A stretch of 64,000 bases of DNA from an uncultured delta proteobacterium (lineage in GTDB: Bacteria > Desulfobacterota > Desulfomonilia > Desulfomonilales > Desulfomonilaceae): contig CAWBKB010000005.1 of assembly GCA_963789265.1 (NCBI GenBank), positions 736,001 to 800,000 on the forward strand. Direction: 5' to 3'. Within the stretch, counting starts at the first letter, position 1. Every line of letters starts with the position of its first letter. Positions 1 through 64,000 of the stretch are shown in pieces. Made by a program: the position numbers and the translations under genes. The notes under the pieces are model-generated. The model was given only the letters and a program-made list of their open reading frames with translations. It was not told the origin of the DNA and ran no database searches.

Positions 1-1211
1 TCGGACTGCATCTTACGGCCCGCGACCTCGACGAGAATACCGAGAGGCAACCGCGTTCCGGGCTCGATGTCTTTGAGATCAGGTCCGATAAGCACCACCT
101 TGGCATCCTCGACATCGTTCATGTCCTTCATAAGGGTAAGTTCGACGGCTTGGGTCTTGCCGCCGCCTGCCTCCATGTAGATATCCTCTCCGCGGATTCT
201 TTCCCCCTCGAAGGCCGGACCGTAAGCAACAGGGACAGGAACCTCCGTGACCGTAACCTTTAAGCCGCGAACTTCTATAGCTCTGGCAACGATATCCTTG
301 TGAGGCACATTGGAAACAACATGCTCGTACGTGCAGACGCCGGTGGGGAGAATTTCGGGAATGGGGGTGTCTGCTATGGTGGGGAAGCCATAGTTAATGG
401 CGCCGGCTGCCGCCGCATACCATTCGTCGGAAACGTCACCAAGAGCGAGGACGAACGCGAAAACGCGGTCCTTATTGTAAATCAACACCTTGCGGAAATC
501 CCCGGGCTCGATACCACCAAAACTGAGAGCCGCTCGAGTAGCAAAGCCGACCGCGAAGATTGCCGACGAAATGTCGGGGCCGAAGGGAACCAGACGAGTC
601 GGCCAACCGACCTGGACGCCCGCTTCGCGGAGTTGCTGCGAAAAGCTCGTTCCTTTGTAGTCAGCCGCCATGAAGACGTAGAGATTCTTCTTCTGGAGTT
701 CAAGGGCCATTTCGGCGGCGATCTCTTTGGTCGGGGCTGATCCTACAACAGCCGCAAATCCGGGGGCCGTACCGTCAACGAACTCGACACCTCGTTTTCT
801 GAGAATCACGTCATCCGCCGCGCCCAGCCAGAGCTTGTCGTCGGTTGGGTCTTCTGCGGGCAGGTAGAAATCGGGCTGTTCGAGATAGCGAATCGCCTCG
901 ATAATTTCGTAGTTGAACAGACTGGCCATTCCCGCGTCTAAAACAGGTCCCAAATAAGGAAGAGGGTGCTTTTCTCTAACTGGAGGCGGGATAAGTTGCT
1001 CAGAGCGATCCAACACGAGTCCGGCATCGCCGAGAGTCTTCACCGGAAACCCAAGGATGCCATAAATAACCGGGAGATAGTAACCAGTGTTAGGGAAGGC
1101 CAACTCCTGCTTCTTTCCATACTTTTTGACAGCTTTTTCGTATTTCGTCCTGGCCTTCTCATAGACCTTGTGAGCGCCGGATATGACATTTGCTGCGACT
1201 ATCTTTGACAC
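1..1211 (-). CDS. acsB: Acetyl-CoA synthase (ACS/CODH complex beta subunit), 3' end runs off the window
   Basis: Not in the ORF track. Manual minus-strand translation from GTG at 1211 (AGGAGG upstream) gives MSKIVAANVISGAHK...FPNTGYYLPVIYG...WLGAADDVILRKRGVEFVDGTAPGFAA, typical of AcsB/CdhC; it follows the CODH gene. Confidence 0.9.
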   Translation of the reverse strand, partial: MSKIVAANVISGAHKVYEKARTKYEKAVKKYGKKQELAFPNTGYYLPVIYGILGFPVKTLGDAGLVLDRSEQLIPPPVREKHPLPYLGPVLDAGMASLFNYEIIEAIRYLEQPDFYLPAEDPTDDKLWLGAADDVILRKRGVEFVDGTAPGFAAVVGSAPTKEIAAEMALELQKKNLYVFMAADYKGTSFSQQLREAGVQVGWPTRLVPFGPDISSAIFAVGFATRAALSFGGIEPGDFRKVLIYNKDRVFAFVLALGDVSDEWYAAAAGAINYGFPTIADTPIPEILPTGVCTYEHVVSNVPHKDIVARAIEVRGLKVTVTEVPVPVAYGPAFEGERIRGEDIYMEAGGGKTQAVELTLMKDMNDVEDAKVVLIGPDLKDIEPGTRLPLGILVEVAGRKMQS

Positions 1212-1295
1212 TGTTTGTTTCCTCCTGTGGAGACGTTAAAGCGGATCGGAGGGGAAGAGGCGGCCTCTCCCCCGGGTTGTGCCGAAACTCACAAA

Positions 1296-4200
1296 TTATC
1301 CGGCTATTTCTCTGCGCATGGCCATATCCATGAGCACGCGCTCTCTGGCCTTGTCTATACCGAGTGCTTTTCTTTTGGAATCAATATGGGCTAGGCAGCG
1401 TTTGGCCATCTCATACGGGTCTTTCTCAACGAAATCCCATCTTCCGCCGTAAACCTTCTCGATATCTTTGAACAGGTAATTGGTACAGATGTCCTCGTTG
1501 ATCGTCGGGAAGCCAGCGCCAAAGAGGACATAACAGCCGGAAGCGACGAAGTACTGGCCGATTGACACCGCCTTCTCACTCATCCACTCGGGTGCCACGC
1601 CTACCGCAGGCAGATCGGAGATGTCATCACCGAGTCCGCCGTCCCTGACGACCGCGGTAGCGGCCATGAGGATCCTGGAGTTATCAACACAGGAACCCAT
1701 GTGCAGGACGGGCGGTATGCCCACGGTTTCGCAGACTTCGGCAAGACCGGCTCCTCCATATTTGGCCGCTGCTTCCGGTGTCAGCAGACCTGCCTTCCCG
1801 AGGGCTATGGCTGCGCAACCGGTGGTGAGGACAAGAACATCGTTCTTGATAAGTTCTTTGGCGAGTTCGACATGCAGGAAGTCGTGCTGAACTCGTGGAT
1901 TCCCGCAACCGACTATGCCGGCCAGACCACGTACGCGACCGTTAATGATGTTGTCATTCAACGGCCGATAGCTGGCGCGGAACAGACCGCCTAGCATATA
2001 GGTTATGGTTTCGTGGCTAAAGCCGACTACCATGTCCTGTTGTTCTGTTGGGATTGAAACTTTGCTCTTGTCCCTGTTGGGGAAGTTGTCAATGGCGTCC
2101 TTGACGATCGCTTTTGCAGTCTCGAGACCGTAACGTTCGTCATACGCGTAATGCTTGTACGCACCCTGCATCTGCGCGATGGGACTCGTGGTCACTACCT
2201 GGGTGTGGAAGCATTTAGCCAATTCCGCAAGGCCCTGCATCACACACTGAACGTCCACCACGATGGCCTCGAGGGCTCCGGTAATGACAGCCATTTCCTG
2301 CTGCAGGTAATTGCCCGCAATGGGAATGCCGTGGCGCATCAGGATCTCGTTTGAGGTGCAACAGATGCCACCAAGGCTAATTCCACCGGTTGCTCCCTTG
2401 CTCTTGGCGTATGCGATCGTTTCCGGGTCCTGAACAGCCTGGACAATAATCTCGGAGAGAGAGGGCTCATGGCCGTGAACAATGATGTTCACGGTGTCTT
2501 CCTTCATACATCCCAGATTCACCTTGCCAAGTACCGGTACTGGGGTCCCATAAAGGATGTCGGACAGGTCGGTGGCTATCATGGAGCCGCCCCAGCCGTC
2601 GGCGAGGGCGCACTTTGTGGAAAGGCGTATGATGTGCTCCATGTCCTGATTGACGCCCATGTGGGTCATGTGCATAACTTCGACAACGGGGCGGTCAATC
2701 CCGGCAGGCACAACCCCTTCTTTACGCCAGATTTCCTGACGCTTCAGGGGCGCTCGCTGGACGTTGACGATCTCACCGTCCTGTTGGCCGTATTGCTGCA
2801 AAGCCTTTTCGCCGACTTCGATAGCTATGTCCTTGATCTCTCGGCCTTCCGTCTGGATGCCGTAATCCATGGCCACTGCGAGAAGCTTGGGAATGTCTTT
2901 GATCTGATAGTCGGGGAGTTCACCCTTGGCTGCGTGGAGAAAGGTATGGGCCACATGTCGGCCGTGATCGCTGTGCGCGGCTGCACCGGCGGCAACCATC
3001 CTGGCGAAGTTACGGGCGGCAATTGTTTCCGGGGTTGCTCCACACAGACCGCATCTCTTCTTTCTCTCTTCCGGTGTTTCCGTCTTTCCCTTAGGTGGTA
3101 AGACGCGGCATGGTCCCATGTTACAGATTTTGCAGCAGGTCCCACCTTTGCCTATCGGGCAGGCGGTCATAGTTCGGGAACGATGAAATGCGGTGGAATA
3201 GCCTTCTCTGTCAGCTATTTTCAGACCTTCGAGCGTTACTGGATCGATAGTATGCTGGGTCCAGTCGGCAGGCCCAATCTCTTTCTTCTTGGCGGGCGGC
3301 GCAACAACTGCCGGCCCTGCCGCTTTAGCTGCGGCGGGTGCCTCGCCTGCGAAGGCCGATCTCAGGGCCTTGAACACAGTAACCATCTCTTTGAGGTCTT
3401 TAACGAGTTCGTTGGGCATGAGGGCTTCCTCTTGTACATCTGTGGATTTGGCAGCCGCGGCTGGCATTTCCTTGTCAGGGGCAGCTTTCTCGACCTTGGC
3501 AGCCGGTTCGGGCTTCGGCACGGGCGCGATCTTCTGCTCCGCGGGTTTGGCCGGGACAGGCTTAGCCGCCGGCTTCGCGGCAGCGGGGGCTGCCTTACTT
3601 GGGGCAGGCTGAGCCTCGGCGGCAAAAGACATGTCCACCCCCATAGCGTCTAGAGTGGTCTCGATCATCACGTCGGATAAGTACTTGCGAATATGATCCA
3701 GGGTCTTGGGGTGCCTCAAAATCAGAATGTCGGAACCTGCCTGAAGGGCACTCAGACCGGTTATTGCCTCGAGATTGACTGCTCGTACGCCGGCGTCGCC
3801 CAACCTCGGCTCTTCTTCGGTGGGGAGCTTTGCTTCTTTGGTCTTCCAGACTTCTTCGGCAATATTATTGATAATGGGATACTGAAGCTTATCGTCGTTC
3901 TGGGTCAGGGCAGCCTGACGGATTCTTTCCATGATAGAATAACAGTATTCCATCCCGTAACCCACGGAGCCTGTGGTTGGATCAATAAGGATCTTGTCAT
4001 TGGGTACGCCGAGGTTTTCGAGAAGAATATTGAGTTGCTTGGCGAGGTTTATATCAATGGGGGAGTTCGCCGCAACCACATGCTTATATGCTATGGCAGC
4101 CGCTCCCACCTGCTTGTAGTTCCCCTCTGTGACCGGACCTATTACGACGTTCAACCCCGCGCATGACTCTGCCACAGCTTTGAGGACCTCAGTATTCTTG

Positions 4201-4601
4201 TCGTCATTGGAGGTTCCCCAGACAATTAACGGAACACTGATCGCCTCGGCCACCTCTTTGGCGACTTTGGCCGCGTGTTCGGCAGGGAGGTTCTTGCCGT
4301 TAGGATCGGTACCTGCGAGCCAAAGGCACACTATGTCGGCCTTGTATGTATCAACGCATTTCTTTGCCCAGGCAACGGGGTTGCCCAGCACGTCCTTAAA
4401 AGGTTCCAGGGCTTCTGCGGCCCATTCTTCGGGTTCGACGTCCAAAACTTGAAGAGCGAGCTTCGGAGTATTAGGAGTCTTTCCCTCGAAAGAGTAGAAG
4501 CTGTAGCCCGTCTCTCCGCCTACAATCACTTCACATCCTGGTTTTCCTATCTTGATTTCGCGGATTTTTCCGGAGTACTTTATTTTTGGCAGTTCAGCCA
4601 T
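1296..4601 (-). CDS. Apparent fusion: corrinoid Fe-S protein small subunit (AcsD/CdhD) + Ala/Pro/Lys-rich linker + Ni-Fe CO dehydrogenase catalytic subunit (CooS/AcsA)
   Basis: First ~310 aa resemble AcsD (SPIDINLAKQLN, DPTTGSVGYGMEY). C-terminal ~650 aa are CooS (CCKICNMGPC, AAAHSDHGRH, HGHEP, GICCTSNE, VDVQC, GSCVDNSR, PEWMSEKA). Confidence 0.85.
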   Translation of the reverse strand: MAELPKIKYSGKIREIKIGKPGCEVIVGGETGYSFYSFEGKTPNTPKLALQVLDVEPEEWAAEALEPFKDVLGNPVAWAKKCVDTYKADIVCLWLAGTDPNGKNLPAEHAAKVAKEVAEAISVPLIVWGTSNDDKNTEVLKAVAESCAGLNVVIGPVTEGNYKQVGAAAIAYKHVVAANSPIDINLAKQLNILLENLGVPNDKILIDPTTGSVGYGMEYCYSIMERIRQAALTQNDDKLQYPIINNIAEEVWKTKEAKLPTEEEPRLGDAGVRAVNLEAITGLSALQAGSDILILRHPKTLDHIRKYLSDVMIETTLDAMGVDMSFAAEAQPAPSKAAPAAAKPAAKPVPAKPAEQKIAPVPKPEPAAKVEKAAPDKEMPAAAAKSTDVQEEALMPNELVKDLKEMVTVFKALRSAFAGEAPAAAKAAGPAVVAPPAKKKEIGPADWTQHTIDPVTLEGLKIADREGYSTAFHRSRTMTACPIGKGGTCCKICNMGPCRVLPPKGKTETPEERKKRCGLCGATPETIAARNFARMVAAGAAAHSDHGRHVAHTFLHAAKGELPDYQIKDIPKLLAVAMDYGIQTEGREIKDIAIEVGEKALQQYGQQDGEIVNVQRAPLKRQEIWRKEGVVPAGIDRPVVEVMHMTHMGVNQDMEHIIRLSTKCALADGWGGSMIATDLSDILYGTPVPVLGKVNLGCMKEDTVNIIVHGHEPSLSEIIVQAVQDPETIAYAKSKGATGGISLGGICCTSNEILMRHGIPIAGNYLQQEMAVITGALEAIVVDVQCVMQGLAELAKCFHTQVVTTSPIAQMQGAYKHYAYDERYGLETAKAIVKDAIDNFPNRDKSKVSIPTEQQDMVVGFSHETITYMLGGLFRASYRPLNDNIINGRVRGLAGIVGCGNPRVQHDFLHVELAKELIKNDVLVLTTGCAAIALGKAGLLTPEAAAKYGGAGLAEVCETVGIPPVLHMGSCVDNSRILMAATAVVRDGGLGDDISDLPAVGVAPEWMSEKAVSIGQYFVASGCYVLFGAGFPTINEDICTNYLFKDIEKVYGGRWDFVEKDPYEMAKRCLAHIDSKRKALGIDKARERVLMDMAMRREIAG

Positions 4602-4665
4602 ACGCCACCTTCCTTAGCCGGGTTATTAGACAGTGAGGTCATTCATATTCTTTGGAAAGAACATC

Positions 4666-4899
4666 TCAGGCGGGATTCTTTCTCTTTTCGCTGCCAAACC
4701 ACTCTTTGGAATAGAAGTATCTTTCCGCGGTGGTAAGGTATCTCATGGCGGGGCGGGTTGCCTCGCCAATGTTGACGGAGTTGATATTAGTTCGCCACTG
4801 GTAACGGTCCTGGTCCGTACCTTCAGCGTAAGTGGGCATCAAGATTTTGACCTTTTGCCCATCAAACCGCTCTTTCTCTTCGTACTTGTCGGCAGGCAT
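4666..4899 (-). CDS. Small hypothetical protein (77 aa) at the head of the acs operon
   Basis: Good SD (GAGAGGAG) before ATG; co-oriented and ~65 bp upstream of the acsD-cooS ORF. Confidence 0.6.
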   Translation of the reverse strand: MPADKYEEKERFDGQKVKILMPTYAEGTDQDRYQWRTNINSVNIGEATRPAMRYLTTAERYFYSKEWFGSEKRKNPA

Positions 4900-5330
4900 A
4901 AACGCACTCCTCTCTCGTATCGAGGTCCTTAATTGACTATGGCAAAAAGCTGCCAGGGGTCTTGCTTTTTCCGGAAACCGGAGACTGCGATGGGTAAGCC
5001 TTATTATTATGCCGAACTATCCTTGTGACCGCAATATTTTTTTGGGAATTTGCCGTAGATAGTACGTTTTCGGAAAAGGCGCGCGGGCAAAGCTGGTTCG
5101 TCCAGGTGCCGCCACAACGGCGTAATTCCGTCATAGTAATTCAGGCTAAACTGCATGCAGTCGTTGAGATCCGGGGTACCCGCGCAATGAGTAAGCCGCA
5201 ACCATAACAAGACCGCGGCAATGAACGGCGCACCGGATACAAAAATTATTATAGCAGGTGGGGATCATTTGTGGAAGTGCCCGAGCACTATTGTCGGACG
5301 CATCACTTACGCCGGGAATCTTCCGTCCCT

Positions 5331-5384
5331 TGTCGTGGCGAGGAGCGACGTCCCGCGGCCCGCGGGATTCGCAATGACAATCTC
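5331..5384. repeat. Degenerate REP-like palindrome (GTCATTGCGAG/CTCGCAATGAC family)
   Basis: TGTCGTGGCGAGGAGC...TTCGCAATGACAATCT resembles the copies at 22987-23119 and 37675-37747. Confidence 0.5.
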
Positions 5385-5443
5385 TTCCCTGGCACAACTG
5401 AGTGCCCGGCCACTGTAGCGAGATCCGGCGTGGGATGAGCAGG

Positions 5444-6979
5444 CTAAAGCCTTACTGACGGCTTAGGTCTCTTTGCTAGATAATCCAGCCGGTTGAGGGC
5501 GTTCACCATGGCTTTTGCAGAAGCGACGAGTATGTCCTCGTGCGCGCCCTTTCCCACTGCTATGCTGCCGGCTTCTTCGAGGCGAATGGTCGCTTCGCCG
5601 AGGGCGTCAGTTCCGTCGGTGATGGCACTGATCGAGAACCGCAAGAGCTTAGGATTACGGCCCGTCAGCCTCATGATTGTGTTGTAAGCGGCATCGACGG
5701 GGCCGTTGCCCAGTTCGGCTCCATGATGCTCAAGCCCTTCTATTTCCATGCTTACTGTCGCAGTAGGAACGACATGCGTGCCGGACATGATGGTGACGGA
5801 GAGCAACTTGTAGGTCTCTGCAATCCGGAGGACTTCTTCCGCTATGATTGCTTCAATGTCCTCATCGAAGATGGTCTTCTTGCGGTCGGCAAGATTCTTG
5901 AATCGCTCGAAGGTGCGATTGATCTCCTCTTCGGTCAGTTGGTAACCCAATGATTTGATTCGCTCCCTTAGAGCATGGCGACCTGAATGCTTTCCAAGCA
6001 CTAATGAGGATTTCGCGATCCCGACTGATTCGGGGTCCATGATTTCGTATGTGGACTTTTCTTTGATAACGCCGTCCTGATGTATGCCGGCTTCATGAGC
6101 AAAGGCGTTGGCGCCGACTATGGCCTTATTGGGCTGGACCGTGATCCCCGTGATAGCGGTGACAAGGCGGCTGGTGTGGAAGATTTGCTGAGTGACTATA
6201 CCGGTGTGCACGCCGAATACGTCTTGCCTAGTTTTGAGGATCATGGCTATTTCTTCAAGGGAGGCGTTTCCGGCACGCTCGCCGATTCCGTTGATGGTAG
6301 CCTCCACTTGTCTGGCGCCGGCCCTGATAGCCGACAAAGAATTTGCAACCGCGAGTCCTAGGTCGTTGTGACAGTGGACTGAGATAACGACATTCTCGAT
6401 GCCCTTTATCGTGTCGCGAACCGTCCGAATTAAGCCGGCGATCTCCTCCGGGTAAGAATAACCAACCGTATCGGGGATATTGATGGTCCCCGCTCTCTCG
6501 TTGACAGCGGTTTGTATTACGCGGCAAAGGAAAGCGGGATCGCTGCGGGTGGCGTCCTCGCAGGAGAACTCCACCCAATCCGACAGAGACCGAGCCAAAC
6601 GCACGGCTTGGCCGGCACGGTCGACGACCTCGTCGCGCGACATTTTCAGTTTATGTTCAAGGTGTATGTCACTAGTGGCGATGAATGTGTGGATGCCCGG
6701 AAGAGGGGCGTCCTCCACCGCGCGCCAGGCGGTTTCTATATCTTCTGCTGCCGCGCGGGCCAGGCCCACGACGCGGACGGTCTTGACTTCGCGGGCGATC
6801 TTGCTCACAGCCTCTCGATCACCTTCAGAACTCGCGGGAAAGCCCGCTTCAATGATGTCTACTCCAAGATTCTCCAATTGCCTTGCCAACTGAAGTTTTT
6901 CCTGCTGGTTCATAGTAGCGCCGGGTGACTGCTCGCCGTCCCGGAGAGTGGTGTCGAATATCAGAACTCTTTCCGACAT
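5444..6979 (-). CDS. leuA: 2-isopropylmalate synthase
   Basis: DTTLRDGEQ, HCHNDLGLA, GERAGN, HQDG, GKHSGR motifs and a C-terminal regulatory domain (GNGPVDA). Confidence 0.95.
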   Translation of the reverse strand: MSERVLIFDTTLRDGEQSPGATMNQQEKLQLARQLENLGVDIIEAGFPASSEGDREAVSKIAREVKTVRVVGLARAAAEDIETAWRAVEDAPLPGIHTFIATSDIHLEHKLKMSRDEVVDRAGQAVRLARSLSDWVEFSCEDATRSDPAFLCRVIQTAVNERAGTINIPDTVGYSYPEEIAGLIRTVRDTIKGIENVVISVHCHNDLGLAVANSLSAIRAGARQVEATINGIGERAGNASLEEIAMILKTRQDVFGVHTGIVTQQIFHTSRLVTAITGITVQPNKAIVGANAFAHEAGIHQDGVIKEKSTYEIMDPESVGIAKSSLVLGKHSGRHALRERIKSLGYQLTEEEINRTFERFKNLADRKKTIFDEDIEAIIAEEVLRIAETYKLLSVTIMSGTHVVPTATVSMEIEGLEHHGAELGNGPVDAAYNTIMRLTGRNPKLLRFSISAITDGTDALGEATIRLEEAGSIAVGKGAHEDILVASAKAMVNALNRLDYLAKRPKPSVRL

Positions 6980-7266
6980 TTCCTCCTCCTATCAATTTGA
7001 AGGCGCGTTGAGAGGTGCATTTGCCGCGCCTCGCAAGAGACGCTTCTTTCGGTGGACAAGAAATGTTTATCATTCTCAAGGCTCAATTTGCAATGTGTTG
7101 TTGAGGGCCGAGCGGCAGGGCGGATCGTATGCGAGTTTCGAGGGAAAGAACTATGCTGCCGGACGCGACACTACCGCGCGAAAAACCCACGGAGAACGGT
7201 ATCGGCCTGCGTGCCGGGCGCGATGCGATTGCGCAACACCTGGGAAGGGGAAAAGTCTAACAATGG

Positions 7267-8157
7267 TCAGGTAGTAGAGTTTTTCGGGACCGATGGTACC
7301 CCGGCGGTGGAGGTCGGTAATTCGGAAGGCTGCTCAAGTACGTTCTGTCTGGTGCGGAAATGCAGTGCAAACGTCAGAATCGGGCCGGAAACAAGATAGC
7401 CGGCGCAAAGGAAGAATGGAACAACGAGGGGAGCAGCCGCTATGAGGGCCAAGAGCAAAACGAAGGCAACGGTCGAACTAAAGGGCTTCTGCTTAACGAG
7501 AGTAAGGTCCTTGAAGGCATGAAACTTTATGGAGCTGACCATGAGAAAAGAGATCGCGTAAGTGAGAATAAGCAAGGCAGTGCTGAAATCCGAAGGATCG
7601 AGCCGAAGTTTGTCAAAAAAAAGCACAGTAGTGGCAACCATGGCCGCGGCCGCCGGTATCGGCAATCCGTTGAATCTTTTAGGATCGATGTTGCCGGACT
7701 GAACATTGAACCTTGCCAATCTGAGTGCGCCGCAGGCCACAAAAACAAAAGCGCTTACCCAGCCGATGCGGTTGTAGGAGGCAAGGGCCCAAGTGTACAT
7801 TAGGAGGGCCGGGGCCACCCCGAAGGAAATAACGTCCGCTAAGGAGTCAAGCTCCAACCCAAAACGGGTAGTGGTTTTGGTGAGGCGTGCCACCTTCCCG
7901 TCAATGCCGTCGAAAAAACCTGCAGCTAAAATGAGCGCGCCTGCCCACAAAAAGTCGTGGTTTATTGACTCGATCATGCTGTAAAAGCTAAAGAAAATGC
8001 TGGTTAGGGTGAGAAGTGAGGGAAGAATAAAAATCCCGCGCTTCATTTTGTTGATGGGGATTCTCTTTCGCTTGGGTTTGGTAGGGAAGTCATTGCCGTC
8101 TAGCTGCCGTCTCCGATTCCTAAAAAAGGGTCGTCTTTTTCGAGGTCGTGTCGTCAT
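7267..8157 (-). CDS. pssA: CDP-diacylglycerol--serine O-phosphatidyltransferase
   Basis: CDP-alcohol phosphotransferase motif DGIDGKVAR...GLELDSLAD, RLARFN, GLPIPAAA; adjacent to psd. Confidence 0.92.
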   Translation of the reverse strand: MTTRPRKRRPFFRNRRRQLDGNDFPTKPKRKRIPINKMKRGIFILPSLLTLTSIFFSFYSMIESINHDFLWAGALILAAGFFDGIDGKVARLTKTTTRFGLELDSLADVISFGVAPALLMYTWALASYNRIGWVSAFVFVACGALRLARFNVQSGNIDPKRFNGLPIPAAAAMVATTVLFFDKLRLDPSDFSTALLILTYAISFLMVSSIKFHAFKDLTLVKQKPFSSTVAFVLLLALIAAAPLVVPFFLCAGYLVSGPILTFALHFRTRQNVLEQPSELPTSTAGVPSVPKNSTT

Positions 8158-8392
8158 AAATAGGCACCTATGTCAGGTCGGTAACAATCTCCGCGTTGGG
8201 CGATGAACTTCCGAGTTTTTTTGATTCGGGGCACAGCTTCGTCCGTGCTATCGGAACGCTATGGTCGGAAGCAGGACAATTTCCTCGCTCAGCACCCCGG
8301 CTATCCGGGTCTGCGCAGCGCGGGTGGCCGAATGTTCCACCGCAAAGCTAATGGTATCATAAATCTTCTGTTAAATTGTGACAAGAAATGTA

Positions 8393-9082
8393 CTAAGATT
8401 TTGGCACCTGAACGCGTGGGTCGGCTGTAAGCGGCTCTTTGGCTATTACAGTGACCCCGGCTCTGACAGGCATCCCGACGCTGACTAGAAAAGAGATGGT
8501 TTCAGGCAAGTAGATGTCCAGCCTGGATCCGAATCGAATAAGGCCGAATCTTTCACCTTGGCGGACCTGGTCACCTTCCCGCACCCAGCACGCAATTCTC
8601 CTGGCGATTTTGCCCGCGATTTGAACAACTTCAATTGCGACCTCGTCATTTTGTATGATCAGAGAATTATGCTCATTCAACAGTGAGGATGCCGGTTCGC
8701 GAGCATCGAGAAATCGGCCGGGAACGTGCTTGATTGCTTTGACAGTGCCGGAAATTGGGCAGCGATTCACATGGGTATTAAATATAGACATGAAGATACT
8801 TATGCGCTTGAGGGACGGGTCGGGGAGATTGTCCGAATGTGCATTTTCCACTATTTCAACTACCGTGCCGTCGGCCGGAGAGACAACAAGGCCATCGCCA
8901 GTGGGGGGAGTGCGTTCCGGATTGCGGAAGAAGAAAACTATCGCGACGGCGAGGGTCAGAAAAGCAAGGGATGCCCAGGGATAGCCGAACCACCAGGCGA
9001 CAAGGCCCAACAGACCGGGTGGGGCGATGAACGGATAGCCTTCTCGAGCGATGGGTTCGTAGTGGCCGGCCTTGGCGATCAT
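8393..9082 (-). CDS. psd: Phosphatidylserine decarboxylase proenzyme
   Basis: FFRNPER, SPADG, HVNRCP, FGSRLD self-cleavage motif; start placed at the MIAKAG ATG (9082). Confidence 0.92.
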   Translation of the reverse strand: MIAKAGHYEPIAREGYPFIAPPGLLGLVAWWFGYPWASLAFLTLAVAIVFFFRNPERTPPTGDGLVVSPADGTVVEIVENAHSDNLPDPSLKRISIFMSIFNTHVNRCPISGTVKAIKHVPGRFLDAREPASSLLNEHNSLIIQNDEVAIEVVQIAGKIARRIACWVREGDQVRQGERFGLIRFGSRLDIYLPETISFLVSVGMPVRAGVTVIAKEPLTADPRVQVPKS

Positions 9083-9101
9083 TGATGAGTCGCACCTGCC
9101 T

Positions 9102-9593
9102 TCAAGGGGTTTGCTTTCCCCTGGGAATTGCAATGGCGCCGGTACGAATGAATTCCGTAATGCCCAGGGGGGTCAGCAGCTCGAGCACCGCCTCGATTTT
9201 TCCCTGAGCTCCGGATACCTCGAGAGTTATATTGTCGCGGGCGACGTCCACCACTTTTCCTCTAAAAATGTCGGCAATCCGTAAGACCTCGGCCCTCTTG
9301 GCCGCGGTGGCCTTCACTCGGACAAAAATCATCTCTCTGTCCACGTAGTCACCTGATGTGAGGTCTTGGACCTTGACTACGTTGATGAGCTTTCTCAGTT
9401 GTTTGATAATCTGTTCGATAATCTGATCGCTTCCATGTGTGACGATGGTCATCCTGGAGTACTCGGTATCCAGGGTGGGGGCGACCGCCAAAGAATGTAT
9501 GTTGAAGGAGCGGCCGGAGAACATGCCGGCGACGCGGGCGAGCACGCCGGGCTTGTTTTCTACGAGTACAGAGATGACGCGGCGGGTTTCCAT
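9102..9593 (-). CDS. ilvN: Acetolactate synthase small (regulatory) subunit
   Basis: ENKPGVLARVAGMFSGRSFNI ACT domain; immediately downstream of ilvB. Confidence 0.95.
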   Translation of the reverse strand: METRRVISVLVENKPGVLARVAGMFSGRSFNIHSLAVAPTLDTEYSRMTIVTHGSDQIIEQIIKQLRKLINVVKVQDLTSGDYVDREMIFVRVKATAAKRAEVLRIADIFRGKVVDVARDNITLEVSGAQGKIEAVLELLTPLGITEFIRTGAIAIPRGKQTP

Positions 9594-11304
9594 TTATGTC
9601 AGAATCATTTCCGTCAGTGAGACACCTGAAGGGACCATTGGATAAACGCCCTCTTCACGCTCGACGACAAAGTCCATTATCACTGGACCGGGCGTCTCCA
9701 AAGCTCGCCTTATCGTGGGTTCCACCTCGTCCGTGGTCCGAGCGCGGAGGCCGAGGGCGTCATAGGCCTCGGCAAGCTTGATGAAATCGGGTGCGACCTG
9801 TATGTCGGTATGTGCGCAAACGTTTTCGTAAAAGCGCTCCTGCCATTGTCGAACCATTCCCAGATAACCGTTGTTCAGAATCGCTATCTTTATTGGCAGT
9901 TTGTACCTGTGCGACAGTTGCCAGCTCTTGGATATTCATTTGAATTGAACCATCACCAGCGATGTCTATCACCAATTTGTCGGGAAAGGCAATCTGGGCT
10001 CCGATTGCGGCCGGGAATCCGTAACCCATGGTGCCAAGGCCGCCGGACGAGAGAAATGTTTCTGGGCTCATCAAATAGGTAGTACTGTGCAGCCCACATC
10101 TGGTTCTGGCCGACTTCGGTAGTAACGATAGCACGGCCCTGTGTCAGTTCGTAAAGTTTTTCCACAACATACTGCGGTTTGATAGTTTCGGAGGTTCTAT
10201 CGAAGCGCTGTCGTTGTTCATTTCGCCAGACAGCAAGTTTGGCATGCCAACTTTTTAGACGTTTCCGGTCCTTCTCGGAATGGCCGCGCTTCTTTAAAGC
10301 CTCGATAAGCTTGATTAGAGCCTGCCGCGCATCGGCGACAATGGGAATGTCCACGGCCACGTTCTTCTGGATAGAGGCGGGATCTATATCCACATGAATG
10401 ATCTTGGCCTCGGGCGCAAACTCTTCGATCTTCCCGGTGACCCTGTCATCGAAGCGCGCTCCGATGGCAAAAAGCAAGTCAGAGTTGTTGACCGCCATAT
10501 TGGCACGGTATGTTCCGTGCATTCCGAGCATTCCGAGAGACAACGGATGCGTACCCGGAAAGCAGCCAAGCGCCATTAAAGTCATGGTTACGGGAAAGCC
10601 GGTCATTTCAGCGAGGGTTCGAAGCTCTGCATGAGCGCCGGCGGTGATGACACCGCCCCCAGCATAGATTACCGGTCTTTGGGCCGTTGCCATAAGCTCC
10701 GCGGCTCTCTTAATGGAGAAGGAGTGGGGCTCGAGTGTGGGTTTGTAGGTAGGAATGTCAACATGATCGGGATACTTGAAAACACCGGGGGCTTGCAGCA
10801 CATCTTTAGGTAGGTCCACGAGTACCGGCCCGGGGCGTCCCGTAGTCGCGATTGCGAAAGCTTCTTTGATGGTGCGGGACAAGTCTTCGACGCAGTTTAT
10901 CAAATAGTTGTGTTTGGTGCAGGGTTCTGGTAATGCCGACTATGTCTGCTTCCTGAAATGCATCGTTACCTATAAGGGGTGTAGGGACTTGGCCTGTGAA
11001 TACGAGGTACAGGGATGGAATCCATGTAGGCGGTGGCAAGTCCGGTAACCGTGTTGGTTCCTCCGGGGCCGGAGGTAACCAGGCACACGCCGGGTCTGCC
11101 CGTGGCTCGAGCGTAGCCGTCTGCCGCGTGGACTGCGGCCTGTTCGTGGCGGACAAGTATGAACTGAAAATCGTGAGGAAAGTGGCGTACCAAGGCGTCG
11201 AAGATATCGATGACCGCACCTCCGGGGTATCCGAAGATTGTGGTCACTCCTTCCTCTTTCAAGGATCTTAAAAGGATGTGGGCTCCGTTTATTGTCACTA
11301 TCAT
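9594..11304 (-). CDS. ilvB: Acetolactate synthase large subunit, split by about four frameshifts (likely sequencing errors)
   Basis: Consecutive fragments in different frames: FGYPGG/RHEQ/TSGPG; GQVP...DAFQE; GRPGPV...RFDDR; GLGTMG...GDGS; GMVRQWQ...VYPMVP. Shifts near 11010, 10922, 10055 and 9905. Confidence 0.9.
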
Positions 11305-11347
11305 TCCAGTCAGTGGAGCAGGTACTTCTTTTGGGGCCGGACTTTGA

Positions 11348-11575
11348 TCACTCTCTTTGGCGGAGTCTCACAAGAATGCGTTCGAGCTGATCCCTGCCTT
11401 TCAATTTCTTCTTCTGAAGGGTCTTGCGCTCCAACTCTTCGGTTGGGGAGAGGTAAACTCTTCTATTGAATGAATCCAGTTGTTCCTCGAATTCAAGGTG
11501 CTCCCGCCATAGCCTTTTGAGCTCGGGGTCTTCGTCTTGCCATGCCGCGATCAGATCCAAGTCTTTCTGTTCCAT
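11348..11575 (-). CDS. DUF465/YdcH-like small coiled-coil protein
   Basis: MEQKDLDLI...EHLEFEEQL...[12 protein letters not shown] pattern; ATG at 11575 lies downstream of a sigma70 promoter. Confidence 0.75.
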
Positions 11576-11620
11576 CTGAACGCCCTTTTTGTTAGATCTT
11601 TGCGAGTTTTTTGCTAGTTT

Positions 11621-11649
11621 TTTATACGCGGGGAGGGAAGATTTGTCAA
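11621..11649 (-). promoter_or_regulatory. Sigma70-type promoter for the DUF465-ilvB-ilvN-psd operon
   Basis: Minus strand TTGACA-17 bp-TATAAA. Confidence 0.75.
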
Positions 11650-11738
11650 TAATGTACGGTATTGAGCGCGGTTCTGCTGATGGTACAATAAACGAGAAAA
11701 TGGGAGCATAAATGAAGAAGGCCGTACAAAAGGCCGTA

Positions 11739-11754
11739 TGTTTCACGTGAAACA
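11739..11754. promoter_or_regulatory. parS centromere-like site (ParB binding)
   Basis: Exact consensus TGTTTCACGTGAAACA inside a perfect 24 bp palindrome (11735-11758), intergenic. Confidence 0.9.
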
Positions 11755-11793
11755 TACGACCCTCTCGTCGAATAATTACGGGATAATGAGGGG

Positions 11794-12222
11794 CTACTGA
11801 GTTGCAGGGGCCTTTTCTCCCGCGTGTGCAGGCACCTGGGCCGGAGGGGCACTGGGCTCCTTGGGAACCGACTCAGACCGCGAGGCCTTCCCCGAGGACT
11901 GAGGGACCGCAGAAGAAGGGGCCGGCTTTGTCGTCGTCGCAGCGGGCGCCGACTGTTCCGTTACGAGGGAACGCTCAGTTCCAGTAATGCCCTTCCCCGA
12001 AAAATATGTAAGAATTATCGACGTCACCATGAACACGACGGCTGCCCCTATTGTCACCTTGCTCAGAAAAGTCGAAGCCCCGGTGCTGCCAAACACGGTT
12101 TGGCTGGATCCTCCGCCGAAAACCGCTCCAATATCCGCGCCCTTACCGGACTGCAAAAGAATGAACAGAATCAGTGTTAAGCACACTATAATATGAACGA
12201 TAAGCACCAACGTTGTAAACAT
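11794..12222 (-). CDS. secG: Preprotein translocase subunit SecG
   Basis: ILLQSGKGADIGAVFGGGSSQTVFG motif; canonical position after tpiA. Confidence 0.93.
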   Translation of the reverse strand: MFTTLVLIVHIIVCLTLILFILLQSGKGADIGAVFGGGSSQTVFGSTGASTFLSKVTIGAAVVFMVTSIILTYFSGKGITGTERSLVTEQSAPAATTTKPAPSSAVPQSSGKASRSESVPKEPSAPPAQVPAHAGEKAPATQ

Positions 12223-12243
12223 ACGGCTATCCTCTCCAGGCTC

Positions 12244-13006
12244 TCAAGAGCCTTCTCTAATTATCCCAAGAAAATCGTCCAGATTCAAGGAGGCTCCGCC
12301 TACGAGACCACCATCGATGTCTTCGCAGCTCATGAGCATGCGGGCATTGCTCGGTTTGATGCTGCCCCCGTAAAGTATCCGAGCGCCCTCGGAAAACCCC
12401 CTGGGCGACATGTCAGCCAACTCGTTTCGCAGGAATCCATGAACTTCCTGGGCCTGTTCCGGCGTTGCCGTCCGGCCTGTCCCTATCGCCCACACAGGCT
12501 CATAGGCGATGACAAAGTATTCCGGGTCCGGCAGTGTGACTCCTGTTAGCCCTGCCGTCAACTTTCGCTTCACAACATCGAAAGTTTCTGCCGCCCCCCC
12601 GCTCTTCCAGTGTTTCTCCCAAACAGAATATAGGAATCAGACCGCTCCTCAAAGCCGCCTTAATCCTCCGGTTCACGGTCTCGTCCGTTTCGCCGAAGTA
12701 CAGCCGCCTTTCCGAATGTCCGATGATAACGTGACTACAGCCACACTCCTTTAGCATGGCTCCCGAGACTTCACCGGTGAACGCGCCCTGATCCTCCCAG
12801 TGCAAGTTCTGCCCGCACACTTGAATAAACGTCCCCTCGGCCTCCTTCACAGCAGCCGCTATCGACGTGAAAGGCGGTGCTACAACAACCTCGCAGGCCG
12901 GCTCGTTGCTTTGCAGACCCACGAGCAATTCCCGGACAAAGCGGGCAGCTTCGTTTGAGGTCTTATGCATCTTCCAATTACCGGCGATGATTAGTTTACG
13001 CGTCAT
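12244..13006 (-). CDS. tpiA: Triosephosphate isomerase, one frameshift near the C/G run at ~12595
   Basis: [21 protein letters not shown] in one frame; [22 protein letters not shown] in the next. Confidence 0.93.
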
Positions 13007-13077
13007 CGCAAAGCAGCCCTTTCTGGTTTTCGGCCCTACGGGGGGCCTGGCGTGCGTGTCCGAAAGTCTGCAAGAGC

Positions 13078-14268
13078 TTAGGATGTCTCCAAGGCCGCGA
13101 CTCCCGGCAACGTCTTGCCCTCCATGTACTCCATGAACGCCCCACCCCCGGTGGAAACGTAAGAAATCTTGTCTGCCACCCCGGCCTGTTTGATCGCCCG
13201 GACCGTATCCCCGCCGCCTACAACGGAAAATCCCGACGCAGAGGCCACAGCCTGTGCAGTTTTCATGGTACCGTGCTCGAAAGCCTCGATCTCGAACACA
13301 CCCATAGGTCCGTTCCATACGATCGTGCCGGCTTTACGCACCTCCCCGGCAAAGCGATCCACTGTTTCGGGTCCGATATCCAAAGCCATTTCGCCCTCGG
13401 GAATACCCGACGCCGCGACAACCGCCGTGTCAACCCCGGACTCCATCTTTCCGGCGACGACGACATCGGAAGGCAGGACAAACGCGCACTCTCCTTTTCG
13501 GGCTGACTCCAAAATCTCAGAAGCAGTGCCGATCATGTCTTCCTCAACCGAAGACCCCCCGGTGACTAAAACCCTGGGCTCTTAAAAATGTATTGGCCAT
13601 GCCGCCACCAATCAGCACACAGTCCATCCGCTGAAGAATATGGCGCAAAACTTCAAGCTTATCCGAAACCTTAGCACCCCCGAAAATGGCAACAACCGGT
13701 GTAGTGGGATTAGAAAAAGCCTTATCCAGACTCTCCAGCTCCTCTTTCATCAGCAAGCCGGCAGCCTTTTCTCGGACGAGTTCCGGAACTCCAACAGTAG
13801 ACGCGTGGGCTCTGTGTGCGGGACCCGAACGCGTCATTCACGTACACATCCGCCAGCGAGGCAAGTTCGGCGGCAAACTTTGGGTCGTTTCTTCGTCTCC
13901 TCCTCGTGAAATCTGAGATTCTCCAGCAAAAGGACCGCTCCGTCGGTAAGAGAAGCCGCGGCATCCTGAGCTTGTTTGCCCACGCAATCGTCCACAAACT
14001 GCACCTTCAGTCCCAGAAGCGATTCGAGATGCGCCGCCACCGGACGAAGGCTCAGCTCAGGTTTTCTCTCGCCGTTGGGCCGACCGAGGTGGGAAGCCAG
14101 TATGGACTTTGCCCCCTGCTCGATGGCGTAACGGATCGTGGGTAGGGCTCGCCTTATCCGTGTGTCATCCTTGATCTTCCCCGATTGATCCAGTGGCACA
14201 TTGAAATCAAAACGGAAGAAAACGCGCTTCCCGCGGATATCAACGTCCCGAACACTCTTTATCGACAT
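13078..14268 (-). CDS. pgk: Phosphoglycerate kinase, about three frameshifts
   Basis: [54 protein letters not shown], spread over successive frames. Confidence 0.92.
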
Positions 14269-14355
14269 TCCATACCCCTGCCTTCACATGGTATCATTTT
14301 CCCACGCGCAGAACACTTGCAAACCCCGTCCCCCAGCGCCGGCAAGAATTCCGAA

Positions 14356-15366
14356 TCAGCTTAACCTCTCCCCGACGTAAGCAGCCAGGTCAACCAGCCG
14401 AGCGGAGTAACCGGACTCATTATCGTACCATGCTAGTACCTTGGCCATGTCGCCGCCGATGGAGAAGGTCGAGAGTGCGTCAAAAATTGACGAATATGTG
14501 CTGTTCACGAAATCGCTACTGACCAACGGCTCGTCAACATAGGCAAGGAATCCCTTCATTCTGCCTTCCGAGGCCTTCTTCATGGCTGTGTTAATTTGTT
14601 CGACGGTGGCGCCCCTGCTTAAGGTGACCGTCAAGTCCACCAGAGAAACATTCGGGGTGGGAATTCTGATTGCCTGCCCGTCCAGTTTGCCTGCCAGTTC
14701 GGGGATGACCAACCCTACAGCCGAGGCAGCTCCGGTTGTGGTTGGAATTATATTCATGGCCGCGGCTCTAGCCCGTCGATAATCCTTGTGCACGGTATCC
14801 AGAAGGCTTTGGTCCATTGTGTAGGAATGTATGGTCGTCATAAGCCCCTTTTCAATCCCAAATTCGTCGAACAAAACCTTGGCCACCGGTGCAAGGCAGT
14901 TGGTCGTGCAAGAGGCGTTGGAAATCACGTTATGTGTCAAGGGATCGTATGTTTCTGCATTTACCCCAAGAACAAATGTCCCGTCTATATTTTTGCCGGG
15001 TGCGGAAACGATAACTTTCTTGGCTCCGGCCTGAATATGTTTCGCGGCTTTTTCGCGGTCGCGGAAGATACCGGTACACTCCAGCACCACGTCTACTTTC
15101 AAATCGGCCCATGGAAGCTTGAGAAGGTCGTCTGTAATTCTCAAGGCATGGATTTGTTTACCGTCAACCACTATAGTGTCCGGCGTATGCGAGACCTCAC
15201 CGGGATAGCGTTGGTGAACCGAGTCGTGAGTGAAGAGAAAAGCCATCAGGTCCGCGTCCATCCTGTCATTGATGGCTACAACATCCACCTTTGGATTGGA
15301 GAGGGCATTTCGCATCGTAATCCGCCCGATGCGTCCGAACCCATTGATAGCAATTCTAACCGCCAT
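14356..15366 (-). CDS. gap: Glyceraldehyde-3-phosphate dehydrogenase (type I)
   Basis: INGFGRIGR, SNASCTTNCLAP, WYDNE; start at the MAVRIAING ATG. Confidence 0.95.
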   Translation of the reverse strand: MAVRIAINGFGRIGRITMRNALSNPKVDVVAINDRMDADLMAFLFTHDSVHQRYPGEVSHTPDTIVVDGKQIHALRITDDLLKLPWADLKVDVVLECTGIFRDREKAAKHIQAGAKKVIVSAPGKNIDGTFVLGVNAETYDPLTHNVISNASCTTNCLAPVAKVLFDEFGIEKGLMTTIHSYTMDQSLLDTVHKDYRRARAAAMNIIPTTTGAASAVGLVIPELAGKLDGQAIRIPTPNVSLVDLTVTLSRGATVEQINTAMKKASEGRMKGFLAYVDEPLVSSDFVNSTYSSIFDALSTFSIGGDMAKVLAWYDNESGYSARLVDLAAYVGERLS

Positions 15367-15496
15367 AATTTTCCTCCGGTCGCATTTTTCAAAGACCAAA
15401 CTGAGATTAGTACATTTTTGCATCGCCGTCAATCGTGAATAGTATGGAGTTTCCTTAAGAAATCAGGCAAATCTGTAAAGAGAGTGAGAGGCGCGG

Positions 15497-17597
15497 ATGT
15501 CATCATGCATTTACGTAACCGGTGCGGAACCCTGGAGCGGTAAGTCTGTTGTGGTGCTCGGCCTTATGGAGTGGCTCTGGCATCAAGGGCGGACGGTCGG
15601 CTTTTACAGGCCGGTCATCGTATCGGAAGATCAGCCGGACAGACTTATTCACCTGATACTATCCCGCTACGGTTCCCGGTTCCCGTACACGGCAATGTAC
15701 GGATGCACGCACGAACAAGCGCTCGACCTAGTTGGTGATGACAATCAGGACAGACTGTTCGAATTAATCCTCGACAAGTACAAAACCCTGGAGCAGCAAT
15801 GTGACGCGGTGGTCTGCGTGGGCACCGATTCCTCGGGTGTGCCGTTACCGTTCGAACTCGGTTTCAATGCAGAGATAGCATACAATCTTGGCTGCGGCAT
15901 TATTCCTGTTCTCGCAGGTCGCGACAAAACGAGGCATCAGATCGTGGATGCGATGAGGGTTGTAATCGAATCCCTGCAGCAACGACGATGCGATGTCCTG
16001 GCTGTGATTGCCAACCGGATATTTCCTCAGAGCGTTACAGAGCTTACGGAAGAACTGCGGACTTCCATTCCCAGCGGGATTCTATGCTATGTGATAGCCG
16101 AAACCGGGATCCTGGGAAAGCCAACGATCGCCGAGATTGCACAAGCTCTTCAGGCACAGTCCTTGAGTGGCGAGGCGGAGAGCCTGAATCGCACGGTCAC
16201 GAAGTTCAAGGTCGCAGCTATGGAATTGCCCCAATTTCTGGATCATGTTGAAGAGGGAGACCTCATTATCACGCCGGGAGATCGATCGGACATAATTCTT
16301 GGGTGTCTGGCCGCCGAAGCTTCCACATCGTATCCGCATATTGCGGGCCTGCTCCTGACAGGAGGGCTAAAGCCTGCCCCCCAAGTCCGTCGCCTCATCG
16401 AGGGATTAGCAGGAGCCTCGGTTCCGATACTATCGGTAAAAACGGATACATATACAACTGCAACCGACGTCGGCTCCGTGAAGGGAACTCTCATCGCGGA
16501 AGATACGAGGAAGATCTCTGCGGCTCTGGGTATCGTAGAGGCGAGCGTCCGTTTTGACGAACTGCAAGAACGCCTTGCGGTAACTCGTTCTCACCTAGTC
16601 TCACCTTTGATGTTTGAATACGAATTGATTCAGCGCGCCCGAGGGGACCGCAAGCATATTGTATTACCTGAAGGATCCGACGAGCGCATCCTGAGAGCAG
16701 CCGAGATCCTACTGCTGCGAGACGTGGCCCATCTTACTCTGCTCGGAAATCCGGAGAAGGTAAGGCAGAAGATCAGTTCGCTGGGGATGGAACTCGAAGG
16801 GGTTAATATCATTGACCCCTCGGATTCGCGCGTCCGGGAGCTCTACGCCCGCACTTATTATGAGCTACGAAAACACAAAGGGGTGTCGCAGGAAATGGCC
16901 TTCGATGCGGTGGCCGACAGGTACTTACTTTGGCACCCTGATGGTTTATCACGGTCACGCGGACGGGATGGTGTCCGGGGCCACCCACACCACCACCCAC
17001 ACCATTCGGCCGGCATTTGAGATAATCCGCACCAGTCCAGGGGTTTCTATCATTTCTAGCGTGTTCTTCATGTGTCTTGCAGATCGCGTGCTCGTCTTCG
17101 GAGACTGTGCTGTGAATCCTGATCCGAACGCGGAGCAATTAGCCGACATAGCAATCCGTTCGCTTGAGACCGCCGAAATGTTTGGTATCGAGCCGTATGT
17201 CGCGATGCTGTCATATTCCACCGGCGAATCCGGCAAGGGTGCAGACGTGGAGAAGGTGCGAGCAGCCACTTCCATTGTGAAGGAACTGCGTCCCGACATA
17301 AAGGTCGAGGGACCGATCCAGTACGACGCGGCCATTGACGTCGGAGTCGCCAGAACTAAGTTGCCCGGAAGTGAGGTGGCCGGTCATGCTACCATATTCA
17401 TCTTCCCCGACTTGAACACAGGCAATACCACGTATAAGGCCGTCCAACGCTCGGCCAACGCGGTCGCCATAGGTCCGGTGTTGCAGGGGCTTAAAAGGCC
17501 AGTGAACGACCTAAGCCGCGGCTGTACCGTGACCGACATCGTCAATACCGTCGCAATAACCGCGATTCAGGCCCAAGCAATCCCGGAGTCCACATGA
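15497..17597 (+). CDS. pta: Phosphate acetyltransferase (long class with DRTGG domain), one frameshift near 16920
   Basis: N-terminal P-loop/DRTGG ([13 protein letters not shown]); C-terminal [29 protein letters not shown]. Confidence 0.92.
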
Positions 17598-18814
17598 AAG
17601 TACTGGCGTTCAATGCAGGAAGTATTTCCATCAAGTACCAGCTCTTCGACATGACCGATCAGTCGGTACTCGTGGCGGGAATCTTAGAAGGAATCGGTCG
17701 AACAGACAGCCGGCTAAAGCATCTTAGGCGAGACAGCAAAGGAGATTTTAAGGAACACATCCGCGAGGAGCCGGTAGCCAATCATCAAGACGGATTCCGC
17801 ATTATCAAGGATTTTCTCTCTGACCCTGACAAAGGGTGGGACCTGAGCGATCTCTTCGGAATCGGGCACCGTGTCGTGCACGGCGGGGAGGCTTTTCAAG
17901 AACCAGCCCTCATCAACGACGAGGTCATTTCCGACATTAAGGCAATGATCCCGCTGGCCCCTCTCCACAATCCGGCCAGTTTAATAGGAGTTGAGGTGGC
18001 GCGCGATCTATATCCCGATGTGCCGCAGGTTGCTATATTTGACACCGCTTTCCATCAGACCATGCCGCCTCATGCTTTCCACTACGCGGTGCCCCATGAC
18101 TTCTACGAGCGTTATCAGGTTCGGAGGTACGGATTCCACGGAATATCGTATCAGTATGTGGTTAAACGGGCCGCGGCAAACCTCAACAAGCCTTTGAAAG
18201 AGTTGAATGTCATTACTCTGCACCTTGGAAACGGCGCCAGCGCAGCAGCGATACAGGCAGGCAGAAGCATAGACACGTCAATGGGCATGACCCCGCTTGA
18301 AGGTCTTGTCATGGGAACCCGGTGTGGCGATCTCGACCCGGCAATCCCCGGGTATCTTGCCCGGCAGATGGGAAAGACATCCGACGAGATCGATGCGCTA
18401 CTGGAACATCAGAGCGGACTTAAGGGACTCTGCGGGACCAGCGACATGCGTGAGCTGGCGCGCAGGGCGGAATCGGGAGATCCGCTCGCCTCACTTGCAT
18501 TGGAGATGTTTTGTTATCGAGTGAGAAAATATATCGGCGCGTATTTCGCTGTATTGGGACAGGTGGATGTTATAGTTTTTACAGGCGGGATAGGAGAGAA
18601 TTCTCAAGCGGTTCGCCGGGGTTGTCTCCAAGGTCTGAGTTGCCTGGGAGTCGAGATGGATGAAGGGCGCAATCAGGCTCCTATCAACGGCCCCACCGAG
18701 ATACAATCAGACCGCTCTCGGGTAAAGGTGCTTGTGATCCCAACGAACGAAGAGCTTCAGATTGCCATCGAGACCGTTGAGTGCATCCGGGGTGAAACCC
18801 GCGAGAAAAGTTAA
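17594..18814 (+). CDS. ackA: Acetate kinase
   Basis: [47 protein letters not shown]; overlaps the pta stop. Confidence 0.95.
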
Positions 18815-19013
18815 GGCCGGTCCGGAATCAACGCGTCAGGCATGGCATTCTAAATCAATTGCCGAAGATTTTCCTGGAGGATAACTCTGGACTCTGTTCC
18901 CGGGGCAGCACCGACTTCCCCGCCGGGGAATGAGCTTTTGGCCGCCTTTCAATGAGTACGAGGGACCGAGTAGGGCGGCCTGTGGCCGTCACTTGCGTCG
19001 GGCATGGCCCGAC

Positions 19014-21587
19014 CTACTCCCGAATCGTAGACCTGGCGTTTCGCCATCTTTCAATGAGCAGCAACAAAGCCGGTAAAGTCACCAAAGTCAGGGGAACTGA
19101 AGCCATCATCCCGATGACCATAGTCCGCCCGAGGAAGTTCAAAGAGGACCGTTGGGAGGTGAGCATCGACACAAAGCCCATTGTAATCGTGAGAGAAGTG
19201 ACCATAGATCTGGGGGTTACTCTGGCTACTGTTCGCGCCACCGAGCCCCCCGCCTCATGAAGGCTCCCCATTACCACATGTATTCCGTTGTGGATCCCAA
19301 AGCCAAAGATCAGAGGGGCAACACATACGATGGAGAAGGGCAACCCCATGTTTGTCAGACTGACAGCCCCTAAAGTGATGCTGAATCCCCCGATCATCGG
19401 AATCAAACAAAGGGCCACCCCGAGGGGATGGGGGAATATCACGAAAAAGACTGCAAGCACCAGCACAAACGCATAAGATCCTAATTTCACCAGCTCAGAC
19501 ACCATTGTGGACAACATGGCTTCCATGGCCTGCCGTGGCCCGGAAATGTCGATCCGTACCGGGAGATGACTCACAGCCGAGAGAATGACCCGGTCGGCTT
19601 TCATAAGTTCGTCAGGGTCCCGAACTCTGTCCGAGAGTCTTACGCGGGTGAGAAACCGGTATTTGCCATGGACTCTGGCGATATACCACGACTTTTCCAG
19701 ATCGGGAACGCCGTCTCCAGCACTCGATCCCCTGAGTTTAAGATTCTCAAGGATCTTGCGGATACCGTCAAACGATCGTGTCATCGTTCTGACCGAGGTT
19801 TTGGACAAATCAGAAGTCTTCAGTTTCGCTTCGAAGTCTGCTCGCAAAGCAGGCAACAATCGGACCACATCGGCAAGGCCGTTGATGTTCGCTTTTCTCA
19901 CCGCGTCCGGAGACAACAGATACGAGATAGAATCAAACGATGCGATTTCACGATGTTTGCCAATTAACTGCTCCAGGACGGTGTCGAGCTTCCTCTGAAT
20001 CGAAAGACCCTTTTGTAAGCTCTCCACATCAAAAGACAACAAAATCGGCTGAGAAAAATTTGAATGAAATCTGCGGGAAATTCGTTCCGACACGGCTACC
20101 GATTTCATACCCCCGGCCAGGAACACCTTGAAAAGGTCCTTTTCGTAAGAGACTCGGGTGGCAGCAACCATGCTCACAAGAATTAAGACGGTTGAAAATG
20201 CCACGATTGCTTTCGGCCGTCTCCGGAACAAGCCGGAAATGATCGCAAAGGAGACTTTAACTCCTGGAAAATAGTCTCTTTCTCGACTTGCCACTATCGA
20301 AAATAATGCCGGCACTAGAAGCAAGGTGGACCCCAGGGTTAGGGCAAGTCCGGTGGCCCCAAAGTAGCCGAATTGCTTGAGCGCGGGCTGCTTCGAAAGG
20401 CACAAGCAAAGGAAGGCAAGCATTCCCGTCAATCCCCCCAAAACAACCGGAGGTCCGGTCTGCGTATACGACTTCTCAAGTGCCTCGATTCTGGAGGAGC
20501 CCCGGTCAAGCTCTTCCCTGATTCGGCCCCATAAATGCTCCCCATATTCGGCGCCTAGACCGAGCAAAATACCTGTGGCCCCCATGACCACCGGATTCAC
20601 CTCGTTATAGCTCAGACAAATGACCCCGTAGCCTTGACCGATGCCCGCTACCAGGGGAGTCATCAGGATAGCGACCGACCAGAAGCTGCGGTAAACGAAC
20701 AGGAGCAGGCTCACTACCAGAGCAAATGAACAAAGGATGATCGTGTTTGTCTCGCGATCGAAAATAGCGTCCGATTCGTACTGAAAGGCAGTCTTTCCGC
20801 TCAGATACCATTCAATATCTCGTGCACTATCCCGAAGGCTCGGAATAGCCTTGGTCAGTTCTGAGATCTTTTCGGGAATTAGTTTATGCAACCGCGTTAT
20901 TAGTTCTTTGTCTCGAACGACGTCTGTGCTCGGGAAGTCCGGGGTGATTTGGACCAAATATAAGGTGCTGTCCGGACTTGCTATTAGTAAATAAGGATCT
21001 CCCAAGTTGAGCGAACCCACCCTTTTTTCCATCGAGCGAGTCACAAATTGACCGACCTCCAGTGGGTCTTCCAGGAGGCGTTCCTGCAACTCGGGGTTTT
21101 CGGTAAGAAAAAGTCGGTTACGGGTGCGTCTAAGCGCGCCGCTTATGCCCTTCAAGCTGAAGATCCGATGGATCTCTTCTCGCTCGCTTGCATTCATACC
21201 AAGCAGGAATCGTCGGAGTAGCTGGGCAGCTTGTTCACGATCATCCGGATCCATAAAGCGGTAACGCACCCTGTGCACCCCGGGGAGTGCAGATATTGAG
21301 TCTGCAAGGCCGCGAATGAACGGCAGGCAACTTTCACCCGGGGGCTCCGGGAACTCTAAGACAAGGATCAACGCATCCTGTTCTCCGAAAATTTTGCTGT
21401 TTTCCACAGTCAGATTTATTCTCGGATCGTCGCGCCCCACCCCGGACATGATATCGCTGCTCACCTTGATAAACGGCAAAGCACCAAAGCCGGCGATAGA
21501 AAGAACCGCGAATGCAGCAATAATCGCACGCGCATGGTTTCGTGAGAACCGGCTAATTTGAAGCAGACCCAGGACTAGGTATCGCAT
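19014..21587 (-). CDS. MMPL/RND-family membrane transporter
   Basis: Two repeats of a TM helix, large soluble loop and about five TM helices; 857 aa. Confidence 0.75.
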   Translation of the reverse strand: MRYLVLGLLQISRFSRNHARAIIAAFAVLSIAGFGALPFIKVSSDIMSGVGRDDPRINLTVENSKIFGEQDALILVLEFPEPPGESCLPFIRGLADSISALPGVHRVRYRFMDPDDREQAAQLLRRFLLGMNASEREEIHRIFSLKGISGALRRTRNRLFLTENPELQERLLEDPLEVGQFVTRSMEKRVGSLNLGDPYLLIASPDSTLYLVQITPDFPSTDVVRDKELITRLHKLIPEKISELTKAIPSLRDSARDIEWYLSGKTAFQYESDAIFDRETNTIILCSFALVVSLLLFVYRSFWSVAILMTPLVAGIGQGYGVICLSYNEVNPVVMGATGILLGLGAEYGEHLWGRIREELDRGSSRIEALEKSYTQTGPPVVLGGLTGMLAFLCLCLSKQPALKQFGYFGATGLALTLGSTLLLVPALFSIVASRERDYFPGVKVSFAIISGLFRRRPKAIVAFSTVLILVSMVAATRVSYEKDLFKVFLAGGMKSVAVSERISRRFHSNFSQPILLSFDVESLQKGLSIQRKLDTVLEQLIGKHREIASFDSISYLLSPDAVRKANINGLADVVRLLPALRADFEAKLKTSDLSKTSVRTMTRSFDGIRKILENLKLRGSSAGDGVPDLEKSWYIARVHGKYRFLTRVRLSDRVRDPDELMKADRVILSAVSHLPVRIDISGPRQAMEAMLSTMVSELVKLGSYAFVLVLAVFFVIFPHPLGVALCLIPMIGGFSITLGAVSLTNMGLPFSIVCVAPLIFGFGIHNGIHVVMGSLHEAGGSVARTVARVTPRSMVTSLTITMGFVSMLTSQRSSLNFLGRTMVIGMMASVPLTLVTLPALLLLIERWRNARSTIRE

Positions 21588-21841
21588 TTGACGTTAGTAC
21601 CAGCTCCTCAAAAATTAGAATAATTAACCAACGGCCATTATGCTCTGTCCGCCTGATCACTCTTTCGGACTAAGGAAGATTTTCGGAGAAATACGTATAT
21701 AATGTTGCGGTCCTATTTTCCAGCCGGTTTCCGGTGCACCATGACCTTCATCCTATGCAAGCGGCGCATCTTTGGCTATTCTGAAACAGAATAAGACGAA
21801 AGAACTTGTTTAGGGAGGTTTTCGTAAATACGGTCGCGGAT

Positions 21842-21880
21842 TTGGGTGCCACTGCCGGCTTGTCCAGCAGTGGCACCCAA
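21842..21880. repeat. Strong GC-rich hairpin (REP-like or terminator-like)
   Basis: TTGGGTGCCACTGC...GCAGTGGCACCCAA, 14 bp perfect arms in a divergent intergenic region. Confidence 0.55.
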
Positions 21881-21959
21881 CCAATGGCGATTACCCCCAC
21901 ACGAACTGGTATTTCGTGTAACCGTATTTAAGAAATAGAGTAATTAGGGAGGATACGTC

Positions 21960-22469
21960 ATGAAAGCGGACGAGGTTCTGCGCAAAGAATTGTTGGCACT
22001 TTTGGACGGACGAAACGCCCACATGAGCTTCGATGATGCGATTGGAGACTTTCCACTTGAACACATCAACAGTAAGGCCCCGTTGACGCCGTATTCCTTC
22101 TGGCATTTTGTCGAGCACATCCGCATTGCCCAGTGGGACATCCTGGAGTTCATCCGAAATCCGAATCATATCTCCCCGCCGTATCCCGAAGGATACCGCC
22201 CGCAACCGGAGCAGCGTACCGACGAAATAGGCTGGCAGAAGAGTATCGAAGAGATGCGGGCCGACTTGGAAGCGTTGAGGGAAATTGTTCGTGACGACAA
22301 AATCGACTTATTTGCACCTATCCCGCATGCGCGGTCATATAACATATTCCGTGAGATTGTCCTCGCGGCTGACCATAACGCCTATCACGTCGGTGAATTG
22401 GCGATTATGCGCCAGGTGATGGATATTTGGCCTGCCGACCGGAAATACTTGACCGGCAAGCCGGATTAA
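21960..22469 (+). CDS. DinB-superfamily protein
   Basis: EHIRIAQWDILEF and ADHNAYHVGE His motifs; GGAGG SD. Confidence 0.8.
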   Translation: MKADEVLRKELLALLDGRNAHMSFDDAIGDFPLEHINSKAPLTPYSFWHFVEHIRIAQWDILEFIRNPNHISPPYPEGYRPQPEQRTDEIGWQKSIEEMRADLEALREIVRDDKIDLFAPIPHARSYNIFREIVLAADHNAYHVGELAIMRQVMDIWPADRKYLTGKPD

Positions 22470-22627
22470 TGGGTGAAACGGGCCGCCGAGTCTCCCAGGC
22501 ACCCGGACCTGACCTACTCTAGCGCACGCTCCAGGGCTCTGACATCGGATGAGCGGAAAATGTGTCGATTTCCTCAGTTCGTGTTGTCAACAGTCCGCGC
22601 GAATGCGACAATTTTCGAGGCGCCGTG

Positions 22628-22876
22628 CTAGGGCACGCCAGGAAGTAGAAACATGTCCAGTTCTCCATCGCGCGCGGCTTCGTTCATACCAAGGCTCGAT
22701 TCAGACTGAGCGCCCGCGCCGGACGGACATGTTACCTTGGTTTTTGAAACATCGTCCGTCTCGGAGGACGATCGAGCAGACATGGCTCGGGACACGGCGA
22801 AGATCATGGATGCAACGACGATTGCGGTGAGCAAGAGCGGAATCAAATCTGAAAGCATTGTGGTTCGTATTTTCAT
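22628..22876 (-). CDS. Small hypothetical protein with N-terminal hydrophobic helix
   Basis: AAGGA SD; signal/TM segment followed by a short soluble tail. Confidence 0.4.
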   Translation of the reverse strand: MKIRTTMLSDLIPLLLTAIVVASMIFAVSRAMSARSSSETDDVSKTKVTCPSGAGAQSESSLGMNEAARDGELDMFLLPGVP

Positions 22877-22986
22877 GGAATCCTTCCTACAGCTTTGGAA
22901 CCCCTAAAGTCAATTACTCGTCTCATGACATGATTCCGCGAAAAAAGTTCCCGAACGTAATCATCCAGTTGCGAGCGGTGAAAGAT

Positions 22987-23119
22987 TGTCATTGCGAGCG
23001 AAGCGATGCAATCTCTTCCTTTAAATCCCACTCAGATTGCCAGTGGGACGGGCATCTTGCCCGTCGTCCATAATGGACAGGCAGGATGCCTGTCCCACTA
23101 TTTGCTCCTCGCAATGACA
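22987..23119. repeat. Composite REP-like element with one REP family nested in another
   Basis: Outer TGTCATTGCGAGCGAAGCGATGCAATCTC...GATTGC/CTCCTCGCAATGACA; inner AGTGGGACGGGCATCTTGCCCGTC...GACAGGCAGGATGCCTGTCCCACT at 23042-23099. Confidence 0.75.
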
Positions 23120-23164
23120 GAGGTTCGACAATTCCCCCGCGTGAGTGAACCATTACTCCCAAAC

Positions 23165-23365
23165 TTATTTCGTGGGAGGCGAAGGATCTTCGAGCCCGAC
23201 AACGTTGCCCAAATTGATTCGCAGCATTTCCACCGAGGCGAGTATACGTTTGGCATTTCGGTTGATGGCGGGGAAATCCGCCGAACCGTCGTACAACTCC
23301 TGCGCGATCCGGCCAAGCTGCTCCACTCCTGAAGACATACGGTCAAGATCGGGACGTGTGGACAT
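23165..23365 (-). CDS. Small hypothetical protein (66 aa) coupled to the CoA ligase gene
   Basis: GGAGG SD overlapping the end of the upstream gene; 3 bp gap. Confidence 0.6.
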   Translation of the reverse strand: MSTRPDLDRMSSGVEQLGRIAQELYDGSADFPAINRNAKRILASVEMLRINLGNVVGLEDPSPPTK

Positions 23366-23368
23366 GAT

Positions 23369-24709
23369 CTAGTTCCCTCCCTTTTTTCTAAGATCCTTAA
23401 ATCGCCTGGCTTTTACCTCGTATCGAGGGAGCGTGCCAAAGTCGTGAATCTGGATCTCATACCCAAGGTTAGTCTTCACACGTAGCTCGGTAAGGAGCTT
23501 GGCTTTAAGCTCCTCTTTCGACGAACTCGCGCCGGCGGCCAGCTCTATCTTGAGTAGGATATGATCGATATCGCCTCTCTTCTCGACCACCACCTCATAT
23601 TCGTCAGCGATTCCCGGCATGGACCGCACCACATCTTCTATCGCCGAGGGGGCCAAAAGAACGCCTTTGACTTTGGTTATATCATCGGCTCGGCCGGTTA
23701 CGCCTCCGGGCACAACCCGGTACGCGCGGCCGCACTCGCATGGTTCATCGCTGAATTGCAAAATGTCCTTAGAGTCGAAACGGACACACGGCTGAGCGTA
23801 ACGGTCCAGGGCGGTGATCACGAGTTTGCCCGGTTGCCCGGCTTCTGTGATCGGATCTCCGGTGTCGAGGTCTTCCAATTCCGCAAGAAACATCGCTTCG
23901 TTAACATGCAACCCGCCAGGTTGGCACGAACATTCAAAACCCCAGGCCCCGATCTCCGTTGCGCCCGCATGATCGAACACTTTGGCGCCCCACGCCTGTT
24001 CCATTCGCTTTTTGGTGCCTGGCACAAGAGCACCGGGTTCGCCAGCGCAAGTGATCTTTCTCACGTCCAGATCGGTGGCCGGATTCAATGACATCTTGTT
24101 GGCCGCATCCGCCATGCCCAGGACATAAGTGGGGGTGGCCATCATAGCGGTGGCTTTTAGTTCCTGCATCTTCAGGATTCGCGATTTGGTGTCGAGCACG
24201 CCGCCGGGCACCGTTTCGCAACCGATTTTTTCGCACGCGTAATGCCCCGCCCAGAATGCAACAAAGATGTTGTAACCGAAAGGAAGGAATACTCGATCGT
24301 GAGGCCGGTATCCTTGTGCCCAAAGCAAAGTAGCCCAACACTCGGACCACCAGTCCCAATCTTGCCAGGTATCAGGTTGGTAAATCGGTTGGCCGGTTGT
24401 TCCGCTTGTCTGCCGAAACTCCGTGACCTCATCCAGTGGAACGCACAGTGCGTCTCCATAAGGAAACGGGTCCTTGCGCTGGACCGACCGCATCATGGAC
24501 TTTTCGACTTTGGGGACCCGCCGCACGTCATCCATGGTCCGAATATCGTCCGGCTTCAATCCTGCCTTGTCGTACATGGCCCGATGAAAACGGGACCGGT
24601 CATAAGCCCATTTGAGAATGCGTTGGAACTTCTTCAGCTTTAATTTCTCCAGTTCTTCACGGGGAAGCGTTTCCAGATACGGATTCCAATAAGGTACGCT
24701 TTTGTCCAT
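23369..24709 (-). CDS. Phenylacetate--CoA ligase family protein (PaaK-like)
   Basis: TSGTTG P-loop, AGEPG, GATE, GRADD, C-terminal KARRFKD. Confidence 0.88.
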   Translation of the reverse strand: MDKSVPYWNPYLETLPREELEKLKLKKFQRILKWAYDRSRFHRAMYDKAGLKPDDIRTMDDVRRVPKVEKSMMRSVQRKDPFPYGDALCVPLDEVTEFRQTSGTTGQPIYQPDTWQDWDWWSECWATLLWAQGYRPHDRVFLPFGYNIFVAFWAGHYACEKIGCETVPGGVLDTKSRILKMQELKATAMMATPTYVLGMADAANKMSLNPATDLDVRKITCAGEPGALVPGTKKRMEQAWGAKVFDHAGATEIGAWGFECSCQPGGLHVNEAMFLAELEDLDTGDPITEAGQPGKLVITALDRYAQPCVRFDSKDILQFSDEPCECGRAYRVVPGGVTGRADDITKVKGVLLAPSAIEDVVRSMPGIADEYEVVVEKRGDIDHILLKIELAAGASSSKEELKAKLLTELRVKTNLGYEIQIHDFGTLPRYEVKARRFKDLRKKGGN

Positions 24710-25000
24710 GCAGCTCTCCTTAAGCGGTCGTTATGGGAGTTTCGGGGCTGAGGGGTGTTCTTTGAAGCTCCCTTGTCCTGCAGGCGGATAACAGGATTGC
24801 AGCTAGTGTATCATCATCACCAGCGAAAGTGTGGGGAAAATCAGCTCTTACGTGATTGGTACCCGCCGGAAAGCAATGCTTGCCCGGAAACAGATATAGT
24901 ATTATCAAGCCCGAACGGCTATAGCAACTATACAAATTCTTGCCTGAATTGCCGCGCGCTTCACAGGCTATCCGGCTCTCACGCCCCTCCTGAAAGCCGG

Positions 25001-25061
25001 CGGTAGGACAGGCATCCAGCCTGTCATTTAAGCAACGACAGGCTGGAAGCCTGTCCCACCG
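25001..25061. repeat. REP-like inverted repeat (GACAGGC..GCCTGTC family)
   Basis: CGGTAGGACAGGCATCCAGCCTGTC...GACAGGCTGGAAGCCTGTCCCACCG; same family as the inner element at 23042-23099. Confidence 0.7.
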
Positions 25062-25156
25062 AGCCCAAACATGTCACTTAATCTGCCCAGCGAAGCAGTT
25101 AATGCCGTCAGCCTCACAATTTATGCTATCCTTCTACACCATAACAGGAGACAAGA

Positions 25157-25825
25157 ATGAGCAAGTTAATTAAAGATAATCTCTGGCAAGTGGGGGGCAG
25201 CGAGCTGACTGGTCCCGGGGATGCCGCTATCTATCTCGTGCGCTTTGGCGACAAAGCCGCGCTTATTGATGCCGGTTGCGGGCAGGATCATGCCCGATTG
25301 AGAAAAAATATTGCAGAATGCCTGCCGCGGGATGTGCAACTCGAATATCTTCTGCTGACCCACTGTCACTTCGATCACACCGGAGGGGCCGAAGCAGTGA
25401 GAAACGAATTCGGCTGCCGTATCGTGGCCCATGAGCTGGACGCGGTCTACCTCGAATCCGGTGACAGTGAAGTGACCGCAGCATCCTGGTATGGCTCTAA
25501 GTTCAAACCGTTGACAATTGACCTCAAACTTCACGGCGCGGAGTCTACCCTCGGAGTCGGCAGTGGTACGATTACGGCTATACACTGGCCTGGTCACTCC
25601 CCGGGCTCAATGGTGTATACTACTCACATTGACGACGAACTCGTGCTCTTCGGGCAAGACGTCCACGGTCCGATTCACCCGGCCCTGTTATCTGATGAGA
25701 GGCAGTATCAGGCTTCTTTGGCCAAGCTCTTGGCCCTGGACGCGGATCTTCTCCTGGAAGGGCATTTCGGCATATTTCGGACAAAGGAAAAGGTCAGAGA
25801 ATTCATCCAGTCTTTTATGAAATAG
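25157..25825 (+). CDS. Metallo-beta-lactamase fold hydrolase
   Basis: THCHFDHTGG, PGHSPG, EGH motifs. Confidence 0.9.
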   Translation: MSKLIKDNLWQVGGSELTGPGDAAIYLVRFGDKAALIDAGCGQDHARLRKNIAECLPRDVQLEYLLLTHCHFDHTGGAEAVRNEFGCRIVAHELDAVYLESGDSEVTAASWYGSKFKPLTIDLKLHGAESTLGVGSGTITAIHWPGHSPGSMVYTTHIDDELVLFGQDVHGPIHPALLSDERQYQASLAKLLALDADLLLEGHFGIFRTKEKVREFIQSFMK

Positions 25826-25914
25826 AGGATTGTCCAAGAGACAGCCAGGTGGCTCCAACAGGAACGAGCCTCAACCTGGAGTGAAGAACCAGGAATGAAC
25901 AAAACGACCAATAG

Positions 25915-26071
25915 TTCACCGCGGAGATCGCCGAGAACGCGGAGACCAGACACGGCAAATTTCGGTTTTTGACAGCAAAAGAAATACCGACCCGACTGTA
26001 CGCACCGATAACTCATACGGAAATGAATGAGCAATTACCCTCTCTGCGATCTCAGCGCACTCCGCGGTGAA
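25915..26071. repeat. REP-like inverted repeat pair (CACCGCGGAG family)
   Basis: TTCACCGCGGAGATCGCCGAGAACGCGGAGA (25915-25945) and TCTCTGCGATCTCAGCGCACTCCGCGGTGAA (26041-26071) are inverted copies. Confidence 0.65.
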
Positions 26072-26101
26072 TCTCCCATTGTCCGTTGAAGGGTCACAAA
26101 A

Positions 26102-26906
26102 ATGATTCAACTTAAAAATGCCATGGAAATCTTCAAGATACTGCCAAGAACCAATTGCCGGGACTGCCGCGTTCCAACGTGCCTGGCCTTTGCCGCCGCG
26201 GTGTTCAAGGATGATAAACGCCTGACCGATTGCCCTCATTTAGACGGAACCGTTTCTGGAGGTGCTCAGCGTTCAGAACTCCGATTCCAGGACGTTGGAA
26301 CGTGAAGAGAAGCAAATGCTCGCACAGTTGAGAGGAAAAGTCGGGAGCCTGGATCTCGCTTCTTCCACGGATAGGTTGCAAGGCGCGTTTTCTGGCCTAA
26401 CACTGACGGTGAAGATGCTCGGAAAGGACTTCCATGTCGATTCCCAGGGGAACATCACGTCTGACAGCCACGTGCACGGATGGGTCACAGTACCGCTCCT
26501 CAACTATGTAATATCTTGCGTGGGCCTGCCCGTGTCAGGAAACTGGGTTCCCATGCGTGAACTCAAGAACGGCGCCATCTGGGCCCCGCTTTTCGGGCAG
26601 CGCTGTGAAAAGCCATTAAAGCAGGTGGCGGACACTCATACGGATCTGTTTGAGTTCATGGTTCAGGTCTTTAGCGCAAAACCTGCACCCAATGCTTTTG
26701 ATTCAGACATTGCGGTGGTTTTGCACCCCCTGCCCAGAGTGCCCATGCTTATATGTTACTGGAAGCCGGACGGCAGCATCGAATCATCGCTAAACGTCTT
26801 CTTCGACGACAGTGCTGAAGAGAACCTGGGCGCTGATTCACTCTACAGGATTGCCACCGGCATGGTGATGATGTTTGAGAAGATCGCGATCACGCATGGG
26901 AAATGA
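26102..26906 (+). CDS. Fe-S-cluster domain + DUF3786 protein, one frameshift near 26260
   Basis: N-terminal LPRTNCRDCRVPTCLAFA...CPHL; C-terminal PLPRVPMLICYW...SSLNVFFD. Confidence 0.75.
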
Positions 26907-27349
26907 GGCACGGCCCTAGAAAGCTGCTGCGCAAGCTTGTCACCAGCGGGACCCTCCCGAATTCGTCGCGCCATGGTGCCTGGTGTGTCGACATATCTGA
27001 GAGGCTGCAAAGCAAAACGGCTTAGCAGGTCATACTGTTATAAGCCTGGGGCGCAATAGAGCAGAGGACGGACTTTCAGCGCAGCACTTCAAGTAGCGTA
27101 TGAGAGTGTTTAGATGTTGCCGCCTCCCACAGAAAGTAAGACGCGAAGGGGCCGAAGCTTCGGTACAAAAGGGGTCTATCTTGTGCTGCGCACACGCCCG
27201 TAAAGGGGAAATCCTTGATGATAGGAGGAATGGCTCTCAAACGGCGGCCTCTATTGACCATAATTTCGTGTTGCCGAAACAGCTTGACAAGCCCGACGAC
27301 CTAGATTAACAGGTCGCGTGGGAGAATGCGCTCTTCGGCGGAGGGAGGT

Positions 27350-28801
27350 ATGGGGTTTCTGCTGCCAGAATGGGAGATGGAATGGATCCTTGTCAACAAT
27401 CCCGCCCTTTTAGATCCTGGATCTGAAATTCTTAACCTCGAAGTAGTTGCCCAACAGTACGATTTGCCCCGGAGCGGAGGGTATGTGGACATCCTGTGCC
27501 GTTTCCCAGAGGGCTTGTTGGCAGTGGAACTGAAGAATGAATTTGTCGACGATTCCTCTGTTATCACACACCAGCTCAACAAGTATCTCGCGGACCTGTT
27601 GCACTACTCCAATAATTCCGAAGAAGTGAGATGTTTACTTGTCTCCACTCACGGGTTTTCACGACAGGTACAAGAGCTGGCCACTGCTCGTTCAGTGAGG
27701 TTGCAGACCATCTCTGTCGAGAACTTGCTCGAACAGGCCTGGCGTCTGAATACATCTGCGGATACTCTGTCGTCGGCAAAGGCGCGGCTTTTGCAGCGGC
27801 GTGTTGGATTGAAAACTTTGGACAAGGCCAAGGAACTCGTCTGCGGAAGACCTGATGCACGGTATCAACGGGATGTGGCCAGCATCGATCACTTCATAAG
27901 TTCCGGCAAGCACGACGCGTACGGATTGCGGCAGCTCGCTCGCGGTTTGAAGGAAGTGAGTCGTCGAGCCCCCATCATGGCACACAAAGTGTTCGATGAA
28001 GACGACGGAAATACCCTTAGTGGGGAGGAAGAAAAGTGGTTTTGGTTCTTCTATAGCGTGCTTGATAGACGAGCGAACGCTGCAACCTTCGTTAAGGCGA
28101 AAGAGGCACTTGAACGATGTAGACTTTTCCTGCCCCAAGAGCTCGTCCGGCTCGTGGAAACTACTTCGAATGCGGATGCAGTGGACCGCGTCTTTAGAAT
28201 TTTGCGAGATAGTGAGTTTCCTCTTGCCGCTGATTCTATCAGGCGCGACCAAGCCATGCCTTCGAGCATTGTGGATGCAGCTATGTATTTGAGCCGATTC
28301 GAGTTTTCGATGGACAATATGTTAGAATATTTTACTCAGGCCCTTTCCAGGTCCGAAGACTTAGCCGACACAATCATGGCACACTTGAGGAAGCACGTTT
28401 ATGGCGTAGGTCCGAGGATTGCGGCGCAGATCGTCCGAGGCTTGTGCCTCAAATCGGGCTGGAAGGTGACCATGTCTTCCCCGGTTCATCTGGAACAGTG
28501 CGGGTTTAACGAAACTTTCGCCGGCCCCGGCCGGTTAGGTCTCGTGTCCTCGCCGCAGAGTTACCGGAGGGAGCTGAAGCGTTTTGCGGACTCGTATCTC
28601 GGAGGGAACTGCGGTGTAATTAGCCATGCGCTCTGGTTCATCCGGAAGAGATTTTGTCTTCGGCCGAAGCGCTGTGATGAGTGCCCCGTGGCTGGCTTCT
28701 GCAATTATACTCGTTCTATGCTGCTGCGAAGCTACGACCGTAAGATGCTTGGCGCCCAACCCTCGTTGTTTTCGCGTATGGAGGAGGCCGTTCCAACCTG
28801 A
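27350..28801 (+). CDS. NucS/RecB-type PD-(D/E)XK nuclease fused to an HhH-GPD/endonuclease III-like domain with a [4Fe-4S] motif
   Basis: N-term E...GYVDIL...AVELK...QLNKY. C-term helix-hairpin-helix HVYGVGPRIA and C-x5-C-x2-C-x5-C (CLRPKRCDECPVAGFC). Start taken at the ATG after GGAGGGAGGT. Confidence 0.7.
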   Translation: MGFLLPEWEMEWILVNNPALLDPGSEILNLEVVAQQYDLPRSGGYVDILCRFPEGLLAVELKNEFVDDSSVITHQLNKYLADLLHYSNNSEEVRCLLVSTHGFSRQVQELATARSVRLQTISVENLLEQAWRLNTSADTLSSAKARLLQRRVGLKTLDKAKELVCGRPDARYQRDVASIDHFISSGKHDAYGLRQLARGLKEVSRRAPIMAHKVFDEDDGNTLSGEEEKWFWFFYSVLDRRANAATFVKAKEALERCRLFLPQELVRLVETTSNADAVDRVFRILRDSEFPLAADSIRRDQAMPSSIVDAAMYLSRFEFSMDNMLEYFTQALSRSEDLADTIMAHLRKHVYGVGPRIAAQIVRGLCLKSGWKVTMSSPVHLEQCGFNETFAGPGRLGLVSSPQSYRRELKRFADSYLGGNCGVISHALWFIRKRFCLRPKRCDECPVAGFCNYTRSMLLRSYDRKMLGAQPSLFSRMEEAVPT

Positions 28802-30441
28802 TGGTCAAAAGAAGTCATCTAGACCGGGTACGAATTCTTGTCTTGTCAGACCTCCACTACGCAACTGACACTGGCAAATGGGAGGAAGTCTTTGCCACGG
28901 AGGGGACAAGGGAAACCGCTGCATACTCCTTCACCAACATTGAGCGCCTTCTCGGATTCATACTCAATGTGGTGAAAAGGGAATTGGACCACGTTATCAT
29001 ATTGGGAGATCTAACGCTTTTAGGCTCCCGAGACGACTTCAAGTTAGCCAAGGAGGACCTCCTCCGGTTTCAGGAGGAGCTCAAGAATGAAGGGATTACC
29101 ATAAACGCAGCCGAGGGAGAATTGGATCCCGCGATGTTCACTATCATCCCTGGCAACCACGATTTGAATGAGCCTACCGTCGGCAAGTGGACGCGCCGGC
29201 GGAGGATGGTAACTGGAGGTATGAGATCATTAATCAGCCGCGTCACGAAAAAGCCGATTGTGGCACCTCCGTCCAGCCCCGAAAAGATGTCGGAACTACT
29301 ACAGCTTTTCCGCGAATATTTTGGTGAAACCCTCTGGGATCGAAACCAGGAATCCAAGCAGTTTGGGAGTCTTGAGAAGATATTGCGCCATACTAACGTG
29401 TCACTCGTCCCATTAAATAGTTGTGTTCCGGCGCCAGTGCATCTTTTAGGAATAAACGCTCGTGGCCGAATAGATCAAGATCAAAGAGTGAAATATACAG
29501 AGTTGGGGCGCAATGGAAATGGCTCACGGCTCCGTATCGCTCTTGCCCATCATTTTCCACTTCCTATTCCGGTAAAACGCGATTCATTAACGGAGCCATC
29601 CCTGGAACTTGAAGATGCCAGTGACGTCATCCACTCTTTATACGGAGGTGCAAAATTCGCTGCTTTTTTGTGCGGACACAAGCACTCGGATTTCATTTGG
29701 TGCAACATCGCAGGAGTGCCGAAGGTAGACCGCTGTATGCCAATAATCTGTGTCGGTACGACTACCTTTCAGGCACCTCACCGAGATCACATTTGCTGCC
29801 TGATCGAATTGGAAGGTCGCAACAAGCTCAAGTTCAGCGATGAAAACACTTTGATCAAGGTCCACCATTATGAGTCCAGGAAACTTGCTGCCTCCCTCGT
29901 GAATACATTCGAGTTCTCGCCTGAGCCGGGCACACATAAAGAATTCACTAGTCTGACGGCCAGATGGATCAGAGAGGTGGAGAAAGCACCCGGGAGTAAG
30001 ATAAAACTCATAGACTTCAGATCTGAAGAATCCTGGAAGTTACTCAAGCCACTGCATCAAGAAACTGAGGCTGCAAGGCTGGAATTCAGTCGCTGGGGGA
30101 CTGTCTTCTACGGAGACACTCAAGGAGCGATTGAGGATTTTGAAATATTAGTAGGTGGCGAGTATCGTAAGGGTCCAATTTGCCTCATTTTCTCATGTAG
30201 GGCGCGGGATGGAGAGCCTGAACTAAAGATAAGCTGCAAAGAAAGTTCTAATCCAATGACTGATTTTGAATCGGTGTCACAAAACGAGTTTAGAAAAAAC
30301 TTCTTTCTGAATTATATTTCCCCGGATACCAAGCTACTGGTTTCTTTTAGATCAAGTCGTCTTGCCGAGGTGGTGCTCCATTGTGTCCTTGTTCTTGAAT
30401 TTCCCATAGTACGGTCGGAGACAGCCTATGACAATGCCTGA
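28801..30441 (+). CDS. Calcineurin-like metallophosphoesterase with an unknown C-terminal domain
   Basis: All five motifs present: SDLH, GDLT, GNHD, HH, GHKH; start overlaps the upstream stop (TGATG). Confidence 0.8.
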   Translation: MVKRSHLDRVRILVLSDLHYATDTGKWEEVFATEGTRETAAYSFTNIERLLGFILNVVKRELDHVIILGDLTLLGSRDDFKLAKEDLLRFQEELKNEGITINAAEGELDPAMFTIIPGNHDLNEPTVGKWTRRRRMVTGGMRSLISRVTKKPIVAPPSSPEKMSELLQLFREYFGETLWDRNQESKQFGSLEKILRHTNVSLVPLNSCVPAPVHLLGINARGRIDQDQRVKYTELGRNGNGSRLRIALAHHFPLPIPVKRDSLTEPSLELEDASDVIHSLYGGAKFAAFLCGHKHSDFIWCNIAGVPKVDRCMPIICVGTTTFQAPHRDHICCLIELEGRNKLKFSDENTLIKVHHYESRKLAASLVNTFEFSPEPGTHKEFTSLTARWIREVEKAPGSKIKLIDFRSEESWKLLKPLHQETEAARLEFSRWGTVFYGDTQGAIEDFEILVGGEYRKGPICLIFSCRARDGEPELKISCKESSNPMTDFESVSQNEFRKNFFLNYISPDTKLLVSFRSSRLAEVVLHCVLVLEFPIVRSETAYDNA

Positions 30442-31483
30442 ACAGCCAGTTTATGCACCTGAGGAAGGTTTAGCGCCATTTGCGGGAAACACGATTACCG
30501 AAGTCTATAACACGCTCAAGAGATTTTTTGAAAATAAGAAAGATGCTACGGTATTGCACGTTCTCACCCTCGTCCGGTCTCCAGAATATCTTGTCCCGGA
30601 TGAACAGGTTATTTCTGCTCAAGAGGTTAAGGACGCCGTGCGCGGCCTCACTGATCAACCAGAACGAGAACAGTTCAAATTCAATCACTGGGATAGGATT
30701 TCGAGCTTTGGAAGACCTTTTTACAAAGTTGATCAGTTTGAAAACGCGGGAAAAGCTCTCTGCGAAGAATTAGAGAATAGGGAAGCAAGGACGTCGGCGA
30801 GTGCAGCGTTTGTAGTGACCGACCCTCTAAAAGACCTTGCCTCTAGGGATAGTGACACGCCGCCTCCATTTTTTTGCATGGGTCAATTTTGGCTAGACCA
30901 CCTAGGTCGGCTGGGGATAACGGGCGTTTATAGGCGGCAGGAGATGTCTTCATGGTGGGTTGTAAATATCTGGGAACTCGCCACTTACAGGGACAGGATG
31001 TGTGAGTACCTGAAGAGCTGTGGCTTCCAGGTCAGGGAGGGATCTGTGGCTACTCTGGCCGTTTTGGCTTACTGGCGAAGCAAGAAAAAATCTCCGGTTC
31101 CACTTCCCGATTTTGACAGACCCGAATTACGCGGCCAGATAGGGTCTTCATTGCTAGCGACCTTCGATGGTGACAGTGCGGCCGCCGGATCGTTGGAAAA
31201 GATGCTTCGGGAAAAGGCCAAAACGATAACAAAAAGCAATGCTCCGAGAGGTGGCCTCAAAACCTTGTTGGATCTTCTGTCTGCGGTCGAGTCGTATTTC
31301 AAGATGAAAAATGAGGAAATCTTTTATGAGCTGTTCCGTCAAGTGAAGGAAGCGGATCAGTATCATTCGCAATTCTCGCAGCCAGTCTTTCGAGCCATAA
31401 CAGTGGATAGCCTTGCCCAGTGTTACGAGAAACTAGCTGATACGTTCGAGACCCTCAAAGGAAAACTTGAGCAACAGCAATGA
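30428..31483 (+). CDS. Divergent thymidylate synthase/dNMP hydroxymethylase-fold protein
   Basis: PFFCMGQFW...RLGITGVYRRQEMSSWWVVN aligns by eye to the ThyA core PCHAFFQFY...[20 protein letters not shown], with R, D/E and N at identical spacing. Confidence 0.55.
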   Translation: MTMPEQPVYAPEEGLAPFAGNTITEVYNTLKRFFENKKDATVLHVLTLVRSPEYLVPDEQVISAQEVKDAVRGLTDQPEREQFKFNHWDRISSFGRPFYKVDQFENAGKALCEELENREARTSASAAFVVTDPLKDLASRDSDTPPPFFCMGQFWLDHLGRLGITGVYRRQEMSSWWVVNIWELATYRDRMCEYLKSCGFQVREGSVATLAVLAYWRSKKKSPVPLPDFDRPELRGQIGSSLLATFDGDSAAAGSLEKMLREKAKTITKSNAPRGGLKTLLDLLSAVESYFKMKNEEIFYELFRQVKEADQYHSQFSQPVFRAITVDSLAQCYEKLADTFETLKGKLEQQQ

Positions 31484-31520
31484 ACGTGAACAATATTGTA
31501 GAATGGTCATGGGAGGAAAA

Positions 31521-32612
31521 ATGGAAAAAACAACCATGCCCTTCGCGCGTGAACTGAAATTGGAGCTCACAAATGCGTGCGGCTTGGCCTGCGCCCATTG
31601 CTCGACAGATTCCGGTTCCACTGCATCTCTTTGCATTCCTACGGCTGATGCAATTCGAATAGTGTGCCAGTTTCGGGAGCTAGGTGGTGAGCGGCTCATT
31701 TTGACCGGTGGTGAGCCGCTTCAACATCCCGAGATTGATCTCATTGCTGCTTTTTCAAAGCAAATAGGTCTTCAAGTCGTGGTATATACGACCGGACTTG
31801 ATATCAATTCGGACGTATCCAGGGACAGACTGCTACACCTGGCCCCAATCATAGATGGATTTGTCTTCTGCCTACATGCCGCTGTACCTGATGTGCACGA
31901 CCACCTTACAGGGGTGCGTGGCAGTTTTGAAGCTACTGTTTCCGCCATCAGCCTTGTAATGAGATGGGGTAAGCCCGTCTGCATTCATCACGTACCACTT
32001 CAACCAAATCGGGGCGAGTTTCTTTCGTTGTGTACCTTTGTTATGAGGATGGGGTTGCGCTCTCTGAAGATACTAAGATTCGTCCCCCAAGGACGCGGCG
32101 AAAGAAACGAGGCGAGACTCGCCCTGCGTTGGTTGGACGTAGACAAGTTAGCCGAAGAAATCGCTATGGCCCTTGTTCGTTTTCCAGCCTTGAACATCGA
32201 CCTCGGTGCCCCCTATTCGATGTTAGGCCCTTGCCGCCAGACACTCTGCGGTGCGGGTTGGAGAACGTTGTCCATAGGTGCAAATTTGGAATGTTATCCT
32301 TGTGATGGCTTCAAGTCGATTGCAGGTGGAGCATTTAGAGAACCGCTCGCAAGTCGGGCTCTTCAAGTATTCTGGACTGAGTCGGCAACCCTGTTATCGG
32401 TCCGCAGCGCCGCCACTCGAATGCAAATGCTGGGAAGCACGGGTTGTCTTGCGCAGAAGTTTTTAGCTAACGGTGATTTTTATGGAGTGGAAGAAGACCC
32501 GCTGACAACTTACTTTAGTCAAGATTTCCGCCAGGCCGTTTCTCACCAGGCCAAAGTAATGACCACTTATTTGCCGCTAGCGGGCTTACGGCCCCCAGAT
32601 TTTTCAGGTTAG
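31521..32612 (+). CDS. Radical SAM protein with SPASM/twitch domain
   Basis: ELTNACGLACAHC (CxxxCxxC), LTGGEPL, CGAG...YPC. Start uncertain (31467-31536). Confidence 0.85.
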   Translation: MEKTTMPFARELKLELTNACGLACAHCSTDSGSTASLCIPTADAIRIVCQFRELGGERLILTGGEPLQHPEIDLIAAFSKQIGLQVVVYTTGLDINSDVSRDRLLHLAPIIDGFVFCLHAAVPDVHDHLTGVRGSFEATVSAISLVMRWGKPVCIHHVPLQPNRGEFLSLCTFVMRMGLRSLKILRFVPQGRGERNEARLALRWLDVDKLAEEIAMALVRFPALNIDLGAPYSMLGPCRQTLCGAGWRTLSIGANLECYPCDGFKSIAGGAFREPLASRALQVFWTESATLLSVRSAATRMQMLGSTGCLAQKFLANGDFYGVEEDPLTTYFSQDFRQAVSHQAKVMTTYLPLAGLRPPDFSG

Positions 32613-32861
32613 GCAAGGACTGAAATGGGCCTGCCGCTGACTATCGAAACACGCCAATTGGAGGTTGTGGCTCAGTAGGAGTCCTTATACGTTCTGCAAG
32701 CCTGACTTTGGACCAGTTCCTTGCCGCAATGAAAAACGTCTTATAAGAATTTCACCTTATCTTTTGCCATCTCCGGCAACTGGTCCCATTAGCCCATATA
32801 GCGTGTTACGAATGATGCAGTTCCCTGCGGCTCGCGAGGTCATGACATTTTCGAGCTTAGG

Positions 32862-33122
32862 CTAACCATTATTGTGAAAGCCACTGGCAGTTTTCAGCAT
32901 TTCTTCTTTGGCGGCCATAAGAACGCCCTCACCTGCAAGGAGGCTCTGAGAGTCTTGTTCCGCGGTGACCTGCTTGAAGGTTTGGGTGTAGTAGTGGAGA
33001 GGTCCCAAGAGACTCAGAAGAGTGAGAAGCGCAATATTCCTCCAACTAAGAAAGGCTTGGACATCGAATCTGTTGTCCAGAATGGCCTGTGCCACATTTA
33101 TGAGACTATTCAGGTATTCCAT
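32862..33122 (-). CDS. Hypothetical protein (86 aa)
   Basis: GGAGG SD before MEYLNSLIN; plausible helical protein. Confidence 0.6.
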   Translation of the reverse strand: MEYLNSLINVAQAILDNRFDVQAFLSWRNIALLTLLSLLGPLHYYTQTFKQVTAEQDSQSLLAGEGVLMAAKEEMLKTASGFHNNG

Positions 33123-33335
33123 TCTGCCTCCTTCCTTCGACTTGAGACGACAGCGAGATCCTGCAAAAGTTCCATACTTGTTAGGACAGACGTCTATAAG
33201 CGAAATAGAGTTCAAAATCTTCATAGCGAGTCCAATACTCTGAGCCTCGATGACACAAATGTTTACGGTAGCTCTGCCAACAAGATAGATTTGTGTAATG
33301 CCAAGGATTTTTCTTGCCTCCTACCGAATAGAATA

Positions 33336-33351
33336 AGCAACCACCATGCCA
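33336..33351 (-). promoter_or_regulatory. Possible sigma54 promoter
   Basis: Minus strand TGGCATGGTGGTTGCT (GG-N10-GC), ~215 bp upstream of the 33122 ATG. Confidence 0.45.
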
Positions 33352-33850
33352 AACTGATATCTATCTAATTTCAACGGCGATTACGCCAATACACAGTTAA
33401 GAGATGGGGAAGATGGCTAGCATTTCGCAAGACTACGCGAGCATGATTCTTGCGATTTGCAAGGTGCAACAGGGCATAGCGATACAATGAAGCCGCGAAT
33501 TCCGGGGACACCATACTCAATTGCCCTCTCTTCGGTTTTTTCCGGTCCTATCCCGGCCCTGTATTTGGGATTTCTCGTCTGCTCCATGGATTGGCTCCAG
33601 GAAACGGCCGCTCACACGCGAACCGAACCGCCTGGGCCCTCTTCCAAGGCGTAATGCTCGGGAACGCCCGTTTCGGGGCTTGTCCCTCTCCGCCGGTATG
33701 TATGCAAGCAACGCGGGCGGAAAAAGCCTTCGATTCCTCCGATCTGCGATATGCCCCTAAGCGTTCTTGTCAATCCCAAGATGTTCCGGCATAGTATGTG
33801 CGTTTACATTCTCTTGCTACGATACGGAAAGAAATCGAGCTTAATACAAC

Positions 33851-34675
33851 ATGGAACACACACAGACGTTCTCATTCGGCCGCAACTGGCAAACATTCCT
33901 GAGAAGCTTTGATGAAGAAAGGCTCAAGATTGCTGAATTGTCCCTTATGGAATTCCTTAATATGCCCAACCTGCGCGGACGGAGTTTTCTGGATGTCGGA
34001 TGCGGCAGCGGGCTGTTTTCTTATGCAGCCTTCAAGCTCGGGGCGAAAAGTATTGTGAGTTTCGATTTGGACCCGTTCAGTGTGGAATGTTGCAAATATC
34101 TGTGTGAGAGGGCGAACAATCCGCCACATTGGAAGGTCTGTGAAGGTTCGGCACTGGACACGGATTTTCTCTCACGATTGGGGAACTTTGATATTGTGTA
34201 TTCGTGGGGAGTGCTCCATCACACCGGGAAAATGTGGAATGCGATCGAAAGGACAGCCGGCCTCGTTAACCCTGGAGGCTACTATTACATTGCTCTCTAC
34301 AACAAGATCCTGGCGAGAAACGGTTCCGCCTCGTGGGTACACCCATTTTGGTTGAAGGTCAAAACTCTGTACAATACATATCCGTTCCTGGGAAACTATA
34401 TCCTGGAACCATTGGCCATGGCAGCTTATCTTGCAATTGTTGTTGCTCGTGGTGAAAATCCAATCACGCACATCCGCAACTACAAGTCCCATCGCGGCAT
34501 GAGCTGGCGTACAGACGCTACAGACTGGCTTGGCGGCTACCCTTATGAATTCGCCACGGTGGAAGAGGTCTTCAAGTTTGTGAAAGGTAAATTCACGGAT
34601 TTCAACCTAATCAATATAAAGGTCACGAGCGGCCGAGGCCTGAACTGGTATCTGTTCCAGAGATCATCCGCATAG
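33851..34675 (+). CDS. Class I SAM-dependent methyltransferase
   Basis: FLDVGCGSG, FDIVYSWGVLHHTG. Confidence 0.88.
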   Translation: MEHTQTFSFGRNWQTFLRSFDEERLKIAELSLMEFLNMPNLRGRSFLDVGCGSGLFSYAAFKLGAKSIVSFDLDPFSVECCKYLCERANNPPHWKVCEGSALDTDFLSRLGNFDIVYSWGVLHHTGKMWNAIERTAGLVNPGGYYYIALYNKILARNGSASWVHPFWLKVKTLYNTYPFLGNYILEPLAMAAYLAIVVARGENPITHIRNYKSHRGMSWRTDATDWLGGYPYEFATVEEVFKFVKGKFTDFNLINIKVTSGRGLNWYLFQRSSA

Positions 34676-34680
34676 GCGCG

Positions 34681-36030
34681 TTACACAATTTCGCCGAAAA
34701 AGTCGGGACCGTTTGAATCTGTGATTCTAATATTATGGATCTCGCCGGCTGTCGCCTCCCCAGCGGTAACATAAAGGATACCGTCAACCTCCGGGGCCTG
34801 GTCCCACAACCGTCCCTGCAGAAGCAGTTCCGACTCCTCGCAAACGCCTTCGACAATCCCCTGTTCCACTCTGTGGATCCGCTGCCGGTTGCGTTTGTCC
34901 GCGAGCCTGGAATGAATCTCGCGTATCTCCTCGGCCCTTGCTTGCTTTACATCGGCAGGGACAGGGTCTCCCAGAGCCTTGGCCGGTGTTCCCTCTTCAG
35001 GCGAATAGGTAAAAACACCGACATGGTCTATATCAAATGACTCCACGAAATCTTTAAGTTCGGAAAACTCCTTGTCCCCCTCAGCGGGATATCCGACCAT
35101 GAACGTGGTCCTGAGAACGAGCCCCGGGATCTCGTGTCTAAGACGTTCCGTCAACTTGCGAATTCGGTCCCCTTTCCATGGTCGTCCCATTGCCCTGAGC
35201 ACTTCAGCAGACACGTGCTGAAACGGAACGTCCAGGTAAGGCAGGATATTTTCAGACTCGTTGATCAGCCGATGAAGCCTTCGTGGAATCGAGTCGGGAT
35301 GAAGATACATCAGGCGGATCCACTTGATATTCTCCACACGGCCGAGCCTCTCCAAGAGCCTTAAAAGACCGCTTTTTTCGCCCAGTTCAACTCCGTAGCC
35401 AGTCAAGTCCTGCGCGACGAGCACCAGTTCCCGCACTCCAATGGAGGCCAGGAAGATAGCCTCCCGTTCAAGTTCGTGGGGATCGACGCTGCGCAGAGGA
35501 CCTCGAATTGAAGGGATCGTGCAGTATCGGCAAAGTCGAGAACAACCTTCAGCGATTTTCAAGTACGCGTACCCGGCGGTGGTTAGTATTCGACAGGGAC
35601 GGCCGGCTGACACTTTGGGTCGTGTATTGATAAATTTTGTTGAAGTTGGCAAACGCGACGAGCTGGACTCTCCTTCCCAACGGAGGTAGCCCTTCAGGAT
35701 ATTCGGCAATTCGCGGATTTTGTCCGGCGTCAAGAAAAGGTCCGCCTCGGGTAGCGGCTCGTGGAGACTCTCTCGGTAACGCAGCGGCAAGCATCCGGCA
35801 ACCACCAGGAAGGCTTCCTTGTTCTCCCGATAGTCCAATATGGTGTCGATGGATTCTTCTACAGCAGGTTCGATGAAAGCACAGGTATTTATGATGATAA
35901 CTCTTGCGGCTGCGGGATCATCGGTGTGAACGAAGCCGGCCTCGGTCATCGCCGCCAGAATTCTCTCCGAGTCTACCCGGTTTTTCGGGCACCCAAGACT
36001 GACAAGGTTAAATAGCGTGTTGTTCTTCAC
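34681..36030 (-). CDS. rimO: Ribosomal protein S12 methylthiotransferase
   Basis: SLGCPKN, NTCAFI, YLKIAEGCSRLCRYC, QAPEVDG TRAM tail. Confidence 0.92.
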   Translation of the reverse strand: MKNNTLFNLVSLGCPKNRVDSERILAAMTEAGFVHTDDPAAARVIIINTCAFIEPAVEESIDTILDYRENKEAFLVVAGCLPLRYRESLHEPLPEADLFLTPDKIRELPNILKGYLRWEGESSSSRLPTSTKFINTRPKVSAGRPCRILTTAGYAYLKIAEGCSRLCRYCTIPSIRGPLRSVDPHELEREAIFLASIGVRELVLVAQDLTGYGVELGEKSGLLRLLERLGRVENIKWIRLMYLHPDSIPRRLHRLINESENILPYLDVPFQHVSAEVLRAMGRPWKGDRIRKLTERLRHEIPGLVLRTTFMVGYPAEGDKEFSELKDFVESFDIDHVGVFTYSPEEGTPAKALGDPVPADVKQARAEEIREIHSRLADKRNRQRIHRVEQGIVEGVCEESELLLQGRLWDQAPEVDGILYVTAGEATAGEIHNIRITDSNGPDFFGEIV

Positions 36031-36713
36031 TGCTTCGGCATTGCATCCAGCGAGGGGATCAACTTTTGCAAGGGGATTGGGCCCACTTCGAACTGCGCAT
36101 CAGGCAACGAATTCAGGAAAGTTATGCCGGCGAGATCAAAGCGATTGTAGTTTCCAAGCGCGTCATAAATAATCGCCCTTCGTATCGTGAACCTGTTCAT
36201 GTCAACGCCCAGCACGATGCGATAGGTTCCGGTCGACTTCTTTCGATCCGTCAGCTCAAGATAGAACAGCTCTTTTGCTTGGTCGTATGTCTTGACCGGG
36301 AAGGCTACGGAAAAATTCCGGTCAAGCGCACCGATATTTGCAAGAAATCCAAAAAAATGATCTATGTCGATTTCCGGCGGAATTTCTCCGCGGGACGCGG
36401 TGCCGTCCTTGGGGAAATAGACGGTATACGATCTCCCTTTTATCACCACTTTTTGTTTTTCCGGTGATTCGACGTCCATTGCGATCATTCCCGGCTTTTT
36501 GACATAAATTACCCCTGCAAATCGGTCTCTGAGGTCCATGCTCACATTAACCGTCAGTTGGTTGAAATTTGCACGAAAACAGCAGTGGTGTGAATAAACA
36601 TCCTGAACCTTCTTGATCACCTGTTCTGCCGTCGGAGCCCCGCTGCCGACCCCAACGACCGCGCAAACAGCCGCAATCACGGTCACGAGAACCACGCCTA
36701 TGCGTCCGGTCAA
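36027..36713 (-). CDS. lolA: Outer-membrane lipoprotein carrier LolA-like protein
   Basis: Signal peptide; F.A.F.Q and KKPG pattern; DALGN near the C-terminus; adjacent to rimO. Confidence 0.7.
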   Translation of the reverse strand: MTGRIGVVLVTVIAAVCAVVGVGSGAPTAEQVIKKVQDVYSHHCCFRANFNQLTVNVSMDLRDRFAGVIYVKKPGMIAMDVESPEKQKVVIKGRSYTVYFPKDGTASRGEIPPEIDIDHFFGFLANIGALDRNFSVAFPVKTYDQAKELFYLELTDRKKSTGTYRIVLGVDMNRFTIRRAIIYDALGNYNRFDLAGITFLNSLPDAQFEVGPIPLQKLIPSLDAMPKQ

Positions 36714-37570
36714 GCGGCGCCTCCTGAAAGCTTCTTGAGATTCGAGAGCTCCTCTACCAGGAAGGGGATTCTAAATTCGTCGGGTGAAAGAGGCACCCCG
36801 GCTGAGCGAAGATCGTGCACCAGCAAAGCAAGTTCAGGGAGTAGTTCCCTCGTCGCAGGATCGTTCCCGAGGGCTTCACAAACTTCCGATGGTGAGCCGA
36901 GAGCGGCAACTCTCCCTTGCTTTAACACCATCATGAGATCCAGAAGCAGCAGGAATGGTTCCATGTCATGTGACGTTATTATCACGGTTCGGTCGCATGC
37001 CTTCTTCATTTTCTCAAGCGTCCGGATGAGATTGGCCAAAGACGGGGGATCCAGGCCGACCGCGGGTTCATCAAGGATAAGGATCTCAGGGCTATTCACC
37101 AGAATCCCGGCGATCGCAACCTTGCGTTTCGCTCCGTCAGGTAAAGTCATGGGACATCGTTCGCCCACATCATCGAGATTTAATCCCACCAGCTCGCACG
37201 CGCTCCGGACCTTGTTCCGAATTTCCGTTTCAGACATATTGGAAGCCCTTCTGAGGACAAATGAGATGTCTGCGAATACGGTTTGCTCAAAAAGCTGGCG
37301 TTCGGGCCGTTGAAATACCACACCGACTTTACGTCTCAGGTTTTTGCCGTAAGATCTTACGTCTGTGCCGTCCAACAACACTGTGCCCCGGGTCGGAACG
37401 AGCAGTCCGTTTAAATTCCTGATGAGCGTTGTCTTTCCGGATCCGGTCCCGCCCAATATTCCAAGAAAGGTTCCGGCAGACAGTTCGAAGCTTATGTCCG
37501 CGATTGCCCTGATTTCGAGAGATGTTCCGGGATTGTACACATAATCGAGATTTTCAACTTGAATCTTCAA
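36710..37570 (-). CDS. Energy-coupling factor transporter ATPase (EcfA2/CbiO-like)
   Basis: YVYNPGT, GGTGSGKT, FQRPERQLFE, LDEPAVGLD, SHDM. Confidence 0.85.
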   Translation of the reverse strand: MKIQVENLDYVYNPGTSLEIRAIADISFELSAGTFLGILGGTGSGKTTLIRNLNGLLVPTRGTVLLDGTDVRSYGKNLRRKVGVVFQRPERQLFEQTVFADISFVLRRASNMSETEIRNKVRSACELVGLNLDDVGERCPMTLPDGAKRKVAIAGILVNSPEILILDEPAVGLDPPSLANLIRTLEKMKKACDRTVIITSHDMEPFLLLLDLMMVLKQGRVAALGSPSEVCEALGNDPATRELLPELALLVHDLRSAGVPLSPDEFRIPFLVEELSNLKKLSGGAA

Positions 37571-37674
37571 TCGAGTGACCTATCTTGGCAGAGGGCGCAA
37601 GAACAGGTGTCAAACTCCGTTCTGTCCCTATCTTGTCTGAGTACTCCTAAGTTCGGTCGCGCATTTTCACGGTG

Positions 37675-37747
37675 GGATTGCTTCGTCGTTTCTCTCCTCG
37701 CAATGACATTCCCGCTACCTGTCAATGCGAGCGCAGCGAAGCAATCT
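37675..37747. repeat. REP-like pair (GATTGCTTCG...CTCGCAATGACA / TGTCAATGCGAGCGCAGCGAAGCAATC)
   Basis: Inverted pair of the same family as the outer element at 22987-23119. Confidence 0.7.
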
Positions 37748-37796
37748 TTTCTTCCATGTCAAGTTCCTGACCTCACGGTATTGGCGAAACGATGGA

Positions 37797-39252
37797 CTAA
37801 GTCTTTTCCTCTACCTTCCAAGTTGTTCCCTTGGGACCGTCCTCGAGCAGAATATGCTTGTCAGCCAGTACGCGGCGGATCTCGTCCGCACGCGCGAAAT
37901 CTTTCTTGCTTCGTGCCTCGGCTCTTTCCGCTATCAGGCTCTCGATCTCCCCCTCACCTATTCCCAGATCTACCACACCGGATTTGCGCAGATTTTCCAT
38001 GAAGCGGGCCGGTTTCTTCCTTAAGCAAGCCCAAAATTTCACGCGATAGGGAAATAACTTCGTCCTTCACCTGAGCCAGAATATGGGGCCCAGGAATCTC
38101 CGACAACGAATCAGACGCAGAATAGCGGTTAATCGCCCGAGCAACCCCGAACAGAATAGCCAGGGCCCGGGGGGTGTTGAAGTCGTCATCCATCGCCTGC
38201 ATAAAGCGATCATTTATGTTCGCTAGTTCTTCGGGGAGCTGATCCGAGGTGCCGGCACGTTTGCTGACTTCGTCCACGGCTGCCATGGCCGCATAAAGGC
38301 GCTCAAGCGCAGAGGCGGACTCCTTTATGGAACTTTGGTTGTAGTCCAATGGGCTTCTGTAGTGACTCGAAATGAGGAATAACCGGAGCGCCTCCGGATG
38401 CACGGACTTGAGTATATCCCTTATGTTGAGGACGTTCCCAAGAGATTTGGACATTTTCTCGGAACTGATATTGACGAATCCATTGTGGATCCAGTATTTG
38501 GCGAAATGTTTGCCGGTAGCCGCTTCTGACTGGGCCATTTCATTTTCATGGTGGGGAAAGGCCAAATCAGCGCCTCCACCATGAATATCGAACTGTTCCC
38601 CTAACAGGCGCAAGCTCATGGCAGAGCACTCGATGTGCCAACCGGGACGTCCCGGTCCCCAAGGAGACTCCCAGAAAGGCTCCCCGGGTTTGGCCGCTTT
38701 CCAGAGGGCGAAATCCAGAGGGTTTCGTTTCTTTTCGTCAACTTCGACGCGGGCACCCGATATCAACTCGTCAATCCTTTTGCCGGAAAGCTTGCCGTAT
38801 CCGGCGAAGCTGTTCACCGAAAACATCACATCTCCGTTGGCTTCGTACGCGTGCCCGGACGAAACGAGCCTTTCGATCAGCGATTGCATCTCTCCTATAT
38901 ATTCGGTGGCCCTGGGTTCGAAGGTTGGACGAAGGATCCCTAGAGCGTCCATATCAACGTAAAATTCACCAATAAAGCGCTCCGCAAGACTTTTCCATTC
39001 CTCGCCCAGCTCTTTTGCTCGGTTTATGATCTTGTCATCCACATCGGTGAAGTTCCGCACAAAGGTAACGTCGTACCCACGATGCATGAGATACCTATAG
39101 ATCACGTCAAAAAGGACGGCGGAACGAGCATGTCCCAGGTGACACATATCGTAAACCGTCATTCCGCAGACATACATCCCGACCTTTCCAGGCTGAAGGG
39201 GCTGAAAGTCTCCCTTTTTCCTTGTCAGGGTGTTGTATATCTTCAGTCCCAT
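37797..39252 (-). CDS. cysS: Cysteine--tRNA ligase, one frameshift near 38025
   Basis: [32 protein letters not shown]; the C-terminal [10 protein letters not shown] is in the next frame. Confidence 0.95.
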
Positions 39253-39317
39253 CAAATTCTCCTATGGACGGATCTGTGAAAGTGCACGGGGCTTTGGCCC
39301 CGTTGCCAAATCTTGTC

Positions 39318-39800
39318 TCAAGATTGTTCGTCCTCTTCCAGGAGTACCACGGCCGATGCTGCTATACCTTCGGCACGGCCGACAAATCCCAGCCCTTCCG
39401 TGGTTGTTGCCTTGACGTTAATCAGGTTCGGTTCGATCCCCATTGCGTCGGACAAGTTGCCGACTATTGCGGCTCTAAACGGTCCCATTTTAGGAGTTTG
39501 CGCAAGAACTGTGACATCAAGATTGGCAATTCGAAAACCCAGCGAGCGTAATGCGGTCACAATAGTCTCCAACATGCTAATGCTGGAAGCATCCCTATAC
39601 GTGGGGTCCGTGTCAGGAAAGTGCATGCCTATATCTCCCAGGCCGCCGGCGCCAAGCAGCGCATCTATCACTGCGTGGGTAAGGACATCGGCGTCGGAAT
39701 GCCCTTCCAGCCCGAGAGGATATGGTATAGTCTCTCCTCCTAGAATGAGCTTTCGTTTGTCCGCAAATCTGTGAACATCAAATCCGTGGCCTATTCGCAA
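39318..39800 (-). CDS. ispF: 2-C-methyl-D-erythritol 2,4-cyclodiphosphate synthase
   Basis: RIGHGFDVH, GHSDADV, DIGMHFPD, KATTTEGLGF. Confidence 0.95.
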   Translation of the reverse strand: MRIGHGFDVHRFADKRKLILGGETIPYPLGLEGHSDADVLTHAVIDALLGAGGLGDIGMHFPDTDPTYRDASSISMLETIVTALRSLGFRIANLDVTVLAQTPKMGPFRAAIVGNLSDAMGIEPNLINVKATTTEGLGFVGRAEGIAASAVVLLEEDEQS

Positions 39801-39928
39801 GGTTTTCTCCTGCCCGCCATCAATATGCGGAGCTTAATTCATCAACCGAAGTTCGTCAAGAATGGCTTATGGTCGGGGCAGCACGTATAGGATTACGAAG
39901 ATCCACCGCAGAGAATACGCTCCAGTCC

Positions 39929-39957
39929 TTGACGAAAGTTATCGGCTGTCATAAACT
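39929..39957 (+). promoter_or_regulatory. Sigma70-type promoter for the PBP1A gene
   Basis: TTGACG-17 bp-TAAACT. Confidence 0.55.
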
Positions 39958-40008
39958 TTGCGCTGGTTATCTTATCATTTTATGGAGCTCTGACAGGGAA
40001 GACCGCCG

Positions 40009-42876
40009 GTGATTTCGCGGCAAACGAAAAAACAAAATCGGCAGCCTCTGATTGGGGTTTTGGCCTGGTTGGGAGCAGGATTGCCGGTCCTTGTGTTCTG
40101 TGGGCTCGCATCGGGGACATTGGGAGCGGTCATAGGGGGTTATTGGGCCTTCTCTACGGATCTGCCCAAGATCCCGGACCTCAAGTCCTACCGTCCTAAG
40201 ACGGTATCCACCTTTTACGCGGAAGACGGCAGCATCATCGGTTTATTTTACAAACAGAAGCGATTCCCGGTCCCGCTGAAGTCTCTGCCTTCTCGTGTGA
40301 TTAATGCTTTTCTGGCCGCAGAGGACTCCAGGTTTTTTTCTCATTCCGGGGTGGACCTGTTGGGCATTCTCAGAGCACTGGTCAAGAACATGGAGGCAGG
40401 GACTTTCGCCCAGGGCGGGAGCACCATAACTCAGCAGGTCACGCGCAATTTCCTCTTATCCAACGAAAAAACAATCTCTCGCAAGATTCGAGAGGCTATC
40501 CTCGCTTCCAGGCTGGAGCGAACCCTGAGTAAGAATGAGATCCTGGATATCTACTTAAATGAAATCTATTTGGGCAAGGGTTCCTACGGAGTGGAAGCTG
40601 CCGCCCGAACGTACTTCGGCAAACCCGCAGCCGAAATGACCATTGGGGAGGCCGCCTTGGTGGCCGGGCTGGTTTCCAATCCCACAAAATACTCGCCTGC
40701 TCGAAGTTACGAACCCGCTGTGAAACGAAGAAACTTCGGTACTGGGCCGCATGCTCAACGATGGTTTTATTACCGAGAATCAATACCGTGAGGCTATAGC
40801 GGAAATTCCATCTTTCAGGGAAAAGCTGCCCAATCCGTACCAGAAGGTCCCCTATTTCACCGAGGCAGTCAGACAGTATATTTTGGCCAGGTACGGCGAA
40901 GACGAGTTGTACAATCAGGGCCTTCAGGTTCTGGACTACCTGCGATCCGGCTCTTCAGAATGAAGCCTCCGAAGCCCTTATTAAGGGAGCTCGATCATGG
41001 GAAAGACGAGAGGGTAGACCCGCAGGGCTTGTCCGAAGGGTCAAGCCTTCAGAGGCGAAAGAATTTCTCGCAGGCTCTCCCGCAAGGTCTTACGCAGTCG
41101 GTGACTTCGTACAAGCCATCGTAATATCGAATAATTCCCCGAAGAAGCGAAGACGAAATCATCCGGAAACCCATATCCAAGAATGCACGCTGGCCCTTCG
41201 CGGAGACCTTCGGTTTAAAATACGGCTCGAAAGTGATATCCGCTATCGTACCAATGATCTGCTCGAATTCAGAATAACTAAGATCGATGGAACGGTGCTG
41301 AAGTTTGAACATCAGACCCTCCCTCGGGTCCAAGGAGCCGTCGTATGCATCGAGAACAACACAGGATATGTTCGTGCGCTGGTCGGGGGCCTTGGTTTTG
41401 ATCGATCCAACTTCAATAGGGCGATTCAGGCGATGCGCCAGCCTGGCAGCGCTTTTAAACCGTTCCTGTACGCAGCGGCACTTGAATGGGGCGGATACAG
41501 CCCTCGTACACTGATAGTGGATGAACCCATCGCTGTAGTCGTAGATCCCAGGGAGGCTGAATGGATTCCCAAGAATTCGGATCGACAGTTCGATGGCCCG
41601 ATGACTTTCAAACACGCACTGGCCTACTCCCGGAACATTATTTCAGTCAAATTGTTGATGGATGTCGGCATGGATCCAGTAATCCGGATGGCCCGCAACA
41701 TGGGGATTCAATCTCCTCTGCGCAGAAATCTGTCGCTCTCTCTGGGGGCCTCGGAAGTCACCCCATTGGAGCTTACTTCAGCCTATACGGTTTTTCCCAA
41801 TATGGGGGTTCGGGTGCCCCCCGTACTCGTCAAGAAAGTGGTAGACCGCTTCGGCAATGTGCTCGAGGACAACTCGGCCAAACCGTTGAGCGTGCTCCAG
41901 CAGATCACGGCAGGAGGTTCGTCGGGCATTCCCTTTATTGAACCTTCTGCCTCAGGAAAAATGGCTCCCGGATCAAGCTATGACAGCCAAATGCAGGGAG
42001 GTCTTGTTGACGAGATGCACAACCTTGCTTACGAGAGTCAAGGCGCCTCGTCGAATCCCGATGACAAGCAAGGGCCGGCGGGCTCTCTGCAAGCCGCGGC
42101 TGCTCGTCACGGTCCGAGAATGGTGCGCGTGCTCAGCCCCCAGAGTGCTTACCTTATGGTGAGCGTCCTCAGGGATACCTGCGTGTCAGGAACGGCTGCG
42201 GCAGCCGCTCGCCTCCACCGGCAAGACTTGGCCGGTAAAACAGGCACCACCGATGATTGCACTGACGCGTGGTTCGTGGGCTTCAATCCCGAATACACAA
42301 CAGGTGTTTGGATGGGATATGACGGTAAAGTGTCGTTGGGCCATCGAGAGTACGGGGGCACCGCGGCCCTTCCTGTGTGGATGGATTTTATGAGAAAGGC
42401 GATTGGCAGCGAACCTTCAGTGGGGTACCCCGTTCCGGACGGCATAGTATTTGGGGGTGCTGGCAGTCCCGGCCGGGACCCATCCGAATTTGAACGCTCT
42501 TCTTGAAGCCGCGCCGGATTTTGGTTTCAGGCCCGATATTAAACAGGTATCGCCGGTGGACACCGCCTTCGTGCCTGCCGCTGCCAATGTGGAGGACACA
42601 CCTGCCTCTCCTTCTACCATGAACTTTGTCGGGCCTGCTTATCCCAGCACGATAAGAGTATTGTCCCCTACCGGGCAAACGCTCGGCTATGCCCTGTACG
42701 AGGTGGATGGCAAAGGTAAAGTTACTTTGCACAGAGACACTTTCATGACGGAGAATCGAGAAGAGGGGTCCGGCGGGGAAGCGCGCTCCGATGAGTCTTT
42801 CTTTACGGGCGCCGTAAGGTTCCTTCGGAATTTCCCCTCCTCTATGCCGTTTTCCCTGGAGGGATGGTTTCAATGA
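40009..42876 (+). CDS. Class A penicillin-binding protein (PBP1A family), about three frameshifts
   Basis: Transglycosylase EDSRF, GGSTITQQ, RKIRE, YLNEIY; transpeptidase PGSAFK (SxxK), SRN, KTGTT. Shifts near 40740, 40930 and 42480. Confidence 0.88.
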
Positions 42877-44010
42877 TCGGCTCGAAAAAATGGTCAGTTA
42901 TTGTGACGCTGATCGTGATATTCGGCACAGGCCTCGTAATAGGGCTGTGGCTTAACCGGAATGCGCCTCACGCCCGCGTCCCCTCACATCCTGTTCGATA
43001 TGAGCCTCTCGAAAGAGACGAAGCCGTGGTGATTAAGGTTTATCGAGAGATAAGCCCCGCTGTAGTGAACATTATCGCAACTCATCAGGCCCTGACCGCT
43101 TGGATGCAGCTAGTTCCGCAGACAGGGCAAGGGACTGGCTTTGTCATTGATTCAGAGGGCCACATCCTTACCAATAATCACGTCGTGGCAAACGCAGAAG
43201 ATCTTGAAGTCACCTTTGCCGGCCAAAAGAAAATGCAGGCGAAGCTGGTCGGTCGAGACCCGGCAAGCGATCTCGCAGTGATTAAGGTCACCCCTTTTCC
43301 GGGCATGAAAGTGGCCCCGCTCGGGGATTCCGACCAACTCGTGGTTGGCCAGCGAGTCGTAGCAATCGGCAACCCCTTCGGCCTTCAGCACACAGTAACA
43401 GCGGGTTTCATAAGCGCGCTGAACCGTGCTGTGTCCGTTGGCCAGCGTACGATGATGGGGATGATCCAGAACCGACGCCGCTATTAATCCCGGCAACAGC
43501 GGCGGCCCCTTGATAGATGCTCGTGTGGAAGTCATAGCCATTAACGCGGCCATTTTCACGACCAAATCAGGAGGATTTATGGGGATCGGGCTGGCTCTGC
43601 CTATTAATCGGGCTAAAAAAGTGGCGGCGCAAATTGTGAAAGTCGGCCGGGCTATCTATCCGTGGATAGGGATAAAATCATCGAGAAACCTTGAACCGGA
43701 ACTTGCCGTTAAAATGGGGCTCCCACCTGTCAAAGGAGTACTTATTTTTGAATTGTTTCCCGGCACACCGGCAACGAAAGCCGGCCTGAGGGAAGGGGAC
43801 CGCCTGGCTTTTTATGGCAATAGTCCGATACTGCTGGGCGGCGACGTAATCCTCGCCGTGGATGGCACTCCTACCCCGAGTTTTGATGACTTGCAGTATG
43901 CCATGACTCGCAAAAACATTGGTGACCGTGTGCAACTGAAAGTGCTCCGAGGTAAACAGGAGTTTCCAGTCGACCTCGTTTTGGCCGAAGATCCGCGAAT
44001 GCGACAATGA
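42873..44010 (+). CDS. HtrA/DegP-family serine protease with one PDZ domain, one frameshift near 43470
   Basis: TNNHVV, SDLAV, IGNPFG; QTDAAINPGNSGGPL is recovered across the shift; C-terminal PDZ. Confidence 0.9.
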
Positions 44011-44263
44011 ATCTTATTCTGTTGTGATATTCATCATCTTGGAGGACCTGGAAGCGACTGGAAAAAGGACGGCCGGGTTGCGAAATGACGCCTCTGCGCC
44101 TCGGCAAACTCCGGCCAACTTCACATCAGAATTACCCGGTTAATGATTCTGATGCGGGGCGGCAATATTTGATTCGCCGGTGGCCTGATCGACCGGCTTT
44201 TCGAAATCTTTTTTACAGGTCTCACGGAGGCCGGATTGCGCCCACGTCTCTTCTTTAGAGACC

Positions 44264-44572
44264 TTATTGAAGAGATGACAAAGGTATATTTTCCGACGCG
44301 CTGGGAGGCTTGATTCGATTACTGGTCGACCCGCCCGGAGGAGGAACCGGTACCGGAACCGCTGGATATGACAGCGGATAAAGTGGGGTCGGCGGAAGGC
44401 GCCACGGCCAGGGCTCGTGGCCTCCCCAAGCAAGAATGGGAGTATGCGTAGGAACTGTATACATCAGCGCGCCATTTGGGGTAACTGCCCCTTCCGGGGC
44501 CACTGAAAACTGGGCTAATGCTGAGGATGCGGCCAGGGCAATCAGAATCAGGGCAAGGAACCACTTTTTCAT
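44264..44572 (-). CDS. Small secreted proline-rich hypothetical protein
   Basis: MKKWFLALILIALAASSALA signal peptide; AAGGA SD. Confidence 0.6.
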   Translation of the reverse strand: MKKWFLALILIALAASSALAQFSVAPEGAVTPNGALMYTVPTHTPILAWGGHEPWPWRLPPTPLYPLSYPAVPVPVPPPGGSTSNRIKPPSASENIPLSSLQ

Positions 44573-44825
44573 CTCTCATTCCTTTGTCTTCAGCCGGAAA
44601 TCAAGCCGGGACCTATTAGATTTCGCGGTGCATTATCGGTTTTCAAATGCCACACCGTCCCCGATCTTACCACCGCACGGGACACCTTTTCAATTCATTA
44701 TTTGTGTCTCGACCATATCCGCAGCCATACCTCCTTGAGCAATCACGGTCAATTAGATACCATTACGAACTGGGATGCACTCCAATTTTCTTGATGCAAC
44801 CGATCTTTGAAAGAAGGAGATATCA

Positions 44826-45608
44826 GTGAACCTCACGGGCGGATTGCTGGATCGCTTCATCGAGAGCCAGATATTCTTTCCCGATCGCTTCTTGGTATGT
44901 ACACCGGCGGACGCGGCGTTGGATTACGAGGATGTATGGTTTTACACCACCGATGAGGTCCGTTTGCACGGCTGGATGGTCCCTGGGTCAGGCAATTCCG
45001 CACTTATGCTCTTTTGTCATGGAAATGCCGGAAATATTTCCCATAGGCTCGACAACATCCGGCGTTTGCACGATACAGGGTTGGATGTATTCATATTCGA
45101 TTACCGCGGCTATGGGCAAAGCAGCGGACGAATATCCGAAAGCGGATTTTATCTGGATGCCGAAGCCGCTTACGCACTAGCTCTCAAACACGCGGCTGCG
45201 AGGAAATTGAAACTGATCATATTCGGCCGATCGCTTGGCGGTATAGCAGCGGTACATATAGGCGCCCGCTACACTTGTTCCGGCTTGATTCTTGAGTCTA
45301 CCTTCACTAATATGGCCGATATGGCACAAGTGCATTTTCCTTTGCCCGTTCCACGGGGAGTTGTCTCCCACAGATTCAATGCTTTGGAAAAAATCGGCCG
45401 GATAAACGCCCCTATTTTGTTCTTCCATGGAGACATTGATAACATAGTGCCTGTTCAACTAGGCCGCGAACTCTTCCATGCTGCAAGGGGCCCCAAGGAG
45501 TTTGTAACCATCGAAGGTGCGGGGCACAACGATACCTACTTGGTGGCGAGCCGGGTGTACTTTGACAAGATAAGAGATTTCGCCAACTCACTGCCTGCAC
45601 TTCCGTGA
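44826..45608 (+). CDS. Alpha/beta hydrolase (ABHD13/YfhR-like)
   Basis: HGNAGN, DYRGYG, GRSLG nucleophile, HGDID, AGHND. Confidence 0.88.
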   Translation: MNLTGGLLDRFIESQIFFPDRFLVCTPADAALDYEDVWFYTTDEVRLHGWMVPGSGNSALMLFCHGNAGNISHRLDNIRRLHDTGLDVFIFDYRGYGQSSGRISESGFYLDAEAAYALALKHAAARKLKLIIFGRSLGGIAAVHIGARYTCSGLILESTFTNMADMAQVHFPLPVPRGVVSHRFNALEKIGRINAPILFFHGDIDNIVPVQLGRELFHAARGPKEFVTIEGAGHNDTYLVASRVYFDKIRDFANSLPALP

Positions 45609-45660
45609 GAATCTCGCCCGCCTTGGACAAGGTAACCAATTGACTTCGCCGGGGACCAAA

Positions 45661-47229
45661 TCATATATGGCTCTGATCGGCGGGATCTTCTTGGTAGCTG
45701 TGATAGCTGTGCCTCATTCCGTATAAAAAGTATATGAACTGTCCTACAATCAGCCATACCAGGAGACGCAGCCAGGATTCAACAGGGAGGCTCAGAGCCA
45801 AATAGAGGCAGCAAACAATCCCAAGCACCGGCACCAATGGGACTAAAGGCGTTTTGAAAGGTCTCGGCAAGTCTGGTTGTTCGTGACGAAGCACCATTAC
45901 GGCAGTGCAAACGACTATAAAGGCAGCAAGAGTTCCGATTGAAACAAGTTCGCCCAGAAGCCCGATAGGAGCCAGTGACGCCACCACTGCCACGGCTAAT
46001 CCGCAGACAGCCGACGTATTAGCCGGGGTGTGGAACCGAGGATGAATCCTGGAAAAGAACAAAGGCAAAAGTCCGTCGCGAGCCATGCTGAATAGAATAC
46101 GCGCCTGGCCCAGCAGCAAAACGAGAATTACCGAAGTCAGTCCAGCGATGGCCCCGAGTTTTACCAAAAACGCCAGCCAGTGAATTCCAATGGAGTCGAT
46201 AGCCACAGCAACGGGATCCGCCACGTTAAGTCTTGAATAGTTGACAATGCCGGTGATGACCAGAGCAACTAGAATATAGAGCACAGTACAGATGGCCAAG
46301 GAGCCCAGAATGCCAATAGGCATATCGCGTTGGGGATTGCGAGCTTCCTGGGCTGTAGTAGAGACGGCATCAAATCCGACATAGGCAAAAAAAACCACCG
46401 CCGCCCCTCTGGCCACCCCCGACCAGCCGAACGCGCCGAATTTGCCTGCATTGGGAGGAATGAAGGGGGTCCAGTTCGACGTTTTCACAAATGCAAATCC
46501 TACTGAAATAACAGCTAGGATCACTACAACCTTCACCACCACAATTACAGAGTTGAAGGTTGCCGATTCGCGAATCCCTCTGATAAGCACAGCGCTCAGA
46601 AGAACTATGATAACAAACGCCGGCAAGTTAAACAGTGCCGTTGTTTGCTGCAAAGTGGCCACCGAGATGCCCGCCTGCTGCAAACATTGGCTGTAATTGC
46701 TCAATTGGTGCCATCCCTCAGGCACACAAAGCCCCATTGTGCGGATTAATTTGTCCGACAAATAAACAAGATTAGTCCCAGGGGGGGCTATAAGTTGCGG
46801 GGGAATATGAATGCCGACTTGCCGCAAGAAGCTGACCATATATCCTGACCAACCCACTGCAACGGTCGCGGAGCCTATGGAATACTCGAGAAGCAAGTCC
46901 CATCCGATGAACCAAGCAAAGAACTCGCCTAAAGTCGCGTATGAATAAGTGTATGCGCTTCCTGCAATCGGGATCATGGATGCGAATTCCGCATAACATA
47001 AGCCTGCGAATGCACATGCCGCGCCTGAAAGAACAAATGAAAATACAATGGCAGGCCCAGCGTAGTTAGCTGCCGCTTGTCCTGTTAAAACGAATATTCC
47101 CGCTCCAACAACAGCTCCTATACCAATCGCCGTCAGGTCTATGGGGCCCAAAGCTCTCTTCAGACCAACATCGGTCCGGGCTTCTGCTTGGAGCCCTTCA
47201 ATGCTCTTCTTTCGCCAGAGTTGATTCAT
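45661..47229 (-). CDS. Amino acid permease (APC superfamily, cationic amino acid transporter type)
   Basis: GAVVGAGIF, YAEFAS..P.AGSAY, FFAYVGFD, MARDGLLP. Confidence 0.92.
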   Translation of the reverse strand: MNQLWRKKSIEGLQAEARTDVGLKRALGPIDLTAIGIGAVVGAGIFVLTGQAAANYAGPAIVFSFVLSGAACAFAGLCYAEFASMIPIAGSAYTYSYATLGEFFAWFIGWDLLLEYSIGSATVAVGWSGYMVSFLRQVGIHIPPQLIAPPGTNLVYLSDKLIRTMGLCVPEGWHQLSNYSQCLQQAGISVATLQQTTALFNLPAFVIIVLLSAVLIRGIRESATFNSVIVVVKVVVILAVISVGFAFVKTSNWTPFIPPNAGKFGAFGWSGVARGAAVVFFAYVGFDAVSTTAQEARNPQRDMPIGILGSLAICTVLYILVALVITGIVNYSRLNVADPVAVAIDSIGIHWLAFLVKLGAIAGLTSVILVLLLGQARILFSMARDGLLPLFFSRIHPRFHTPANTSAVCGLAVAVVASLAPIGLLGELVSIGTLAAFIVVCTAVMVLRHEQPDLPRPFKTPLVPLVPVLGIVCCLYLALSLPVESWLRLLVWLIVGQFIYFLYGMRHSYHSYQEDPADQSHI

Positions 47230-47281
47230 TACGTTCAGATTTTTGGAAGGTTGGAAGAGCCTTCTCTCCTTTCAGGGTTGT

Positions 47282-50200
47282 TCAAGACGGTGGGATCTGC
47301 ATCACGACGTCCCGAATTATCTCCACGAGTTTCGTGATATCAACCGGTTTTTCAACAATTGCATCCACACCGCTTTCGATCATCTTTTCCTCTTCATTAA
47401 ACTGTCCGGCCCAGCCTGTCAGAAGGATGAAGGGTGTCTTCGGCAAGCCCTTCTCTTTGCATAAGTTTTTGATAGTCCTCCCGACCTGCCAGCCGTTTAA
47501 ATCGGGCATGCCCAGATCACAGATCACCAAATCTACCGGCTTTTGCTTGAAAAGTTCAAGTCCCTCTCGGCCGGACAGGGCCGTGAAGACGGTTTGTCCG
47601 TATCCCATCAGGCCTTCCCGGAGCATATTGAGCAAAAGCTGCATATCGTCTATTGCCAAGATCTTCAGTTCCAGATCGAAAGCAGTGTGAGCAGATGAAG
47701 TATCTCCCGAAAATCCTTTGGCCATAGGCAATTTCACAGCAAAAGATGATCCGTGTCCCTCTCTGCTTTCTGCTGTGATGGTTCCGGCATGACGGGTGAC
47801 TATACCATAGCTGACGGCAAGACCCATGCCCGTCCCGTTGGGACCCTTCGTGGTCCAGAACGGCTCAAATACTCTTGGCAGAAATTCCTGAGCTATTCCT
47901 ATACCGGTGTCGTCCACACGAAAGATCACACTCCTTTTTCTAGCGTGTGTCGCCACATTAATTTCTCCGCCCTGTGGAAGTGCCTCCGCGGCATTCTTTA
48001 TGAGGTTGACAACCACTTCGAACAACTCATTCTGTTTGCCTCGAACTAAACATCCGTCCGTAAGTTCCAGATTGAGGTTGATGGTTATGCCCTCCCTTTC
48101 CGGAGTGGTTTTCCACCAAGGCTTGGTCATTTCTACAGCCTGCCGGACAAGGTCGGACAAATCGAATGTATCGCTTTTCGCGGAGACGGGTTCGGATTGA
48201 AGATTCGCGAAACTCTGAAGGCGTTTGACAGTCTCGGCTCCAAATTTGGAACTTTCGAGTATCTGCTCAAGATGCCTCCGAACATTGGGTATATTCTCCA
48301 GTTCAAGGTTCAGCGATGCCAACTGAGCCCCACCCATGATGATCTGAAGGAGGTTGTTGAAGTTGTGCGCAACGCCGGAAGCCAGATCTGCTACCGCTTT
48401 GAGACGCTCCGTCTGGATCTGCAAATCTTTGGCCTTGTTCAAATCGGTGCAGTCTTCAAGAATGCCAATTCCTCCAATTATAGAGCCTTCCTCGGTGACA
48501 ATCGGCCCGAAGGAAGCTTTCAACGGCGTGGACTTATCCGATGTCACCGAATGATAACGACCTTCGAAACGCCCTAACTGGCCGGATAAAGCTTTCTTTA
48601 TAGCCGCGACGGCCCACCGGTCATGCAGACCGGTGAGCACGTTTAGACCAAGGAGCTTTTCTTTGGAAGAACCTATAATGCTCACAAAATTGTCGTTGCA
48701 AGTCGTTATGATACCATTATGATTGAAATGAAAGACTCCGAGGGGGGAGTTTCTCAAAAATGATTCGATACTTTTCTTCCGATTGCCTTAGGGCATCTTC
48801 GGCCTTTTTGCGGTCGGTTATGTCTCTGGCAATCACCTGGTGGCCGGTAATTTTGTCTGCCTCCATTATGATACTTACATTTTGTCCCAGCCAGACGGTT
48901 TCTCCATCTTTAGTTAGGATGGGAACCTCGCAATATGTGTCCGCCAGTTTCCGGACAAACTGCGCTCTATAAAACTTCTCTGTTTGTTTTTTATGATCGG
49001 GCCGGATCAAATCGAGATAGTGCTTACCGACAAGCTCCCTTTCGGAGAATCCGGTTATGCGTGAAGCCACGGGATTGACCAATCCTACAATCCCGTCTTC
49101 ATCGGTAAGGAATATGATATCATTAGCTTTCTCCACAACTTCACGGTATCGTGTTTCGCTCGCTCGTAACGCCTCTTCCATCTTCCGGCGTTCGGTAATG
49201 TCCCTAGCCATGCCCTGAACGCCTACTGGTTTATTATCTTTCCTGATTATTCGACTATTGACTTCTACCCAGTGTGGGTTCCCGTCTTTGGCGCGGATCA
49301 GGAGTTCGTAAGGACCTGTAGTCTCAACACCGTCTTCGATCTTCTTGCGAAGCTGCTCTTGAGTTACGTGCAAGTGTTCCGGGTCTACAATATCCCTGAA
49401 ATTAAGTTTTACAAGCTCTGAGGGGCTATATCCGCTTATCTTCGTTGCAGCTCTGTTTACAGAGGTGTAATTACCTTCCAGATCATGCGTATATATCATA
49501 TCCGACGCATTTTCAAAGAGTTTCTCGGTACCGCTTTTCGCTCTCATGGAGAGCCCCTTCCATCCTCTTGCGATCGGTGATGTCCAGGCAATACTCTATA
49601 ATTTGCTCAACGGCCCCTTCGCTGTTGAAAATGGGATAAGCGTGAACTTCCACGTGCTTGAGGTTGCCTGTCTTGTCGCAATGAACATGTTCGGCCACGA
49701 CCGGCCGGCCGGTCCTTTTAATTTCTTCTATGGGACAAAGACTGTCCGCGTCGTTACACGGTTCTTTCCTTTGATGGGACACGGAATAACAAGTTGAACC
49801 GGTGCAATAGCCTGCGGAGACCGCGGCGGAATTCGCTCTATGGATCGTGTAATCGTCCGCATTGATGATATAGAAAGGATGAGTTAATGCCTCCAAGATG
49901 CTATTCAACGATTCGTTTTGACGTCGAACCTGCTCCTCGGCCTGTTTCCGCTGTCCGATTTCCCGCCGGAGCCGCTCATTATGTTCCTGCTTATGGAGCA
50001 GTCGTTTCTTCTCACTGGTCAAGTCCTCGATCAGAACCAGTATTAGTCTGTCCTTCCCCATTCTTAGAGACCGAAAGTTTATGCGGGCCCAGATTTGGCC
50101 ACTGCCAATCTTCATTCTCGCTTCGATGATCCGAGGTTTTCTGGTGGAGAAAACGAACTTCAGTGCTGCCTGTGCCTTCTTCGAAGCGGAACGTCTTGTA

Positions 50201-50472
50201 AAAAGTGTATAAAAAGGAACACCTTCGGTTTCGTCGTACTTGGAGTCTATCTTCCCACAGGATTCGTTGGCAAAAGCAACACAGTATGAACGGTCAACCA
50301 AAAAGGCCGGAATTGGTAGAGCTTGTAACAGCTTGCCGAATGTTGTGGCCGGGATACTGCCCACGCGAAAGCTGCCGGAGGGTGTCAGATCTTTGGTCAG
50401 GAGGTTGTCAAGTTCAATTGTTTGCGTCTTTTCGTGGTCTACACTCGGTGAAAGGAGATCTTTGTCGTCCAT
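47282..50472 (-). CDS. Multi-PAS hybrid sensor histidine kinase with receiver domain, two frameshifts (~49525, ~48755)
   Basis: Tandem PAS/PAC repeats (DITDRK), HNFNN H-box, N box, DTGIG, TGMGL, C-terminal receiver (DD, CDLGMP, KP). Confidence 0.88.
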
Positions 50473-50965
50473 TACCCATCCTCCTCCTGAAAGGACCAAG
50501 CCCGTCCTAGATCGCGGATGTTCGGCCGCGTCGGGCAGGGCCGGCATGGCAGAGGAAGTTCGCTTGAATCGTCCTTAAAGGGCAATTTTTCCGGGCGCGC
50601 GGCCGAAGAGCTCTCGAAGCGCGTCTGTTTCGAGTGAAAATTGCCCAGCGGTAGCGACGGCAACAGTCGGCATGTGTCTTTCGTTACAGACAGGGGGGTA
50701 TTCTTCGAGGAACGGAGGGCCGGTTAAGGGCGGGTGCAGACGGCACGGTTCGGGAGAACCATTGACGATCAATCTCTCAAATTCCCGGAGATCGGCCACG
50801 CTCGCGTTCACGAACCAATCCTACCAACCCTCAAGGCTGCCCCGTTGTCTCTGACAGATTATACGGCGGCCCGTGTAATGCGGGCTTTGCCTCCAACGAC
50901 CACTTAACGTCGTTGTCGATCATTACATATTCTTGGCATCTTGGCAATTTTTTAAGACGCGGGCT

Positions 50966-51196
50966 TCATGTCCCCCATGTCAGAACCCTCAAAAGGAAGA
51001 GTGCCAAAATGATCAGCCACGCACTCTGAATGCTGGTCTGAACCAGTTGCGACCAGCGGGGCTTGTCTCTCAGCCAAATCGAGGCGATTATAAGAAGCCA
51101 GAATATAACAAGATATTGCCACCCCTTGCTGTAACCAAGCCACTGGCCGTACAGGCCCGCGCAATTAAGGAGAAGCGCTTCGCCAATCGATTTCAT
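50966..51196 (-). CDS. Small membrane hypothetical protein
   Basis: GGAGG SD before MKSIGEALL; two to three hydrophobic segments. Confidence 0.55.
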   Translation of the reverse strand: MKSIGEALLLNCAGLYGQWLGYSKGWQYLVIFWLLIIASIWLRDKPRWSQLVQTSIQSAWLIILALFLLRVLTWGT

Positions 51197-51292
51197 TTTA
51201 GTCCTCCTTCCTTTATTGAAATTGTAAGCAAAGCACGCATAAAGTCCATTGTTTCCAGAAGGCCGAGGCAAAATAGCTCTGAGCTGCAATTA

Positions 51293-52486
51293 TCATTCAA
51301 ATCTCATGGCATCTGCCGCATCCAGACGACTGGCTTTTCCGGCGGGTATCAATCCGGATAATATACCCAGGACCACCCCAAAAAATACCCCTCCAATCAG
51401 ACTGGCCAGCAGTACTTCGTATGCCGCAACTATATTGAAAACTATCTCGAGAATATTTATAGCGACCAATCCGATAAGGCTGCCTATTACAACACCCAAC
51501 AGACTGATACAAACGGATTCCAATAGGAATTGAGACATTATCATGCGGTCGGTTGCCCCAACGGCTTTTCGAAGTCCTATCTCGGTAGTTCTTTCCCTCA
51601 CAGCGGCCAGCATTACACTGGTAATACCAAGTCCGCCCAACAGAAGAGTCACGAACGCGGCCGCGTACAGGAACACCTTTACCAGCAACACCGCACTCTT
51701 TAATGTCTTAAGCGCTCCCGGATAATGGACAACCTGAATCGCATCGGCGTAGCCCGGTTGATTTCGTTTCAACAAGTTGTAGATGTCATTGTGGAGCTTG
51801 GGAACCACATCCCAGTTGACCGCGCGAATGTAAATATCTCGCAGTTTGTACATTGCCACGAATCTGGACCTGGCAACCGTGATGGGAATCAATATGGTGT
51901 TCAGATACATTGGATCTTCCATTCCTCCCATCACGCCGACCACTCGGAACGTGTAGCCACCCAAAAATATTTCTTTTCCCAGCGGACTCTCATCTCGCGC
52001 GAACAATCGTTTCAAAACGTCGGTCCCTATGATGCTGACACTCTTCCTATGCCTTATGTCATTCTCGGTAAACTTTCGCCCCTGTGATACGGGCATGAAA
52101 ACAGTGTCGAAAAAGCGGGGACTGACTCCCATGATTCTGTCATTTCCAACTTTCTTATTATTATAACTGAAGGGCATATAATTCCATACCACCGCACATG
52201 CATCGTAAACACCCGGAAGCCTTTTGATATCTTCAATATCTTTGGCGAAATACTGACCATGATGCCATTTTCGGGCTCTGTCAAAGTTCCATGATGCCTT
52301 TAAGACCGTTGCACTGCCTAATACTTCGAGATTTCGACCAAGATCGGTTTCAACGGAATCCCCAATGGTCAAAACAGTCATCAAACCTGCCAATCCCAAT
52401 GAAATCCCGAGGAGAACACCGTTATACCGCCGTTTGTTCCGGTAGACCTGACGCAAAGCAATGGTAAACAGATCGGACGCGTGCAT
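51293..52486 (-). CDS. ABC transporter permease (MacB/FtsX family)
   Basis: GGLGITSVM...ERTTEIGLRKAVGA, QFLLES, PAGKASRLD. Confidence 0.88.
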   Translation of the reverse strand: MHASDLFTIALRQVYRNKRRYNGVLLGISLGLAGLMTVLTIGDSVETDLGRNLEVLGSATVLKASWNFDRARKWHHGQYFAKDIEDIKRLPGVYDACAVVWNYMPFSYNNKKVGNDRIMGVSPRFFDTVFMPVSQGRKFTENDIRHRKSVSIIGTDVLKRLFARDESPLGKEIFLGGYTFRVVGVMGGMEDPMYLNTILIPITVARSRFVAMYKLRDIYIRAVNWDVVPKLHNDIYNLLKRNQPGYADAIQVVHYPGALKTLKSAVLLVKVFLYAAAFVTLLLGGLGITSVMLAAVRERTTEIGLRKAVGATDRMIMSQFLLESVCISLLGVVIGSLIGLVAINILEIVFNIVAAYEVLLASLIGGVFFGVVLGILSGLIPAGKASRLDAADAMRFE

Positions 52487-52730
52487 ATCGATCAGCCTTC
52501 AGATTCGGTACGGACACGGCGGAATTCTATTCACATCGGTACTGCCCCGATGTCGGCCGGCAATCATAATTGCCCGCATCGGACATCACGGCATCCGGGC
52601 TGAAGAATCCTGTCGGCCCTCGCCACATATAATGTTACAATTTACCCCAGTCCGTGATTTGACACAAGATTCGTGGTCCACTGGGTTCGCAGCGAGAAAG
52701 CTGACGACGGTTTCCAGAGGCGGTTAGGTA

Positions 52731-52759
52731 TTGACAGAAAACCTGCATTTAGATAATGT
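52731..52759 (+). promoter_or_regulatory. Sigma70-type promoter of tRNA-Pro
   Basis: TTGACA-17 bp-TAATGT just upstream of the tRNA. Confidence 0.6.
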
Positions 52760-52771
52760 CAAACCATACGT

Positions 52772-52848
52772 CGGGGCGTAGCGCAGTCTGGTAGCGTACC
52801 TGAATGGGGTTCAGGTGGTCGCTGGTTCAAATCCAGTCGCCCCGACCA
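52772..52848 (+). tRNA. tRNA-Pro(GGG)
   Basis: CGGGGCG acceptor stem pairing with CGCCCCG, D arm, CCTGA/TCAGG anticodon stem with loop ATGGGGT, GGTTCAAATCC T loop, encoded CCA. Confidence 0.95.
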
Positions 52849-52878
52849 CGAAAAATCATTTCAATTTTACTCGTTCAG

Positions 52879-52909
52879 CAGCCGAAGGTTCTCGGCTGTT
52901 TCCTTTTTT
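52879..52909 (+). terminator. Rho-independent terminator after tRNA-Pro
   Basis: CAGCCGA-AGGTTC-TCGGCTG followed by TTTCCTTTTTT. Confidence 0.6.
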
Positions 52910-53095
52910 GGGGTCAATGCTCGCTGTTTGGCGGTACGTGTGAAGGCACGGGGAGCAACCGGTCACGCGGGTATGCGGCTCGCGTCGAACAGGCGAATAT
53001 TGGAGGGAAGAAAAGAGGCAATCTTAGCAAAGAAAGTGGACCTTTTAATGGGCGACCGAGTGCGCTACCCGCACGTCTTCAGAGTCCTTTCACTG

Positions 53096-53360
53096 TCAGT
53101 TTAGCCGCTGCTGGAGCATGGCTTTGGCATTCCGCAGGTTTGCGCCGGCAGTTTGAGCGTAATAAGTGGCATGAGCAGATTGAAAGACCTTAAGGGCTGC
53201 CTTGTATGCCCCCACCGCCTCTTCCAGCCGTTCGGTACCACTCTCCCGTTCCCCAATGCTGCATAGAGCGCTGCCCAGGTTGTTTTGGGTCGTGGCCCAG
53301 TGAAGCGGCACTCGATCACGGGTACGCTCTTTCAATGCCTCACGGCACAGCCTCACCGCG
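53096..53360 (-). pseudogene. 3' remnant of a TPR-repeat protein gene
   Basis: REALKERTRDRVPLHWATTQNNLGSAL...LEEAVGAYKAAL is a typical TPR unit; no convincing start or SD; truncated 5' end. Confidence 0.65.
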
Positions 53361-53502
53361 CTCCCCAGGCCGCCCGAAAGGGAGATCTGCCTATCACTTG
53401 TCTGACAAACCACTGACATCAATTAGTCTAACGTCGCCCTCGGTCCACCCTAACCAAGATTAGGCATGGTTTCGCATACGTCTGGCTGCTTCGCAACTAT
53501 TC

Positions 53503-54663
53503 CTACGGCAACCCTATTACCGTCACCGTGGCAGTCTCATTATGAAGCTGACACCCACTGTCTCGTTTTGAAGGACAGTACTCTCCGTAAGTGTAGAAGC
53601 CTGTCATCGGTACTCCCCTACCTACAACTGAGCTAATGCGCAAAGTCTCCTCGCCCGTATGAGAGCCTAGCAGTATCTTGCGGGCCATACACGAATAAAA
53701 GAATATCATGGCCGGCTTACTAGCGCCCAAATCGATCATAGCTCGTCTGGCCGCTTCAGCGGAAGCTTCCAACAAGCTTTCCTTGAGTCCGCCGGAGGCC
53801 AATTGCATAGTCACCCCTTCGGGAACTTCTCCTGCGAATGTGACAGAACCCTCGTTCTCATCTATCGCCATGGCGGCTCGCAATACAGGATCCTCGCCGA
53901 GGCTTAATGATTCGTCTACAATACCGAATGGGAACTGCACCCCGACAGATGGCAGCTTATCTGCCCAAGGGCCGAGATACGATCGGTAAACCGCCAAAGC
54001 AGGCTGTCCATCGAATTCATAGACAACGTTACCTCGGGCACGGGTAACCTTTTTGGGTACTCCCACCGGCATCCACCCACTCTTCACTCCGGTGCCCACA
54101 TGGAAGTTGCCCGTCATGGATATGGCCACGGCCGAGTCAGACAAGATCCTATTTCCGATGAACTGCCATGTTTGCTTGAACTGCCTTGCGTCGCCCGCCG
54201 CACCTCCGCTTATGGGCACATGGGGTCCAAGAATTGAGGTCAACCCGCGCGCGATGGCGCTACCGTTTCCAGTAAGACCATCCGACAGCACTTGCACGTG
54301 ACGCGAGTCACTGGGAAGGCCGCGGGCCAGTTTCTTCCCAGCCATATCGCCGTCGCGGCCGATATTCGAAACGGAAGCTATCTGAAATCTGATCTGATCG
54401 GTTGCAATTCCAGCCAACACCGCTGATTCGAAGCTGAACCCTGATGAAGAGATTTCTCCATCGGCGGTGCACCCGACAAAACTCTTCGCTGCTGCCGAGG
54501 CATAGGCTCCTGCCACCAAATCCGACAAACCTGGGCCAGGGGCACAGAAAAGCCAGCATGCACTAGGCTCCTGTCCCAATTTCTCGACGAGTGCTTCTCC
54601 CATCTCCCGACCCAGCGCTTTAGAAAATGCTTCTCTGCCCACTACTGTGGCCGCTTTGAACAT
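53503..54663 (-). CDS. FIST N/C domain signal transduction protein
   Basis: GGAAGD, FAGEVPEG, SCMAR, GFYTYGE, HNET motifs; start at MFKAATVVG. Confidence 0.88.
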   Translation of the reverse strand: MFKAATVVGREAFSKALGREMGEALVEKLGQEPSACWLFCAPGPGLSDLVAGAYASAAAKSFVGCTADGEISSSGFSFESAVLAGIATDQIRFQIASVSNIGRDGDMAGKKLARGLPSDSRHVQVLSDGLTGNGSAIARGLTSILGPHVPISGGAAGDARQFKQTWQFIGNRILSDSAVAISMTGNFHVGTGVKSGWMPVGVPKKVTRARGNVVYEFDGQPALAVYRSYLGPWADKLPSVGVQFPFGIVDESLSLGEDPVLRAAMAIDENEGSVTFAGEVPEGVTMQLASGGLKESLLEASAEAARRAMIDLGASKPAMIFFYSCMARKILLGSHTGEETLRISSVVGRGVPMTGFYTYGEYCPSKRDSGCQLHNETATVTVIGLP

Positions 54664-54757
54664 GTCTACCCCTTTCGAAGTTAAACCAGTCTCAAAAAAA
54701 GATATATCCGGCCTTGCACTCTCATAGATCATGACAGTGAGCCGTCAGGATTATTTG

Positions 54758-54773
54758 AGCAATATTTGTGCCG
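54758..54773 (-). promoter_or_regulatory. Possible sigma54 promoter for the FIST gene
   Basis: Minus strand CGGCACAAATATTGCT (GG-N10-GC), ~95 bp upstream of the ATG. Confidence 0.55.
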
Positions 54774-55140
54774 TCGGCCGAAATGTACAGTCAAATGTGA
54801 GGAAATATTGGCACTAATTGATTGGCAATCTGTCGGGGTTATATTCGCCGAACCACACAAAGCTACCTACAGGTAACATACCGCGCTATTGATACCTAAA
54901 AGTAGCCTTGATAAGGTGGCCTGCCCGTCAGCATTGGTCCCTGTGACGAGAAGACCTATGGCGGTCTCGGGTCCGTGGATAGCTTTCAAAGAGGCCGAGA
55001 GACGACCGAATATCAGGTGCTATCCGTTGTGAGCATCTTGCGGACACTGGTTAGGTACTGTAGTGACTTGTGAGGATTCTTTTGGCAACGGGCAACAGCC
55101 AGCCTTAATATGATTGAGTCTAGTCTACTTCTCCAGGAAC

Positions 55141-55378
55141 GGGGTTCAGGTGGTCGCTGGTTCAAATCCAGTCGCCCCAACCACGAAAAATCCATTCAGT
55201 TTTACTCGTTTAGCCGCCGAAGGTTCTCGGCTGTTTCCTTTTTGGGGCAGGTGCTCGTTGTTCCACGATATGAGTGAAGGCATGGGAAGCAACCGGTCAC
55301 GCCGGGGCGTGCTTCGCGTCGAACAGGCGAATACTGGGGGCCAAGAAAAAGGCTGATCTGAGCAAAGAATATGGCCTT
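55141..55378 (+). repeat. att-like copy 2: 3' half of tRNA-Pro plus ~195 bp homologous to the sequence following the intact tRNA
   Basis: 55141-55183 matches 52806-52848 with one mismatch; similarity continues, diverged, to ~55378 vs ~53044. Confidence 0.9.
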
Positions 55379-55393
55379 GACCGCGTGTGCAGT

Positions 55394-55726
55394 TCACTTT
55401 TCCTCGTCTTTCCAAGAAAGTTTCACCTTGAAATTAGCTCCGGTTGAGCCTTTTGCAATCACGAATCCGACTTCGGCATTGAACGTAAAGCCGAACTCAA
55501 CCTCAACCTGTTGAGGACGCGGTTCCCCCATTTCGCGGAGTTTCTGCACTATTGCTTTCAGTGGCTTTCTGAACCGCTGGAGCGCGTCCTCCACATCTAC
55601 GGTGGCTTCGAACAGTCTCTCCCCGAAGTCAGCAGACGCTTTGACCATTCCGCCTTCCTCTTGGATCTCGACTTCCATCACCAGCCCGTCCCCTTCCTTC
55701 ATCGGGATTCGAACAAGCCCGTTCAT
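55394..55726 (-). CDS. Trypsin-co-occurring domain protein (Trypco1/CU044_2847-like)
   Basis: PQQVEVEFGFTFNAEVGFVIAKGSTGANFKVKLSW C-terminal signature; AGGAG SD. Confidence 0.75.
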   Translation of the reverse strand: MNGLVRIPMKEGDGLVMEVEIQEEGGMVKASADFGERLFEATVDVEDALQRFRKPLKAIVQKLREMGEPRPQQVEVEFGFTFNAEVGFVIAKGSTGANFKVKLSWKDEEK

Positions 55727-55953
55727 AATCGTCTCCTTTCTCGACATCCTTGGTATCAGCATTGCGGCAAACCCGTAGCTTTCAATGGGACAAACTATAT
55801 GCTATGTTTCACTACGGGCCAAGGCAATTATTCCAAGACCATAGCTTTCTCGCGTCAATCTGGGGGCCTCTTTTTTGCGCCAATGGCTGTTTTGGGCCCC
55901 TTGTAAAACGATTTCGTCAACGAAAACAGAACTAGCCTTAAGGGGGTACACCA

Positions 55954-58900
55954 GTGACGCAAGATCTCCTGGCAGGCGTAGTCGCCATTCTACCGTATAA
56001 GGAGACCAAAAGCGGGACGGGATTCCTCGTCCATCACGATGGCCTCATAGTTACTTGTTCCCATGTGGTGCAAAGTGAAAACGAGCAGAAAAGGAACAAG
56101 CCTCGTCTTGAACGTGTCAAGGTTGTTTTTCACAATTGTGGTGAGGAGCGGCTTGCCAAGGTCGAGTCGCAATGGTGGCGTCCTCGTGATGGAGAAGACG
56201 TAGCAATATTAAGAATCGAGGGCGACCTGCCGCGGACTGCGAAAGTGCTTCCACTGGGGTCATCGGTCAATATCGCCGGTCATGAGTTTGAGAGCTTTGG
56301 TTATCCCGTGAATTACCCCGGAGGGCTCTGGGGTTATGGAAGGCTCGGAAATCCCATTCAGGATCAGGCTGGCAAAGGCTTGGTGCAGCTCAGGGACGCG
56401 AAGAGATACTCCTAGGCTTCAGCGGAGCCCCCATTTGGGACAAATCGAAGAGCTGCGTGGTCGGCATGGTTACCTCTTATGCGAGGCCCGAGCAAGGAAG
56501 ACTCGAGGAAACCGCTTTTGTGACCCCGTCGGAAACTCTAGTTGCTGTCTGTCCGCCACTTGAAATCTTGCATGGGCTGGATATTTTCTACAAACCCACA
56601 CAAGAAAACATGAGCTCGATCTCTGACCGAATCGGCCCCAATGTCTCTATTCCGAGAGACCAGGAGATCAGTACACTGGAGGAGATCTCCCGGACGCACC
56701 AACTGGCGTTTGTCACAGGCTCATCGGGCTGCGGGAAAACCGTGGTAGTCAAGATGTGGGCTCAGGAAAAGCTCAGGCATTCCACAGTGATCTGGTGGAA
56801 CGCTTCCCTTCTTGCCGCCGATGATTTCGCCTCCTTCGAGCAAAAGCTTCATCTCCCAGACCCTCTTCTTGAAGCGCTTTCAAATAAGTCGTCCGATTGG
56901 GGATACCTGGTCGTGGATGGATTGGACCGACAATATAAACCCGAAGTATTCCGAAATCTCTCGACGGTCCTCCGGGCTGTGGGTCTTGGCAAAGGCAGTT
57001 CATGGGGGATAGTAATCACGTCTCAGGATGAGGATGTGGAACGCCTGCAGTCCGAGCTGTTGCAGGCGAGGGTCGAGGTTAGCGAGATGGGCTCTGTAGC
57101 CATTCAGGAACCTTCGCTAAGCGATTTGCATGTCGTTTGGGAGAGTTTTCCGGCCCTTGCCAGATTGGCTCTGCAAGAGCATCTCCATCGATTGCTTCTC
57201 AAACCGAAGGTCCTGGATTTGTTCGCACGACGGCTCGCTGCAGGGAGATCTGTGGACACATCAAAGTGGGCCGGAGAGTCGGACCTCATCGAGTGGTTTT
57301 GGAGTGGTCAAGTGCGAACCGGCAATATGAGGGCCGAAAGGGACCGATTTCTTAAGCTCCTGGCCGGAAAGCAGGCGGATGAACTCCTCTCGGAAATTCC
57401 AGCCGACGATTTCAATGTGTCCGATTTGCAGCCCGTAGACGTTCTCATCGGTGATGGCCTACTGAAATTTGTTGATGGGCGATACGCTTTTCAGCACGAC
57501 TTATTCGGGGATTGGTCTCGCCAGACAATTCTTCTGGGGCGACGTAGACAACTCTCGACTTTTCTTGAAAACAAACTCGGCTCTCCGCTGTGGCATCGCG
57601 CCGTCAGGCTCTTGGGTTTGCATCTGTTGGAGCAGGAATCTTTGGTCGCGTGGGAAGAAGTGTATGAGGTTTTGGGCACGTTGAAAGATGGTGGTGGTTT
57701 GGCCCAGGATCTCATGACCGAGTCCGTAATTTTTGCAGCAAGTCCAGGATCACTTCTAGAAGAAATGTGGAAACGACTTGAGGCGAATAACGGCCTTTTA
57801 TTAGGGCGCTTTCTGAACAGGTTTCTCCAAATAGCCACATATCCGAACTTCATTGTATTGGAGATCGCTCGATTGCTGTTTCCGGAGTCTCAAGCTCAGG
57901 CCGCAACGACAGAAAGAATTCCGTACAAGCTTTACTGGCCTCCTATAATTCAGTTTCTTCACGACCACAAGAATCAGACACTGAGCATTGCCCCGAAGCT
58001 GGTGGCGGAGGTTTGTGAGAAGTGGCTACGCTATGCGTCCCCAACAGACGCGACCATCGTGGAAGCAGCCGATATGGCTCTAGACTTGGCCGAAATTAGA
58101 GTCGCTCTGGGCATAGTGTACTGGCGAGGTCATAGAGACGAATTCGATCGCCTGGTTTTCAAAGCTGCTCTAGCGGCCTGTAAAGCCGATCTTGGACGAT
58201 CCAGAGGCTTTGCTCTTACGGCCTGCGGGACGCCGGGAGCCCTCGAAAAAATGGCAAAATATGAGGCTGACGCACGATCAACCGGTAAGGTCGAGCATCT
58301 TCGATCTGAGCTCGGGAATGTTCGAATAGAGCCGGTCTATGAGGACGAAACTGACCCCAACCAGATCCCGCCCAGCCCTTGGCCGGATGGTCCTCTGAGG
58401 CATGTAGAAGATGCGTTTGCGGACGCTTCCTTCAAATCGGACGCTCTGCACCCCCTGATCGTAATTGAGCCAGCGACAGCGAGGGAAGTCATCTTGGCAG
58501 CGCTCATCGAGGACCCAGGGGAACGGGCCTATCATCGTTCAAGACCTCATGGTTCGTCAAAGCTGGGCCTCACCATGAAAGACCAAGCCTTCTATCCACC
58601 TCTTTATTTTCAAGGCCCGTTTACGTTCTTCTTGCAGAACCGCTTTGATGAAGCCCTCGATTTGATCATTAGACTTGTAAATTTTGTTACGTCCAGGTGG
58701 GAAGAGGTTCAGAGGGAGCAACTAGGAGTTATGGTTGATTTGGAGAGCGGCCCAAAATGGTTCGTTGGAGATCTGGATGTCTTTTACTGGCATCGAGATA
58801 ATGGGTCTGCGCCACATGCAGTTGTGTCAGCTCTGATGGCTCTTGAATACTGGTTCTACAATCAACCGGAAAACGGTGATGCGACTATAAGTGCGATTCG

Positions 58901-61037
58901 TACTATTCTTGAGAACTCTAGCTCGCTTGCATTACTTGGGCTGCTATGCTGCGTGGGGAAGAAGAACCCAGTGCTGTTCACTAAGGACCTTCAACCGCTC
59001 TTTTCGGTGCCGGAATTCTATTTCTGGGACCAGGTACATCTACTCCAGGGCGAGCAGCTCCAAATGCTGCCTTGGGGAGGACTGGGCAAACCTGAGTGGA
59101 TGGGGAAGCTAGCCCATGAATGGCATAACTTAGAACACCGGAAGCTATTGCTTGTAAACATTGCTTTTCAACTTCTCGTCGCATCGGGAGAAACGAGGCA
59201 ATTCTTTGACGGTGTCAGGCCAAGATGGCAGGAGCGCGTTGACAGCGGGCAAGAGGGCAACAGGGGAACGAACTTCTTGAGGCAACTTATCGGGCTGTTC
59301 GATCCTGCCAATTTCCGTCAAGGAACGGACGCCAATGGCAATGAGGTTATCTTCAGCCAACCGCCCTCGTCGGAGCCGAACGAGGATCACGATGAGACCA
59401 CAAGACAGCTGCACCAGAGGATGCGTTTACTCACGTTACCGAACCATCTTTGGCAGATTCTGATCGGAAAAAAGACGCTGTCGGAGGACGAACTAGGTTC
59501 ATTTTGGGCTCAGATCCAAGATGTTGCATCGCCGGGACCAATTCCAGGGCATGACTGGCAGACATTCGGACCCATCCACTGTCTCACCGGCGGAGCGGCA
59601 ATCCTGTTAAAGCATCATCGTGACTGGTTGCGGCAATACCCGGACCGGGAGCAGTGGTGCATATGGGTGATTATCGATTCAGTCTTGAACCCGCCTGAAT
59701 CTCCGCCATTTGATAATGGGCTCATCCATATGGATGGACGATGGCAAGGCTTCTGTGCCTCCTTGATCCCCATTTTGTGGTCAGAGAATCCTTCTTCGCA
59801 GGAGTTTCGACGATGCATGGCCCTGTTGGCAACCGATTTTCACTACGACACGATTCGGATCCTGTTTGAATCAGCTGCTCGACGGAGAAACCTGCTGAGA
59901 GAAGATTTTTCTCGATTGCGGCATATGAGCATGCGTTGGGCTGTTGCCCGCTGGGCGACCATGATCATGGAGCGTTTAGACAAGCAGACTTCGCCTCTGC
60001 CGGAATGGCGAGACCGGGAAACTCAACGTTTTGCTGATGCCCTAGTTCCGGCCGAAGTCCCGCGATGGCTCGATATAAAGCTGACCGTCAATAGTGAACT
60101 TCCTGATGTTCAAGAGGAAGATGGACGAGGTGAAACGGAAACCGAGGAAGCGGCTTACTTAGATCTCCATGTTGTCGTGGCCGCTCATTCTTGGCTCCCC
60201 GGCTTGAATGAAGCGGTCGACGAGGCGGAAAGGGCCGAGTGGCTTTTTTTTTGGAGAGAGGCGCTGCGGTATAGCATTAAACTTTATCAAGAATGTCTCA
60301 GCGGCGGTCATACTTTTGATAACACCAATGATGACTGGTACCGCTGGCTTTTCGATAGACTTGCTCTTGTCATTCGAACCTGCACTACCGCGGAAGAAGC
60401 GGAGGGTCATTGGCGTCCAATCTTGGAGCTCGGACCGGAGGGGCATCATTGGATAGAAACTTTCCTGTCTTCCTGGTTTGTCGTGAATTTGCAGATTCAA
60501 ACTTTCCCGGAGAAATTCCTTTCGCAGTGGCGAAGAATGATTGAGTTTGGGGCCGTTTCTCAGGAATGGAATTTAGCCACAGCAAACAGGACGCATGATT
60601 TGGAAACCATGTGGTGCAATTTGCTGGGTTTTGGCGGGTCATGGGTCAAGATGTGGGACGAATCTCACCGCGATAAGATTCAAGAAATGCAAACAGTATA
60701 TGAAGTTTGGGCAAAAGAACATCTGGTACGCCCCAGGTGCGCGATGCTATTCGCCATATTCTTGAAGCAACCCGCTACTGTAGGGCTTTTATTCAAAGGT
60801 CTTACGTGGCTTGGCACTGCTGCGAAGGCGGCGGGCAACTATTACTTTAGAGATAAGGAAACATTGGACCAAATTAGTTCGTTGCTGGATCATTGTTGGA
60901 ACTCTCACCGCTCAGAGCTTCGGACAGATGCGGCCGCTTTCAACGCTTTCCGGTATTTGTTGACGAGATTGGCTGAACTTCAGGAGCTTGTCGCAAATGA
61001 GATTTTGAGGCAGCTCGCCACCCAAAGAGATAAATGA
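55954..61037 (+). CDS. Trypsin-like serine protease fused to a STAND-type P-loop NTPase and long helical region (Avs-like), one frameshift near 56400
   Basis: TCSHVV (His) and EDVAIL (Asp) in ORF 55954-56415. GFSGAP (Ser) is in frame with the 1526 aa ORF, which has Walker A GSSGCGKT and Walker B LVVDGLD. Confidence 0.75.
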
Positions 61038-61283
61038 GATTTTTTCAGAACGCCACTCGGCGTTCGCAGCCAGATCCATCGCTGATTGTTGTTAGTTGGT
61101 TGTCACCAGACCAAGGGCAGAACGCCTGATTTGGTCTTCCGGCTAAATCCTATTGACTTGGGTGAGAGACTTTTGCGTGATTCGGTCATGGACGGATATC
61201 GATTGTAGTGGATTTTTGCAGCGTGCTGTGGGCAAATCTTGGCGAAATAATTAGTTATTTATTGTTCACGTCTGCATGAGGCG

Positions 61284-61320
61284 CAGGTGGTCGCTGGTTC
61301 AAATCCAGTCGTCCCGATCA
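61284..61320 (+). repeat. att-like copy 3 of the tRNA-Pro 3' end
   Basis: CAGGTGGTCGCTGGTTCAAATCCAGTCGTCCCGATCA, two mismatches to the tRNA 3' end. Confidence 0.85.
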
Positions 61321-61486
61321 CTCAAAAAAACATGAAACCGTGGAGTCGCTGAGCTGATTCGACGGTTTCTTTGTGTAGCCCCGGCAGTGTAGAACAGGCC
61401 TTCGGCGGTGCTGCATCCTCGAAATTGTGGCCCCGGCTCGACAAAATGAGGATGACGCCCCCAGATTTCTCTCGTGTTCAAACCCC

Positions 61487-61969
61487 TTATACTTGCGATT
61501 GTGTCGCCTCCCGGCGAGCCAGTAGGTTCATCGCTTTCATAGTCATGACTATTTCAGCATTCTGGTTGAGCACCTCAATGTAGGAGTGAACAATACCGCG
61601 ATCAGGCTTTGAGCGGGAGCGTTTGGTCTCGGAGACGGTCACCCGGAGAGAAAGCTTGTCTCCCGGGCGTACGGGTTTGAGCCAGCGCAGCTTGTCAACT
61701 CCGGGAGAACTCAGGCTTGCAACGTGCGAAAGGTAGTGGTCAACAAAGAGCCTCATCATCAGACTCGCCGTGTACCATCCACTTGCAATCAAACCGCCGA
61801 ACACCGACTCTTTGGCGGCGAGCGGGTCTGTGTGAAAGGGCTGCGGGTCAAATCGTCGGGCGAAGTCGATCATTTCAGACTCTTTAACTTCAATAGCGCC
61901 GAACTCGTGAACAGCGCCAGGGACGTAATCTTCGAAATAGCGGTCGTCCATTCCCGTTGTGAACGTCAT
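61487..61969 (-). CDS. MaoC-family dehydratase
   Basis: [28 protein letters not shown] hotdog-fold motifs. Confidence 0.88.
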
Positions 61970-62070
61970 AGTTATCGAAACTCCTTCATCCTCGGAAACA
62001 TAAGCCTCTTTATTTGGTGATTCCGCCTAGTTTCGGGACCCTCTGAATTACTGTGGTGTGGCGGCCCTCA

Positions 62071-62754
62071 TCAGTACAACCAAGGTACCAACCGGGGGAT
62101 GCGTGCCGCCCATATCCGGTACTCGTCTCCATAACGCGATTCCAGATAGCGATCCAACGTTGGCACATGGCCAAAAATAAAGCCGAGTGTCATTATCACC
62201 GGTATTGCCAAGGCCGCGACACGGCCTGTCAGCAATGCATAGCCGGTGAACAAGACCATGTCCGCGAAATAATTGATGTGACGAGCGTAGTGAAAGAGGC
62301 CCTCAGTGTAGAGGCGGCCGGCATTATCTTTCTTGCGCTTCCACCGGTGTCTTTGCACTTCAGAGGCCGTGTGGACGATTGAACCGAGCAAGTAAAGAGG
62401 GATGCCCAGAGCGGCCAATAGACCCAACGCCGCGACGTTGATAGCCCCGAGAAGGGCGAAAGCCGTGTGGATGAAGAACAGCCATGCCCCGACAATCACG
62501 GCCTCGGACCAACCCAGGCGCCGACGAAAAATGGCAAAGAGACCGTAGGTCAGACGGAACCAATAGATCAAGCCGGCAGCGAAGAGCAGCGCTCGGCGGG
62601 CCAAATCGGCTTCTACTGTGCCCAAGCCGAACGGAGCAAGAACCGAAGCTGCGCCATGTCCGAACAGCAGCCACGCGACCAAGACGAGGACTCCGGTGTG
62701 TATGGCGCTGAGAGCGACTTTGGGTCCCAGTGACGAATCGTGTTCTCCGTGCAT
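62071..62754 (-). CDS. DUF1295/steroid 5-alpha-reductase-like membrane protein
   Basis: Multiple TM helices; LYTEGLFHYARHINYFAD; YGDEY..W...L.P. Confidence 0.75.
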   Translation of the reverse strand: MHGEHDSSLGPKVALSAIHTGVLVLVAWLLFGHGAASVLAPFGLGTVEADLARRALLFAAGLIYWFRLTYGLFAIFRRRLGWSEAVIVGAWLFFIHTAFALLGAINVAALGLLAALGIPLYLLGSIVHTASEVQRHRWKRKKDNAGRLYTEGLFHYARHINYFADMVLFTGYALLTGRVAALAIPVIMTLGFIFGHVPTLDRYLESRYGDEYRIWAARIPRLVPWLY

Positions 62755-62819
62755 TCAGTCCTCTTCTATCACAGATCTCCAGTTTAAGTGTAAATGGCTT
62801 CCGTATCCGGATTCAAGGC

Positions 62820-62849
62820 TCGCTGGTTCAAATCCGGTCGCCCCAACCA
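62820..62849 (+). repeat. att-like copy 4 of the tRNA-Pro 3' end
   Basis: TCGCTGGTTCAAATCCGGTCGCCCCAACCA, two mismatches to the tRNA 3' end. Confidence 0.8.
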
Positions 62850-63193
62850 TTAGAAGAATCATCAAACCGTCGAGGCGGCCATACCGATTCGAAGATTTTT
62901 TGTCCAGAAATCCTCCTCAACAAGCCCGAATCAAGATTCAGCACGTGCCGTAATTCCTAAACTCAAAAGTCCGACCCAGCAAGAAATTTCCTGTCACAAA
63001 AGGAGAGCGCTCTTCATGGTCAGGTGAATCGTCGTTATTGCCCTGGCTCTTGCTGTCTCGATCAACTTATGTTGACCGGCAGCACACTTTTGTTAAAGCA
63101 CTTCGCAGGCATGGGCCCTTGCGATGCCGTGAGCGAGCCTTTGATTTTCTCCGTCCGTAAGTGTACAGGGCGGAAGCTCTTTCCAATAATTGC

Positions 63194-63222
63194 TTGACAA
63201 TGAGTGATCGTTGGCCTAATCT
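63194..63222 (+). promoter_or_regulatory. Sigma70-type promoter upstream of the RRM gene
   Basis: TTGACA-17 bp-TAATCT. Confidence 0.55.
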
Positions 63223-63438
63223 GTCGCTGAACCTTATCTTGTGTTTCCCCAGTAGACCTCGCGTCAAGGACTTCGGGCGTTATGCAAGGATTAAGATCCT
63301 AGGACATAGGCACCCGTGCGTAGGACTTGACGGCGGAGTACCCGCCAGTTTTATCCTCGTCCACAGACAGCCCTTGTTCATAACCGTAGACGCACTCTCG
63401 CAAAATGTGTGACGTGCCTTTTCTTGAGGAGTTAGAGA

Positions 63439-63735
63439 ATGAGTATCAAAATTTATGTCGGAAACCTGTCCTTCGATTCCAGCGAGGAAGATCTCAAGGG
63501 CCTGTTTGCAACCTACGGGGAAGTCGAATCCGCGAAGATCATCGTTGACCAATTTACCAATCGGTCCAGAGGATTCGGATTCATCGAAATGACCAACCGG
63601 GAAGAAGGGCTCAAGGCGATCCAGGGACTGGATTCCAAGGAACTCGGCGGTCGTTCGCTGAAAGTCAACGAGGCCAGACCCAAATCGGACAACCGTGGTG
63701 GTGACCGAAGGGGGGGGCGAGATTCTCGCTGGTAA
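63439..63735 (+). CDS. RRM-domain RNA-binding protein
   Basis: RNP2 IYVGNL, RNP1 RGFGFI, Gly/Arg-rich tail. Confidence 0.95.
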   Translation: MSIKIYVGNLSFDSSEEDLKGLFATYGEVESAKIIVDQFTNRSRGFGFIEMTNREEGLKAIQGLDSKELGGRSLKVNEARPKSDNRGGDRRGGRDSRW

Positions 63736-63760
63736 CCAACGGTTCTAGCTGACTAATAGC

Positions 63761-63799
63761 AGAAGGTGAGGCTCTCAGGGGAGAGTCTCGCCTTTCTTT
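63761..63799 (+). terminator. Rho-independent terminator after the RRM gene
   Basis: AAGGTGAGGCTCTC-AGGG-GAGAGTCTCGCCTT followed by TCTTT. Confidence 0.6.
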
Positions 63800-63923
63800 G
63801 AGACGGCGGCCCCCAAGCCGGAGAGCAGTGCCCGATGATTTGCGCTGTCTGTTGGCCTAGGCAGAACTTGGCCTAAGCCAGAATCATAAGGCTTCCGGTT
63901 CCCAACAATAGAGGTTTCAGCTT

Positions 63924-64000
63924 ATGCCGGGAGTTTTTGTTAGAGAAGACGAGCCCTTTGAAAGTGCGCTAAGAAGGTTTAAGAAGCAGCTACAGAAGTC
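63924..64000 (+). CDS. rpsU: 30S ribosomal protein S21 (partial, runs off the window)
   Basis: Manual translation MPGVFVREDEPFESALRRFKKQLQK with a GAGG SD. Confidence 0.9.
   Translation, partial: MPGVFVREDEPFESALRRFKKQLQK

Follow-up and report, generated by a model that had tools for sequence, protein, structure and literature searches.

Four co-oriented genes (p1 to p4, Table 1) make up an accessory block of the window, that is, the whole stretch of 64,000 nucleotides analysed here. Judged from their sequences, they may represent a strain-specific accessory conflict system that would make a modified uracil-type nucleotide and read or cut DNA, a reading to which we give an even chance of being right. 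The role of such a system would most likely be anti-phage or anti-plasmid.

Organization of the operon

The listing of open reading frames on the + strand places the four frames at 27326-28801, 28801-30441, 30428-31483 and 31467-32612, and their stop and start positions agree with the overlapping or near-abutting junctions of the original prediction. In particular, p1 and p2 meet in a TGATG at 28799-28803, where one base is common to the stop of p1 and the start of p2, and the ATG of p3 at 30428, with a GGAG 7 nt on its 5' side, is 14 nt ahead of the TGA of p2 at 30439-30441. The stop codon of p3 is at 31481-31483. The most probable start codon of p4 is the ATG at 31521, which has GGGAGG ahead of it, leaves a gap of 37 nt after p3 and gives a 363-aa form as in the database entry P0002; the alternative start, a TTG at 31467, would produce an overlap of 17 nt with p3. 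For p1, the ATG at 27350, already favoured in the original prediction, is most likely the start rather than that of the longer frame from 27326; GGAGGGAGG is found immediately 5' of this ATG, and the family alignment opens at about residue 10-12 of the longer frame. The leader contains no + strand open reading frame of at least 80 aa and no scored sigma-70-like site. At the other end, a hairpin at 32582-32594 is followed by a T-run, and terminator-like sites are no commoner than in shuffled sequence. The four-gene arrangement is more than chance.

Table 1. Genes and edges of the operon, in positions of the window
Feature	Coordinates	Strand	Evidence
p1, NucS-type PD-(D/E)XK nuclease with endonuclease III-like HhH domain	27350..28801	+	HMM, AF2 model, fold matches
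p2, calcineurin-like metallophosphoesterase	28801..30441	+	Pfam Metallophos, conserved motifs
p3, putative, very divergent thymidylate-synthase-fold protein	30428..31483	+	Sub-threshold HMM, hhalign, blastp
p4, radical SAM enzyme	31521..32612	+	Pfam Radical_SAM, conserved cysteines
Left edge of accessory block and non-coding operon leader	26915..27349	+	Collinearity with nearest relative stops at 26914
Right edge	32582..32680	+	Weak hairpin resembling a terminator where p4 ends, followed by 70 nt common with nearest relative

Domains and conserved residues

The predicted fusion of a PD-(D/E)XK nuclease with an HhH[4Fe-4S] domain in p1 agrees with the NucS HMM, the EndIII motif and the fold matches. 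In the 491-aa frame from 27326, the nuclease domain covers about residues 14-132 and is followed by a helical linker and by an endonuclease III-like HhH domain with a Cys loop at about residues 196-467. The match to the NCBIfam NucS model NF003270 (E 6.9e-7, under the cut-off) spans model positions 130-223 of 250 only, and the EndIII Fe-S motif is matched in 10 of 15 p1-family members (best E 4.7e-5). The AF2 model (pLDDT 87.4, pTM 0.82) was aligned by VIA-align to NucS (2vld_B; Z 15.6, rmsd 1.7 over 107 residues) and to 2abk_A (Z 14.9, rmsd 3.2 over 207 residues), and Foldseek matched it to EndoMS at E 3.9e-4 and to MutY/EndoIII at E of about 1e-2. Thus, residues 14-132 superpose on the nuclease domain of NucS/EndoMS and keep its D...ExK...Q motif, although the N-terminal DNA-binding/dimerization domain of NucS is absent; residues 196-467 match 207 of the 211 residues of 2abk and end in a C-x5-C-x2-C-x5-C loop as in endonuclease III/MutY, from which p1 differs by the fusion of the HhH domain to a nuclease. 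Pfam HhH-GPD gave no match for p1, and the profile comparison with an HhH-GPD protein of the same genome was not significant. D55, E68, K70, Q83, G360, G362, R364, E390, N395 and C459 are invariant in the family, while C450 and C453 are present in at least 90% of its members. The invariant R364 presumably takes the position of the catalytic (Schiff-base) lysine of endonuclease III, as judged from the motif and endonuclease III numbering, and an arginine there would fit non-lyase chemistry.

As expected of a phosphoesterase, p2 scores above the cut-off of Pfam Metallophos (E 2e-7; 32.1 bits, cut-off 21.5). Its phosphoesterase domain covers about residues 11-296, and the C-terminal half, of about 250 residues, is without a family match. 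Only three homologues were found; the metallophosphoesterase motifs are complete in p2, and D17, H19, G69, D70, G118-N119-H120-D121, H250, H251 and G292-H293-K294-H295 are invariant in all four sequences. The protein also matches the NCBIfam model of the anti-phage phosphoesterase DS9_1 (NF053862) at E 5.9e-18, with 65 bits and a cut-off of 420, and DS-8 weakly (E 0.0011).

The ThyA fold predicted for p3 is suggested by sub-threshold HMM matches, including TIGR03283 (E 1.2e-5, under the cut-off), and by one profile-profile match, in which hhalign relates p3 to a 31-member ThyA-like neighbour family, c2 (probability 92%, E 6.5e-7), and Cys150 aligns to the invariant Cys of c2. The core would span about residues 53-220 and precede a helical C-terminal extension; the AF2 model is poor (pLDDT 52). 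A single homologue of p3, P0001, was found among 5.77 billion proteins.

The radical SAM assignment of p4 is upheld by Pfam Radical_SAM (E 1.1e-10, above the cut-off), while the top NCBIfam match, TIGR04053, has E 1.4e-22 and 80.5 bits, with a cut-off of 395. A CX3CX2C motif is accompanied by four further invariant cysteines, and the C-terminal part is SPASM/twitch-like. Indeed, C20, C24, C27, G63-G64-E65, C117, C243, C261 and C309 are invariant in all nine sequences compared.

The accessory block and its surroundings

The whole 5.7 kb block, 26915-32610, is a single insertion/deletion difference from the nearest same-genus genome, G401. Window positions 17794-26914 are collinear with G401 (L114) and common sequence resumes at 32611-32680, where L114:5307-5376 is 80% identical to window 32680-32611; at the site of the block, G401 has about 280 nt. 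No full-length match to p1 was found in the 12 other genomes of the same family, and p3 was without any match in 20 relatives and throughout the phylum sample, which held 400 further genomes. G+C falls to 0.46-0.48 at 29.5-31.5 kb, as compared with 0.52-0.56 in the flanks. The predicted insertion between unrelated housekeeping-type genes is in line with the flank annotations, namely MMPL, AMP-ligase, MBL hydrolase and DUF3786 on the left and methyltransferase, RimO/MiaB-like, LolA, ABC ATPase and CysRS on the right. Co-location with a defence island was not borne out, as the window locus shows neither an integrase nor flanking repeats and none of its neighbours is a defence gene. Transporter, resistance-pump and extra tailoring genes are absent from the block, and no 5-hmdU kinase or Nmad2 was detectable in the window genome by searches that gave no match in control genomes either. 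Among 50,697 phage records, none matched p1, p3, p4 or a member of c2. The assembly has an estimated contamination of 6%.

Linkage of the parts in other genomes

Of the conserved four-gene order anticipated in the original prediction, pairs and one fusion recur elsewhere, while the full order, and indeed any second locus with the exact set, was recovered nowhere else. Ten loci were recovered by a scan with p1 only, every one of them archaeal, and eight have a p4 relative at most 3.4 kb away; a dCTP-deaminase-like gene directly adjoins the radical SAM gene in seven of these eight, and Nmad3 is present in the remaining one. No radical SAM gene was seen at L006, which has 4-5 kb on each side, or at L009, where the upstream sequence is 648 nt only. 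The archaeal loci are syntenic among close Methanoperedens genomes and adjoin hisS and other ordinary genes, a synteny that a stable chromosomal function could also explain. In the tree, p4 falls in a supported clade of eight with P0004-P0010 and outside the clade of archaeal radical SAM genes that adjoin p1 relatives; the pairing of p1 and p4 may therefore be of multiple origin or shuffled.

The other parts are linked as well. A metagenomic locus, L034:7402-9624, encodes a single 740-aa protein in which a Metallophos/DS9_1-like part (E 9.4e-26) is fused to a ThyA-like part (TIGR03283, E 1.4e-11) that matches p3 in blastp (E 4e-16). P0001 (p3-like) and P0004 (p4-like) each lie on a contig of 3111 nt, and P0166 (p2-like) and P0005 (p4-like) each on one of 5008 nt; since the contig sizes agree, the members of each pair probably share a contig.

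The metagenome relatives of p4 number 474, and their neighbours were analysed in the best 80, whose contigs are short. Among these best 80 of 474, 31 loci have at least 1.5 kb on each side: a ThyA-like or dCTP-deaminase-like gene is found in 25 of them, a UDG-family-4-like gene in 22, both together in 19, Nmad2 in 10 and a 5-hmdU DNA kinase in 3 (11/80 overall). One slot is occupied by two unrelated glycosylase folds, UDG-like or HhH fused to a nuclease, and this suggests that one step acts on a base within DNA. The originally predicted link to pyrimidine modification gains strength from this context, as p4 relatives lie by ThyA-like, dCTP-deaminase-like, 5-hmdU DNA kinase, Nmad2/Nmad3 and glycosylase-fold genes. 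Further neighbours include known defence genes as well as ImmA/HTH regulators, relaxase and integrase. In 15 loci, 148 neighbour proteins that are not part of the module were compared with PADLOC models, and 22 of them matched at E <= 1e-10; the models matched include Shedu, Lamassu, Thoeris, Ssp, IetAS and Gabija-like.

Comparison with known systems

No model of PADLOC-DB 2.0.0 matched as a member, so that, as far as this library goes, the operon is indeed without a named system. Its general kind now has precedent, because DS-4, DS-8 and DS-9 (DefensePredictor) were validated in 2026 against phages in E. coli (PMC13092281). DS-4, with the working id NTTI in Table S8, is listed there as thymidylate synthase, dNMP kinase, 5-hmdU kinase, NDT-like and Nmad2 (PMC13092281). 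As in the window, it is a multi-gene cellular set of pyrimidine-nucleotide enzymes, the first of which has the thymidylate-synthase fold, and nucleotide kinase plus 5-hmdU kinase domain, NDT/TIR-like and Nmad2 genes adjoin p4 relatives (for example at the metagenome loci L034, L038 and L061). However, the window lacks kinase, NDT-like and Nmad2 genes, and DS-4 as listed lacks radical SAM, phosphoesterase, nuclease and glycosylase-fold genes (PMC13092281). DS-8 and DS-9 carry metallophosphatases whose catalytic residues are described as required for defence (PMC13092281). The p2 domain is homologous to DS-9A, which is paired with a HAD phosphatase, and weakly homologous to that of DS-8, a metallophosphatase-NACHT protein, but p2 has no HAD or NACHT partner and scores far under the DS-9A equivalog cut-off.

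The thymidine hypermodification clusters of phages M6, ViI, SP10 and PhiW-14 likewise combine a radical SAM enzyme with a dUMP hydroxymethylase homologous to ThyA and with a DNA-acting protein of the HhH glycosylase fold, and the C5 substituent of uracil is the target of all parts; as described in these papers, the clusters differ in being phage-encoded, in needing a 5-hmdU DNA kinase, in having a radical SAM enzyme of the spore-photoproduct-lyase type and in an aGPT-Pplase without a nuclease (PMC5889632, PMC8989533).

The modification-dependent (type IV) restriction enzymes MspJI and AspBHI, both among the p1 fold matches, also join a PD-(D/E)XK nuclease to a base-flipping reader, but the SRA-like reader of MspJI is not homologous to that of p1. 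The Dpd 7-deazaguanine is a nucleotide-derived base, made partly by radical SAM chemistry and handled in DNA by a glycosylase-type enzyme; the design logic is shared, but Dpd genes are absent from the block.

Proposed function and alternatives

In the reading that we prefer, p2 would supply or trim a (deoxy)uridine-type nucleotide, the conserved cysteine of p3 would attack C6 for addition of a one-carbon unit at C5, and p4 would tailor the C5 group further. The endonuclease III-like domain of p1 would then flip the modified base from DNA, and its NucS-type nuclease would cut. In the order of events that we favour, the altered nucleotide would enter the DNA that replicates fastest, and p1 would then destroy the DNA carrying it. 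As originally predicted, we infer from sequence a defence role and a cleavage by p1 that depends on the mark; the evidence would fit a mark on invader DNA or on that of the cell itself.

Self-marking of the restriction-modification or Dpd type is unlikely. Here, a modified pyrimidine precursor would come from p2, p3 and p4, while p1 would install the base in the cell's own DNA by exchange or substitution through its HhH domain and cut unmarked DNA with its nuclease. The arginine presumed to stand at the Schiff-base lysine position agrees with this scheme, as does the glycosylase fold being the most constant partner of radical SAM (22/31 metagenome loci from the best 80 of 474, 8/10 p1 loci). 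Moreover, HhH-fold aGPT-Pplases act likewise on phage DNA, the transfer enzyme of phage thymidine hypermodification being described as having an HhH glycosylase-like fold (PMC8989533, PMC5889632). However, none of the 15 p1-family members matches the aGPT-Pplase models of Pfam (E <= 1), and no such structure is among the p1 fold matches listed. The genome also lacks a detectable kinase for 5-hydroxymethyl activation, though control genomes were unmatched too, and the nearest relative has neither the block nor a visible replacement.

Both p1 domains are nearest to repair enzymes (NucS/EndoMS, endonuclease III/MutY), the archaeal loci lie by hisS and ordinary genes in Methanoperedens synteny, and housekeeping genes flank the window locus. 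These observations suit DNA repair or nucleotide-pool sanitation in an anaerobe, where p1 would remove damaged pyrimidines, the radical SAM enzyme would reverse a lesion like spore photoproduct lyase and the pyrimidine-nucleotide enzymes would clean the pool. We consider this improbable, given the patchy distribution (no block in any of the 12 other same-family genomes searched), the clean insertion/deletion, the company that the wider family keeps with ImmA/HTH regulators, relaxase, integrase and known defence genes, and a p4 that is SPASM-like and not of the photoproduct-lyase kind.

Nucleoside-antibiotic pathways are known to use enzymes of the thymidylate-synthase fold, radical SAM enzymes and phosphoesterases, and family scans give p2, p3 and p4 no evident DNA-binding domain. 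A diffusible modified nucleoside or nucleotide, antibiotic-like or a signal, with p1 as self-protection or unrelated, has a slightly smaller chance still: the block has no export, resistance or further tailoring gene, a mere bystander would not recur as constantly as the glycosylase-fold partner does, and family neighbourhoods include DNA-level enzymes such as the 5-hmdU DNA kinase.

That four unrelated genes are adjacent by chance or assembly error is very improbable despite the exact set being unseen elsewhere and the estimated contamination, as the junctions show translational coupling, the families are linked in independent genomes and the flanks are collinear with the relative on the left side and over 70 nt on the right; this reading is already contradicted by the p1-p4 linkage, the L034 fusion match and the clean insertion/deletion.

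Collectively, the conflict system that we favour may be a rare version of a large module family, for which no published name was found and whose core is one radical SAM family together with a pyrimidine-nucleotide-binding enzyme and a DNA-glycosylase-fold protein.

Layout and genomic setting of the operon

Genes p1 (nuclease-HhH protein), p2 (metallophosphoesterase), p3 (ThyA-fold protein) and p4 (radical SAM enzyme) form the four-gene block described in the original prediction, and the junctions proposed there were confirmed. Indeed, p1 and p2 meet in TGATG at 28799-28803, while p2 and p3 overlap by 14 nt, the ATG of p3 at 30428 standing that far ahead of the p2 stop with GGAG upstream. At the third junction the p3 stop (31481-31483) is followed by GGGAGGAAAAATG and then by an ATG at 31521. 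As p4 started at this ATG is the 363-aa form found in the protein database (P0002), a gap of 37 nt between p3 and p4 is likelier. Similarly, the p1 start first proposed, the ATG at 27350, is preferred to that of the longer ORF, since GGAGGGAGG lies directly upstream and the p1 family alignment begins at about this point; p1 residue numbers nevertheless follow the longer frame, from 27326. No Rfam family was found in window 26000-34000, and a promoter/terminator scan gave nothing informative.

Coordinates of the operon genes and of related features (window positions unless another sequence is named)
Feature	Sequence	Coordinates	Strand	Description
p1	window	27326-28801	+	ORF listing
p2	window	28801-30441	+	ORF listing
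p3	window	30428-31483	+	ORF listing
p4	window	31467-32612	+	ORF listing
Right-hand ORF 1	window	32862-33224	-	no family
Right-hand ORF 2	window	32874-33368	+	no family
Methyltransferase	window	33851-34675		class I, downstream of the operon
Second ThyA-like gene	G000:C3 (window's own genome)	571985-572704 (L093:9985-10704)	-	239 aa
B12-binding radical SAM gene	L114 (G401 locus)	3786-5264		beside DUF3786
Archaeal p1 relative	L006	1949-4242		no radical SAM neighbour
Phosphoesterase/ThyA-like fusion	L034 (metagenome contig)	7402-9624		740 aa
UDG-like/Panacea fusion (c1)	L027	2042-2967		example; loci L012-L091
Parabacteroides distasonis gene set	L135 (NZ_OY725812.1)	45648-50806		adjoins an integrase

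The block is accessory and occupies a variable site. The nearest relative, G401, belongs to the same genus and has flank proteins 90-96% identical to those of the window; it is collinear with window 17794-26914 and shared again over 32611-32680, with about 280 nt between these stretches as against 5.7 kb in the window's genome. Past 32680 a more extensive rearrangement separates the two genomes. No full-length p1 match was found in 12 other genomes of the family, and G+C inside the block drops to 0.46-0.48. The flanking genes are chromosomal and of ordinary housekeeping type, and no integrase, tRNA or flanking direct repeats were found at the block. Given absence from relatives and the G+C dip, the block is read as accessory; with ordinary flanks and neither integrase nor repeats, the defence-island location raised in the original prediction was not recognisable.

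At the G401 site beside DUF3786 lies a B12-binding radical SAM gene, after which G401 continues with DNA corresponding to window 61465-64000; the synteny break of about 29 kb (window 32680-61465) falls at the operon's own point. The 1.2 kb between operon and methyltransferase (window 32612-33850), where G401 carries other DNA, holds only two mutually overlapping ORFs. The methyltransferase matches PADLOC mad2 (MADS) at E 3.7e-16 in its methyltransferase core only, probably a generic similarity of a gene outside the operon.

The four genes differ in abundance. A word-based search of 5.77 billion clustered proteins returned a single p3 homologue, P0001 (39% identity), and p3 had no relative in the phylum sample (400 other genomes), in 20 relatives, or in pattern scans with p3 and P0001 of genome, metagenome and viral contigs. 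For p2 there are three homologues, its own fragment not counted, and for p1 43 representatives at E <= 0.001 among 1.84 billion. The p4 family is large (869 matches among 8000 candidates scored) and its close clade is small, at 35-51% identity.

Features of the four proteins

p4 is a radical SAM protein (PF04055 above cut-off) in which C20, C24 and C27 (CX3CX2C) and G63-G64-E65 (GGE) are invariant in 9/9 sequences, as are four further cysteines. Its nearest families are SPASM-type, far under every cut-off. A prokaryotic viperin (pVip) was considered and rejected, because the PADLOC match (E 4.9e-10, residues 33-124 on model positions 8-99 of 262) is limited to the shared N-terminal radical SAM core. 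In a quick maximum-likelihood tree p4 groups with P0004-P0010 in a supported eight-member clade, apart from both the clade of archaeal p1 partners and the ThyA-like/UDG-like majority.

p2 is a calcineurin-like phosphoesterase (PF00149 above the Pfam cut-off). Its DxH, GD, GNHD, H and GHxH motifs, which we take to be the metal-binding motif list of calcineurin-like metallophosphoesterases, are all invariant in 4/4 sequences. Among named families it comes closest to the DS9_1 anti-phage phosphoesterase model (E 5.9e-18, 65 bits versus a cut-off of 420), and the C-terminal 250 residues match no family in Pfam or NCBIfam. A complex prediction for p2 with p3 returned a score of 0.00 and no verdict.

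p3 has no Pfam match and only weakly matches the archaeal short thymidylate synthase TIGR03283 (E 1.2e-5, 25 bits versus a cut-off of 174.55). By hhalign it is linked to c2, the ThyA-like neighbour family described below, with probability 92% (E 6.5e-7), its Cys150 and Asn180 aligning with a Cys and an Asn that are invariant in c2. C150, R169, E172 and N180 are common to p3 and P0001 (two sequences); by E. coli numbering they may be the ThyA catalytic Cys and the pyrimidine-holding Arg...Asp/Glu...Asn. A 740-aa protein encoded on metagenome contig L034 joins a p2-like phosphoesterase part (DS9_1 model, E 9.4e-26) to a ThyA-like part (TIGR03283, E 1.4e-11), and p3 matches the latter at E 4e-16 with 29% identity over 175 residues. 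Judged from sequence, the tie of p3 to the ThyA fold thus appears firmer through its relatives, the L034 fusion and c2, than through its own HMM match. An AF2 model of p3 from a 2-row alignment was poor (pLDDT 52), and profile searches with p3 and with c2 against solved-structure sequences gave chance-level matches only.

The window's genome carries a second ThyA-like gene, just below the Pfam cut-off. This gene is probably the housekeeping short-form enzyme; no canonical ThyA above cut-off was found in this genome, and weak short-form matches are the only ones in 16/41 genomes of the phylum sample. Aligned by hhalign, its product is not significantly similar to p3 and weakly similar to c2 (E 8e-4, probability 24%).

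p1 matches the NucS model in its nuclease part only (E 6.9e-7, under cut-off, model positions 130-223 of 250). The AlphaFold2 model, built on a 15-sequence alignment (pLDDT 87.4, pTM 0.82), was compared with about 48,000 solved chains. Residues 14-132 fit the NucS nuclease domain 2vld_B (chain residues 126-233; Z 15.6, rmsd 1.7, 107 residues), and residues 196-467 fit endonuclease III 2abk_A (Z 14.9, rmsd 3.2, 207/211 residues); Foldseek returned the same two families. NucS/EndoMS consists of an N-terminal DNA-binding and a C-terminal nuclease domain, whereas p1 matches the nuclease domain only. The second half of p1 has an HhH fold whose nearest solved chains in the fold search are repair glycosylases. 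In particular, it shares with the endonuclease III family the HhH-GPD fold and a C-terminal four-cysteine loop, for which metal binding is predicted. The endonuclease III Fe-S motif is detected in 10/15 family members (best E 4.7e-5). Of the final three cysteines in the C-x5-C-x2-C-x5-C loop, C459 is invariant, and C450 and C453 are kept in at least 90% of members. Across the family alignment D55, E68, K70 and Q83 are invariant in the nuclease part, and GVGPR (360-364, including its arginine), E390 and N395 in the HhH part. The GVGPR arginine and Glu390, 28 residues after G362, may correspond to Lys120 and Asp138 of endonuclease III. The p1 family showed no significant hhalign similarity to an HhH-GPD protein of the window's genome, chance-level matches only in a profile search against solved-structure sequences, 0 matches at E <= 0.001 in a BFVD fold search with p1, and no match to the aGPT-Pplase Pfam models at E <= 1 (0/15 members).

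Linkage of the genes in other genomes

A conserved four-gene order, which the original prediction had put forward for checking, did not emerge: the exact set was recovered nowhere, and only parts of it are linked. When one genome per species was scanned with the p1 alignment, 10 loci came up, every one of them archaeal (Bathyarchaeota, Methanoperedens, Thermoplasmata, Heimdallarchaeota, Sifarchaeum), and 8/10 have a p4 relative no more than 3.4 kb away (E 1e-28 to 6e-36). The loci without a radical SAM gene are L006, with 4-5 kb on each side, and L009, with 648 nt upstream only. In 7/8 archaeal loci the radical SAM gene adjoins a dCTP-deaminase-like gene with an N-terminal extension, replaced by Nmad3 in the Heimdallarchaeota locus, and 5/8 carry a further conserved, family-less protein. 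Archaeal family c12 was rejected as ThyA-like (hhalign probability 1.5%). In L006 the p1 relative comes immediately after PriS-like and primase-associated genes, a setting suggestive of a mobile element.

P0001 and a 51%-identical p4 homologue each come from a contig of 3111 nt, and a p2 homologue and a 50%-identical p4 homologue each from a contig of 5008 nt; we infer that each pair shares a contig. On L034, a complete DS-4-like set, accompanied by a radical SAM gene of its own, lies upstream of the fusion gene, and a short radical-SAM-like ORF (248 aa) comes after it.

A wider radical SAM family with recurrent partners

Metagenomes scanned with the close p4 clade contained 474 confirmed relatives. 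For the best 80 of these (28-35% identity), ORFs lying up to 4.5 kb from the radical SAM gene were clustered and representatives were scanned against Pfam and NCBIfam.

Neighbours of the radical SAM gene in the best 80 of 474 p4 relatives (many contigs are short)
Neighbour	Loci	Description
c1	44/80	UDG-family-4-like protein fused to a SocA/Panacea domain
c2	41/80	ThyA-like, ~247 aa, TIGR03283 E 2e-7
dCTP-deaminase-like	21/80	dCTP deaminase/dUTPase fold
Nmad2	15/80	nucleotide modification associated domain 2
TIR/NDT-like	13/80	TIR-like or nucleoside deoxyribosyltransferase-like
ImmA-type peptidase	12/80	regulator; HTH partner in 6
Nucleotide kinase + 5-hmdU DNA kinase domain	11/80	fused kinase
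Nmad3	2/80	nucleotide modification associated domain 3

Among these 80 the order seen most is ThyA-like, radical SAM, UDG-like, and none of the loci has a p1 relative. Of the 31 loci flanked on each side by 1.5 kb or more, 25 carry a ThyA-like or dCTP-deaminase-like gene and 22 a UDG-like gene; both partner types occur in 19/31 and neither in 3/31. What recurs throughout is one radical SAM family combined with a pyrimidine-nucleotide-binding enzyme and a DNA-glycosylase-fold protein. Since two unrelated glycosylase folds interchange in one slot, a step on a base in DNA is indicated. The c1 fusion accompanies the radical SAM gene more often than any other partner; Panacea being a known antitoxin domain, this fusion hints at toxin-antitoxin-like control.

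Plasmids hold distant p4 relatives only (<=28% identity), two of which were inspected. The literature searched yielded no account of a module of ThyA-like, radical SAM and glycosylase-fold genes, and an earlier account by Iyer et al. 2013 (DNA base modification systems) is possible. The Parabacteroides distasonis set L135 comprises genes for a hypothetical, a TIR-domain, a hypothetical, a nucleotide-kinase-domain, a radical SAM and a 521-aa hypothetical protein; its annotation gives generic domain labels to three genes, calls the rest hypothetical proteins and names no system.

Relation to known defence and phage modification systems

Three anti-phage systems found by DefensePredictor, DS-4, DS-8 and DS-9, each protect E. 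coli against phages (PMC13092281). In DS-4 a thymidylate synthase is combined with a dNMP kinase, a protein with a 5-hmdU kinase domain, an NDT-like protein and Nmad2, and the available text of that paper gives no mechanism for it; DS-8 and DS-9 rely on metallophosphatase catalytic residues, and systems with aGPT-Pplase, NMAD, UDG and dUTPase domains are there described as predicted only (PMC13092281). DS-4 part families adjoin the radical SAM gene in L034, L038, L061 and the Parabacteroides distasonis record beside an integrase. PADLOC matches at E <= 1e-10 were obtained for 22 of 148 non-module neighbours (one protein per cluster), in 15 loci, and include Shedu, Lamassu, Thoeris, Ssp, IetAS, a Gabija-like helicase, PDC-S02 and PDC-S19; as the count has no matched background set, it reflects co-location, not statistical enrichment.

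The window operon itself belongs to none of these systems. The first gene of DS-4 has a thymidylate synthase fold, to which p3 is likened only through sub-cut-off ThyA models and the c2 hhalign match. DS-4 further has a dNMP kinase and a 5-hmdU DNA kinase (HMUDK_hel), for which p1-p4 and their neighbours give no Pfam match, and NDT-like and Nmad2 genes, neither of which is found by Pfam in the operon. Neither the 5-hmdU DNA kinase PF18723 nor Nmad2 PF18753 was found in the window's genome (95.6% complete), and control genomes were likewise without a match to either. The domain of p2 is homologous to that of the DS-9A metallophosphatase (NF053862), but the bit score places p2 in a different protein family, and DS-9 has a HAD phosphatase partner whereas no HAD match occurs among p1-p4 or the flanking ORFs.

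Phage thymidine hypermodification combines a ThyA homologue, a 5-hmdU DNA kinase and an HhH glycosylase-fold transferase, and some pathways add a radical SAM enzyme (PMC5889632, PMC8989533). These clusters are phage-encoded and need the 5-hmdU DNA kinase, whereas the window operon is chromosomal with housekeeping flanks and has no match to that kinase. p1, p3, p4 and one c2 member had no match in 50,697 phage records, and viral contig scans with the p4-clade and p1 alignments gave none, or generic radical SAM core matches only. The operon is thus a member of none of DS-4, DS-9, pVip and the phage hypermodification clusters. This agrees with the original prediction, which recognised no named system: none of the four proteins has a member-level match in PADLOC-DB 2.0.0. 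The operon falls within a class that was opened only lately, that of defence candidates linked to nucleotide modification.

A possible mechanism and its implications

The original prediction, in which three enzymes make, process or sense a modified pyrimidine nucleotide and the nuclease-HhH protein cuts DNA bearing it, is supported in part: the enzyme assignments and their association with a DNA-glycosylase-fold partner stand, the conserved order was not recovered in the genomes scanned, and no defence island was recognisable at the locus. Thymidylate synthases and dUMP hydroxymethylases activate C5 via a cysteine. We infer from the homologies that p2 would supply or trim a (deoxy)uridine-type nucleotide, that Cys150 of p3 would activate C5, that p4 would modify the new substituent by radical chemistry, and that p1 would flip the base out and then cut.

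The preferred model has the altered nucleotide entering invader DNA as it replicates, whereupon p1 would destroy that DNA; we prefer it because the enzymes resemble those of the nucleotide pool and a kinase or transferase acting at DNA level is lacking. That the cell instead marks its own DNA is less likely. A more far-reaching reading, which we regard as unlikely, is mark-and-cut immunity based on radical reactions not seen before on DNA precursors: the ThyA-fold and radical SAM enzymes would make an undescribed C5-modified deoxyuridine nucleotide that is drawn into replicating invader DNA, and the partner with the glycosylase fold, which in the window operon is joined to a nuclease, would recognise the base and destroy that DNA, with the hundreds of ThyA-like/radical SAM/UDG-like modules of environmental bacteria and archaea working alike. 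Roles in DNA repair or in making a small molecule are weaker explanations, as the distribution is patchy and the DNA-enzyme partner constant.

Phage-style thymidine modification gene sets in cellular genomes have only just been reported to be protective in E. coli (DS-4, PMC13092281). What the operon and the larger family contribute is a dedicated radical SAM enzyme together with a DNA-glycosylase-fold partner that can be exchanged, and these two elements could expose the mechanism; in the window operon the partner carries its own nuclease. If the proposed mechanism is wrong, the family remains a widespread uncharacterised radical SAM module with clear partners. If it is right, pyrimidine nucleotides would undergo a novel enzymatic reaction, a modified base would have a new reader/nuclease that may serve as a tool, and there would be a defence principle common to bacteria and archaea.

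Follow-up and report, generated by a model that had tools for sequence, protein, structure and literature searches.

A NucS-type nuclease fused to a non-canonical endonuclease III-like domain in a radical SAM-linked gene cassette: a candidate modification-sensing endonuclease

The protein F0 is encoded in a 64,000-nucleotide stretch of DNA from an uncultured delta proteobacterium, which is referred to below as the window. It combines an N-terminal PD-(D/E)xK nuclease domain of the NucS type with a C-terminal endonuclease III (EndoIII)-like domain that has a four-cysteine [4Fe-4S] cluster loop and lacks the canonical glycosylase residues. With a probability of about one half, F0 is an END-type modification-sensing endonuclease, which would be the executor of a horizontally mobile cassette whose partner proteins act on modified pyrimidines. 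This reading draws on the folds of the two domains, the conservation of their residues, the loss of the canonical residues, the gene linkage and the insertion of the cassette into the host genome. END nucleases, i.e. nucleases fused to inactive EndoIII/Ogg sensors, have been described as restricting hypermodified phages (Yee et al., bioRxiv 2025; PMC12191111), and both the architecture of F0 and the idea of a reader that licenses a nuclease are already published there. The cassette itself is rare, apparently undescribed and probably directed against viruses; in the open papers searched, no description was found of a radical SAM-linked F0 cassette, of its rarity or of the insertion.

Residue numbers of F0 run from the longest open reading frame (27326..28801, + strand, 491 residues), in which the ATG at 27350 corresponds to M9. 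The earlier note had placed the gene at 27350-28801, and these coordinates are right, because the ATG is preceded by the Shine-Dalgarno-like GGAGGGAGG and because the two database copies of F0 (P0001 and P0086, both of 483 residues) start at the same methionine. The AlphaFold2 model of F0 is confident, with a pLDDT of 89.5 and a pTM of 0.86. To sequence methods alone the domains are scarcely visible: Pfam gives only EndIII_4Fe-2S for F0 (E 0.095), and searches of the PDB sequences with F0 (phmmer) and with the family profile return nothing meaningful. The helical linker between the two domains is variable, and in the family alignment it is mostly deleted in many of the archaeal homologues. The positions of all features are collected in Table 1.

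Table 1. Positions of F0, its sequence elements, the partner genes and the insertion in the window
Feature	Positions	Strand	Basis or remarks
F0, NucS-like nuclease with non-canonical EndoIII-like [4Fe-4S] domain	27350..28801	+	483 aa from ATG 27350
Shine-Dalgarno-like GGAGGGAGG	27338..27346	+	read directly; just 5' of the probable F0 start ATG 27350
PD-(D/E)xK nuclease domain, NucS C-terminal type, residues 14-132	27365..27721	+	VIA, NucS_C Pfam, conserved columns
Helical linker, residues 133-195	27722..27910	+	family alignment columns 201-290; AF2 secondary structure
EndoIII-like HhH-GPD domain, residues 196-467	27911..28726	+	VIA, invariant columns, hhalign to bridging family
Helix-hairpin-helix element Y359-GVGPRIAAQIVRGLCLK	28400..28453	+	R364 at lyase-Lys position of canonical relatives
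L389-E-Q-C-G-F-N395, in place of canonical xxVD(T/V)H	28490..28510	+	hhalign; HMMER alignments to P0075/P0078
Four-Cys iron-sulfur cluster loop C444-X5-C450-X2-C453-X5-C459	28655..28702	+	alignment; Pfam
B, calcineurin-like metallophosphoesterase, 546 aa	28801..30441	+	Pfam Metallophos 2e-7; ATG overlaps F0 stop codon
C, thymidylate-synthase-like protein (weak assignment), 351 aa	30428..31483	+	TIGR03283; overlaps B by 14 nt
D, radical SAM/SPASM enzyme, 381 aa, TTG start	31467..32612	+	Pfam Radical_SAM 1.1e-10; overlaps C by 17 nt
Inserted cassette, approximate extent vs nearest related genome	26915..32610	.	synteny with G001; GC dip 0.48-0.51
3'-end remnant of small gene	32627..32683	+	gene intact at empty site of G001

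The N-terminal domain of F0 can be superimposed on residues 126-233 of NucS from P. abyssi (PDB entry 2vld) with a VIA Z-score of 15.5 and an RMSD of 1.7 Å for 107 aligned residues, and it shares with this C-terminal domain of NucS the D...ExK...Q...Y arrangement of the PD-(D/E)xK site. The D...ELK...Q...Y motif that had been read from the sequence earlier is fully present, as D55, E68-L69-K70, Q83 and Y87, and D55, E68, K70, Q83 and Y87 are invariant in 34 homologues with identities of 31-62%. NucS_C matches are found by Pfam in 16 of the 34 family members, the best with an E-value of 4.3e-8. Unlike NucS/EndoMS, F0 does not have the N-terminal mismatch-binding/dimerisation domain, only residues 126-233 of 2vld being aligned, and its score against the full-length NCBIfam NucS equivalog (E 6.9e-7, 28.6 bits) lies far under the cut-off of 216 bits.

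The C-terminal domain adopts the EndoIII fold. Its superposition on residues 1-211 of E. coli EndoIII (PDB entry 2abk) gives a VIA Z-score of 14.3 and an RMSD of 3.4 Å, with 207 of the 211 residues aligned, and includes the HhH hairpin and the C-terminal four-Cys loop; a Foldseek search with the F0 model retrieves 5gke (E 4e-4) and 4uob (E 5.6e-3). The HhH-GPD structural match that had been proposed as a check was thus found. In the HhH motif, Y359-GVGPRIA-366, residues G360, G362 and R364 are invariant in the 34 homologues, as are C450, C453 and C459 of the cluster loop, while C444 occurs in 90% or more of them, and EndIII_4Fe-2S matches occur in 15 of the 34 family members (best E-value 1.3e-4). 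Both C-terminal features reported at the outset, the GVGPRIA hairpin and the four cysteines, are therefore real elements of the family. Further invariant residues of the domain are H220, the WFWxFYSVxDRR segment (238-249), Q368, R371, E390, N395, N428 and H434. The conservation of the nuclease, HhH and Cys residues is repeated in an alignment of 38 C-terminal sequences, and the basic residues R440 and K441 adjoin the first cysteine of the cluster loop in the alignments. Since the motifs are invariant across 34 homologues of 31-62% identity, they go beyond chance.

Although similar in overall fold, F0 differs from EndoIII (Nth) and MutY in several respects. The spacing of the cluster cysteines is C-X5-C-X2-C-X5-C, whereas that in the aligned canonical Nth proteins is C-X6-C-X2-C-X5-C; about 60 residues are inserted, and a nuclease is fused to the domain. 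Pfam HhH-GPD (PF00730) does not match F0, nor does it appear for the 34 members among the matches listed (25 of 31 families). An invariant Arg stands at the position of the catalytic Lys, and no Asp is found at the aligned position, which in Nth lies about 18 residues after the Lys.

The comparison of catalytic residues was made through a bridging family, the alignment of the whole F0 family with canonical Nth proteins from related genomes being not significant (hhalign, probability 1%). Among the relatives that sequence searches can detect, those closest to the C-terminal domain are 'iron-sulfur cluster loop' or endonuclease III-like proteins of about 250 residues, with library-wide E-values of 1e-5 to 1e-3. 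This family has RLG(L/F)I, W(Y/E)IG and C..C.....C features in common with F0, aligns with the F0 family by hhalign with a probability of 95.7% (E 9.8e-9) and with canonical Nth with a probability of 97.4%, Lys and Asp being matched in the latter case, and also matches Pfam HhH-GPD (P0078, E 3.6e-7). R364 of F0 aligns with the Lys of its GxGxK motif, and opposite its catalytic Asp (in ISPDVHV) F0 has a gap, between G393 and F394. As judged from these profile alignments, of which two made with HMMER differ by two positions, F0 has lost the catalytic residues of a glycosylase/lyase, the Lys being replaced by Arg364 and the Asp having no counterpart. The earlier observations that the Lys position is occupied by Arg and that no VDTH motif is evident are in full agreement with this, the stretch concerned being L389-N395. 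Unlike F0, the bridging family and its NucS_C fusion P0079 (381 residues), in which the domain order is as in F0, keep the canonical Lys of GxGxK and the Asp of (S/T)xD(V/R)H, and for this reason they look like active glycosylase/lyases.

The proposal of the earlier note that the HhH domain is a base-flipping reader rather than a glycosylase has gained from the fold, R364, the gap at the Asp position and the END precedent, but the invariant polar residues could form a non-canonical active site. E390 (two to four residues ahead of the missing Asp), N395 and further invariant polar residues are to be expected in an enzyme pocket and not only in a binding pocket, and a monofunctional glycosylase or another chemistry is conceivable because E390, N395, H220, D247, R248, R249, N428 and H434 are all invariant. 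A clearly less probable alternative is that F0 is an active, non-canonical monofunctional glycosylase combined with a nuclease (a 'restriction glycosylase-nuclease'), in which E390, perhaps together with N395/D247, would replace the Asp, the EndoIII-like domain would remove a modified or damaged base, and the NucS-type domain would cut at or near the abasic site. E390 and N395, which flank the missing Asp, are invariant in the 38 C-terminal sequences. In the bridging family, E390 is matched by a second invariant Asp, that of the IDIS stretch, and the related fusion P0079 has the canonical Lys and Asp. Monofunctional HhH-GPD glycosylases such as MutY are also without the Lys. However, the position of the catalytic Asp is a gap, a C/S/T or an F residue in F0, and we know of no characterised family in which a Glu two to four residues upstream replaces the catalytic Asp. 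In favour of a glycosylase, N395 is located two positions past the missing Asp, and the titles of MutY PDB entries indicate that Asn146, two positions after the catalytic Asp144, has been studied; defence glycosylases such as Brig1, Brig3 and Dag1/2 are also on record. Against a glycosylase stands also that, according to the accessible text of the END report, the nuclease fusions of this kind tested as END nucleases were judged inactive as glycosylases (PMC12191111).

With the END nucleases F0 has in common the fusion of a nuclease to an EndoIII fold, which is seen in a confident model, and the loss of catalytic residues, which follows from profile alignment and with E390 and N395 adjoining the gap. 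One of them, 'END-Mag', a NucS-like PD-DExK-iEndoIII fusion, is described as having restricted phages with modified G (PMC12191111). Like F0, it consists of a NucS-type nuclease and an EndoIII/Ogg-fold domain without glycosylase residues, and the same sensing logic is proposed for it. Compared by description, the two differ in that END-Mag is said to be most like the cluster-free archaeal Ogg, whereas the EndoIII scaffold of F0 is complete and includes the four-Cys loop. In a further difference from the END nucleases as they are described in that text, an invariant Glu and an invariant Asn are retained in F0 beside the missing Asp. The END-Mag protein, MDV2503288.1, does not occur among the cluster members that were looked up.

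In the window F0 is the first of four overlapping genes, F0, B, C and D, which by their sequence form a translationally coupled cassette, and the same four-gene order is repeated in locus L027. This cassette and the linkage to a radical SAM gene go beyond the earlier note. Of the loci with 4 kb or more of sequence on each side of F0, 10 of 13 have a radical SAM gene within 6 kb; when 4 kb or more on a single side is required, the figure is 22 of 30. As the family is almost always linked to such a gene, F0 probably does not act alone. Beside F0 and the radical SAM gene two types of module are observed, consisting of either a dCTP-deaminase-like protein and a PEP-synthase-type ATP-grasp protein or, as in the window, a metallophosphoesterase and a thymidylate-synthase-like protein. 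The module type clusters on a quick F0 tree, with 9 changes versus 15.1 in shuffles.

All assignments of the partner genes fall under the curated cut-offs. D contains a CGLACAHC cluster motif and matches TIGR04053 with an E-value of 1.4e-22, under cut-off, as are all of its best NCBIfam matches, which are SPASM-type enzymes. Its homologues (family F1) adjoin F0 in other loci and represent the sole partner conserved across the family. D was rejected as a prokaryotic viperin, since the PADLOC pVip match (4.9e-10) does not extend beyond the generic radical SAM core (residues 33-124). B matches the NCBIfam anti-phage phosphoesterase DS9_1 (5.9e-18; 65 bits versus a cut-off of 420) and is matched by a homologue (blastp 5e-30) that L027 carries at the corresponding position. 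C matches TIGR03283 with an E-value of 1.2e-5 (25 bits versus a cut-off of 174.55); its nearest ESM Atlas cluster (score 0.92) has PF00303 on 30% of the members. Homologues of C are limited to P0042 in the database and the L027 neighbour (2e-10), from which the putative catalytic Cys is absent, and the AlphaFold2 model of C, based on three sequences, is poor (pLDDT 58.8). In the archaeal-type modules F2 is a membrane-anchored, dCTP-deaminase/dUTPase-like protein (PF22769 2e-16; TIGR02274 1.8e-23) and F3 is related to the ATP-grasp domain of PEP synthase. F4 was considered as a candidate for the phosphohistidine swivel domain that F3, an ATP-grasp protein, lacks, but was rejected, its alignment showing no such motif; it looks like a winged-helix protein and shows one weak Penicillinase_R match (E 0.034). 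No useful match to C, B or the F3 profile came from the PDB sequences, and a complex prediction for F0 (9-470) and B (1-535) returned a score of 0.00, which amounts to no verdict and carries no weight for or against an interaction.

The partner set also allows a reading in which the cassette as a whole is a self/non-self DNA hypermodification system, similar to restriction-modification and with a logic as in Dpd or in phage thymidine hypermodification. The partners would then build a modified pyrimidine in the DNA of the host or of a replicating invader, and F0 would be a reader that tells marked from unmarked DNA, or would itself be a base-modifying transferase with a restriction nuclease attached. 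This is improbable, slightly more so than an active glycosylase. The thymidylate-synthase-like C, the dCTP-deaminase-like F2 and the PEP-synthase ATP-grasp-related F3, together with the tight linkage of translationally coupled genes, are in line with it, but to our knowledge no modified base is known in the hosts of F0. In phages, as outlined in the accessible text of Lee et al. (NAR 2021; PMC8989533), thymidine hypermodification involves a dUMP hydroxymethylase, a DNA kinase (5-HMUDK), the HhH glycosylase-like aGPT-Pplase and a radical SAM isomerase. The F0 loci parallel this pathway in the co-occurrence of an HhH glycosylase-like protein with thymidylate-synthase-family, phosphotransfer and radical SAM enzymes; they differ in that no sequence relation is detectable, that F0 bears a nuclease and that the hosts are cells and not phages. 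The comparison with phage amino acid:DNA transferases suggested in the earlier note yields a weak fold match at best: in a BFVD search with F0, in which no match reaches E ≤ 1e-3, an amino acid:DNA transferase from a Mycobacterium phage comes at rank 48 (E 0.18, TM 0.43), with EndoIII at rank 8. Pfam aGPT-Pplase does not occur for F0 or its homologues among the matches listed (25 of 31 families for the 34 members). The loss of the putative catalytic Cys in the L027 homologue of C and the scores of the partners under their cut-offs likewise speak against a hypermodification system.

It is a somewhat more speculative thought that the cassette confers a 'write-and-read' immunity. The radical SAM and pyrimidine enzymes would make a non-canonical pyrimidine deoxynucleotide on infection, which would be incorporated into the replicating DNA of the invader, and the EndoIII-derived [4Fe-4S] domain of F0 would read this host-written mark, after which the NucS domain would destroy the DNA. 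The enzymes concerned would be the thymidylate-synthase-like protein and the phosphoesterase in the window, and the membrane-anchored dCTP-deaminase-like and ATP-grasp proteins in archaea. The mirror image, in which the host DNA is constitutively self-marked and F0 is the restriction arm, is conceivable as well.

The F0 family is tiny, with 39 clusters among 1.84 billion representatives, and mostly archaeal; its distribution has an archaeal centre, with transfer into bacteria. F0 is found in 1 of the 122 genomes of the host's class and in none of the six other genomes of the genus. Searches by tblastn of 50,697 records of phages and 72,556 of plasmids gave no match to F0, and a pattern search of the IMG/VR viral contigs gave 51 candidates, of which none could be confirmed. 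The F0-B-C-D cassette is a 5.7-kb insertion that is absent from the nearest relative, G001. In that genome the flanking sequence that ends at position 26914 of the window is followed, about 280 bp on, by sequence matching window positions 32611-32680. At the cassette ends no target-site duplication was recognised, as no word of 10 nt or longer is shared. The small gene at the empty site of G001 may be HicB-like, as read by eye. In other loci ThsB-like TIR, SLATT and integrase genes adjoin F0, which, together with the insertion and the GC dip, fits a mobile and defence-like setting.

A housekeeping or stress repair enzyme that combines EndoIII with NucS, handles pyrimidines damaged by oxidation or deamination and merely lies beside unrelated metabolic genes is hard to reconcile with this distribution. 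Both parent folds belong to repair enzymes and the window flanks consist of housekeeping genes, but F0 is missing from all 121 other class genomes searched and lies on an insertion, its canonical catalytic residues are lost, and the radical SAM linkage extends across distant archaea and bacteria. In addition, a genome-wide PF00730 search, which did not recover F0, found two canonical HhH-GPD genes already present in the host. Weak PF00730 matches in three related genomes were rejected as relatives of F0, as they are Ada-AlkA-type proteins. A repair role is therefore very unlikely. Least likely of all is that the EndoIII-like pocket binds a free, second-messenger-like modified nucleotide made by the neighbours on infection, and thereby switches on the nuclease as in abortive-infection effectors: the queuosine-5'-monophosphate hydrolase DUF2419/QNG1, which has the HhH-GPD fold, does match F0 (Z 12.0 for 7ugk and 11.2 for 7ulc), and all partners have nucleotide-enzyme folds, but this match is no better than many of those to DNA glycosylases, and the best-conserved parts of F0 are the DNA-contacting elements (HhH hairpin, cluster loop and R440/K441).

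In the preferred reading, F0 as an END-type endonuclease, the EndoIII-like domain would bind duplex DNA and flip a non-canonical base into its pocket, leaving the base unexcised. The substrates of EndoIII itself and the neighbouring enzymes suggest that this base is a pyrimidine. Its recognition would license the NucS-type PD-(D/E)xK domain, in which the D-ExK-Q-Y site is intact, to cut the DNA. F0 would act in this way for a mobile cassette with a radical SAM/SPASM protein as the constant partner and proteins with nucleotide-handling folds as the variable ones. Most likely, the targets of the partners would be modified pyrimidines of an invader, as nucleotides or as bases; their action would make the invader's DNA recognisable to F0 or deprive the invader of its modified nucleotides. 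A comparable logic has been described for Brig3-BapA, in which a defence glycosylase is assisted by a base-modifying helper, the glucose hydrolase BapA, that widens the range of Brig3 (10.64898/2026.02.25.707755). As far as the accessible description goes, both systems are operons in which an enzyme remodelling modified bases would serve a base-recognising defence protein; their folds are not known to be related, and the helpers of F0 are radical SAM, phosphoesterase and thymidylate-synthase-like proteins, the activities of which are only predicted.

Several observations count against the preferred reading. The END nucleases are presented as single genes in the accessible text of their report, whereas F0 belongs to a conserved cassette of several genes, one of them for a radical SAM enzyme, and is tied to biosynthesis-like enzymes. 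A host-made modified nucleotide and a modification-dependent nuclease in one operon would be self-toxic unless regulated. PADLOC finds nothing significant for F0, B or C, and a five-member clade of the family (L044, L047, L050, L051 and L054) has no radical SAM neighbour. No other recognisable defence gene lies next to the F0 locus of the window, the flanking genes being housekeeping genes.

Nucleases that sense modified bases by means of a dead glycosylase domain were described only in 2025 (PMC12191111) and are of interest as anti-phage defences and as tools for the detection of DNA modifications. The F0 family adds to these a version on the iron-sulfur EndoIII scaffold, an archaeal-centred distribution with passage into bacteria and, as its main contribution, the conserved pairing of such a nuclease with a radical SAM enzyme and with proteins resembling those of nucleotide metabolism. 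The family also offers a clean natural test of whether a nearby Glu can functionally replace the conserved Asp of the HhH-GPD proteins. If the partners remodel or synthesise modified pyrimidines, nucleotide chemistry would be linked to sensing at the DNA level, a link that was not encountered in the papers retrieved, and through the F0 cassette a hitherto undescribed modification of DNA bases could come to light, or a novel reaction of a radical SAM enzyme acting on nucleotides.

The coordinates proposed for the fused nuclease F0 in the earlier note, 27350..28801, are right, because a GGAGGGAGG stretch precedes ATG 27350 and the database copies, of 483 aa, begin there; residue numbers are counted from 27326. 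The gene is single-copy in its genome. An AlphaFold2 model with the 34-sequence family alignment as input has a pLDDT of 89.5 and a pTM of 0.86. A Foldseek search against the PDB places EndoMS/NucS on top (5gke, E 4e-4; 2vld, 4.8e-4), followed by EndoIII, OGG, MutY and MagIII (4uob, 5.6e-3, and below). Residues 14-132 of the model can be superimposed on residues 126-233 of NucS (2vld; Z 15.5, rmsd 1.7 Å, 107 residues), and residues 196-467 on residues 1-211 of E. coli EndoIII (2abk; Z 14.3, rmsd 3.4 Å, 207 residues), in agreement with the HhH/EndoIII fold that had been suspected in the C-terminal half. F0 lacks the N-terminal domain of NucS but has the complete EndoIII scaffold, cluster loop included. 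The motifs that the earlier note had named are all present: D55, E68-L-K70, Q83 and Y87 in the nuclease, GVGPRIA (360-366) in the HhH, and the four cysteines C444, C450, C453 and C459. The nuclease residues, G360, G362, R364 and three of the four cysteines are invariant in the 34-sequence alignment; the fourth, C444, is conserved in 90% or more.

Features of the window and recurrent neighbour families of F0 (all partner-family assignments, in the window and in other loci, lie below curated cut-offs)
Feature	Window position	Strand	Length	Description
F0, longest ORF	27326..28801	+	491 aa	
B, 3' of F0				metallophosphoesterase; Pfam Metallophos 2e-7
C, 3' of B				thymidylate-synthase-like (weak); TIGR03283 at 1.2e-5
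D, 3' of C				radical SAM/SPASM enzyme
ORF just 3' of cassette	32874-33368	+	164 aa	no Pfam match; candidate gene, perhaps part of the insertion
Putative HicB-like gene, 3' end	32627-32683		last ~55 nt	
Repeat-like stretches	25909-25945, 26041-26074		~35 nt each	intergenic, between metallo-beta-lactamase and DUF3786 genes
F1				radical SAM/SPASM, same family as D
F2			~280 aa	dCTP-deaminase/dUTPase-like; PF22769 up to 2e-16; TIGR02274 up to 1.8e-23, below cut-off
F3			213 aa	PEP-synthase-type ATP-grasp module
F4			125 aa	probably winged-helix
F7			104 aa	helical; no family match

Sequence libraries detect little of this architecture: in Pfam the window protein matches only EndIII_4Fe-2S (E 0.095), and its NCBIfam NucS score of 28.6 bits falls far short of the cut-off, 216. 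When the 34 family members were scanned singly, 16 match NucS_C (best 4.3e-8) and 15 EndIII_4Fe-2S (best 1.3e-4), with HhH-GPD not among the matches listed (25 of 31 families). Among 5.8 billion protein clusters searched, 41 proteins match at E ≤ 1e-3, with 33-63% identity to F0 apart from the self-match, and 34 of them make up the family alignment. A 38-sequence profile of the C-terminal domain found only 39 among 1.84 billion representative proteins at E ≤ 1e-3, 28 of them at E ≤ 1e-30. The family is very small and has sharp limits. No relatives were found in cultured phages, plasmids or IMG/VR viral contigs. When the fold was compared with viral models, a viral EndoIII (rank 8, E 0.019) scored much better than an amino acid:DNA transferase (rank 48, a weak E of 0.18), so that nothing specific supports a transferase role for F0 itself. 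A sister branch of the family, P0068 (399 aa) and P0073 (136 aa), retains the Cys loop and the domain resembling NucS while the HhH hairpin (GVGPRIA) and the DRRANA motif have decayed, which takes the degeneration of the glycosylase scaffold one step further. In P0085 (933 aa), a near-identical protein from another assembly in the same 90% cluster as the window protein, F0 reads in frame into metallophosphoesterase B from a junction just before the F0 stop; the two may be naturally fused, or the assembly may contain an indel, and the arrangement is consistent with the ATGA-type F0/B overlap in the window.

Canonical EndoIII has a catalytic Lys and a catalytic Asp. Direct profile comparison of the F0 family with canonical Nth from related genomes is not significant (probability 1%). 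The weak tail of the C-terminal profile search contains P0074, P0075, P0078 and P0079 (E 9e-6 to 8e-4), members of a bridging family of ~250-aa proteins that the sources label 'iron-sulfur cluster loop' or endonuclease III, which matches Pfam HhH-GPD (P0078 at 3.6e-7) and carries canonical GxGxK and (S/T)xD(V/R)H motifs. In profile-profile comparisons an alignment of 25 such proteins matches Nth, Lys and Asp included (probability 97.4%, E 9e-12), as well as the F0 domain (95.7%, E 9.8e-9). In the latter, R364 lies opposite the Lys, the catalytic Asp falls in a gap between G393 and F394, E390 faces a second invariant Asp of the bridging family, and N395 is two positions past the missing catalytic Asp. 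In two HMMER alignments the catalytic Asp faces C392 or F394, so that the register is uncertain by two residues, but none of the alignments has an acidic residue there. With R364 at the Lys and a gap or non-acidic residue at the Asp in every alignment, F0 has lost the canonical pair, in line with the Arg for Lys and absent VDTH Asp noticed earlier. That F0 is instead an active, non-canonical glycosylase-nuclease is unlikely, although the invariant Glu and Asn by the missing Asp, with H220, D247, R248, R249, N428 and H434, could still carry out a chemistry of a non-canonical kind. Within the bridging family, P0079 has a NucS_C domain N-terminal to its EndoIII-like domain, which keeps Lys and Asp and is apparently active. 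Its nuclease module recurs with 60-86% identity before many differing C-terminal regions (P0079 and P0119-P0205, 209-473 aa) and looks like a widely shuffled nuclease cassette.

The idea of a base reader that licenses a nuclease is a published concept, and the same architecture has already been tested in one example. In the END nucleases described by Yee et al. (bioRxiv 2025; PMC12191111), a defence nuclease is joined to an EndoIII/Ogg domain without catalytic activity, which decides which hypermodified phages are restricted. In their reciprocal search the sensor also turned up in fusion with a 'NucS'-like PD-DExK nuclease, and one such metagenomic fusion, when cloned, restricted phages with modified G (PMC12191111). 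The tested protein is described as closest to the Ogg enzymes of archaea (PMC12191111); F0, by contrast, carries the iron-sulfur loop of EndoIII. The defence glycosylases Brig1, Brig3 (with helper BapA) and Dag1/2, as described, are conceptual relatives as well. At roughly even odds (about 0.5), F0 as an END-type, modification-sensing reader-nuclease on an EndoIII iron-sulfur scaffold is the best-supported reading.

What is new with respect to the published concept is the gene neighbourhood. In the window the starts of B, C and D each overlap the preceding stop. The closest model to B is the DS-9 anti-phage phosphoesterase (5.9e-18, below cut-off), a validated system according to the DefensePredictor preprint. 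C has only one database homologue; its nearest ESM Atlas cluster (score 0.92) has PF00303 on 30% of its members. The Cys in FFCMGQF, the candidate catalytic residue of C, is missing from the homologue in metagenomic locus L027, which repeats the F0-B-C-D order (blastp 5e-30, 2e-10 and 3.5e-27 for B, C and D).

Clustering of ORFs from seven loci of species genomes (Bathyarchaeota, Methanoperedens, Sifarchaeum, uncultured archaeon) and 50 metagenomic loci places F1 within 6 kb of F0 in 10 of the 13 loci that extend 4 kb or more to either side of F0; the three lacking it (L050, L051, L054) belong to one divergent F0 clade. Where at least 4 kb is available on one side (n=30), F1 occurs in 22, F2 in 17 and F3 in 13. 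F2 has a hydrophobic C-terminal helix. The assignment of F3 follows from its paralogues in methanogens, which carry the PEP-utilising mobile domain of PEP synthase in fusion (E down to 1e-30). Module types cluster on a maximum-likelihood tree built quickly from 34 F0 proteins (9 changes, shuffled mean 15.1, 0 of 200 shuffles as low), though related sequences share labels anyway, and window F0 groups with L027 (SH-aLRT 98), both being long branches. The partner folds, as far as sequence tells, all appear to handle nucleotides, mostly pyrimidine deoxynucleotides. That the cassette is a restriction-modification-like system of self-modification is rather improbable.

Members of the divergent clade (L044, L047, L050, L051, L054; 439-459 aa) have a shorter N-terminal nuclease and an extra C-terminal tail and are set in archaeal chromosomes near genes for PCNA, Cdc6 and thymidylate kinase, with an HNH gene directly 5' of F0 in L050; none of the five has a radical SAM neighbour. 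Four of 401 genomes searched, from the phylum of genome G013 (L081, L082, L083, L084), hold F3 paralogues (E ~1e-50) fused to a PEP-utilising mobile (phosphohistidine) domain; the result is a small PEP-synthase-like protein, solitary with no F0, F1 or F2 nearby.

The genome of the window is bacterial, with LolA and MMPL in the flanks. F0 is found in 1 of 122 genomes of the host's class and is absent from all six others of its genus (completeness 76-98%); a plain repair enzyme is a quite improbable reading. The cassette flanks are 87-88% identical in the closest relative, G001, where sequence ending at window 26914 is followed ~280 bp on by a 70-nt match (80%) to 32611-32680. The 5.7-kb four-gene cassette is an insertion, since in G001 ~280 bp join the flanks instead. 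This interval (L086, G001:C6, ~5377-5656) holds an intact small gene, HicB-like by eye, whose product starts MKFVVTLDRDEDGMW. The window retains only the 3' end, and the cassette thus seems to have replaced most of the gene. GC falls to 0.48-0.51 in the cassette, against ~0.53. The two repeat-like stretches have dozens of matches at 85-97% identity, in either orientation, in each of the five related genomes searched, and look like a REP/MITE-like dispersed repeat of the genus.

Elsewhere the F0 system has genes for a ThsB-like TIR protein, SLATT and an integrase as neighbours. The TIR gene (PF08937 up to 3e-28) occurs in seven (L005, L024, L025, L026, L038, L039, L056), accompanied by the unassigned gene F9 (213-284 aa), which in six of them immediately precedes F0 in the same orientation and in L005 lies downstream on the opposite strand. 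A SLATT/DUF4231 gene (7.6e-23) is beside TIR/F9 in L024, L025, L038, L039 and L056. These genes may form a TIR-SLATT defence system of their own or may extend the F0 system.

That F0 senses free nucleotides is very improbable. As an END-type reader-nuclease, F0 would do the DNA cutting for a mobile cassette in which a radical SAM enzyme is the constant partner. Its partners could remodel or deplete the invader's modified nucleotides or bases, by a BapA-like logic. Alternatively, they could make a modified pyrimidine, in a parallel to the enzymes by which phages hypermodify thymidine, described as comprising a TS-family enzyme, a kinase, a transferase resembling HhH glycosylases and a radical SAM isomerase (PMC8989533).
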